Part shown: in pieces, positions 1-41,240 of the stretch
How positions within the stretch are numbered: position 1 is the stretch's first letter
Layout: each line of letters opens with the position of its first letter
From: Macrostomum lignano
Lineage: Eukaryota
Assembly (NCBI GenBank): GCA_002269645.1
Contig: NIVC01001706.1
Coordinates: 1-41,240 of the forward strand
DNA length: 41,240 nucleotides
Reading direction: 5' to 3'
The notes under the pieces: generated by a model
Told to the model about the DNA's origin: nothing
Seen by the model: only the letters and a program-made list of their open reading frames with translations
Databases searched by the model: none
Made by a program: the position numbers and the translations under genes

Positions 1-31
1 ATAGTTTCAGGTTCGTAAATGCCTAATGTTT

Positions 32-595
32 CTATCGGTGGAGCTTTGGTTTGTCCAAACGTAATTCTTTTAATTCCATATCGGTAAAAGTTTCAACATC
101 TAAAATTCTATTTCTATCTTTTAAATATTTTTCATATAATTCAACCGCGGTTGATAATTCATGAATCGTTATCTCTCCGTCATCCAATATTTTTTGCACA
201 TATAAATATAATTGATTTTTATATTGCTTGCAACATCTCTTAAGATTTATATTTTTCCTTTCTTTTTTAAGATATAATTTAATTGCTAAAAGTATTGATA
301 AGTTCCTGATCAATTCAAAACCTGATATTGAGCCAATTGAAATACCTAAAAATAATTGAGATAAATTAAGAGTTGGAATAGATTGTAAAATACCTAAAAC
401 GATTACACATAACATTGATAAGCTTCCAAATCCAATATTGAAAAAGTCCATATTTCTTATATGGTTTGAAACTCTTCTTACTTTTTTAGCATATAAATCA
501 TAATCATAATTTATTCGATCAACATTACTTAACATCTGACCTTTACGTTGGTTGAACCGGTCGCGTTCCCATTTATCTGCTTCAGATACCGACAT
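32..595 (-). CDS. Viral hypothetical membrane protein (187 aa, two hydrophobic helices)
   Basis: Intact ORF; hydrophobic segments FFNIGFGSLSMLCVIVLGIL and LFLGISIGSISGFELI; co-oriented with the structural module. Confidence 0.6.
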   Translation of the reverse strand: MSVSEADKWERDRFNQRKGQMLSNVDRINYDYDLYAKKVRRVSNHIRNMDFFNIGFGSLSMLCVIVLGILQSIPTLNLSQLFLGISIGSISGFELIRNLSILLAIKLYLKKERKNINLKRCCKQYKNQLYLYVQKILDDGEITIHELSTAVELYEKYLKDRNRILDVETFTDMELKELRLDKPKLHR

Positions 596-657
596 TCTCG
601 TCTATTTTTAATAGCACCAAAATGAATTCCCGCGCTCTTTGGGGATTTGTCCCGAGC

Positions 658-906
658 TCAATAGGTATTGTATTGGAGTTTTCTTTCTTTTTTCTCCCAT
701 TTAAATCCTATTTTCCAAAACTCTTGAAGTATAATATGATTTTTTAATAACTTAATTAATTCTTGAAGCTTCTTATTATCCTGAACATTTACAGTACTAA
801 ATAAAAATTTGGTATGAGATTTGAATGTTTTTATATTTGATTCTTGTTTAGGAATAGGAATAATAACATTATTTTGCCGCATCGATGGAGTTCTACTAAA
901 AGCCAT
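658..906 (-). CDS. Small viral hypothetical protein (82 aa, MAFSRTP...)
   Basis: ATG at 906 has the AAAAATGG context used by other viral genes and lies 31 nt after the fibre stop; no recognisable motif. Confidence 0.4.
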   Translation of the reverse strand: MAFSRTPSMRQNNVIIPIPKQESNIKTFKSHTKFLFSTVNVQDNKKLQELIKLLKNHIILQEFWKIGFKWEKKERKLQYNTY

Positions 907-937
907 TTTATATAGAAATATTTTATATATAAATATT

Positions 938-2979
938 TTATATTTGAGTAGGAGGTTTTTCCAAATAAGCAGTAGAGGGAAAAACATAACCAAACGACGT
1001 ACTACCACATACAACTGCACCACGAATAAAATGTGCAGCATCCGCTCCACCAGTTCGAGCACCAAAACCCATAAGGGTTCCAGATTTATCTAAAGTTCCC
1101 CAAGTTCCACTATCATATGTGAAAACGTTCTGTCCAATGAGGGTAAAAGAATCACCAGCAACATTGTATGACTGTAATCGGTACCAAACCCTTTGATTTA
1201 AAATATTAACTTCAAATAAATGCCAATGCCGTTATCAATATTAGCATAGGCTACAGTTTGATCTGCGCCAGTATTAACATCCGCGCGGCTTGATCCGTCT
1301 GATTTTTTATTACTCCAAACAACTCCAAACCTATCAGTCCACTCACTAGCAAACACTATCAGCCCGGCGTCGGTTGATAATCCAGTTCCAAATTCCGATG
1401 TTGGACGTTGGTGACAGTATGCATAAAACCAAACCGCATCTGCACCATCTCCTGTAGAATTAGCAACTCGGAAAAAGAAAGACGCAGATATATTTTGAAA
1501 ATGTGTGAAATTGAATTGTAAAGCACCACTTACTCCAGAAGTTTCACGAGTAATTCTAGCGCCGTTTTGATAATCGATATAAGAAGCATCGCTAATTAAA
1601 GAACCGACTGGATATATATCTCCGGCGGTTGTTGGATTTTGATATCCAGACCAATTGCAAATTACTGGTTCGAACAAGGCCGCATCAATAGCAGGTATTC
1701 CATCCAATTTATTTTTATCGCTTCCAGACATTCTACCATTTGATGTTGGAGTAGCTAGCTGATCTACGTACGCTCGCGGAACTGCAGAAAGTATTTGAGT
1801 TGGCCAATTAAGATCTTGAATTTCAACACGGTGTTCAAATAATTGTATTTGACGAACCTCGATAGGTTGTGTACCGGTACCACCAGTTGGGAAGAATACG
1901 CTATAATATTTCCAAAAATTAGTCGTTAAATTAGATAGAGCAAATGATGTTGCTTGAACTGGTGATCCCGACGTAGTTAATGTTGTCCATGAATCGGTAG
2001 CAACATTTTTTGCGCGAACCGACCACCCGAGGGTATCTCAATTGTTTCACTGCCTGTAATTCTTAATTCAAATATTCTTCTATTATAACCTAAAAATTCA
2101 AATTGAATTTCCATATTGGTTGTGGTTCCGGTATTTGGTGACCATTGTGTCGCAAGGCTTCCATCTCCAACTCGAAAAGCTGTGTTGCCATTTTCAGATG
2201 CTGTAAGAACAACATCAGGATTTGAAGTATTTGATGTAAGCGGCGTGGTAAAAATATCGGCGTCGGTTGCATTAGCTCGCTCATTTACTTGGCCTAGAGT
2301 TATCGAGTCTGCGTTCTCTGTTCCAAATAATAAATTTGTTAATTTAAAATTATTCATATTAATATTTCCACTACGAGTGGCAACTTGATTATCGACATAG
2401 TTCTTATCAACCACTGAATCACTAGTTGTAATTGAAACATTTATAATTCGGTTGTTGCTCATATCTAGGTTTCCGGTTGCGGTGGTTTGAACATAACGTG
2501 AATCAGAATCAGTTCGAGAATAAGAATCAGTTACATCTCTTTTTAAATTTAATCCATTATCAACTTCGGTTTTGGTATAAGAATCGGCTACGTTCCGTTT
2601 CAAATTTAATGAATTATCAACTTCGGTTTTGGTATAAGAATCGGCTGTATTGCGTTTTAAATTTAATGAATTATCAACTTCGGTTTTGGTATAGAATCGG
2701 CTGTATTGCGTTTTAAATTTAATGAATTATCAACTTCGGTTTTGGTATAGGAATCGGCTACGTTCCGTTTCAGATTTAGTGAATCATCTATTTGAGTTTT
2801 AGTATAGGAATCTGCAACATTTCTTTTTAAATTTAGTTTAGTATCAACTTCACTTTTTTTATAACCTTCATCTCATTAATATATCGATTATCTCCAAATG
2901 TAACACTTATTCCACCAGATGTGCCACCACCACCACTACTTGTTGTTCCGTTCCATGAGGGTGTTCCAGAAAATAACAT
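938..2979 (-). CDS. Fibre/adhesin-like protein (~680 aa reconstructed): Gly-rich start, YTKxEVD repeats, F5/8C (discoidin)-like domain, C-terminal L-type lectin domain; 4 apparent 1-bp deletions
   Basis: Reading through frameshifts at ~2872, ~2693, ~2012 and ~1230 joins ORFs 1977-2603 and 1198-1731 into one frame. Motifs: NNRIINV..DKNYVD, ASENGNTAFRVGDGSLATQW..DSWTTL..WKYYSV..EVRQIQLF, ATPTSNGRMSGSDKNKLDGI, GADAVWFY..HWHLFEV..GFGARTGGADAAHFI. Confidence 0.75.
2523..2863 (-). repeat. Coding tandem repeat, 6 x 57 bp (YTKTEVDNSLNLKRNVADS)
   Basis: Directly visible units; the span of 341 equals 6x57 minus one base. Confidence 0.9.
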
Positions 2980-3041
2980 TTTTTACTGTCTATTTTATAG
3001 AGTCTAAAATCGCGTAGTCGCGGACTCCGTCCGATCGAACC

Positions 3042-3479
3042 TTAGTTCGCATGCTTTGCATGATATCTTAAATACTTCGGGGTTTCCTTCGAGTTATTAA
3101 TTTTATATAAAAAATACAACGCCGCTTGCCCGCAATAACTTTTATCAAAGGTTTGAAATTGTTCGTGATGATCTCCACATAAACGATTTTTAGTATGATT
3201 AAATTTATCTTTTATTTCCTGTAACGGAGGAAGCGCGTATGAATCAAAAAAATAAACAAGTTTTGGTTTTGAATAAACTGCTGACCAATGAACACCATTT
3301 TCTTTTGTTGTTTCAATATTAACAATGAAAGATCCATATTGTGGTAAGTCTTTGATCTCATCTCGCATAACACATCTGAATGGTTTTATTTTTAACTGCC
3401 TCGCCCAATTTGTTAATTCGATATTGCTTGTTGTGTCCGTTCCATATCTTTGTTTAAAATCATCCCACGTCATGGTCAT
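3042..3479 (-). CDS. Adenain-like cysteine (maturation) protease
   Basis: GVHW (His), FFDSY (Asp) and QTFDKSYCG (Gln, Cys) motifs in the order seen in adenoviral and Polinton proteases. Confidence 0.9.
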   Translation of the reverse strand: MTMTWDDFKQRYGTDTTSNIELTNWARQLKIKPFRCVMRDEIKDLPQYGSFIVNIETTKENGVHWSAVYSKPKLVYFFDSYALPPLQEIKDKFNHTKNRLCGDHHEQFQTFDKSYCGQAALYFLYKINNSKETPKYLRYHAKHAN

Positions 3480-3480
3480 T

Positions 3481-3690
3481 TTATGTTCCTGAAAAACTCT
3501 TGGTTTTAGTTAGTTTCGTAGGTGTGGGTTTTAACAATTCCTTTCTTATTTTATCAGCTTGTAACTGCCTTAATTTTGCTAGTTCTAGTTCGTAATTATC
3601 TTCAGCTTTTTTAACTTTTTCTGATTGTTTTTTTATTAAATTATTATTATTATCGTGCTTTGCACGCGAACATGTTGTTCGATTACCCAT
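3481..3690 (-). CDS. Small basic, coiled-coil-like viral hypothetical protein (69 aa)
   Basis: AAAAATG start; tightly packed between the minor capsid and protease genes. Confidence 0.45.
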   Translation of the reverse strand: MGNRTTCSRAKHDNNNNLIKKQSEKVKKAEDNYELELAKLRQLQADKIRKELLKPTPTKLTKTKSFSGT

Positions 3691-3700
3691 TTTTACAGTA

Positions 3701-4484
3701 CTAAACCTGTTTTATACGTAAAATTATTGTTATTGACTGCCCACCAAAACTTATTAATCTATCGCTTTCATCTACAATCCTAATATAAATTGATTGAACA
3801 TATATTGATTTAATGGTAATATATTGGGGTTTGGGGTGCAACAATCATTTTCTCTCCAATTGGAACAGCAAGAAATGGGATTGAATAAATAATTCCACGT
3901 TGAACCAAAACTCCGTTATCGTCTGTTATATAACCACCGTTTGAAATGTCGGTTGTTATATTAATTGTATTTACTCCACCCTCTATATTTCCAACTGTAT
4001 CACCGGTGCTTGATGTGGTAACTATTCGGGAATTAAATCCAAGTATGGTTCTGAGTGAATTTGCAATTGTGAAATCAACCTGATATCCGGATCCTAGTGA
4101 TAGTGTGAATCTGCCAGACGGTAAATCAACACCTATAACAATTGCTCCTGCTACCCAATCACCATTAGTTGTTAATTCTCCTTCTATATAAGCATTCAAA
4201 TCAGTATAGCTATACGCTCCTGGGTTAACGCTAAATGTTGTCCAATTGGCTCCGGAATCTTTAGAATATCTAAATTGATTATTTGTTGCATTAATTAATT
4301 GAGGCATGTTGAAAACCGAAAATAGTATTAAACCTATTTGATAACTTAGGCTTTGATCAAGTTGTAATGGATCGCGCAATTGAATCCGTTGCTCGCTGGT
4401 TGTCATTATAAACTGTAATGTTGTACTAAATTTTGAATTAGTTCGATCTACCAATTGTTTTATAGTATTTAAATTTGTAGTCAT
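3701..4484 (-). CDS. Minor capsid protein (penton, single jelly roll); frameshift(s) near 3790-3815
   Basis: Motifs NNQFRY, PGAYSYTDLNAYI, LGF, NTINITTDISNGGY, GEKMIVAP..IY. The shifted frame continues YIRIVDESDRLISFGGQSITIILRIKQV to TAG at 3701, the typical Polinton mCP C-terminus. Confidence 0.8.
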
Positions 4485-4501
4485 TTTTATAGTGGGAAAT
4501 T

Positions 4502-4625
4502 AATCGGACGAAGTCCGCGTTCCGAAGGAACGATCGAACGAAGTTCGCGACCCTATGGGGCGATCGTACCGAAGGTACGCGTGCTATGCACGATCGAACG
4601 AAGTTCGCGACCCTATGGGGCGATC
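4502..4625. repeat. Array of four 30-bp units, each CGATCG-hairpin-CGCG-hairpin (8 mini-hairpins)
   Basis: GAC-GAA-GTC, TTCC-GAA-GGAA, AAC-GAA-GTT, CCC-TAT-GGG, TACC-GAA-GGTA, TGC-TAT-GCA, AAC-GAA-GTT, CCC-TAT-GGG, with CGATC at 4531, 4561, 4591 and 4621. Confidence 0.9.
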
Positions 4626-5413
4626 CTCTTCTTCCTCATTATCTTCTTTTATCAAATTTGTTAAAATTCTATGTTTCCTTTCTAACCTCGGATTGATATA
4701 AATATGTTTGTATTGGCTATCATCCCAAATTTTTTTACACATACTTTTAAATGGTTTTGCATCCAATCCGGGATTAAATCTAGCGTGAATATTTTGTAGA
4801 TCATAGTTATCTAAATCAAACATTACACAACAGCTAGCATTCTTTTTTATAATCGATTCTAATTCTCTAAAGGATTGAGTAAGATAAAAAGCTCCAATTC
4901 CATCTCCTCTACCACTAACAAAAATTTCCTTTTGCAATTCTTGATCACCGTCATTAATACAATCATCAAAATAATTAGTGTTTTATCATGTTTTGGAATT
5001 TGATCATAGGCTAATCGGGTTGATACTCTAACAGTTGGGGCTCGATCGGACGAAGTCCGCGACCCTTCGGGGCGATCGGTGATGTTTTCTGGCTGTTGTG
5101 CCATTGTTTTACATAAATCCTCAATGTCTGCTAGATTAAATCGCGGTTCGTCATCATCCTCATATTGCTCATATGCTCTTAACATTCTAAACAAGACATC
5201 TTTTTTTAATTTGTTTTTTAATCCATGTTTAAGAAATTCATAATATTTTATTCTAGGTTTGTTAGTATAAATTATTAAATTATTATAGTCTAGCATTCCA
5301 TCGGTTGTTAACAGGTCATAAACAAAGTGTGTTTTTCCTTTACCTGATCCTCCGATTACTAAACAAAGAAAAGGATCATTTGGAAATATTTTATTGTGTT
5401 TTGCCTTTACCAT
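4584..5413 (-). CDS. A32/FtsK-like genome packaging ATPase; one 1-bp deletion at ~4968-4971
   Basis: Walker A GGSGKGKT. Restoring one T gives Walker B LIIFDD, followed by SGRG, YLTQSF and IIKKN, which joins ORFs 4859-5413 and 4584-4937. Confidence 0.9.
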
Positions 5414-5497
5414 TTTTAAAGAAATAATTTAAATAGGCGCGACGGTCGGAGACCTGCGACACTAAAGTGGTGCGACGTGCTTTGCACTGCACTCATT

Positions 5498-6970
5498 TTA
5501 CAATGGTGCGTCCCGAACAATCGTGCCATCAGCTTTAGCAATTGACATATATTCCTCTAGAAACAATACGTGTGCGTCAAGTGCCTGATTACCAGTTTTA
5601 TTAATCTCTAACATATAATTAAGTCCAATATTGGCTACGTTTTCTTTCTGTGCCGTTAGATCATAAACAACCACTGGATGAATGTTTAGAAACTCTGTGG
5701 GTGTGTACTGAGGGACGGCATATGCTTCATTTTTGGCATAATCTTGATAATATTTTATAAAATCATTAACATTATTATTTGCTATATTTAAATTTAGGGG
5801 GTCTTTAACCGGATAATATTGATCATCAACCTGCAGGCGGATATTCTGAACATTAAACTCGTTAATAGCTGCAGCCGCATTGTCTGTTGCGGTGGCTGCT
5901 TGTTCTGCTATGGCACCGGATTGAAGCCAATATAAATCCCCATTTGCTCTTTTACTCCTTCTATTTGTTATCTTAAACCAAACAAAAATATATCTCACCC
6001 GACGTTTTGATGTCAGTATTTGCCACTGGAATGAATCCTGGTTATTATTAATGGTTCGCATAAAATGTCGACGATTCAAATAAAATATTTCCTGATCATG
6101 CGTTAACTGATTATCGATGTGTTTTAAAAGTGGGGCTGTTACCTCAATAGTTGGTACGACTAATTGAATTGAATCTATACGAACTGCTATATCGGTTGAA
6201 ATTGAGGTTCCATAAAGTATCCTAGGCTGATATCCACCAGATATTTGCAACTGTATCCCAAATTTTAATCCTTTCCATACCCGATTTGGTGAGAAAAACC
6301 CAAATAGTGGAAAGATTGAAAAGTCCTGCTCATATGCTGTTGCTGTGGTTAAAACCGCGACTGGGAATTTATTCTGACGATCTATAAAACCAGTATTAAT
6401 ATCTTTTGTATTAGTCATAGTGGTTACAACTGGAACTATGTTTGTATTAAGGTAAACAATTAGCGCTGCAGTATCTGCACCGGCTGCGTTTTGTACATTA
6501 GGGAAAACTACTGCTTGACCGTTACCTTTATCCGGCATCCACCCAACATTATCACCAACTTGTTTTGATAAATAAGTATAATTTAAATGTTTCAAAACTC
6601 CATTAATCTCTGCGGGGTTTGATGATGTCTCAACCTCAGCACCATTAACAGTTAGTTGAGCTTGGGAAAAACATTTATAAAACCAATCATTTTCTATTAT
6701 TATTCCGGATCGATCTGCGATATCTCCGGCTGCAAGAGCAGTTCCATCATTTCTAGTATACAACCATCTAACGCGGAAAAACGCATTTTTCATATCCAAT
6801 ATAGTGTTGGTTGCGCCGATGTCAAAAGTTACCGTTCCAGTAGTAAAGTTATTTGAATTATCACTTGTTGGTAGGGTATAATTTAAATCTCTTGCTCTGA
6901 CCTCATTAATATACTGTCGGTGCTTTTTGAAATGAAATTTATCACTCCACATAGTTTTTGTTTCAGCCAT
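5498..6970 (-). CDS. Major capsid protein (double jelly roll, Polinton type), 490 aa, intact
   Basis: Size, beta-rich composition, N-terminal VTFDI..TILDMKNAFFRV and CFSQAQLTVNGAEVE, C-terminal NIRLQVDDQYYP and PVVVYDLT; adjacent to ATPase and mCP. Confidence 0.85.
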   Translation of the reverse strand: MAETKTMWSDKFHFKKHRQYINEVRARDLNYTLPTSDNSNNFTTGTVTFDIGATNTILDMKNAFFRVRWLYTRNDGTALAAGDIADRSGIIIENDWFYKCFSQAQLTVNGAEVETSSNPAEINGVLKHLNYTYLSKQVGDNVGWMPDKGNGQAVVFPNVQNAAGADTAALIVYLNTNIVPVVTTMTNTKDINTGFIDRQNKFPVAVLTTATAYEQDFSIFPLFGFFSPNRVWKGLKFGIQLQISGGYQPRILYGTSISTDIAVRIDSIQLVVPTIEVTAPLLKHIDNQLTHDQEIFYLNRRHFMRTINNNQDSFQWQILTSKRRVRYIFVWFKITNRRSKRANGDLYWLQSGAIAEQAATATDNAAAAINEFNVQNIRLQVDDQYYPVKDPLNLNIANNNVNDFIKYYQDYAKNEAYAVPQYTPTEFLNIHPVVVYDLTAQKENVANIGLNYMLEINKTGNQALDAHVLFLEEYMSIAKADGTIVRDAPL

Positions 6971-7004
6971 TTTTTTAAGTTAAAAAAGTTTTTTATGTTA
7001 AAAA

Positions 7005-7676
7005 ATGAGTCAATTTATGGACGTTGATGGAGAGTTAGCGATTTATAAAGAGAAGCAAAGATATTCTGATTTTGTTAGAAATTTACAAAAAAGAAAGTTA
7101 GGAATACAATTAGCGGGTGAAAGATTTGCTGCTCCTTTTGTTAATCCTATTACTGGGAAAATTAGTGAACTAGAAAAAACAGATAAAGATCTTCTGGAAA
7201 AAATTGCTAAAAATACTGAGCCAAAAGAGGATGAAATTTTAGATGAGCCGCCTACTTATGAGACTGATCAAGCAATATTTAGAGTTGCAGAAATTAGACG
7301 TGAAGAGATTAGGGGTGGAGTTGAACAATTTCCAAGAGATGCGCCACGTAGTATTGCTGCGACAGATTTAGGTGGTGGTAATTATCGAATTGGTAACGTT
7401 GTTAAAGATCGAAATGAACTATATAGAGAATTGGGCGGAGCATTTAATATTATTACGAACCCTAGGGTAAAATTTAACCCCGATTTATATACTAGGGATG
7501 AATTAATAAGTGCTAGAATTTTTTATGATGAGTTAGGAGGAGCTGTTAAAAATACCAGCTTGTATAAATGGATTGTTAATTCTATAAATAACAAACCAGC
7601 TGTTGGTGATGGATTTAAAACACCGCGAAAACTTGTTTTAGCTGCTGCGAAAGCTGCTGGACATACTGGAGTTTAA
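7005..7676 (+). CDS. Polinton hypothetical protein (223 aa), divergent from MCP
   Basis: Intact ORF with AAAAAATG start. The FNIITNPR..YTRDEL..IFYDELGG segment resembles, from memory, a conserved Polinton ORF found upstream of PLA2 genes. Confidence 0.65.
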   Translation: MSQFMDVDGELAIYKEKQRYSDFVRNLQKRKLGIQLAGERFAAPFVNPITGKISELEKTDKDLLEKIAKNTEPKEDEILDEPPTYETDQAIFRVAEIRREEIRGGVEQFPRDAPRSIAATDLGGGNYRIGNVVKDRNELYRELGGAFNIITNPRVKFNPDLYTRDELISARIFYDELGGAVKNTSLYKWIVNSINNKPAVGDGFKTPRKLVLAAAKAAGHTGV

Positions 7677-7703
7677 TTGATTGTTAAATTTATTTTTTAT
7701 AAC

Positions 7704-8273
7704 ATGGATGAAACAAAAATTTGTACTACGTGTAGAATTGAGAAGCCGATGACTAAAGAATTTTTTTGTTGGAGAAATGACACAAAAAAATTTAAAAATC
7801 TTTGTCGATCTTGTGAGAAAGTTAAATGCACTATGTGGAGAATAAACAATAAAGATAAATGTAATAAATATGCAAAAAATAAATATCGCACTGATGAAAA
7901 TTTCAAAAATATTAGTCTAATTAGAGCTAAAATAACTTGGGCATTGAGAACTTTTCATGACAAACATTATATCTCATATCTTGGTTGCACAAAAGAATTC
8001 TTTTTTGATTGGTTAAATTTCACAAGAAATTATTATGTTCCAAAAAATTATACTGGAAAGTTAGATATTGATCATTTCATTCCCGCTTCTTCATTTAATT
8101 ACAAAGACGATGATCAGATTAAAAAGTCTGAAAATTGGAGAAATAAAAGATACTTAACTAGCATAGATAATAACTATAAAAAAGTTAAGCAACCAACCAT
8201 TGAAGAATTTGCAAAACAATTGGTGCTTTCATGTATTTTTAAGGCTATTAAAAATGAACCAAATAGTGTTTGA
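7704..8273 (+). CDS. Free-standing HNH (His-Me finger) endonuclease with N-terminal CxxC..CxxC zinc finger
   Basis: CTTC and CRSC pairs; YLGCT..FFDWL; DIDHFIPASSF..NWRN..LTSIDN, matching the HIDHIxPxSSFD..NLQPL..EN type of viral homing nucleases. ATG at 7704; the stop overlaps the next gene's start. Confidence 0.8.
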   Translation: MDETKICTTCRIEKPMTKEFFCWRNDTKKFKNLCRSCEKVKCTMWRINNKDKCNKYAKNKYRTDENFKNISLIRAKITWALRTFHDKHYISYLGCTKEFFFDWLNFTRNYYVPKNYTGKLDIDHFIPASSFNYKDDDQIKKSENWRNKRYLTSIDNNYKKVKQPTIEEFAKQLVLSCIFKAIKNEPNSV

Positions 8274-9860
8274 AGGAGGATTTTTAGACTTACAAAAAGG
8301 ATTAACGAGCTTACCACCAATCTTTACTACTGGTAAATATACAGGGGAACTACACCTACCATCAATGAACTTCACAGGTTAACCCGTGGCCTGAGTGAGG
8401 AAGGCAATGTCCTTGCTAGTCACTATTTGTGGCGACATCTCCAAATTGCGTGAAACCCGTCATACAGCTTCAAGTACCACTTCAAGTGAGAAATCTTTTG
8501 AAGGAACAGAGGTAACTCCTCTTCCCAATCGGACTTCGTCCGCGAACCTATGGTTCGATGGTAACAAGCTTGAAGACACGGTGGCAATGCGCAGCCAAGC
8601 TCCTAAGTATTTTAAATATAAGGAGAAGGTTCAGAGAGCAGACGGAGATGGGCGGTAATTATCGCCGCTTAAGGTGTGCTCCAGCCTCATTCGAAAGATT
8701 GAGGGTAAACAGCCGGGGACTAGACTGGATTTAAGATTAAATCCTGACAATACTCCAAAATCTGATTCAATTCCAATAAATGGGATTGATTGGTTAGCAT
8801 ACTATCACGACTTAGCATATAGAGATGCTGACAAGAACCCGCCCGAGGAAGCATTAAGATTAAAACATGAAGCCGATCAAAAAATGATTCAAGGATTAGA
8901 TAACTTGCAGGGATTATCGGTAGGTCAAAAATTAACTAGGTGGATGGTTAAAAAGATCTTGCAGTCTAAAGTTAAATTTGGTTTGGGAATTAATTATAAT
9001 CAACATGGAAATAATTGTGTTGAGTGTTTACTATTAAGTGGCAGTGGGTTAAGTTATGATGAGGCAAAGATTCTTCATAAAGAATATCGAAAACCTAAAT
9101 TTTATAGAAAAATCATGAACTTCAAAAAGAATGAAATTTGGTATGCTGATTTAATGTCGATGCCGAAAGATCTGGGATATAAATATATCTTAACCATATT
9201 AGATGGTTTTACTCGATACGCGTGGGCTGTTCCTTTGAAATCCAAAAAAGGAGAGGATGTTGCTGCTGCTTTTAGAAGTCTTGGAGAAAAAAGCGAACGT
9301 TTGTGTGTTGACGAAGGAAAAGAATTTTACAATCCTCACATGTATAAATTGTATCATTTTGAAAAAGGACAAGAAAGGAAAAAGGACGCGAATGGGAGTA
9401 TATTAATAAAATTTATTCTATTTATGGAGAGAGTAAAAACGCATTAATAGAAAGATTTAATAGAACTTTAGGTAAGAAATTATGGTTTCAGTTTAGTCTT
9501 AATGCTAACCAAAAATGGGTAAAAATATTACCAGACGTAGTGAAAGATTATAACAATTCATATCATTCGGCGATAAAGATGACTCCTCAACAAGCTTATA
9601 ACAATCCTGAAAATGTTAGGGTTACTTTTGGAAAATTTGAAAAAAAGAAAACTAAAGATTTTAAAGTTGGTGATTCTGTTTATATCTATAAATGGAAAGA
9701 TAAGTTTGAAAAGGGAAGAAAAGGATATTGGAAAATAAGTGAGAAATTTACTATCAGTAAAGTTTTAAATACCAATCCTACAACCTATATAATTGCTGAT
9801 AAGGATGGTGAAGAAATATTGGGTTCTTTTTATGAGAACCAGATAATGTCTGCGAACTAA
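8254..9860 (+). CDS. Parvovirus-type phospholipase A2 (PLA2X) fused to a retroviral-like (rve) integrase; exons 8254-8379 and 8713-9860; 1-bp deletion at ~9394-9396
   Basis: Joining the exons gives ELHLPSMNFTG|PGTRLDLRL..PINGIDWLAYYHDLAY (Ca loop plus HD). The frame runs on into LHKEYRKPKFYRK..WYADL..LTILDGFTRYAWAVPLKSK..CVDEGKEF, then after the shift IERFNRTL..YNNSYHSAIKMTP..FKVGDSV..GSFYE (DDE triad). Confidence 0.87.
8380..8712 (+). ncRNA. Group I self-splicing intron, IC1-type, 333 nt, no internal homing ORF
   Basis: 5' exon ends in U and the intron ends in G. P1: CAGGU/GCCUG (8375-8379/8389-8393) with U.G at the splice site. P3: CAUCUCC/GGAGAUG (8436-8442/8644-8650). P AAAUUGCGUGAAA (8443), Q AAUGCGCAGC (8586), R GUUCAGAGAGCAGA (8629), S AAGGUGUGCUCC (8671). 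P7: G-A(bulge)-GAGCA/UGCUCC. P5abc with A-rich bulge and GAAA loop; P9 with GAAA loop. Removal restores the GPGT motif in frame. Confidence 0.93.
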
Positions 9861-9870
9861 GTTCAAACAG

Positions 9871-10095
9871 TTACTTAAGACAACATGGTAGTAAATTTTT
9901 TATTACAAACAAAAACAATATTATTACTATTATTGTTACTAATATTATTATTGACATTTGTTCAACTGTTATCAAACTTAAATTTTCATTAAGTTCATTA
10001 ATTGGAACATTTCCGATGTAGGAATAGTTTACCTTCATTTTTTTATATATATTTTTCACAATAAATGTCGTTTCTGTTATAGAATAATAGTTCAT
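9871..10095 (-). CDS. Small single-pass membrane protein (74 aa), viral hypothetical
   Basis: AAAAAATG start; strongly hydrophobic IIILVTIIVIILFLFVI followed by KNLLPCCLK. Confidence 0.4.
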   Translation of the reverse strand: MNYYSITETTFIVKNIYKKMKVNYSYIGNVPINELNENLSLITVEQMSIIILVTIIVIILFLFVIKNLLPCCLK

Positions 10096-10111
10096 TTTTT
10101 AAATATTTTTT

Positions 10112-10426
10112 TCACATAAAAATTTCACTTTCATTCTCTGATTCACTGGTTTCATATGAACTATTTGTTGATTCGGAATCTGTTGATCTAACCTCCCAAT
10201 CATCCGAATTTAAATAATCTCCAAGTTGAAATATTAACTCACCCTCTTGTTCTAAATCATACATCTCATCTAGCTCTAATGGATAAAGTTTTAGGTCGTG
10301 CTTGTCGTCATATTTTAAATAAACTTCATCAATTATTCCATTCAAAATATGTTGTTTTATTATCTCTGCATTTTTAGCAACGGTCTCAAAAGTATCACTA
10401 ACAGAAAAGGTGTAAACTCGGTTCAT
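10112..10426 (-). CDS. Acidic viral hypothetical protein (104 aa)
   Basis: AAAAAATG start, intact ORF, Ser/Glu-rich tail. Confidence 0.55.
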   Translation of the reverse strand: MNRVYTFSVSDTFETVAKNAEIIKQHILNGIIDEVYLKYDDKHDLKLYPLELDEMYDLEQEGELIFQLGDYLNSDDWEVRSTDSESTNSSYETSESENESEIFM

Positions 10427-10516
10427 TTTTTATAACAGAAAAAGACCCTTCGCGCCTGCGGCGCGTGCGACGGGTTCTAGAAAGTTTGTGTGTGTTGGAG
10501 AGAGTTGGAAGCGTTG

Positions 10517-10764
10517 ACGATACAAAATACCCAGCAAACCAAAGCGAGCGACGAGGGCGTGTTCTCACCATTCAAAAAGAATTAATCGTTGTAAGTGTGA
10601 AATGGCCTGTTTGACCGAAATGAAGCGAGGATGAGCGAAGCGAGTTGAGCGAAGTGAAGACGAGCGAAAATGAAGGGAAACAGGCCATTTCACACTGATA
10701 AAGGGTTAAATTGTTTGCAATGGTGAGAATGGTTTGCTGGGTATTTTGTATCGTATATACTACT
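10517..10764. repeat. Terminal region of the Polinton: nested imperfect palindrome plus ACTACT end
   Basis: Perfect inverted arms 10517-10541/10730-10754 (25 bp), 10562-10572/10719-10729 (11 bp) and 10594-10612/10678-10696 (19 bp); terminus ATATACTACT at 10755-10764. Confidence 0.85.
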
Positions 10765-11177
10765 AATGGGATCAGTGTTTGGGTCATTGGGATCAGTGTC
10801 TGGGTCAATGAGATCTGAATCGATGGGATCTGAGTCAATAGGATCTGAATCAATGGGATCTGAGTCAATAGGATCTGGGTCCATGGGATCTGGGTCCATG
10901 GGATCTGGGTCAATAGGATCTAAGCCAATGGGATCTGGGTCAATAGGATCTGGGTCCATGGGATCTGGGTCGATGGGATATGGTCAATGGGATATGGTCA
11001 ATGGGATATGGTCAATGGTTTCTGGGTCAATAAGATCTGGGTCGATGGGATCTGGGTCAATGAGATCTAAGTCAATAGAATCTGGGTCAATGCGATCTGA
11101 GTCAATGGGATATGGGTCAATAGATCTGGGTACTGTAAATGGAATCTGGGTCAACGGGATCTGGGTCAATGGGATCT
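10765..11177 (+). repeat. Intronic minisatellite, 15-bp unit AATGGGATCTGGGTC
   Basis: Directly visible tandem units; source of the spurious DPDPI/GSMGS ORFs. Confidence 0.9.
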
Positions 11178-11209
11178 GTCTCACACGACAAGCCGTCGAC
11201 CTCCCGCAG

Positions 11210-14200
11210 ACCACAATGTCGGGCGCCACGCTGGCCAACTTAAGCCAGTGGGGCAGCGCACCTGCCCTGATCAACACGGACACCAGCAGGGTCACCTTCA
11301 AAGGCGAACCGGACGAGCTGGTGTTCACCGCGGAAACACCTGGTGGCGACGGCGGCAGCGCCGATTCCAGCGGCGGCTCAGAATCGGATTCCGATGATGT
11401 CGACGCAGAGGCGACCGGAGTCCGCAGCGGCTTGTCCAGCCGTGACGACGCGCAGTCCGGCTGCAGCACCGCCTCTGGTCAGCGAGCGGACGCCTCCAGG
11501 GAGGAGTCCGAGCTGTTGTACGTCGATCAGAACAAGTCGCGTCTGCCGCGCGGCATCGCCGAGATCCGGCCGCACCTGCAGAAGGTGGACAACGTGCCGT
11601 TGCAGGTGTCGCTGTTTACCGACTGCGATATCGGCGCCGTGTCGGAGATGCTGCTCATCATGCGGCAGTACGGGGAGCGCTCAGTGCTGTTGTACTCGGC
11701 TTTGAGTCTGAGGTCCTGTAGACTGGCCAAGATTACCGACACCGCCGTGAGTCTGGGGCACATGGGTCGGCACAGAGTCTAATGTGGTCAATTTTTGGTC
11801 AAGTAGGTCAAAACTGGGTCAAGTAGGTCAAAACTGGGTCAAGTAGGTCAAAATTGGGTCAAGTAGGTCAAAATCGGGTCAAGTAGGTCAAAATTGGGTC
11901 AAGTAGGTCAAGATTGGGTCAAGTAGGCCAAAATTAGGTCAAGTTGGCCAAAATTGGGTCAAGTAGGTCAAAATTAGGTCAAGTAGGTAAAGATTGATCA
12001 AGTAGGTCATCGTTGGGTCAAGTAGGTCAACATTTAGTCAACAATGTAAAATTATGTCAAGTAGAGTCATGTTGAGTCGATTCGGTCAATGTTGGGTCAG
12101 TTGTGTCAAAACTGGGTCAAGTCAGTAAAAATTTGGTCAAGTGGGTCAATATTTGGTCGAGTAGGTCAATATTGATTCGAGTAGGTCAACTTTGGATCAA
12201 GTAAGTCCACGTTAGATCAAGTAGGTCAACGCTTAGTAAAGTAGGTCAACGTTAGAGTCGAGTAGGTCAACTTTGTGTCAAGTAGGTCAATATTGAGTCA
12301 AGTAGGTCAACCTGGGTCACGAGTAGGCACTCAGCCGCCATTCCCAACAGTCTCCCCTAACCACCGCCCGTGGAACCGTCAGATCGCCCTGGTGCCTCAG
12401 CTGCCGCCGACTTGTCGCAGCGAGCCGGCGCCGCCAGTCGGGTCCAGACTCGAACCCAGTCCCGCCTTCGTCGCTGCCAAGCTGCTCAGCCTGCCTGCCG
12501 GCTACGCGCCAACTCGCCTGGCCATCGCCGGCCTCATCGCCGACTGCCGCTGCTCAGTTGAGCGACTCAAGCGACCGTTGAGAGCGTTTTTGTCTATGGC
12601 ACTGATGCTGTCGGCTCTGCACGCGGTCTGCGGCCTGCTCATGCTGCCGCCCTGTCTGTCCGCCGGGCAGACCGCCGCCCTGTCTTTTGTGCTGCTGCCT
12701 GCGGCCGCCTTTGGCACCGTGGCCAAGTCTGAGGACCGGCTGAAGGCGTTGAATCAGCCGGCTCGGAGGAGGGACCTGCCGAGGAGGAAGGCGCTCACTG
12801 CGCGGTGGGTTTTGGGGTGTCTGGTAGGGTGTTTAGGTGTCTGGTAGGGTGTTTGGGTGTCTGGTAGGGTGTTTGGGTGTCTAGTAGGGTGTTTGGGTGT
12901 CTAGTAGATGTTTGGGTGTCTGGTAGGGTGTTTGGGTGTCTGGTAGGGTGTTTGGGTGTCTGGTAGGGTGTTTGGGTGTCTGGTAGGGTGTTTGGGTGTC
13001 TGGTAGGGTGTTTGGGTCTCTAGTAGGGTGTTTGGGTGTCTAGTAGATGTTTGGGTGTCTGGTAGGGTGTTTGGGTGTCTGGTAGGGTTTTTTGGTGTCT
13101 GGTAGGGTGTTTGGGTGTCTAGTAGGGTGTTTGGGTGTCTGGTAGGGTGTTTGGGTGTCTGGTAGGGTGTTTGGGTGTCTGGTAGGGTTTTTTGGTGTCT
13201 GGTAGGGTGTTTGGGTGTCTGGTAGGGTGTTTGGGTGTCTGGTAGGGTGTTTGGGTGTCTGGTAGGGTGTTTGGGTGTCTGGTAGGGTGTTTGGGTGTCT
13301 AGTAGGGTGTTTGGGTGTCTGGTAGGGTGCTTGGGTGTCTAGTAGATGTTTGGGTGTCTGGTAGGGTGTTTGGGTGTCTGGTAGGGTGTTTGGGTGTCTA
13401 GTAGGGTGTTTGGGTGTCTGGTAGGGTGCTTGGGTGTCTAGTAGATGTTTGGGTGTCTGGTAGGGTGTTTGGGTGTCTGGTAGGGTGTTTGGGTGTCTGG
13501 TAGGGTGTTTGGGTGTCTGGTAGGGTGTTTGGGTCTCTAGTAGGGTGTTTAGGTGTCTGGTAGGGTGTTTGGGTGTCTAGTAGGGTGTTTAGGTGTCTAG
13601 TAGGGTGTTTGGGTGTCTGGTAGGGTGTTTGGGTGTCTAGTAGAGTCGTCTGGAGTGTCCGAATAGGAATACTGTAAGGTGTCCGGTGTCTCAAGTGATT
13701 TAGAGGCTTGGTGTGTCATTAAAGCTGTCTGGGGTGTAATGTCCACTATAAGGGTGATTGGTATGCTTTCAGTGTGTCTAAACTTTAAGTGTCTGTATTA
13801 CTGAGCCATCGCCCCCTTTCCCTCCGCCTCCCAGCTACCTGTCACTGCACCTGGCTCTGACGCTGCCCTCAGCCGTGGTCGCAGCTCTGGTCTTTGTCGC
13901 ATTCGTGTACACCCGCTGCTCCCAGCTGGCTGCCGGAGATGCCGCACTGCTTGGCAACCAGTCTGCTGCTCCTGACAGCACCGGCAATTGGAGCGCCTCT
14001 GTGCCGATCGAATCCGCAATCTCCTACTATCAGTACCATAGTCTGAGCATGGAAAATGTCACCGCTTGTTTGGGGCATTCCTTGTGGACTCAACAGCGGG
14101 ATAATGAGCAGCTGCTGGCCGCGTTTCAGGGCGTGCTGTTCTGCTTTATTGTGCTGGCTTGCCGTGAGTCTGCTTTGAAGCCAACTTTATTTTGTTTTAA

Positions 14201-14424
14201 CTCAAGTTGTAATTTGAGATTTATATGGGATTTTTATTTGCGTTACACCCTCTTGACCCCGTCCGCAGTGATCACTTCGTTGGTGTTCGTCACGGAGAAC
14301 CTGCGCCCGTTTCGTCTGCCTATCGGAGGCTTCAGTCGGTTGAAAGTTTGGGCTGTCTGCCAGTTTGCGACGTGAGCAGGACTTGACCTGTCTGTCTGTC
14401 TGTCTGTCTGTCTGCCTGCCTGCC

Positions 14425-14463
<39 letters not shown>

Positions 14464-14508
14464 ATGTCTGACTGTCTGTCTGTCTGTCTGTCTGTCTGTC
14501 TGCCTGCC

Positions 14509-14547
<39 letters not shown>

Positions 14548-14556
14548 ATGTCTGAC

Positions 14557-14635
<79 letters not shown>

Positions 14636-14636
14636 A

Positions 14637-14683
<47 letters not shown>

Positions 14684-14685
14684 AT

Positions 14686-14766
<81 letters not shown>

Positions 14767-14779
14767 ATGTCTGTCTGTA

Positions 14780-14818
<39 letters not shown>

Positions 14819-14855
14819 ATTTCTGTCTGTCTGTCTGTCTGTCTGTATGTCTGAC

Positions 14856-14906
<51 letters not shown>

Positions 14907-14907
14907 A

Positions 14908-14966
<59 letters not shown>

Positions 14967-15001
14967 ATTTCTGTCTGTCTGTCTGTCTGTCTGTCTGTAT
15001 T

Positions 15002-15042
<41 letters not shown>

Positions 15043-15051
15043 ATGTCTGAC

Positions 15052-15086
<35 letters not shown>

Positions 15087-15113
15087 ATGTCTGTCTGTTT
15101 GTCTGGTTGTCTT

Positions 15114-15158
<45 letters not shown>

Positions 15159-15179
15159 ATGTCTGTCTGTCTGTCTGTG

Positions 15180-15227
<48 letters not shown>

Positions 15228-16138
15228 AGTATCCTCAGCCAGTCCACACCCTACCCGCACCACCAGCCTGGCAGTCGGCCTGTCCATCGCAGCACTGGAC
15301 ATGTCGATGCGGTCGGCTTGGAGCCGCCTGCCCGAGCTGGGTCTTCACGTGTGGCTGCCGCTGATCCTGTGGCTGCTAGCCTTGGGGCCCGTTAATGAGA
15401 TTGTCAAGCACAGGCAGATGCGGTGAGTTCGCTATAAAATACTGCTTTTAGAATCCCACACTCAGCAGAATCCCATACTCAGCAGAATCCCACACTCAGC
15501 AGAATCCCATACTCAGCAGAATCCCACACTCGGTAGAATCCCACACTCAGTAGAATCCCACACTCAGCGGAATCCCACACTCAGCGGAATCACACACTCA
15601 GTAGAATCCCACACTCAGTAGAATCCCACACTCAGTAGAATTCCACACTCAGCAGAATCCCACACTCAGCAGAATCCCACACTCGGTAGAATCCCACACT
15701 CAGCAGAATCCCACACTCAGCAGAATCCCATACTCAGCAGAATCCCACACTCAGCAGAATCCCACACTCAGCAGAATAACACACTCGGTAGAATCCCACA
15801 CTCAGTAGTATCCCACACTCGGCAGAATCCCACACTCGGTAGAATTCCACACTCAGCAGAATCCCACACTCAGCAGAATAACACACTCGGTAGAATCCCA
15901 CACTCAGTAGTATCCCACACTCGGCAGAATCCCACACTCGGTAGAATTCCACACTCAGCAGAATCCCACACTCAGCAGAATAACACACTCGGCAGAATCC
16001 CACACTCGGTAGAATTCCACACTCAGCAGAATCCCTCTGATGATAATGAACACACCGCACCGCAGGATCAAGAGCAAGGAGGACAGAGCGGCGAGGCTGC
16101 ACTTTGACACCAAGCTCGGCATGTACTCGCCTGTGTAG
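11210..16138 (+). CDS. TMEM94: TMEM94 (KIAA0195) orthologue, 3' part; exons 11210-11746, 12383-12804, 13835-14163, 14269-14371, 15267-15422, 16066-16138
   Basis: GT-AG exons with compatible phases. Peptides [51 protein letters not shown] and the C-terminal [13 protein letters not shown] match recalled TMEM94 motifs (KLPRGI..VRPHLQNIDNVPL.V.LFTDC; LQFETKLGMNSPF). Confidence 0.9.
11786..12327 (+). repeat. Intronic minisatellite, ~20-bp unit GGGTCAAGTAGGTCAAAATT
   Basis: Visible tandem units, degenerating to the right. Confidence 0.85.
12810..13643 (+). repeat. Intronic minisatellite, 20-bp unit GGGTGTCTGGTAGGGTGTTT
   Basis: Visible tandem units. Confidence 0.9.
14388..15227 (+). repeat. Intronic (GTCT)n microsatellite
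   Basis: Long tetranucleotide run with GTAT, GCCT and GTTT variants; source of the QTDR/SVCL ORFs. Confidence 0.95.
15450..16035 (+). repeat. Intronic minisatellite, 17-bp unit AGAATCCCACACTCAGC
   Basis: Visible tandem units. Confidence 0.9.
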
Positions 16139-16805
16139 CGCCTGTTCAACCATTACAATTCATAGTATAATTAATTGATTATTTAACTGATTTATTGATT
16201 GACACTCTATGCTAATTTGAAATTGCGTTTAGATAAATTTATTATAATTATTTGTCTATTGCTACTTTGAAATCGCAATTCCGCCTTTGTGTGAGTCTGT
16301 AAATTTGTGTCTTGTTAGTCTTTGTTTGTAATCGCTTCAGTACTTTTAATCAAAAATCACGTGATTTTTTAATAACAAAAAATATAAATATTTTTAAATT
16401 CTATTTTATATGATCAATAAATTTAAAATTTTACAGCCTTTTTCGTTTTTTATTAGCAATATTCAGCAAGCGCTACTGTCAGTAGACACACTGTGCATGG
16501 TGTAAAACTGGATTGAAATCCGATTATTGATCTATATTCTGTTTAGCCAACAAGCAGAAGGTTATATTGTTTTTTACAAACGAGGCACAAGCGGTAGATT
16601 CAAAGCAATAAGTTTGAAAATTAAGTACATTTTTAGCGAGTTGTTTATGCATTCGTGCATGTACATGTTCCTGCTAAAGAGTGGTCAAGAAATACAAAAC
16701 AACTTCATAAAAACAGTTAAAATTTTCAAGCAAGTCGAGTTCTTTTGTGGATCCCCTTCCGACTTGAAAACAGAGTGTTCGAAACTCTAAAGAAATCGAG
16801 GGTTA

Positions 16806-17842
16806 GATATAGGGATATAGGGTCATAGGCATTCGATAGAGGGATATAGGGTCATAGGCATTCGATAGAGGGATACAGGGTCATAGGCATTCGATAGAGG
16901 GATATAGGGTCATAGGCATTCGATAGAGGGATATAGGGTCATAGGCATTCGATAGAGGGATATAGGGTCATAGGCATTCGATAGAGGGATATAGGGTCAT
17001 AGGCATTCGATAAAGGGATATAGGCAACGGATAAATGGATATAGGCAACGGATAGAGGGATATAGAGTCCTAGGCATTCGATAGAGGGATATAGAGTCAT
17101 AGGCATTCGATATAGGGATATAGGGTCATAGGCATTCGATATAGGGATATAGGGTCATAGGCATTCGATAGAGGGATATAGGGTCATAGGCATTCGATAG
17201 AGGGATATAGAGTCATAGGCATTCGATAGAGGGATATAGGGTCATAGGCATTCGATAGAGGGATATAGGGTCATAGGCATTCGATAGAGGGATATAGGGT
17301 CATAGGCATTCGATAGAGGGATATAGGGTCATAGGCATTCGATAGAGGGATATAGGCAACGGATAAATGGATATAGGCAACGGATAGAGGGATATAGGCA
17401 ACGGATAGAGGGGATATAGGCAACGGATAGAGGGATATAGGCAACGGATAGAGGGATATAGGCAGCAAATAGAGGGATATAGACATCGAATAAAGAAATA
17501 TAGGCAACGGATAGAGGGATATAGACATCGAATAAAGAAATATAGGCAACGAATAGAGGGATATAGGCAACGGATAGAGGGATATAGGCAGCGGATGGAG
17601 GGATATAGGCAGCGGATGGGGGGATATAGGCAGCGGATGGAGGGATATAGGCAGCGGATGGAGGGATATAGGCAGCGGATGGGGGATATGGGCAGCGGAT
17701 AGAGGGATATAGTCAGCAAATAGAGGGATATAGGCAACGAATAGAGGGATATAGGCAACGGATAGAGGAATAGACACATCGGATAGAGGAATATAGGCAA
17801 CAAATAGAGGGATACAGGCAACGGATAGGGGGATAGAGACAT
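16806..17842 (+). repeat. Compound minisatellite: 29-bp AGAGGGATATAGGGTCATAGGCATTCGAT switching to 21-bp AGAGGGATATAGGCAACGGAT
   Basis: Visible tandem units sharing an AGAGGGATATAGG core. Confidence 0.9.
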
Positions 17843-17887
17843 GGGATAGTGGGAACGCGCAGAGGGGCAGTGCAGAGTCGCGGAGAC

Positions 17888-19302
17888 TCATTCTGAGTGG
17901 CAGAACAGCCTTGACGCTCCCGCAGCCCAGCCATCAAACTGTGATGGCGTGAGGAAATTCCTCAACTCAGTCCAGCTGGTCTCTGATCCTCTGACTCGCT
18001 TGACCAACTCGTCAGCCATTGTCCTGTGCAATAGCAGGCAGCTTGAAGGCTGCGAATGCGGCTCTTCTGCGAAGTTTGTCCCATTGCTGCTGCTGGTACT
18101 GTTGCCTCTCCGCAAAAGTCTAGCAGTCCCCGGATGTTTTTGCCTTGCAAGACCTGAAATTGTGTTTTATTCATTGTCTTCAAGTTCTTGCAGCTCTTGT
18201 CAAGCCAATGACAAGCTACTGTCTTTGGGACACTGTCTTGGGCATTGCCTTAACAGCACTTTGGGGCACCTGCCTGTCTTAACGACAGGGGCATTGTCTT
18301 TGGGGCACCTATCTTTGAGGCATACTGTCTTTGAGCACTGTCTGGGGTTGAGGCACTGTCCCAGGGACACTGTCTTTGAGCACCTGTCTAAGCGACACTG
18401 TCTTTGAGCACCTGTCTAAGCGACACTGTCTTTGAGCACCTGTCTAAGCGACACTGTCTTTGGGCACCTGTCTTAGGGCACTGTCTTTAGGACACTGTCT
18501 TAGGGGCACTGTCTAAAGGCCTGTCTTAGGGGCACTGTCTTGGGCAGGGGTACTGTCCCAGGGGAACTGTATTTGGTGCTGATTTTGGGGAGGGGCATCG
18601 CATATCTGCATGCGCTGGAATCGCCACTGAAAAACCAGCAATGCGGCTCTGCAACACCCAACAGCTGTGACTGACTGCCAGCTGACCTTGCTGACGGACA
18701 CTGGCAGCAGTGACATTGTGCCTCTCAGCCAGAGCAGCGCCCACACCGCCTCCGGCAGTGTGCAGAGCCACCAGCCGGACATTCAGCGCGGGCCAGTCTC
18801 CCACAAACAGCAGGTAGGGTGTCCTCGGGCAGCGCTCCAGGTACCAGGCGGTGGCCCATCTCAGCATGGCCGCGTCAGTTTGCCACTCCAATGCAGCGTT
18901 GAGCATCAAATCCTGCCGTCTGTGGAACTCCTCAACTACCAGGTCTCTGGGGGCCGAAGCGGCGTAGCGCACGAAGAACACGAGCTGCGCGGCGCCGCTC
19001 TGCAGGCGCCACTTTCTGCGCCACAGACGGCGCAGTTGATCCCGGCCTGCCAGATCCGCCTGCGACGAGGCGACCGCAACCAGCAGGTTCGGGGCGGCTT
19101 GAAAACATTCGCCCCAGGACTCCAGCCGGAGCGACGGGTGCAGCCGCCGCTGGCGCTCCGCCGTCAACTCGTCGACCGACGTGGCGCCCCGACTGTTAGT
19201 GTCGAATAGCAGGAAGTGAAATACCGGATAGCACAGGCCGAGGATGGCCAGAAATGCGATGCAGGATAGCAGGCTCCGGTTTTTGAGTTGCATTTTTTGC
19301 AT
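17888..19302 (-). CDS. GT31 (beta-1,3-galactosyltransferase-like) type II membrane protein; exon 1 ~19302-18550, last exon 18153-17888
   Basis: N-terminal TM; LLVAVASS..GRDQLRRLW, LVFFV, VVEEF..QDL and WATAWYLERCP motifs follow the GT31 pattern; acceptor TTTCAG at 18154. The exon 1 donor and frame are unresolved. Confidence 0.65.
18221..18545 (+). repeat. Intronic degenerate repeat (GGGCACTGTCTT core, with 26-bp exact copies)
   Basis: Visible tandem units between the two GT31 coding segments. Confidence 0.8.
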
Positions 19303-19509
19303 GTGAATTCGTTGGGACGTTCTGCAGTTGATGCTCTCGTTCGACTGACTCGCATCAGGTGCTGTAGAGTGGGGAAAAGCGTATCGATTGGCTTAGTTTG
19401 GCTTAAGTGGCACTTCGACCATAGACTATCATATGGCGTTTGAGAAGTACATGATCGCATGATTGATTTCAAGGATTGATCAGCCTTTGCAAAATCAGGA
19501 ACTCACTCT

Positions 19510-20062
19510 CTAGATACCTTTAGCCCCTGTAGATACCTTTAGCCCCTTTAGATACCTTTAGCCCCTGTAGATACCTTTAGCCCCTGTAGATACCTTTAGC
19601 CCCTGTAGATACCTTTAGCCCCTGTAGATACCTTTAGCCCCTTTAGATACCTTTAGCCCCTGTAGATACCTTTAGCATTTTGTAGATACCTCTAGCACAC
19701 TGTAGATACCTCTAGCACCCTGTAGATATCTCTAGCACCCTGTAGATATCTCTAGCACCCTGTAGATACCTCTAGCACCCTGTAAATACCTCTAGCACCC
19801 TGCAGATACCTCTAGCACCCTGTAAATACCTCTAGCACCCTGTAGATATCTCTAGCACTCTGTAGATATCTCTAGCACTCTGTAGATATCTCTAGCACTC
19901 TGTAGATACCTCTAGCACCCTGTAGATATCTCTAGCACCCTGCAGATACCTCTAGCATCCTGTAGATACCTCTAGCACCCTGTAGATATCTCTAGCACCC
20001 TGTAGACACCTCTAGCACCATGTAGACACCTCTAGCACCCTGCAGATACCTCTTGCACCTCT
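19510..20062 (+). repeat. Minisatellite, 19-20-bp unit TGTAGATACCT(T/C)TAGC(A)CCC
   Basis: Visible tandem units. Confidence 0.9.
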
Positions 20063-20939
20063 TCAGACACCTGCAGCTTTAGGTAAACCTCTTGTATTTC
20101 TGAGCTCAAGCAAAACGCAGTACACCTGAATAACTAACTTTAAAGTTATTCAATTTGAACAAAGTTAAATTCAAAGCTTACCAAACGTCAAGATGCCAAA
20201 AATGGTTTATATAAAACACTATGATCGAATTGCACTTAACATTGCTATAAACTAGCAGGCTGTTTTGCACAGTTAAGTAACAAAATTGACTTAGCCAGCT
20301 CTACAAACGGTAGTGCGGCTGTCGCAATTTCAAGGCCTCTCAGTTCATGCTCATTATTTAACACAGTTGCAGTCAAGCGCTCTCTGTACACACTGAGTTT
20401 CCCAGTGCATTCGTGTGTCTGTGTACATGCTCAGAGTTTCTACATACTGCCTCAGTTGTTTCTCTTACCCTTGCTAACTAAGGTTTCTACAGTTTAGCTA
20501 GGCAATACCTGCATATTCCTGCTTGGAGCTCTGTCTCATCTCTCTCCCAGGCCCTACCTAGAGTTAGTTGATTGTACATTTTGTCAGCATGTTTTGCTAC
20601 AGACAGGCTGCCTCTCCAACTCTGCTCTGTCTGTACTGTACTGTCTTCTGAATCCACTGTAATGGCACTCACGCTATATGATGAGGTTCTCATACTCATA
20701 AATATGGCTATGGCAGACTGTTGAGACCTATTTTAGTAGGAAATTTCATTAGGAATAGCCATGCAGCCAGACGGAGCTTCTGGGCCTTCGACAGGTGGCA
20801 CCTGGTTACACCCTATGGACACCCTATTGCTAATCTCTCTGATGTCTCTGAGCAAGCCTCGACAGTGGGCAAGCCTCAACTGCTAGACATCCTCAGCTCA
20901 GGCATTCAGTCATCACCCCGACACGGTCGGCACCTCTAA

Positions 20940-21612
20940 CAGATGTAGCTGGCGCACACTCTGTAGCTGGCGCCCCCTCTGTTGCTGACACCCCCTCTGT
21001 AGCTGGCGCACACTCTGTAGCTGGCGCCCCCTCGTAGCTGACACCCTCTCTGTAGCTGGCGCACACTCTGTAGCTGGCGCCCCCTCTGTAGCTGACACCC
21101 CCTCTGTAGCTGACACCCCCTCTGTAGCTGGCGCCCCTCTGTAGCTGACACCCCCTCTGTAGCTGGCGCCCCTCTGTAGCTGGCGCCCCCTCTGTAGCTG
21201 ACACCCCCTCTGTAGCTGGCGCACACTCTGTAGCTGGCGCCCCCTCTGTAGCTGACACCCCCTCTGTAGCTGGCACCCCCTCTGTAGCTGGCGCCCCTCT
21301 GTAGCTGGCGCCCCTCTGTAGCTGGCGCCCCTCTGTAGCTGGCGCCCCTCTGTAGCTGACACCCCCTCTGTAGCTGACACCCCCTCTGTAGCTGGCGCAC
21401 ACTCTGTAGCTGGCGCCCCCTCTGTAGCTGACACCCCCTCTGTAGCTGGCACCCCCTCTGTAGCTGACACCCTCTCTGTAGCTGGCGCCCCTCTGTAGCT
21501 GGCGCCCCTCTGTAGCTGGCGCCCCTCTGTAGCTGGCGCCCCCTCTGTAGCTGGCGCCCCTCTGTAGCTGGCGCCCCTCTGTAGCTGGCGCCCCTCTGTA
21601 GCTGGCGCCCCC
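20940..21612 (+). repeat. Minisatellite, 18-20-bp unit CTCTGTAGCTGGCGCCCC / CTCTGTAGCTGACACCCC
   Basis: Visible tandem units; source of the GAPATE ORFs. Confidence 0.9.
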
Positions 21613-22197
21613 ACAGAATCAAGTGTCAATCAGTGAGTACTTAAGTAGATGAATTATCTGTAAGTGAAGAGGATAACCAAATTTTAAAAAATCAACTATT
21701 ATATTAATATTTACATTTTTCAGACCGAGCAAACAGTTATTCGACAATTTTATTTAAGATTTTTACCATTGCGCTATTTAAATCAGTCAAGATATGCAAA
21801 AACAAAATTTGTTTATTATTTTTTGAAAGAAAATTTCACTACTGTGATGAAGTAACTAAAAATCTTTCTCAGCCACATTATCGCAGTCAAGTGGAGCAAC
21901 AATGCGTTTTGTAACAAAACTTTTTTGAAAGATGATTGGTCAAATTAAACCAATTAAACACTGAAAATCGAAAACAACAAAAAAATACATGTACGAGCTA
22001 GATACATGAAAGCAATTAAATGTAAATTTTCATGATAAAAAGTGGCAGAACATATAGTGAATGTTCTTTATAAACTGGGGTCCTTAGTCAATTAGAAATT
22101 AACTTCTCAATAACGACATTGGAAAATACATATATATACTCTAAAAGTCACGTGATCCATTAGAGCTTTACAACTACATCAAATACTTCTGATTCTG

Positions 22198-22515
22198 GAG
22201 CAATAAAACCGAGCGCTCAGCCAATCAGAGACAAGAAGATATTGTCAGGGAGTGAGGTAGGTGAAGCGATAAAACCGAGCGCTCAGCCAATCAGAGACAA
22301 GAAGATATTGTCAGGGAGCGAGGTGGGTGGAGCGATAAAATCGAGCGCTCAGCTAGAGACAAGAAGATATTGTCAGAGAGCGAGGTGGGTGGAGCAATAA
22401 AGCCGAGCGCTCAGCCAATCAGAGATAGGAAGATATTGTCGGGGAGTGAGGTTGCTGGAGCGATAAAGCCGAGCGCTCAGCCAATCAGAGATCAGACATT
22501 GTCAGGGAGTGAGGT
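22198..22515 (+). repeat. Five ~66-bp tandem units containing AGCCAATCAG
   Basis: Units start near 22199, 22265, 22331, 22393 and 22459; the third lacks the CCAAT core. Confidence 0.85.
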
Positions 22516-22551
22516 TCGACCTAGAGTGCGGGTTAAAGTGAGCCATTCGCC

Positions 22552-25500
22552 TCAGCCCGTGGCAACGTGTCCAACAACCTCACTCTGAACGAAGCCACCC
22601 TGAATGTCGGATGCCGGATTGGCCAGCGAATCAGTGTCGTCTCCACCTTCAAAAGTTCGACTTCGATTAGTGACGCCCCTCTGGACGGCGCCAGGGCTTT
22701 CGTCGCTGCTAATCAAATTTCTGGTGTCCTCCGATGCCCTCCGATCAGCGTAGGGTGCATTGACGTACCCAGCCAGGGCTCCGGCGCTCAGGGCGCTGGC
22801 CATCTGTCTGACCAGAGCGCCCGCGCTGCCCACAGCTGCTGCAGACATCTGACGCGTGAACACTCCGGTTCGGGTGCCGGCTCGAGCTCGAAGGTTCCTG
22901 CCGATCTCTTCTCTGATTTCGTCTGCTTCGTCGCGAATCGGTTCCATTAGCAGGCGTTCGAGCACGTTCTCCAGGGTGATGATGCCGCGAACTTGCCCGG
23001 TTTCTGTGCTGAACACCACCGCCATGTGGCCTGCGGGTGTTCGCAGCTCATTGTGTGGTACTGCCTGTGCCAGCACTGTCACCCCACTGTCTCCCCTGTC
23101 ACTCCACTGTCACCCCACTGTCTCTCATGTCACTCCACTGTCACTCCACTGTCTCCCCACTGTCTCTCATGTCACTCCACTGTCTCCCCACTGTCTCCCC
23201 ACTGTCTCTCATGTCACTCCACTGTCACCCCACTGTCTCCCCTGTCACTCCACTGTCTCTCCTGTCACCCCACTGTCTCTCCTGTCACTCCACTAGCTGT
23301 CTCCCCTGTCACTCCACTGTCTCCCCAGTCACCCCACTGTCTCTCCACTGTCTCTCCACTGTCTCTCCTGTCACTCCACTGTCACCCCACTGTCTCCTGT
23401 CACTCCACTGTCACCCCACTGTCTCTCCTGTCACTCCACTGTCACCCCACTGTCTCCCCTGTCACTCCACTGTCACCTCACTGTCTCTCCTGTCACTCCA
23501 CTGTCACCCCACTGTCTCCCCTGTCACTCCACTGTCACCTCACTGTCTCTCCTGTCACTCCACTAGCTGTCTCTCCTGTCTCTCCTGTCACTCCATTGTC
23601 TCTCCTGTCACTCCACTAGCTGTCTCTCCTGTCTCCCCTGTCACTCCACTGTCTCCCCAGTCACCCCACTGTCTCTCCACTGTCTCTCCACTGTCTTCCC
23701 AGTCACTCCACTGTCACCCCACTGTCTCCTGTCACTCCACTGTCACCCCACTGTCTCTCCTGTCACTCCACTGTCACCCCACTGTCTCCCCTGTCACTCC
23801 ACTGTCACCTCACTGTCTCTCCTGTCACTCCACTGTCACCCCACTGTCTCCCCTGTCACTCCACTGTCACCTCACTGTCTCTCCTGTCACTCCACTAGCT
23901 GTCTCTCCTGTCTCCCCAGTCACCCCACTGTCTCCCCAGTCACCCCCACTGTCTCCCCAGTCACCCCCACTGTCTCCCCAGTCACCCCACTGTCTCCCGT
24001 CACCCCACTGTCTCCCCAGTCACCCCACTTCCCCTGCCAAGGCAAGTAAGAAGTCTCACTCTTTCCCTGTTGAAACACATTCAGCAGGTCGTACAGAGGA
24101 GTCTGGCAGGGTACATACGGCATCTCACGGAAGCACTTCTTGTCGGCAATGATTCTAGCAAAAGACACTTCAGCCTTGTTGGCGTAGATCAGCAGCATCT
24201 TAGTCAGCAGGTGGCCTCTGATATCGTTGCGATTGTCGCCGTGAAAAATCGGCACCCTGGAGTGCGCATTGGCGATGATTTTCAATCGCACAGAGTCGGT
24301 TAGGGCACTCGAATCCGACAGCATGAACACCTCATCTATCGGGTACAGGCGTCTTCGGCTGGTACGCTGGACAGCTCCAGGGCGCCTTTGATGATCGCCA
24401 CTTCGTCGAAGGTCAGGACGCTGCGCTGTGCGGCTGCAACGCCGTCCTCGATGATGTTTCTCGACGAGGCGGTGACGGCCGCCTGCGACGCCACCGCCTG
24501 CTGCGGGTCCTGGCCACTCTCGACTAGATAGTCGCCTTCTCGACGAACTCTGGGACCGTGGAATCCGACTAGAGCTTTTAGCTCTTCTTTTTTGAATACG
24601 GTCTCGTGATTGGCGCCCAGTAGCAGGTCCAGCAGCTTTGACAAAGGAAATGCGATGGGACAAAGCAGCGCCATAAAGAGGTAGACCAGGCTGCAAGGTG
24701 TGTTGTAGTGTGGAGAGCTTCAATATTGTACTGCTCAAGCCTCTAAATCAAGCCTCGAGTCTTAAAAAGTGAAATTATGAAGAGAAAATGACTTACGGCA
24801 GACAGTAGTACCCGATAGCGAGACCGAACTTGGTGCACAGCGCCTGTGGAATCACTCTGAAATATTTTTGACTACTTATTTAAGTACTCGTACCTGGAAA
24901 AAGTAACATTAAGTTTCAAGTTTTTCGAGATATAATTTATTTTATTAAAGTCCAAACTCCATCAAATTCAGCTGTTTTATTAGCGTAACGCCCCCACCCC
25001 AACTCAGCTGTTTTATTAGCGTCAACACCCCCATCCCAATTTAGTAGTTTTATTAGCGTCAACCCCACCTCTACCCAATTCAGCTGTTTTATTTGCGTCA
25101 ATACCCCACCCCAATTCAGCTGTTTTATTAGCGTCGATGCCCCCATCCCAATTTAGTTGTTTTATTAGCGTCAATACCCCACCACAACTCAGCTGTTTTA
25201 TTAGCGTCAATACCCCACCCCAACTCAGCTGTTTTATTAGCGTCAATACCCCACCCCAACTCAGCTGTTTTATTAGCGTCAATACCCCACCCCAACTCAG
25301 CTGTTTTATTAGCATCAACACCCCACCCCAATTCAGTTGTTTTATTAGCATCAACACCCTCACCCCAATTCAGTTATTTTATTAGCATCAACACCCCCAC
25401 CCCAATTCAGCAGTTTTATTAGCATCAACACCCCCACCCCAATTCAGCTGTTTTATTAGCGTCAACATCCCCATCCCAATTCAGTTGTTTTATTAGCGTC

Positions 25501-26525
25501 AAACCCACCTCCACCAAATTCAGCTGTTTTATTAGCGTCAATACCCCCCCCCCAACTCAGCTGTTTTATTAGCATCAACACCCCCACCCAAATTCAATTG
25601 TTTTATAAGCGTCAACACCTTATCTTTTACATTAGTCTATTATTGAACGAACAGCAGCAGTTCACGATGTACTTGCACTTACTCGCCAAAGAACAGCACA
25701 GCAGTGACTGACACCACAATAGCAATAATCGGATCGGATACCCGATCTAGAAATATTGGCATCGCTTCAACACAGGCCGCATTGCCAAGAAGTAGAGTCA
25801 CTAACAGCCAATGGTGTCGTTTTATTATCGGCAACAAGCGTTTCGCGTATTTTTTTACGCTTCCATTGCCCGAATCGGCGAGTACTTTTAGGCTGAGAGG
25901 GTCCAAGCTCAATAAGCCTATAGTGAGACCGCTCATTAGACCTGTGGAAATCGAAGAATCCATAGCGTAAAAATGGACACAATATCGTACTTTAGTTAGG
26001 TAAATTTTTAGTTAAAATTTTTTTTCAAAAACCAGAAAGCGACAGAACTGGATATTTTCAAGATAACACATACAGTTATTAAATCTGCAGGTCTAGCTGA
26101 CACCAACAGATATCACCTGTCTAGGTCAAGGTGCACCTTTATAAAGCTGTCAACCTGTTAGTCGAATGTGAACTATGTCTATAAAGCTCATTGATTAGAA
26201 TCTGGTTTAATTAAACCGAACCACTGAATGAAGGATCGTTCATAATGCTCGGGGAAGTTAAAACTTTGTACTTATCTTTATGACTTCATACCATCTTCCC
26301 TATCATCATAGTGTCTCCCATATCGCTGCACTGTCCAAGTTGAAAATTTATTCATCAGACAGCAGCCAGCTTACCCGCTCCAATCACTAAGCCGGTGTAA
26401 ATTCCTAAATAGATCCAGAACCAGGTGTCTTCAGGCGTCAAAATGTGATTAGCTTCGTGATACTCCGTGCCATTACACCACAGCTCGTTTGGCGCTGTCA
26501 GAGTACAATTCAACGGAATGCCCAT
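22552..26525 (-). CDS. CNNM: CNNM/DUF21-CBS metal (Mg2+) transporter family protein; exons 26525-26375, 25941-25683, 24856-24797, 24690-24060, 23030-22552; 1-bp deletion at ~24342
   Basis: Spliced reading gives AG|LMSGLTIGLLSLD..HWLLVTLLLGNAAC.EAMPIFLD..LFFGE|VIPQALC, LTFDEVAIIKGALEL..TPIDEVFML, HSRVPIF and QGKS|HMAVV..GIITLENVLE; all junctions are GT-AG with matching phases. Confidence 0.92.
23073..24030 (+). repeat. Intronic minisatellite, ~10-11-bp units CTGTCACTCCA / CTGTCACCCCA / CTGTCTCCC
   Basis: Visible tandem units filling CNNM intron 4. Confidence 0.9.
24962..25618 (+). repeat. Intronic minisatellite, ~35-bp unit AATTCAGCTGTTTTATTAGCGTCAACACCCCACCC
   Basis: Visible tandem units in CNNM intron 2. 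Confidence 0.9.
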
Positions 26526-28359
26526 CCAGAGTAAGATAGATTGGAACTGTATCAGAACGAGCGCTTTTTGCTGTTAACAGCTGATTTGTTTCTCCAGAGT
26601 TTCGCTGAATAACTTTCTGAATATATATGAGAGCTTGCAACTCGCCTTCGAGCCCAATTTGGCTTTTGGGGAAGGGAAGGGGGGTTCAGTTTGAAACTGA
26701 ATGTACATTCACTCCCTCTCGGCCTGGGGGGGTCTCGCCCACCACCCCTTATCGCCGCAAGCCCAATCAATGTACACAAAGAGAAAACTACACGGGTCGC
26801 CCCCGCCAAAACTGCGTCTCTCGATGTACATACGAACTACGACCAGGCCACAATGTACATTCGGGTGCGTCTACGTCTGAAAAGCGTCACCACATTCAAC
26901 TCCGGCTCGCGGGAGAAGCTGGCCTGTAAAACTAAACAAAAGGCCACTCACTGACTCAAGCCAACACCACAGACACAGAAGAATCAAGTCAGACTCATCT
27001 AAATATACTAAATCTCTAATATTTGTTTGTATGCTTGAGTGTCCATAACGCTCTAGAGCGAGCAATTCTTCACCGATTTTGATCGCGTTTTCGCCAAAAG
27101 ATTCAAAATTGTCTGGAAAGAAGACAGTTAAAATTTCTTGTATCTGATTCAATGCTAAAGGGATTAAATATTCGAAAAACTGTTTTAAATGGCCTTTTTC
27201 AATGCAAATTTTATCAGCGAGAAACTTCACAGTCAATTTTAATTGATTGCGCCAGAGCCAACTGATAAGAAAACTCACTGGACCCCACTTAAAGGGGGGC
27301 AATAAAAATTATTCTGGATGCTGGCAGCCAGCTCTAATTAGCTAGTCTAAATATACTAAATCTCTAAGGTTTGTATGTTTGAATGCTTGCTTGTCCATAA
27401 CGCTCTAGAGATTGCAATTCTTCACCGATTTTGATCGCGTTTTCGCCAAAACATTCAAAATTGTCTGGAAAGAAGACAGTTAAAATTTCTTGTATCTGCT
27501 TCAATGCTAAAGGGATTAAATATTCGAAAAACTGTTTTAAATGGCCTTTTTCAATGCAAATTTTATCAGCGAGAAACTTCACAGTCAATTTTAATTGATT
27601 GCGCCAGAGCCAACTGATAAGAAAACTCACTGGACCCACTTAAAGGGTGGGGGCAATAAAAATTATTCTGGATGCTGGCAGCCAGCTCTAATTAGCTAGT
27701 CCATATACTAAAAATGGTCTGTCGGTATGTGTGTGTGTGTGTGTGTGTGTGATCGATTTTAGCAAATCCTATATACTAAAAATGAGTTGTCTGTATGTGG
27801 GTAGGTATGCGATAGATTTCAGAAAAATTGGCTCAACCGATTTTCTTCAAACTTGCACCATTCGATCAGAAATTTTCCTGGGACGGTACATGCATCTTGG
27901 CTAAGAAATTGCTCAATGTTAAAGGGATTAAATATTCGAAAAACATGCTTTTTTGCAAAGGTCAAGCAGCTCTTTCGACCTGAAATGCATTGTAAGAATG
28001 CTAGAGAAAAAACTGACTGACTGAATTTCAATTCTGATAAAGATTGCATCACAACAAGTTGAAAACAGTGCCGAAGAAATGCACACACGACTTGATTTAA
28101 ATTGCGTAACCAATATTGCTAACTTGAACTGAGACTGATACTGGCTGACTGAGAAATTGATTATGTCATAACTTTTTACTTCAATTGACTTGCTGTAAGA
28201 ATTGAATTATAAGGGCCACAATTCATGTACTCCAATTGAAAAGAGATAGCCTAGATACGAACAGACTGGACTGCCAACGTAGCGACCTGGGTTCGAATCT
28301 TAGTAGTGCAAAATAATTTTTTTATAAAACACCTTGAAAACACGAAACTGCTAAACATA

Positions 28360-29700
28360 AAAAAGCACAATGTCAAACATAAAAGAGGCACCATGTCAAA
28401 CATTACATGGGCACCATGTAAAACATATACGTGACTCTATGTCAAACATTAAAGAGCCACCATGTGAAACATAAAAGAGTCACCATTTCGAACATTAAAG
28501 AGCCACCACGTCGAACATTAAAGTGCCACCATGTCAAACGTAAAAGAGCCACCATGAAGAACATTAAAGAGCCACCATGCCAAACATAAAAGAGCCACCA
28601 TGTCGAACATTAAAGAGCTAGCATGTCAAACATTAAAGAGCCACCATGTCGAACATTAAAGAGCCACCATTTCGAACATTAAAGAGCCGCCATGTCCAAC
28701 ATATAAGTGACTTCATGTCAAACATTAAAGAGCCACCATGTCTAACATTAAAGAGCCACCATGTCTAACATTAAAGAGCCACCATGTCGAACATTAAAGA
28801 GCCACCATGTCGAACATTAAAGAGCCACCATGTCTAACATTAAAGAGCCACCATTTCAAACATTAAAAAGCCACCATGTCAAACAATAAAGAGCCACCAT
28901 GTTGAACATTAAAGAGCCACCATGTTGAACATTAAAGAGCCGCCATGTCAAACATTAAAGAGCCAGCATGTCGAACATTAAAGAGCCACCAAGTCAAACA
29001 TTAAAGAGCCAGCATGTCGAACATTAAAGAGCCACCATGTCGAACGTTAAAGAGCCACCATGTCGAACATTAACGAGCCACGATGTCAAACATAAAGAGC
29101 TACCAAGTTAGACATAGAAGAGCCACCATGTGAAACATTAAAGAGCCACCATGTCTAACATTAAAGAGCCACCATGTCTAACATTAAAGAGCCACCATGT
29201 CGAACATTAAAGAGCCACCATGTCGAACATTAAAGAGCCACCATGTCTAACATTAAAGAGCCACCATTTCAAACATAAAAAAGCCACCATGTCAAACAAT
29301 AAAGAGCCACCATGTTGAACATTAAAGAGCCACCATGTTGAACATTAAAGAGCCGCCATGTCAAACATTAAAGAGCCAGCATGTCGAACATTAAAGAGCC
29401 ACCATGTCGAACGTTAAAGAGCCACCATGTCGAACATTAACGAGCCACGATGTCAAACATAAAGAGCTACCAAGTTAGACATAGAAGAGCCACCATGTGA
29501 AACATATATGTGACTCCATGTCAAACATTAAAGAGCCACCGTTTCTAACATTAAGGAGCCACCATGACAAACATAAAACTGGCACGATGTCAAACATTAA
29601 AGAGCCACCATGTAGAACATTAAAGAGTCACCATGCCAAACATTTAAAAGCCACCAATTCAAACATAAAATAGTCACCATTTCAAACACAGGAGAGACAT
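28360..29700 (+). repeat. 22-bp satellite AACATTAAAGAGCCACCATGTC inside Helitron-like unit 4 (expanded copy at ~30780-32495 in unit 5)
   Basis: Visible tandem units. Confidence 0.9.
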
Positions 29701-32497
29701 TTTCAAACGTAATAAGAAGCGTCATGCCAATCATAAAGGAGCCCCTAGAAAGCTAAAAGGAAATGTTGCACTATATACTTTTTGTCTGGTGGATGCTTGC
29801 TATTTAAGGATAGATACTTGCTATCTGGGGGTTCTTTCTATCTGGGGTGCTTGCTATCTGAGGGATGCTTGCTATCTGGGGGTGCTTGCTATCTGGGAGT
29901 GCTTGCTATCTGGGGGTGCTTGCTATCTGGGGGTGCTTGCTATCTGGGGGTGCTTGCTATCTGGGGGTGCTTGCTATCTGGGGGTGCTTGCTATCTGGGG
30001 GTGCTTGCTATCTGGGAGGAGGGGGGATGCTTGCTGTCTTGGGATGTTTTCTTTTTGCATTGCGCTTCATTTGAGCAGTTTTTCTGTTGTCTTTGTGAAG
30101 ACTCTATTTGGCGGGTTTTTTACTTGTAGAGAACAGAAGTTCTATCCAGATGTCCCCCATCGGGGGGCAAAGATTGCTAGTCCTATATACTAAAAATGAG
30201 TTGTCTGTATGTGGGTAGGTATGCGATAGATTTCAGAAAAAATGGCTCAACCGATTTTCTTCAAACTTGCACCATTCGATCAGAAATTTTCCTGGGACGG
30301 TACATGCATCTTGGCTAAAAAATTGCTCAATGATAAAGGGATTAAATATTCGAAAAACATGCTTTTTTGCAAAGGTCAAGCAGCTCTTTCGACCTAAAAT
30401 TCATTGTAAGAATGCTAGAGAAAAAAACTGACTGGCTGAATTCTGATTGTGATAAAGATTGCATCACAACAAGTTGAAAACAGTGCCGAAGAAATGCACA
30501 CACGACTTGATTAAAATTGCGTAACCAATATTGCTAACTTGAACTGAGACTGATACTGGCTGACTGAGAAATTGATTATGTCATAACTTTTTACCCCAAT
30601 TGACTTGCTGTAAGAATTTAATTATAAGGGCCACAATTCATGTACTCCAATTGAAAAGAGATAGCCTAGATACGAACAGACTGGACTGCCAACGTAGCGA
30701 CCTGGGTTCGAATCTTAGTAGTGCAAAATAATTTTTTTATAAAACACCTTGAAAACACGAAACTGCTAAACATAAAAAAGCACAATGTCAAACATAAAAG
30801 AGGCACCATGTCAAACATTACATGGGCACCATGTAAAACAAATACGTGACTCTATGTCAAACATTAAAGAGCCACCATGTGAAACATTAAAGAGTCACCA
30901 TTTCGAACATTAAAGAGCCACCACGTCGAACATTAAAGTGCCACCATGTCAAACGTAAAAGAGCCACCATGAAGAACATTAAAGAGCCACCATGCCAAAC
31001 ATAAAAGAGCCACTATGTCGAACATTAAAGAGCTAGCATGTCAAACATTAAAGAGCCACCATGTCGAACATTAAAGAGCCACCATTTCGAACATAAAAGA
31101 GCCGCCATGTAAAACATTAAAGAGCCACATTGTCAAACATAAAAGAGCCACCATGTAAGACATTTAAGAGCCATCATGTGAAACATTTAAGAGCCACCAT
31201 GTCGAACATAAAAGAGCTACCATGTCAAACCTAAAAGAGCCACCATGTCAAACCTAAAAGAGCCACCATGTCGAACATAAAAGAGCTACCATGTCAAACC
31301 TAAAAGAGCCACCATGTCGAACATAAACGAACCTTTATGTCGTACATTAAAGAGCCACCATGTCAAACATTAAAGAGCCACCATGTCAAACATAAAAGAG
31401 CCACAATGTCAAACATAGAAGAGCCACAATGTCAGATATTAAAAAGCCACCGTATCAAACATAAAAGAGTTACCATGTAGAACAAAAAAGAGCCACCATG
31501 TCGAACATTAAAGAGCCACCATGTCAAGCATAAAAGAGCCACCATGTCAAACATTAAAGAGCCACCATGTCGAACATTAAAGAGCCACCATGTCAAGCAT
31601 AAAAGAGCCACCATGTCAAACATTAAAGAGCCATGTCAAACACTAAAGAGCCAACATGTCGAACATAAAAGAGCCACCATGTCAAACATTAAAGAGCCAC
31701 CATGTCAGACATTAAAGAGCCACCATGTCAAACATTAAAGAGCCACCATATCGAACACTAAAGAGCCACCATGTCAAACATATGTGAATCCATGTCGAAT
31801 ATATACGTGCCTCCATGTCACACATAAAAGGGCCACCATGTAAAACATATACATATGACTACATAACAAACATTAAACAGCCCACCATGTCGAACATTAA
31901 AGAGCCATCATGTCAAACATAAAAGAGCCACCATGTCAAACATTAAAGAGCCACCATGTCAAACATTAAAGAGCCACTATGTCAAACATAAAAGAGCCAC
32001 CATGTCAAACATTAAAGAGCCACCATATCGAACACTAAAGAGCCACCATGTCAAACATATGTGACTCCATGTCAAATATATACGTGACTCCATGTCACAC
32101 ATAAAAGAGCCACCATGTAAAACATATACATATGACTACATAACAAACATTAAACAGCCACCATGTCGAACATTAAAGAGCCATCATGTCAAACATAAAA
32201 GAGCCACCATGTCATAAATTAAAGACCCACCATGTCAAACATTAAAGAGCCACCATGTCAAACATTAAAGAGCCACCATGTCAAACATTAAAGAGCCACC
32301 ATGTCAAACATTAAAGAGCCACATGTCGAACATAAAAGAGCCACTTTGTCAAACATCTACGAGTCACCATGTCAAGCGTATACATGACTCCATTTCAGAC
32401 ATTAAAGTGCCACCATGTCAAACATAAAAGAGCCACCAGCTCAAACATTAAAGAGCCACCATGTCAGACACAAAACAGCTACCATGTCAAACATAAA

Positions 32498-33595
32498 TGG
32501 GGTGCCTACTATCTTGGAGTGCTTGCTATCTGGAGATGCGTGCTATCTGGGGGTGCTTGCTATCTGGGGGGATGCTTGCTATCTTGGGGGTTCTAGCTAT
32601 CTGGGGGTGCTTGCTATTAGGTGGATGCTTGCTATCTGGGGTGCCTGCTATCTTGGAGTGCTTGCTATCTGGAGATGCGTGCTATCTGGGGGTGCTTGCT
32701 ATCTGGGGGTGCTTGCTATCTGGGGGTGCTTGCTATCTGGGGGTGCTTGCTATTAGGTGGATGCTTGCTATCTGGGGTGCCTGCTATCTGGGGGTTCTTG
32801 CTATCTGGGGTGCCTGCTATCTGGGTGTGCTTGCTATTAGGTGGATGCTTGCTATCTGGGGTGCCTGCTATCTGGGGGTGCTTGCTATCTGGAGATGCTT
32901 GCTATCTGGGGGTGCTTGCTATTAGGTGGATGCTTGCTATCTGGGGTGCCTGCTATCTGGGGGTGCTTGCTATCTAGAGATGCTTGCTATCTGGGGGTGC
33001 TTGCTATCTGGGGGTGCTTGCTATCTGGGGGTGCTTGCTATTAGGTGGATGCTTGCTATCTGGGGGTGCTTGCTATTAGGTGGATGCTTGCTATCTGGGG
33101 GTGCTTGCTATTAGGTGGATGCTTGCTATCTGGGGGTGCTTGCTATCTGGAGATGCTTGCTATCTGGGGGTGCTTGCTATCTGGGGGTGCTTGCTATCTA
33201 AGGGTGCTTGCTATTAGGTGGATGCTTGCTATCTTGGGGTGCTTGCTATTAGGTGGATGCTTGCTATCTGGGGTGCCTGCTATCTGGGGGTGCTTGCTAT
33301 CTAGAGATGCTTGCTACTTGGGGTGCTTGCTATCTGGGGGTGCTTGCTATCTGGGGGTGCTTGCTATCTAAGGGTGCTTGCTATTAGGTGGATGCTTGCT
33401 ATCTTGGGGTGCTTGCTATTAGGTGGATGCTTGCTATCTGGGGTGCCTGCTATCTGGGGGTGCTTGCTATCTGGAGATGCTTGCCTTGCCATCCAAGGGT
33501 GCTTGCTATCTGGGGATGCTTGCTATCTAAGGGTGCTTGCTATTAGGTGGATGCTTGCTATCTGGGGGTGCTTGCTATCTGGGGGGTTGCTTGCT
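32498..33595 (+). repeat. 17-bp satellite GGGTGCTTGCTATCTGG in unit 5 (shorter copy at ~29800-30020 in unit 4)
   Basis: Visible tandem units; source of the GACYL/GVLAI ORFs. Confidence 0.9.
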
Positions 33596-34354
33596 GTCCT
33601 GGGATATTTTTTTGCATTGCACTTCATTTGAGCAGTTTTTCTATTGTCTATGTGAAGGCTTTATTTGGCCGTCTTTTTGATACTTGTAGAGTGCCAGAGA
33701 TTCTATCTAGATGCCCCCCATCGGGGGGCGAAGATTGCTAGTCCTATATACTAAAAATGGTCTGTCTGTGTCTATGTGATCGATTAGAGAAAAAATGGCT
33801 GTACCGATTTTGTTCGAACTTGCACTGTTCGATCAGAAATTTTCCCGTGACTGTACATGCATCGTGGCTAAGAAATTTCTTGATGCTAAAGGCATTAAAT
33901 ATTCGAAAAACATGCTTTTTTGCAAAGGTCAAGCAAACTTTTCGACTTGAAATGCATTGTAAGAATGCTAGAGAAAAAACTGACTGGTTGAATTCTGATT
34001 CTGAAATAGATTGCATCATAACTGAATTGTAACTCCGACTTGAATTGAAAATGCAGTGTGGAAGCGTAGCACCAGACTTGATTTAGATTGCGTAACCATA
34101 TTGTTAACTGATACTGACTGACTGAGAAACTGATTATGTCATAACTGCTTCGTGTGATTTACTCTATGCTTGGATTTTAAAGTGTTGAATTATATAAGTG
34201 CAAAATTTGATGTTATCAAAACGATGAGAGCTAGCCTAGAGGTGAACAAACTGAACTGTTAAATGCAGCGACGATGGTTCGAATTTTCATAGAGTATAAT
34301 TTTTTAATTAAAGCTTTTCAACGTCAGGAAAACTAAAAGACTTTTTAAAAAGAA

Positions 34355-35720
34355 TCGTCATGTAAAAATCATAGAAGCGTCATGTAAAAAATCATAGAAG
34401 CGTCATGTAAACAATCATAGAAGCGTCATGTAAAAAATCATAGAAGCGTCATGTAAACAATCATAGAAGCGTCATGTAAACAATCATAGAAGCGTCATGT
34501 AAACAATCATAGAAGCGTCATTTAAACAATCATAGAAGCGTCATGTAAACAATCATAGAAGCGTCATGTAAACAATCATAGAAGCGTCATATAAAAATCA
34601 TAGAAGCGTCATGTAAACAATCATAGAAGCGTCATGTAAACAATCATAGAAGCGTCATGTAAAAAATCATAGAAGCGTCATGTAAACAATCATAGAAGCG
34701 TCATTTAAACAATCATAGAAGCGTCATGTAAACAATCATAGAAGCGTCATGTAAAAAATCATAGAAGCGTCATGTAAACAATCATAGAAGCGCCATGTAA
34801 ACAATCATAGAAGCGTCATGAAACAATCATAGAAGCGTCATGTAAAAAATCATAGAAGCGTCATGTAAAAAGCATAGAAGCGTCATGTAAAAATCATAGA
34901 AGCGTCGTATAAACAATCATAGAAGCGTCATGTAAACAATCATAGAAGCGTCATGTAAAAAATCATAGAAGCGTCATGTAAACAATCATAGAAGCGTCAT
35001 GAAACAATCATAGAAGCGTCATGTAAAAAATCATAGAAGCGTCATGTAAAAAGCATAGAAGCGTCATGTAAAAATCATAGAAGCGTCGTATAAACAATCA
35101 TAGAAGCGTCATGTAAACAATCATAGAAGCGTCATGTAAACAATCATAGAAGCGTCATGTAAACAATCATAGAAGCGTCATGAAACAATCATAGAAGCGT
35201 CATGTAAACAATCATAGAAGCGTCATGTAAAAAGCATAGAAGCGTCATGTAAAAATCATAGAAGCGTCGTATAAACAATCATAGAAGCGTCATGTAAACA
35301 ATCATAGAAGCGTCATGTAAAAATCATAAAAGCGTCATGTAAAAATCATCGAAGCGTCCTGCAGAAATCGTAGAAGCGTCATGAAATAATCATAGAAGCG
35401 TCATGTAAAAAATCATAGAAGCGTCATGTAAACAATCATAGAAGCGTCATGTAAACAATTATAGAAGCGTCATGTAAACAATCATGGAAGCGTTATGTAA
35501 AAAAATCATAGAAGCGTCATGTAAAAAGCATAGAAGCGTCATATAAACAATCATAGAAGCGTCATATAAAAAATCATAGAAGTGTCATGTAAAAATCTTA
35601 GAAGCGTCATGAAAAAATCATAGGAGCCTCATTTAAAAACTAATGAAAGTGTCATTTAAAAAATTAAGAAGCATCATGGTAGAATAAAAGAAGCGTCATG
35701 TCAGACATGAAGGGTGTCAT
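34355..35720 (+). repeat. 22-23-bp satellite ATCATAGAAGCGTCATGTAAACA in unit 6 (near-identical copy at ~37437-38800 in unit 7)
   Basis: Visible tandem units. Confidence 0.9.
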
Positions 35721-36539
35721 GTAAAAATTAAATGCAGCTATAATGCTGTGCTGGGGAGGAAAAACTGAGACGTAAAGGCTCTCAGAGAATAACTGAGATT
35801 ACGGGGGGGGTTCTGAGATGTCAAAGCAAAAGTCAGAAGCTACTTCAAAGTTCATGTACTTTACTCAATTTTTTATTGCATTATTTGTTGGCTCGCCACG
35901 GGGGGGGCGCTGATAGAAGAAGAGTCATGTAAAAAATAAAAGTAGCACTACGTATACATAAAAGAAAAGTCATGTCGAAGTTAAAAGATTCATTTGGGAA
36001 TTGCTACGATGTCAAAGCTTGGTGGAAATCGTTATAGTGCTGTGATTCTTAAAGAAGGAATCACTAAAATGTCAAGGCTTAGGGGAGAAGAATTGCTGAG
36101 ATTTCAAGGCTTTAGGTTGGGTTAAAGTTAGGTTTAGGTCAGGTGTGGGTTGAGGGTTATATTTTATCGGATTTCAAGGTTAACAGAATAACAGGGTATT
36201 TTTTAGATTTCAAGGTTTATGGGGGCCATCGCTGACATGTTAAGACTTACGGGGGGAATATCTGAGATGTCAAGGTTCACGGGGTATAAATGAGATTTCA
36301 AGGCTAAAGTCAGAAGCTACATGTAGTTTATTGAAAACTTTTTATTACATTATTTGATGCCTCCTCTGGGGAGGGATCGCTGATAAAAAAAGCGTAATGT
36401 AAAAAATAAAATAAGCTTCATGTCGAAGTTAAGAGATTCATTTGGGAATCTCTACGATGTCGAGGCTTGCAGGGAATCGCTATAATGCTGTAGTAGTGCT
36501 ATAATGACTCTTAGAGAGAATTACTGAAATTTCAATGCT

Positions 36540-36601
36540 TTAGGGTTAGGTTAGGGTTAGGGTTAGGGTTAGGGTTAGGGTTAGGCTAGGGTTAGGGTTA
36601 G
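36540..36601 (+). repeat. Interstitial telomere-like (TTAGGG)n tract (second copy 39613-39672)
   Basis: About 10 TTAGGG/TTAGG units with ordinary sequence on both sides. Confidence 0.9.
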
Positions 36602-39600
36602 AAGGTTGACAGATATTTTTAGATTTCCAAGGCTTATTTGGGGCATTGCTGAGATGTCAAGGGGGGAAGTTGATATGTTAAAGCTTGTGGGGGGGGGAAT
36701 TACTGACATTTCAAGGCTTACAAGGTTTGACAGGAGATTTTTCAAGATTTCAAGGATACATGTAGTTTATTAAAAAAACGTGTATTGCATTTCTTTGGCT
36801 CCCCAACGGGGGGCGTAGATTGCTATCCTATATACTAAAAATGGTCTGTCTGTGTCTATGTGATCGATTAGAGAAAAAATGGCTGTACCGATTTTGTTCG
36901 AACTTGCACTGTTCGATCAGAAATTTTCCCGTGACTGTACATGCATCGTGGCTAAGAAATTTCTTGATGCTAAAGGCATTAAATATTCGAAAAACATGCT
37001 TTTTTGCAAAGGTCAAGCAAACTTTTCGACTTGAAATGCATTGTAAGAATGCTAGAGAAAAAACTGACTGGTTGAATTCTGATTCTGAAATAGATTGCAT
37101 CATAACTGAATTGTAACTCCGACTTGAATTGAAAATGCAGTGTGGAAGCGTAGCACCAGACTTGATTTAGATTGCGTAACCATATTGTTAACTGATACTG
37201 ACTGACTGAGAAACTGATTATGTCATAACTGCTTCGTGTGATTTACTCTATGCTTGGATTTTAAAGTGTTGAATTATATAAGTGCAAAATTTGATGTTAT
37301 CAAAACGATGAGAGCTAGCCTAGAGGTGAACAAACTGAACTGTTAAATGCAGCGACGATGGTTCGAATTTTCATAGAGTATAATTTTTTAATTAAAGCTT
37401 TTCAACGTCAGGAAAACTAAAAGACTTTTTAAAAAGAATCGTCATGTAAAAATCATAGAAGCGTCATGTAAAAAATCATAGAAGCGTCATGTAAACAATC
37501 ATAGAAGCGTCATGTAAAAAATCATAGAAGCGTCATGTAAACAATCATAGAAGCGTCATGTAAACAATCATAGAAGCGTCATGTAAACAATCATAGAAGC
37601 GTCATGAAACAATCATAGAAGCGTCATGTAAACAATCATAGAAGCGTCATGTAAACAATCATAGAAGCGTCATATAAAAATCATAGAAGCGTCATGTAAA
37701 CAATCATAGAAGCGTCATGTAAACAATCATAGAAGCGTCATGTAAAAAATCATAGAAGCGTCATGTAAACAATCATAGAAGCGTCATTTAAACAATCATA
37801 GAAGCGTCATGTAAACAATCATAGAAGCGTCATGTAAAAAATCATAGAAGCGTCATGTAAACAATCATAGAAGCGTCATGTAAACAATCATAGAAGCGTC
37901 ATGAAACAATCATAGAAGCGTCATGTAAAAATCATAGAAGCGTCATGTAAAAAGCATAGAAGCGTCATGTAAAAATCATAGAAGCGTCGTATAAACAATC
38001 ATAGAAGCGTCATGTAAACAATCATAGAAGCGTCATGTAAAAATCATAGAAGCGTCATGTAAACAATCATAGAAGCGTCATGAAACAATCATAGAAGCGT
38101 CATGTAAAAAATCATAGAAGCGTCATGTAAAAAGCATAGAAGCGTCATGTAAAAATCATAGAAGCGTCGTATAAACAATCATAGAAGCGTCATGTAAACA
38201 ATCATAGAAGCGTCATGTAAACAATCATAGAAGCGTCATGTAAACAATCATAGAAGCGTCATGAAACAATCATAGAAGCGTCATGTAAACAATCATAGAA
38301 GCGTCATGTAAAAAAGCATAGAAGCGTCATGTAAAAATCATAGAAGCGTCGTATAACAATCATAGAAGCGTCATGTAAACAATCATAGAAGCGTCATGTA
38401 AAAATCATAAAGCGTCATGTAAAAATCATCGAAGCGTCCTGCAGAAATCGTAGAAGCGTCATGAAATAATCATAGAAGCGTCATGTAAAAAATCATAGAA
38501 GCGTCAAGTAAACAATCATAGAAGCGTCATGTAAACAATTATAGAAGCGTCATGTAAACAATCATGGAAGCGTTATGTAAAAAAATCATAGAAGCGTCAT
38601 GTAAAAAGCATAGAAGCGTCATATAAACAATCATAGAAGCGTCATATAAAAAATCATAGAAGTGTCATGTAAAAATCTAGAAGCGTCATGAAAAAATCAT
38701 AGGAGCCTCATTTAAAAACTAATGAAAGTGTCATTTAAAAAATTAAGAAGCATCATGGTAGAATAAAAGAAGCGTCATGTCAGACATGAAGGTGTCATGT
38801 AAAAATTAAATGCAGCTATAATGCTGTGCTGGGAGGAAAAACTGAGACGTAAAGGCTCTCAGAGAATAACTGAGATTACGGGGGGGGGTTCTGAGATGTC
38901 AAAGCAAAAGTCAGAAGCTACTTCAAAGTTCATGTACTTTACTCAATTTTTTATTGCATTTTTGTTGGCTCGCCACGGGGGGGCGCTGATAGAAGAAGAG
39001 TCATGTAAAAATAAAAGTAGCACTACGTATACATAAAAGAAAAGTCATGTCGAAGTTAAAAGATTCATTTGGGAATTGCTACGATGTCAAAGCTTGGTGG
39101 AAATCGTTATAGTGCTGTGATTCTTAAAGAAGGAATCACTAAAATGTCAAGGCTTAGGGAGAAGAATTGCTGAGATTTCAAGGCTTTAGGTTGGGTTAAA
39201 GTTAGGTTTAGGTCAGGTGTGGGTTGAGGGTTATATTTTATCGGATTTCAAGGTTAACAGAATAACAGGGGATTTTTTAGATTTCAAGGTTTATGGGGCC
39301 ATCGCTGACATGTTAAGACTTACGGGGGGAATATCTGAGATGTCAAGGTTCACGGGGTATAAATGAGATTTCAAGGCTAAAGTCAGAAGCTACATGTAGT
39401 TTATTGAAAACTTTTTATTACATTATTTGATGCCTCCTCTGGGGAGGGATCGCTGATAAAAAAAGCGTAATGTAAAAAATAAAATAAGCTTCATGTCGAA
39501 GTTAAGAGATTCATTTGGGAATCTCTACGATGTCGAGGCTTGCAGGGAATCGCTATAATGCTGTAGTAGTGCTATAATGACTCTTAGAGAGAATTACTGA

Positions 39601-40564
39601 AATTTCAATGCTTTAGGGTTAGGTTAGGGTTAGGTTAGGTTAGGGTTAGGGTTAGGCTAGGGTTAGGGTTAGAAGGTTGACAGATATTTTTAGATTTCCA
39701 AGCTTATTGGGGCATTGCTGAGATGTCAAGGGGGGAAGTTGATATGTAAAGCTTGTGGGGGGGGAATTACTGACATGTCAAGGCTTACAAGGTTTGACAG
39801 GAGATTTTTTAAGATTTCAAGATACATGTAGTTATATTAAAAAAACGTGTATTGCATTTCTTTGGCTCCCCAACGGGGGGCGTAGATTGCTAGTCTAATA
39901 TACTAAAAATGAAATGCTTGGTTGCTTGCTTGTAATTGATTTTCTCCGAACGGCCTCAACCGATTTTCTTCAAACTTGCACATTCGATCAGAAATTTTCC
40001 CGGACGGTACATGCATATTGGCTAAGAAATTGCTCAATGTTAAAGGCATTAAAATATTCGAAAAACATGATTTTTTGCAAAGGTCAAGCAGCTCTTTCGA
40101 CCTGAAATGCATTGTAAGAATGCTAGAGAAAAATCTGACTGGTTGAATTCTGATTCTGAAATAGATTGCATCACAATACACTTTATTTATCGTCTGTGTA
40201 CTGGCTGAATTTGAACTCAATTGAATTGCGTCACAGCTTTGAGGGTGAAAAGTATAGTGCAGTACTGAATTTATATTACGTAACCATATTGTTAACTTCA
40301 TAGACACTGGTACTGACTTGCCTAAGAAATTGATTATGTCATAACTGCTTCGCGTGACTTTTTACTCTACTGACTTGGTGTGAGTGTTAAATTAATTATA
40401 TAAGTGGTACAAATTCACTGATAACTTCGATGAGAGCTAGCCTAGAGCTGAGCAGACCAGACTGCTAATGCAGCGACCTGGGTTCGAATCTAAGTAGTTT
40501 AAAAGTAGTAGTGTAAAATTTTTTATTAAAAGCTTTTATTAAAGACTAAATAAAAACACTTAGA

Positions 40565-41240
40565 TTACTGCACTCGATAAGCAAGGATTATTGCTCTTGG
40601 CAAACCAAGGAATACTGCACTCGATAAGCCAAGGATTATTGCTCTTGGCAAACCAGGATTACTGCACTCGATAAGCATGGATTATTGCTATTAATAAACC
40701 AAGGATTACTGCACTCGATAAGCAAGGATTATTGCTATTAATAAACCATGAATTACTGCACTCGATAAGCCAAGGATTATTGTATTGAATAAACCAAGGA
40801 TTACTGCACTCATAAGCCATGGATTATTGCTATTAATAAACCAAGGATTACTGCACTCGATAAGCCAAGGATTATTGCTATTAATAAACCAAGGATTACT
40901 GCACTCGATAAACAAGGATTATTGCTATTAATAAACCAAGGATTACTGCACTCGATAAGCCAAGGACTATTGCTATTAATAAACCAAGGATTACTGCACT
41001 CAATAAACCAAGGACTATTGCTCTTGGCAAAACAAGGATTACTGCACTCGATAAGCCAAGGACTATTGCTCTTGGCAACCAAGGATTACTGCACTCGATA
41101 AGCCATGATTATTGCTATTAATAAACCAAGGATTACTGCACTCGATAACCAAGGATTATTGCTATTAATAAACTAAGGATTACTGCACTCGATAAACCAA
41201 GATTATTGCAATATAAGCAAGGATTATGCACTTGCAAACC
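40565..41240 (+). repeat. Alternating 24-bp dimer satellite in unit 8
   Basis: CCAAGGATTACTGCACTCGATAAG alternates with CCAAGGATTATTGCTATTAATAAA or CCAAGGATTATTGCTCTTGGCAAA. Confidence 0.88.

Follow-up and report, generated by a model that had tools for sequence, protein, structure and literature searches.

A type II restriction-like nuclease as the probable homing enzyme of group I introns in Polinton-like elements of Macrostomum lignano

A nuclease related to the type II restriction enzyme Eco47II, carried in an exchangeable gene slot or inside an intron, likely cuts the word GGNCC at the insertion site of group I introns in Polinton-like elements of Macrostomum lignano; the intron would shield its carrier from that cut and spread by repair. 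On balance, and somewhat less firmly, we favor the broader view that a type II enzyme lacking a methylase became a Polinton homing endonuclease, that its specificity comes from purging of the element genome and not from a long recognition site, and that an HNH-like nuclease is its rival. The starting point was contig NIVC01001706.1, which was analysed over its whole length of 41,240 nt and is referred to here as "the window".

Positions 1..10480 of the window hold the right part of a Polinton-like element that is truncated by the contig start and marked by an AT-rich block, an rve integrase and a weak A32 match; we call it and its close relatives family 1. ORFs of integrase, ATPase-like and capsid-sized types lie in these first 10.5 kb. 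When the window ORFs were searched against Pfam, the rve integrase reached E 2e-7, just under the cut-off, the A32 ATPase match was weak (E 0.012), and the capsid-sized ORF of family 1 matched no family. A full-length family-1 relative on contig C3031 has 70-bp inverted repeats with 17.8 kb between them, so that terminal inverted repeats, a length of 15-20 kb and a retroviral-type integrase, features expected of Polintons (Mavericks), are all present. As to the other Polinton hallmarks, protein-primed polymerase B, double jelly-roll capsid and A32 ATPase, PF21738 and PF04665 scored above the Pfam cut-off in family 2, a second group of elements in the same genome. The polymerase-sized ORF of a full-length family-1 copy (865 aa), which we take to be the polymerase, yielded only an Endonuclease VII domain (PF02945, 31.1 bits; L187:8831-10000), which adds one more nuclease to the element. 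Polinton polymerases with nuclease domains are already known, according to the accessible part of a preprint (bioRxiv 10.1101/2023.08.22.554363).

Several other features of the window were recorded in passing. An acidic ORF of 104 aa by the right end of the element (10112-10426, minus strand) has no family match. Palindromic inserts of ~30-36 nt occur repeatedly, often in frame, in the ATPase region, at gene ends and in intron loops (window ~4500-5000, minus strand, and 8533-8562; in other copies also where ORF 7005 and the slot end), and in locus L220 such an insert forms a long tandem run; they are possibly a small mobile hairpin element. At 18526-19302 and 22552-25963 (minus strand), amid long simple repeats, stand what are presumably host gene fragments resembling a glycosyltransferase and a CBS-domain metal transporter.

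The intron interrupts a phospholipase (PLA2) gene that is also an integrase gene. The last codon of exon 1 (8254..8379, plus strand) specifies the first Gly in the Gly-Pro-Gly loop of PLA2, and exon 2 (8713..9860, plus strand) encodes the PLA2 catalytic part and runs in frame into the rve integrase. A preliminary description of the window had recognised the intron-bearing PLA2 gene, to which the fusion must now be added. PLA2 and integrase share a single reading frame in both families and in the metagenome contig L171, and the full-length integrase fusion would therefore depend on splicing of the intron. The natural intron-less copy L093 scores 33.4 bits for PF08398 and E 2e-6 for rve. Exon 2 of the window copy carries a frameshift near 9.4 kb; most copies have ~400 open codons there.

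The window intron (type A; 8380..8712, plus strand) is 333 nt long, separates the Gly codon of the loop from its Pro codon and scores 64.6 bits against Rfam RF00028 (gathering score 50; E 2.7e-14). The preliminary description called it a group I intron without a nuclease, and this holds: its 83-aa frame (8407-8658) is ribozyme core that happens to be in frame. Its limits were placed from the PLA2 reading frame on both sides, from the U-G pair of P1 and from P10. P1 consists of 5 bp, the last base of exon 1 (T8379) pairing with G8389; P10, P3, P4, P7, P8 and P9 are all able to form, the last five with full or near-full pairing, and the guanosine-binding pair is present. Type-A introns were found in the window and in 117 copies among L001-L148. 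The window intron ends in G8712, but of the 114 type-A introns scored, 85 finish with A; the P9.0 pairing and the guanosine-binding pair are preserved in them. A terminal A is, to our knowledge, very rare in group I introns, an intron of Coxiella reportedly being one case. Type B (324-334 nt; L059:3067-3400 and 23 more copies of family 1) is a different intron that occupies the same 5' site and has only a peripheral part in common with type A. Its core, which Rfam missed, is group IE-like as classed by eye, and the Pro-Gly codons fall just within its likeliest 3' end. No spliced joint was found when assembled contigs of six public runs were compared with the window and L014, though the runs are only guessed to be RNA and contigs cannot show absence. 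Some of these contigs hold the intron start (window 8386) after exon-1 sequences that differ from those of families 1 and 2, which may point to additional PLA2 genes with this intron.

At the empty site the Gly and Pro codons always spell GGNCC, and the intron breaks the word. GGNCC stands at all three empty family-1 alleles and at every other empty allele examined; elsewhere in these elements it is nearly absent. The window element (10,480 bases) contains none against 12.5 expected and a full-length intron-less family-1 copy two against 19.4. Two family-2 stretches contain one against 10.6 and none against 10.5, the left limits of both having been chosen after the data were seen, so that sites just left of them are omitted. 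Together the four stretches have 3 GGNCC where 53 are expected, and two of the three are the intron site; the full-length copy retains one extra site. GGNCC is the most depleted of the 256 gapped 4-mers in each stretch, and it remains the lowest of 256 in all four under stricter Markov expectations (5.2, 9.1, 4.7 and 6.2). Codon-order shuffles gave counts as low as those observed in 1, 2, 7 and 8 cases per 1000. Across 148 family-1 loci, which are not independent, one further GGNCC was found in 545,097 element-aligned bases, and 56 lie outside the aligned parts, three junction sites included. The loss is visible in the proteins of both families: two intron-less elements have 1 Gly-Pro dipeptide against 7 and 6 Pro-Gly, and the Gly-Pro stands only at the PLA2 loop.

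Other DNA served as a control for the loss. GGNCC occurs at the Markov expectation in six host flanks, and the 20 loci of family 3, another group of elements in this genome, keep 8-60 sites each; family 3 gave no match to either nuclease, and no Rfam intron was found in the 11 loci scanned. In codon-shuffle controls, which comprise one family and two contigs (four family-3 loci and two viral contigs), the observed count was reached 63-888 times per 1000. Milder depletion was seen in three controls, L201 (15 against 23 expected, rank 2), L206 (13 against 28, rank 8) and the viral contig L219 (10 against 17, rank 4), which have 35-53% fewer GGNCC than expected. Two other words, CCNGG and CTNAG, are also somewhat low.

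The enzyme that best fits this word is encoded by a 167-aa ORF that replaces 7720-8229 in copies where the HNH-like gene is absent. We refer to this as the free form of the Eco47II-like nuclease, and to its homologue inside family-2 introns as the intronic form. Against the Pfam family RE_Eco47II (PF09553) the intronic form scores 26.2 bits (cut-off 25.9), the free form 20.6, below the cut-off, and two homologues 34.2 and 30.2. The protein's neighbors in a protein atlas are Eco47II and EcoO109I clusters (0.91-0.94). A predicted structure (pLDDT 89) matches EcoO109I and AvaII best (E 3e-4 and 4e-4) and superposes with Z 9.8 and rmsd 3.6 over 166 aligned residues; the model is consistent with a PD-(D/E)XK fold and active site. 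Residues E49, D65, E76 and K78 are kept in 26/26 free and 5/5 intronic intact frames. The free gene is intact in 26 of 37 copies; dN/dS of the nuclease is 0.23-0.27. EcoO109I recognises RGGNCCY and AvaII GGWCC; homologous restriction enzymes are not known to keep the same site specificity reliably. The available text of PMC10305163 ties Eco47II homologues to GGNCC, and that of PMC3424549 lists Eco47II as a bacterial type II family. No methyltransferase was found among the 32 ORFs scanned, which were taken from a complete family-1 copy and from portions of two copies of family 2. Searches of phages and plasmids (tblastn) and a viral-contig scan gave no match to the Eco47II-like protein, so its tree has no outgroup and is unrooted.

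In family 2 the same kind of nuclease lies within the intron. The PLA2 of this family is ~60% identical to that of family 1, and a related intron, mostly 836-895 nt long, interrupts it at the same codon. All 17 loci that were found from Rfam hits (L150-L166) carry an Eco47II-like homologue, ~65% identical and intact or broken, within the intron. Comparison of natural sequences of both families places the ORF in the loop of a small 5' hairpin (window 8416..8435, plus strand), from which it reads through into the ribozyme core. Among 20 further loci, the intron of L220 is damaged and lacks the ORF, and several others retain the ORF in a truncated intron; ~20 family-2 copies in the same genome have no intron. 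Contig L171, which has a third PLA2-integrase gene, likewise carries the nuclease inside an intron, and this intron interrupts PLA2 at the same position. Intron core is read through at the C-terminal end in 12 of 24 database homologues, most of the others being fragments; except for L171, their context was deduced from these C-terminal tails. The free and intronic forms of this genome are weakly supported sisters in one tree (87/87), and a second tree does not resolve the two. A constraint uniting all intron-borne forms on the unrooted tree was not rejected (p-AU 0.26), and we therefore dropped the claim that the free form descended out of an intron.

To follow the slot and the intron across copies, we surveyed 148 family-1 loci, assembled in two sets of 30 and 118. 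Copy counts are lower bounds; the 764-Mb host genome has many element copies, its assembly may include near-duplicates, and a set of 118 complete loci collapses to 80 at 1% difference. The slot (7720..8229, plus strand) is sharply bounded: DNA likeness between the window and nuclease-swapped copies ends at 7719 and returns at 8230, and occupants have the start context and last codons in common. Its left flank is a 223-aa ORF without an assigned function (7005..7676, plus strand). HNH-like copies comprise 83 with a type-A intron, 16 with type B, 3 without an intron and 4 that are truncated; Eco47II-like copies (37/148) comprise 30 with type A, 7 with type B and none without an intron. The remaining five (two with an acidic ORF, one with an HNH fragment, two truncated) all bear the intron. 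The intron is thus present in 141 of 144 scorable copies regardless of the slot gene, and its type is independent of that gene (p = 0.80). Side by side with these, a third slot gene, a very acidic ORF of 155 aa without a Pfam match, replaces the front of the HNH-like gene (L076:2371-2838, L124, L223); that it is a DNA mimic directed against the nucleases is a guess.

Slot genes move between backgrounds. The slot gene changes at least 11 times on the left flank tree and at least 14 times on the right (shuffled, 16.3 and 16.4), intron type changes 14 times (shuffled, 14.6 and 15.0), and the free Eco47II-like gene is not tightly linked to either intron type. Recombination is high along the whole element (r2 0.07 at 100-200 nt), and neither short linkage tracts nor slot shuffling therefore proves homing. 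Short tracts around the intron had been considered as a homing signature and were dropped, the background linkage being equally short.

These observations can be assembled into a mechanism. The Eco47II-like enzyme would cut GGNCC, its predicted site, in replicating elements, and escape from it would select for the removal of all other, dispensable sites. The Gly-Pro codons of the PLA2 loop would be unable to change; in parvovirus-type PLA2 domains this loop is required for entry. If so, the intron would be the only route by which the last site could be removed: it removes GGNCC at the DNA level and, if spliced, would restore the PLA2 gene and its fused integrase. An empty allele that met the enzyme would receive one cut, at the intron site, and be repaired from an intron-bearing copy, and a five-base cutter would thereby act on these elements like a single-site homing endonuclease. 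With the intron near fixation in family 1, few targets would be left for the free enzyme, which may let the HNH-like gene take its slot. A true GGNCC cutter would cut host DNA too, which calls for an extra assumption, for example expression only during element replication. Several facts count against the mechanism: the host flanks keep their GGNCC sites, the intron-less family-2 copies persist, the Pfam score barely passes, and the contrast between 0 of 37 Eco47II-like and 3 of 102 HNH-like copies without an intron is not significant (p = 0.56).

In family 2, in L171 and probably in half of the homologues the gene is housed within the intron. This is the usual homing layout, and it speaks against an unlikely alternative: that the Eco47II-like enzyme serves to attack competing elements or the DNA of the host, as a restriction system lacking a methylase, with site loss and intron affording self-protection only and the intron spreading by selection and ordinary recombination instead of homing. 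That account draws on the loss of sites across whole elements, as expected from a general five-base cutter, and on the lack of a methylase among the ORFs scanned and the high recombination everywhere; chlorovirus restriction enzymes, for their part, degrade host DNA. Use as a weapon and homing have most steps in common, and both could be true.

The preliminary description had paired the intron with the other slot gene. It correctly placed that gene (7704..8273, plus strand; 189 aa) between the 7005 ORF and PLA2, overlapping the PLA2 start; the overlap at the start codon (8254) measures 20 nt, and the stop is indeed 106 nt before the 5' splice site. As to its nature, the label of HNH nuclease (beta-beta-alpha-metal type) is reasonable on the sequence features, with reservations. 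An N-terminal zinc finger with two CxxC pairs is found in 73/73 intact copies, and a DH..N..DN pattern, presumably the catalytic residues, in 72/73; the pattern aligns with HIDH..NLQ..N of phage relatives. A limited local search matched the HNH-like profile to phage proteins at E 1e-21 to 1e-11, with the zinc finger and the HIDH..N..N layout in common, and there were weak matches to proteins annotated as endonuclease VII or HNH. On the other side, searching Pfam with the window ORF up to E 1 gave neither HNH nor Endonuclease VII, PHROG gave only endonuclease VII at E 0.51, a homologue search with the protein found no match, and PDB sequence searches with the HNH-like and Eco47II-like alignments gave no meaningful match. 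L172 proved to be an unrelated weak match. Atlas neighbors, which serve only as leads, were unnamed viral clusters (0.95) and HNH clusters (0.87-0.89). The fold model is poor (pLDDT 60 overall, <50 in the catalytic domain), and fold searches with it were consequently uninformative: the zinc finger alone matches Hpy99I, and BFVD gave weak HNH matches.

Could this protein be the intron's collaborator, cutting intron-less PLA2 near the insertion site alone or as a second enzyme? We consider it improbable. Its closeness to the intron site recalls F-CphI beside psbA, as described in the accessible part of PMC6083498, and the gene is the commoner occupant of the slot, scattered on the flank trees; 73 of its 106 copies keep an intact frame, and selection on it is purifying (dN/dS 0.47 overall, 0.32 in the catalytic part, 0.61 in the N-terminal half). 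The survey of co-occurrence nonetheless argues against a homing pair. HNH-like gene and intron are distributed independently: 99 of 102 scorable HNH-like copies and 37 of 37 Eco47II-like copies have the intron (Fisher p = 0.56), so that the intron is fixed where the gene is missing, and no match to the gene was found at the family-2 intron loci or other loci examined. All three intron-less copies carry the HNH-like gene and represent two lineages: one is L063, which falls within the main group, and the other is L093 with its near-identical partner L105. In L063 and L093 an intact frame with the catalytic pattern stands beside an unbroken site, contrary to the protected allele that collaborative homing predicts. 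Moreover, the N-terminal half, which is probably the DNA-binding part, is the most variable (identity down to ~55%), and the empty intron site is invariant. The HNH-like gene probably encodes a selfish nuclease that competes with the Eco47II-like gene for the slot and alternates with it there, its target probably being other than the empty intron site. The earlier concept, in which a nuclease targets the intron site and the intron protects its carrier, looks right; the enzyme named for it looks wrong, and the predicted site of the Eco47II-like nuclease matches the empty intron site.

That both slot genes are bystanders, relic nucleases shuffled by recombination beside an old intron near fixation, with GGNCC lost through some other cause such as host defence or mutation bias, is very improbable: it accords with the low linkage everywhere, the random placement of intron type on the flank trees and the mild depletion of GGNCC in three controls and of CCNGG and CTNAG, but purifying selection acts on both genes, GGNCC persists in family 3 of this same genome, and the enzyme family, the depleted word and the intron site would have to match by chance.

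If homing by the Eco47II-like enzyme is correct, it offers a direct path from restriction enzyme to homing endonuclease that needs no lengthening of the site, and it presents both states of the proposed path to a mobile intron, nuclease free beside the intron and embedded in it, for one enzyme, one site and one genome. It would also imply that copies of these Polintons come together and recombine in the form of replicating DNA. Some 190 copies are available for reading the history of nuclease and intron. Group I introns in protist Polinton-like viruses were known already; the full-text literature searched, which takes in few subscription journals, gave no account of such a nuclease, of its site or of the arrangement seen here. 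Collaborative homing has been put forward as a hypothesis for different genes in viruses of this kind in the accessible portions of PMC11296320 and bioRxiv 10.64898/2026.10.13.758929.

The closest functional parallel is the F-CphI/psbA intron system of cyanophage S-PM2, where collaborative homing, as portrayed in the parts of PMC6083498 and PMC3984707 at hand, resembles the working proposed here. That system belongs to a phage; ours involves a eukaryotic virus-like element, a restriction-enzyme family and a predicted five-base site that is made rare by element-wide loss, and a rival gene shares the slot. I-Ssp6803I is likewise a restriction-enzyme fold, PD-(D/E)XK, encoded in a group I intron. 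It reads a long site of 17 bp according to the text available of PMC3424549, unlike the PF09553 nuclease with its five-base avoidance signature; the modeled fold of the latter also appears nearest to EcoO109I and AvaII. In protist Polinton-like viruses, the accessible sections of PMC12220804 describe ORF-less group I introns of 309-376 nt together with free HNH or GIY-YIG genes. Those introns interrupt a short gene that precedes the capsid gene, and those sections name no nuclease partner, whereas here the gene, the site and a candidate enzyme are defined. With Eco47II, EcoO109I and AvaII themselves the Eco47II-like nuclease would have the Pfam family, fold, catalytic residues and GGNCC core in common; it differs from them in being shorter (167 aa), in having no methylase partner among the ORFs scanned and in being mobile with an intron.

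What the first reader, a model, noticed from the sequence alone, without database searches (positions are those of the whole stretch)
8380..8712. Group I (IC1) ribozyme intron inside a Polinton gene integrated in an apparently animal nuclear genome
Seen: a complete core can be paired. P1 has the U.G splice-site pair; P3 is a perfect 7 bp; P4, P5abc (A-rich bulge, GAAA tetraloop), P6, P8, P9 and the terminal G are present. P7 shows compensatory changes from the usual GACUA/UAGUC to GAGCA/UGCUC. The intron interrupts the PLA2 Ca-loop motif FTG|PGT, a conserved site of the kind homing introns favour. Established: IC1 introns are typical of protist, algal and fungal nuclear rDNA, and in animals group I introns are known to me only from mitochondria of early-branching lineages. 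Inference: a virus has carried a self-splicing intron into a protein-coding gene in an animal nucleus. I know of no description of this in animal Polintons.
Basis: partly seen in the sequence, partly recalled or inferred. Interest (0 to 1): 0.95.

Follow-up and report, generated by a model that had tools for sequence, protein, structure and literature searches.

The report
Self-splicing intron in flatworm-integrated virus
A genuine, structurally complete group I self-splicing intron splits the phospholipase-integrase gene of a capsid-encoding virus-like element that sits next to a flatworm-type gene; this is an unusual place for such an intron, although similar introns were reported in related viruses of protists in 2025.

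Summary
Rfam's group I intron model matches 8370-8703 over its full length (64.6 bits, gathering score 50, E 2.7e-14). Bounds 8380-8712 give a 333-nt intron in which 70 of 71 proposed pairs form, including the U.G splice-site pair, P7 and the terminal G.

Aligned as separate rows, exon 1 ends and exon 2 begins at adjacent columns inside a motif that is continuous in 13 uninterrupted relatives.

The gene is a parvovirus-type PLA2-like domain fused to an rve integrase. The element also encodes a double jelly-roll capsid protein. The same contig carries a split CNNM gene most like that of the flatworm Macrostomum (82%), so the host is an animal.

New here:
- A free-standing HNH-type endonuclease gene ends 107 nt upstream of the insertion site.
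- Two diverged relatives carry a homologous intron at the same codon, while their nearest kin lack it.

Together these suggest a mobile intron, perhaps by collaborative homing.

Caveats:
- The IC1 subtype is untested, no polymerase B gene lies in the window, and TMEM94 was not found.
- Group I introns were already reported in protist polinton-like viruses with the same gene set.
- Splicing in the animal is unproven.
- DNA of relatives was not fetched, under the scan's bars.

The parts
8380..8712 (+). Group I intron, 333 nt, without an endonuclease ORF. First codon is an in-frame UAA and the last base is G8712.
   Evidence: RF00028 64.6 bits, E 2.7e-14, full model. 70 of 71 proposed pairs form. 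GC 0.477 against 0.34-0.37 in the exons.
8375..8393 (+). P1 hairpin. The last five exon-1 bases and first two intron bases pair with the internal guide sequence 8387-8393. U8379.G8389 is the wobble pair at the 5' splice site. Loop bases 8383-8386 can pair with exon 2 bases 8714-8717 (P10).
   Evidence: P1 7/7, P10 4/4; Rfam alignment.
8462..8579 (+). Peripheral domain inserted in P5. A long stem carries four hairpins: one with a GAAA loop, one short hairpin, and a GC-rich double hairpin at 8530-8557.
   Evidence: Rfam alignment shows about 110 nt inserted between the P5 strands. Local fold -38.1 kcal/mol. Double-hairpin scan.
8636..8681 (+). P7 (8636-8640/8677-8681), enclosing the P3 3' strand (8644-8650) and P8 (8652-8668). 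This is the guanosine-binding core and pseudoknot of the ribozyme.
   Evidence: Compared with the Rfam consensus, two P7 pairs are changed on both sides.
8254..8379 (+). Exon 1 of the PLA2-integrase gene, 42 codons, ending in the first half of the Ca-loop motif (..FTG).
   Evidence: Aligns with the N-termini of 13 uninterrupted relatives and ends at column 63; 72% identical to P0001.
8713..9860 (+). Exon 2 of the PLA2-integrase gene: the rest of the PLA2-like domain (PGT.., HD dyad), the rve integrase core and a C-terminal SH3/chromo-like domain. Broken by one frameshift.
   Evidence: Pfam rve E 3.5e-7 and Phospholip_A2_4 E 0.0077. 47 relatives, best 76% identity, E 1.7e-112. Starts at column 64 of A1. 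PFV integrase core E ~1e-8. Six full-length relatives each give 2 HSPs in 2 frames with 1 frame switch.
7704..8273 (+). Free-standing HNH-type (His-Me finger) endonuclease gene with two N-terminal CxxC pairs. The ORF is open from 7677. Its stop overlaps the exon 1 start by 20 nt and lies 107 nt upstream of the intron insertion site.
   Evidence: hhalign against three phage 'endonuclease VII / HNH endonuclease' proteins: probability 98.1%, 152 columns, including the CxxC pairs and the DH..P.S...N motif. tblastn hits all lie under such genes. No Pfam, NCBIfam or PDB hit by sequence and no homologue in 5.8 billion proteins.
5498..6970 (-). Major capsid protein, double jelly-roll type.
   Evidence: Foldseek: 88 viral (BFVD) and 167 PDB matches at E<=0.001, nearly all double jelly-roll capsid proteins (MELD virus, mavirus, Sputnik, PBCV-1, iridovirus, PRD1, adenovirus hexon). 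The model is only moderate (pLDDT 51). Only 3 sequence relatives.
4584..5413 (-). Packaging ATPase-like gene (Walker A motif seen by eye). Broken by at least one frameshift; carries copies of the GC-rich double-hairpin motif.
   Evidence: Two ORF pieces in different frames. Weak PHROG terminase hit, E 0.007. Double-hairpin counts. The assignment is otherwise by eye.
3042..3479 (-). Cysteine protease-like ORF (His..Asp..Cys pattern seen by eye only).
   Evidence: Translation. No family or PDB hit. Inference.
3810..4484 (-). Possible minor capsid (penton) protein, judged by position and size only.
   Evidence: Translation. No family hit. Inference.
1..10440 (.). AT-rich virus-like element (polinton-like). 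The right end is near 10,440; the left end lies beyond the window.
   Evidence: Dense ORFs. GC 0.28-0.40 against 0.45-0.58 in the flank. Sharp composition step at about 10,440.
22555..26573 (-). Host gene of the CNNM/DUF21 + CBS family: several exons separated by minisatellite-filled introns.
   Evidence: Pfam CNNM E 3.4e-14 and E 0.005; CBS weak. Best relative is Macrostomum lignano CNNM, 82% identity. Exons are colinear with that protein.

Best explanation
Positions 8380-8712 are a complete, ORF-less group I intron. It lies in the gene for a PLA2-like/rve-integrase fusion protein of a double jelly-roll-capsid virus-like element (polinton-like). That element is integrated beside a CNNM gene in the nuclear genome of a spiralian animal, most likely a macrostomid flatworm.

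How it works:
- Shown: the transcript can fold into the P1-P10 architecture. P1 presents U8379.G8389 at the 5' splice site. The P7 pocket and terminal G8712 are in place. P10 aligns exon 2.
- Inferred from the established group I mechanism: two guanosine-initiated transesterifications would remove 333 nt and join ..FTG to PGT.., restoring the Ca-loop of the phospholipase domain without gain or loss of a residue. Unspliced RNA stops at the first intron codon.

How it spreads (inferred): the intron is or was mobile. A homologous intron sits at the same codon in at least two relatives whose exons are only about 57% identical to the window's. The nearest kin of both the window and those relatives lack it. 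The adjacent free-standing HNH-type endonuclease is the likeliest mobility partner, working as in phage 'collaborative homing': the endonuclease cuts uninterrupted alleles of co-resident relatives near the insertion site, repair copies the endonuclease-plus-intron region across, and the intron protects its own allele by splitting the target.

This copy is lightly damaged (one frameshift each in the integrase part and in the ATPase gene), so it may be a recent but no longer autonomous insertion.
For: Intron identity:
- RF00028 64.6 bits against gathering score 50, E 2.7e-14, full length. Found again.
- 70 of 71 pairs form, with the U.G pair, the terminal G and a GC island.

Junction:
- the exons, as separate rows, abut at columns 63|64. 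The last exon-1 Gly, the first exon-2 Pro and the following Thr are in 13 of 13 relatives; the Gly between them is in 12 of 13.

Gene and element:
- rve core plus PF08398 PLA2-like domain. About 20 relatives have both domains.
- capsid fold.

Animal host on the same contig:
-.

Mobility:
- P0003 and P0004 begin with 13 residues matching 10 of 13 of the translated intron 3' end, then continue from the same junction.
- P0003 against uninterrupted P0005 is 73% identical, and the alignment starts at the junction residue.
- window against uninterrupted P0001 is 76% identical.

Endonuclease:
-. The precedent for collaborative homing is in PMC6083498.

Damage count:
-.
Against: - No expression or splicing data exist. 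Activity is inferred from an intact architecture only.
- No covariation test was possible, because the DNA of relatives was not fetched.
- The endonuclease call rests on one profile comparison with three phage proteins picked from weak tblastn hits (E 0.06-0.7). The ORF misses every Pfam HNH model and has no detectable homologue, so its co-occurrence with the intron in other elements is unknown.
- HNH genes also occur in polinton-like viruses with no link to introns (PMC12220804).
- Only one end of the element is in the window, so terminal repeats and a target-site duplication, the usual proof of integration, could not be checked.
- Relatives of the element's proteins come almost only from metagenome assemblies. 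The same gene set with group I introns is known from protist viruses, so the element's natural host need not be the animal.
- Two genes are frameshifted.
Confidence: 0.72

Rival explanations
1. Fossil. The intron is real but this copy is an inert relic in a dead, integrated element. It is neither transcribed nor spliced in the animal, and its intact look only reflects recent insertion.
For: One frameshift in the integrase part and at least one in the ATPase gene. The element's GC (0.34) is far from that of the host flank, suggesting a recent arrival not adapted to this genome. There are no expression data.
Against: Only two genes are damaged, each once. In AT-rich DNA such single indels can also be assembly errors. 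All core helices, the U.G pair and the terminal G are intact, and the model score is well above threshold. This rival concerns the present activity of this copy, not what the sequence is.
Confidence: 0.35
2. Chimera or contaminant. The element is a polinton-like virus of a protist (prey, symbiont or culture alga), joined to flatworm DNA by mis-assembly, so no animal nucleus is involved.
For: Relatives of its integrase and capsid proteins come almost only from metagenome assemblies. Rhodomonas lacustris C3/GKS1 viruses share the gene set and carry group I introns of the same size class (PMC12220804). There is a sharp composition step at about 10,440. Only one element end is visible.
Against: The sequence runs uninterrupted from the element into minisatellites and a colinear multi-exon animal gene, with no gap or N. 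Integrated polinton-type elements also show sharp boundaries. An rve integrase is present to explain integration.
Confidence: 0.1
3. The upstream HNH endonuclease has nothing to do with the intron (for example genome processing, packaging or inter-virus competition). The intron then persists by vertical descent with occasional loss, or moved by reverse splicing or with the help of another enzyme.
For: HNH genes in polinton-like viruses are described in other contexts. The ORF has no homologue in 5.8 billion proteins, so it is not a conserved companion of the fairly widespread PLA2-integrase family. Presence or absence of the intron can also arise by precise loss.
Against: The position is striking: the gene abuts and overlaps the start of the interrupted gene, 107 nt from the insertion site. 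This is the arrangement documented for free-standing homing endonucleases next to ORF-less introns in phages (PMC6083498, PMC2790892). The intron has no ORF of its own, yet is polymorphic in two sub-lineages.
Confidence: 0.4
4. Not an intron. The 333 nt are a chance look-alike or another insertion, and the protein truly starts inside it at the GTG of ORF 8674.
For: ORF 8674 is open through the junction, and two database proteins start the same way.
Against: E 2.7e-14 over the full-length model. The exons abut exactly within a motif that is continuous in 13 relatives. A protein starting at 8674 would lack the Ca-loop half, and P0003's leader does not align to P0005.
Confidence: 0.02

Closest known systems
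RF00028 group I introns in polinton-like viruses integrated in protist genomes (Rhodomonas lacustris cluster C3/GKS1, Paulinella micropora, Desmodesmus armatus; PMC12220804)
   Same: The virus realm and the gene set are the same (MCP, minor capsid, ATPase, cysteine protease, rve integrase). The Rfam family is the same. The intron size class is the same (309-376 bp there, 333 bp here). There the intron sits in a '~50 aa' unannotated ORF; here exon 1 is 42 codons, which a gene caller would report as a 60-aa ORF.
   Different: The hosts there are protists, while here the flanking gene is animal. That paper did not identify the interrupted gene, the exon junction or a mobility partner. I could not compare sequences, so homology of the introns is untested.
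Collaborative homing: cyanophage S-PM2 psbA group I intron with the free-standing endonuclease F-CphI (PMC6083498 and its reference 12); T4 mobE/I-TevIII trans-homing (PMC2790892)
   Same: An ORF-less group I intron sits in a conserved motif of a protein-coding gene, with a free-standing His-Me-finger endonuclease gene immediately adjacent. Uninterrupted alleles exist in relatives.
   Different: Those are bacteriophage systems with cleavage and protection shown experimentally; here nothing is shown beyond the arrangement. F-CphI has the DHDH motif flanked by Cys pairs (DHHRN family). The ORF here has DH..P.S...N with both Cys pairs far upstream, so it is HNH-like and not a DHHRN member.
Group I introns in protein-coding genes of large eukaryotic DNA viruses (chloroviruses, mimiviruses); from my own knowledge, not tested here
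   Same: A self-splicing intron in a viral protein-coding gene expressed in a eukaryotic cell.
   Different: Those are giant viruses of algae and amoebae. Here it is a small polinton-type element in an animal genome, and a different gene is interrupted.
PLA2-like genes of polintons and adintoviruses ('PLA2X'; PMC8502044, PMC3671162) and the parvovirus VP1-unique PLA2 domain (Pfam PF08398)
   Same: The same Pfam family and the same motifs (Y/F-x-G-P-G Ca-loop, HD dyad). The presumed role is membrane breach during entry.
   Different: In adintoviruses the domain is fused to a pX-like virion core domain. Here, and in about 20 metagenomic relatives, it is fused to the N-terminus of the rve integrase. 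No intron has been reported in those genes.
Group I introns of animals: mitochondrial only (sponges, cnidarians, placozoans, one annelid; PMC5360047, PMC4676843)
   Same: The ribozyme class.
   Different: Those are organellar and lie in cox1/nad5. This one is in nuclear DNA, brought in by a virus-like element.

Membership tests
Group I intron (Rfam RF00028) | Covariance-model score at or above the curated gathering score | tested here: met
   64.6 bits against 50, E 2.7e-14, model 1-253 of 253; 58.7 bits in a second scan.
Group I intron (Rfam RF00028) | P1 with a U.G wobble at the 5' splice site, formed with an internal guide sequence | tested here: met
   U8379.G8389 inside a 7/7 helix.
Group I intron (Rfam RF00028) | Conserved core P3-P4-P5-P6-P7-P8-P9 with the P3/P7 pseudoknot, and a terminal G | tested here: met
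   All helices pair (P3 7/7, P4 6/6, P5 5/5, P7 5/5, P8 5/5, P9 7/8). G8712 is the last base.
Group I intron (Rfam RF00028) | Removal restores an uninterrupted, conserved coding sequence | tested here: met
   The exons, as separate rows, abut at adjacent columns of A1 within a motif continuous in 13 relatives. The joined-exon query itself was not made.
Group I intron (Rfam RF00028) | Pair-keeping (compensatory) changes among homologous copies | not tested
   This needs the DNA of relatives, which was not fetched under the scan's bar. The only hints are two P7 pairs changed on both sides relative to the Rfam consensus and a conserved 13-residue leader in P0003 and P0004.
Group I intron (Rfam RF00028) | Guanosine-dependent self-splicing | not testable with these tools
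   No expression or biochemical data are at hand.
Subgroup IC1 | P2 and P2.1 plus a P5abc-type extension | tested here: inconclusive
   P2 (8/8) and P2.1 (5/5) can be drawn. The P5 extension is a stem with four hairpins, one with a GAAA loop. Without the double hairpin it would resemble P5abc, but this comes from one sequence and an energy-based fold.
Subgroup IC1 | Best score with a subgroup-specific covariance model | not testable with these tools
   Rfam holds a single family-level model.
Polinton/Maverick (strict sense) | Protein-primed family B DNA polymerase | tested here: inconclusive
   No ORF in 1-10,440 is long enough, and none hits a polymerase family. The element runs off the left edge, so the gene may lie outside the window.
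Polinton/Maverick (strict sense) | Retrovirus-like rve integrase | tested here: met
   Pfam rve E 3.5e-7 on the first piece. The family profile matches the PFV integrase core at E ~1e-8.
Polinton/Maverick (strict sense) | Double jelly-roll major capsid protein | tested here: met
   Foldseek E down to 1e-12 with consistent capsid hits. The caveat is a moderate model (pLDDT 51) and low TM-scores.
Polinton/Maverick (strict sense) | Packaging ATPase and adenain-like cysteine protease | tested here: inconclusive
   No significant family or PDB hit. Motifs were seen by eye only.
Polinton/Maverick (strict sense) | Terminal inverted repeats and a 6-bp target-site duplication | not testable with these tools
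   Only the right end is in the window. Fetching more of the element was left out.
Collaborative homing system | Free-standing homing-type endonuclease gene adjacent to the interrupted gene | tested here: met
   hhalign probability 98.1% to phage endonuclease VII/HNH proteins. The gene ends 107 nt before the insertion site.
Collaborative homing system | The intron lacks its own endonuclease ORF | tested here: met
   The intron is only 333 nt. Its only internal ORF is 87 codons from a GTG and runs through the paired core. It was not searched on its own.
Collaborative homing system | Uninterrupted alleles exist among relatives (targets) | tested here: met
   13 uninterrupted relatives. Intron-type leaders in P0003 and P0004. 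Mixed states occur within both sub-lineages.
Collaborative homing system | The endonuclease cuts the uninterrupted allele at or near the insertion site, and the intron protects its own allele | not testable with these tools
   No such data exist, and the test lies outside what this report may propose.
Parvovirus-type PLA2-like domain (Pfam PF08398) | Ca-loop (Y/F-x-G-x-G) and HD catalytic dyad | tested here: met
   The motif spans the junction; H and D are in 13 of 13 relatives and in the window.
Parvovirus-type PLA2-like domain (Pfam PF08398) | Pfam gathering score | tested here: inconclusive
   Exon 2 alone scores 16.9 bits against 23.9, as expected with the Ca-loop half missing. The family is precomputed for about 30 relatives. 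The joined exons were not scanned.
HNH / His-Me finger endonuclease | Match to a curated HNH model | tested here: not met
   No Pfam, NCBIfam or PADLOC-type hit for the ORF. One of the three phage comparators hits Pfam HNH only below threshold.
HNH / His-Me finger endonuclease | Conserved DH...N...N catalytic motif and a zinc-binding Cys pair, aligned to known members | tested here: met
   hhalign aligns both CxxC pairs and the DH..P.S...N stretch with the invariant columns of A3.

The most novel reading that the evidence does not exclude
A lineage of polinton-like viruses that really infects animals (here a flatworm) carries an active, mobile group I intron in its PLA2-integrase gene. The ribozyme splices out of nuclear transcripts in an animal cell and spreads among co-infecting relatives through the neighbouring free-standing HNH endonuclease. 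That would be the first functional nuclear group I intron in Metazoa and the first case of collaborative homing outside bacteriophages.
Probability: 0.2. Interest if true: 0.88.

Novelty: new member of a known kind. Interest (0 to 1): 0.62.

Why it matters
Group I introns are known in animals only from the mitochondria of a few early-branching groups and one annelid (PMC5360047, PMC4676843). A structurally intact one in nuclear DNA of a flatworm-type genome shows that virus-like elements can deliver self-splicing ribozymes into animal chromosomes.

It also explains a loose end in the 2025 report on protist polinton-like viruses, where such introns were found in an unannotated '~50 aa' ORF. Here the short ORF is exon 1 of a PLA2-integrase gene, and the junction can be placed to the base.

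The neighbouring HNH gene, together with the presence/absence pattern among relatives, makes an open question directly checkable from sequence surveys alone: do homing-type intron dynamics, well studied in phages, also operate in small eukaryotic DNA viruses?

Tried and rejected
- **Upstream ORF by sequence.** Pfam, NCBIfam, PHROGs and PDB sequence searches found nothing usable, and it has no homologue in 5.8 billion proteins. The single-sequence AlphaFold model was too poor to use (pLDDT 45). Only the profile comparison with phage proteins gave a signal.
- **Other element genes.** Protease-like and ATPase-like ORFs gave no significant family or PDB hit. Their names rest on motifs seen by eye.
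- **TMEM94.** Not found in any ORF scanned. The host gene is CNNM-type.
- **Terminal inverted repeats.** None can be defined with one end in the window.
- **Intron against phage genomes.** Only a 48-nt match of the conserved core to Brochothrix phages (E 8e-3), which is uninformative.
- **Second intron.** I considered a second intron as the cause of the split integrase or ATPase genes and rejected it: there is no further ribozyme hit, and relatives align across the integrase with a simple frame switch.
- **Double-hairpin motif as one sequence family.** Only partly upheld. Copies are 41-69% identical to the intron copy against a 99th-percentile background of 45%.
- **Left out on purpose.**
  - Any fetch of DNA of relatives or of more of this element (search for related loci, collection scans with the DNA search, the look-up of encoding contigs).
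  - The joined-exon query: the exons were searched and aligned apart, by reference.
Full report
**1. The observation**

Rfam's group I intron model (RF00028) matches window 8370-8703 on the + strand at 64.6 bits. The gathering score is 50, the E-value is 2.7e-14, and the match covers all 253 model positions. It is the only Rfam family above threshold in the 41 kb. A permissive rescan of the element finds it again and finds no second ribozyme.

- P1, 7/7, with the U8379.G8389 wobble at the 5' splice site
- P10, 4/4, between the P1 loop and the first bases of exon 2
- P2 and P2.1
- P3, a perfect 7-bp helix
- P4, P5, and P6/6a/6b
- P7, 5/5 (GAGCA/UGCUC)
- P8
- P9, with a GAAA loop
- a terminal G

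In total 70 of 71 pairs form. The intron is a GC island (0.477 against 0.34-0.37 in its exons). MFE folding alone is only modestly better than shuffles (z = -2.3).

**2. The interrupted gene**

I searched the two exons apart, by reference. I did not make the joined-exon query, as the scan's operators asked.

A search of 5.8 billion proteins gave 47 relatives, the best at 76% identity. About 20 carry both PF08398 and PF00665. So this is a family of PLA2-like/integrase fusion proteins of roughly 300-420 residues.

In alignment A1 exon 1 and exon 2 are separate rows:
- Exon 1 ends at column 63 and exon 2 begins at column 64, inside a motif that is continuous in all 13 full-length relatives.
- The last exon-1 Gly, the first exon-2 Pro and the following Thr are present in 13 of 13 relatives. 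The Gly between them is present in 12 of 13.
- The HD dyad is present in 13 of 13.

A profile of the family matches retroviral integrase cores in the PDB (E ~1e-8). Weakly (E ~0.1) but repeatedly, it also matches the N-terminal unique region of parvovirus VP1.

**3. The element**

- The 490-residue ORF at 5498-6970 (-) has only three sequence relatives.
- A moderate AlphaFold model of it (pLDDT 51) gives 88 viral and 167 PDB Foldseek matches at E<=0.001. Nearly all are double jelly-roll capsid proteins: MELD virus, mavirus, Sputnik, PBCV-1, iridovirus, PRD1 and adenovirus hexon.
- ATPase-like, protease-like and penton-like ORFs are named from motifs and position only, with no significant hits.
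- No polymerase B gene lies in the window. The element runs off the left edge, so 'Polinton' in the strict sense is unproven.
The ATPase gene is split between two frames.

**4. The host**

Most of the rest of the window is minisatellites, with two interstitial TTAGGG arrays. On the minus strand, exons of a CNNM/DUF21 + CBS gene lie between about 22.5 and 26.6 kb (Pfam E 3.4e-14 and E 0.005).

An exhaustive HMMER search with the best exon found its closest relative at 82% identity. UniRef names that protein as a CNNM protein of the flatworm Macrostomum lignano. The next named relatives are from an annelid and a snail. Two further exons are colinear with the Macrostomum protein.

The contig is therefore animal, not human, and most likely from a macrostomid flatworm. 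I found no TMEM94.

The element-host boundary near 10,440 is sharp and uninterrupted. It is followed by a roughly 240-nt foldback and then host repeats.

**5. New findings bearing on mechanism**

(a) *An endonuclease gene directly upstream.* ORF 7704-8273 ends 107 nt before the insertion site and overlaps the exon 1 start. It has no family hit and no homologue. Its weak tblastn hits in phages all lie under genes annotated 'HNH endonuclease' or 'endonuclease VII'. A profile comparison with three of these phage proteins gives 98.1% probability over 152 columns, including two CxxC pairs and the DH..P.S...N motif. So it is a free-standing His-Me-finger endonuclease.

(b) *The intron is polymorphic among relatives.* Without fetching any DNA, protein data show that relatives P0003 and P0004 begin with 13 residues that match 10 of 13 of the translated last 39 nt of this intron. 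They then continue from the very same junction. Their exons are only 56-57% identical to the window's.
- P0003 is 73% identical to the uninterrupted P0005, and that alignment starts at the junction residue.
- The window's own closest relative, P0001 (76%), is uninterrupted.

So the intron occupies the same codon in two diverged sub-lineages, and each sub-lineage also has intron-less members. That sporadic pattern is what mobile introns show.

**6. Mechanism**

- Shown: the fold, the splice-site geometry and the exact restoration of the reading frame.
- Inferred from the established chemistry of group I introns: guanosine-initiated self-splicing joins ..FTG to PGT.., and unspliced RNA terminates at the first intron codon.
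- Inferred from arrangement and distribution: mobility with the neighbouring endonuclease as partner. The documented model is cyanophage S-PM2, where the free-standing F-CphI cuts intron-less psbA alleles and the ORF-less intron protects its own allele ('collaborative homing'; PMC6083498). T4 mobE is a related case (PMC2790892).

The ORF here is HNH-like and lacks the DHDH signature of the F-CphI family. It therefore resembles that system in how it would work, not as a family member.

**7. Comparison with what is known**

- PLA2-like genes are known in polintons and adintoviruses (PMC8502044, PMC3671162).
- Full-text searches found no paper linking group I introns with adintoviruses or animal polintons.
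- However, a 2025 study reports RF00028 introns in polinton-like viruses integrated in protist genomes. These include 44 introns of 309-376 bp in Rhodomonas lacustris cluster C3/GKS1 elements, whose gene set matches this element (MCP, minor capsid, ATPase, cysteine protease, rve integrase). Those introns sit in an unannotated '~50 aa' ORF (PMC12220804), which may well be the equivalent of exon 1 here.

The combination 'polinton-like virus plus group I intron' is thus already known. New here are the animal genomic context, the identification of the gene and junction, the neighbouring endonuclease, and the polymorphism.

**8. Rivals**

- The copy may be an inert relic (two frameshifted genes, foreign composition).
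- The join to animal DNA may be an assembly artefact, with the element coming from a protist virus. The relatives are almost all metagenomic, and only one end of the element is visible.
- The HNH gene may serve another function.

None of these disputes that the sequence is a group I intron.

**10. Verdict**

This is a real, complete group I intron in a PLA2-integrase gene of a polinton-like element lying in animal nuclear DNA. It is a new member of a known kind in a surprising place, with sequence evidence for mobility. Its activity in the animal is unproven.

Noticed in passing
window 8530-8557 (intron copy) and the ATPase gene region 4490-5413: A roughly 28-nt GC-rich double-hairpin motif (5-bp stem with a 3-nt loop, then a 6-bp stem with a TAT loop) occurs five times in the AT-rich element. 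Four copies lie in or just after the ATPase gene, including a 30-nt tandem array, and one lies in the intron's peripheral P5 domain. The element has 15 GC-rich hairpins against about 1 expected from shuffles. Sequence identity between copies is only 41-69%. It may be a miniature palindromic mobile element. Without it the intron's P5 extension would look like a classical P5abc.
   Followed up: partly
window 8254-9860: The PLA2-like domain is fused to the N-terminus of the rve integrase, and about 20 metagenomic relatives share this architecture (PF08398 + PF00665). In adintoviruses the PLA2-like domain is described as fused to a pX-like virion protein instead (PMC8502044). I know of no description of a phospholipase-integrase fusion.
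   Followed up: partly
window 10517-10754: A roughly 240-nt foldback lies right at the element-host boundary: three arm segments of 24-29 nt, 76-100% complementary, around a 65-nt centre. It could be a host foldback element or a terminal structure of the element.
   Followed up: no
window 10600-41240: The host part is dominated by minisatellite arrays of 11-66-nt units (46 TRF rows in the whole window). It has two interstitial TTAGGG arrays (36540-36601 and 39613-39672). Some arrays recur in pairs (23-mer arrays at 28353-29688 and 30768-32494, and at 34351-35701 and 37435-38780). Identical 91-codon ORFs lie at 33744-34019 and 36828-37103. This indicates tandem duplication of blocks of about 3 kb, a subtelomere-like landscape.
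   Followed up: no
window 22555-26573 (-): The host gene is of the CNNM/DUF21 + CBS type, with minisatellites filling its introns.
   Followed up: yes
window 1977-2851 (-): A fibre-like gene contains 57-nt (19-codon) tandem repeats and gives weak PHROG matches to phage tail-fibre proteins (E 1.9e-6). Phage-like fibre genes are described in polinton-like viruses (PMC12220804).
   Followed up: no
window 5498-6970 (-) and 7704-8273 (+): The capsid protein has only three relatives (41-50% identity) and the endonuclease ORF has none among 5.8 billion proteins, while the integrase has 47. The lineage is very sparsely sampled.
   Followed up: no
window 8590-8637: The P4-P6 core of the intron has an 81% match over 48 nt to unannotated stretches of Brochothrix phage A9-type genomes (E 8e-3). 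These are presumably phage group I introns.
   Followed up: no
protein P0015 (relative; no DNA fetched): This 134-residue relative starts with Met directly before the junction residue. The Gly codon of an uninterrupted allele cannot supply that start, so it may be a third allele with an insert at the same codon.
   Followed up: no
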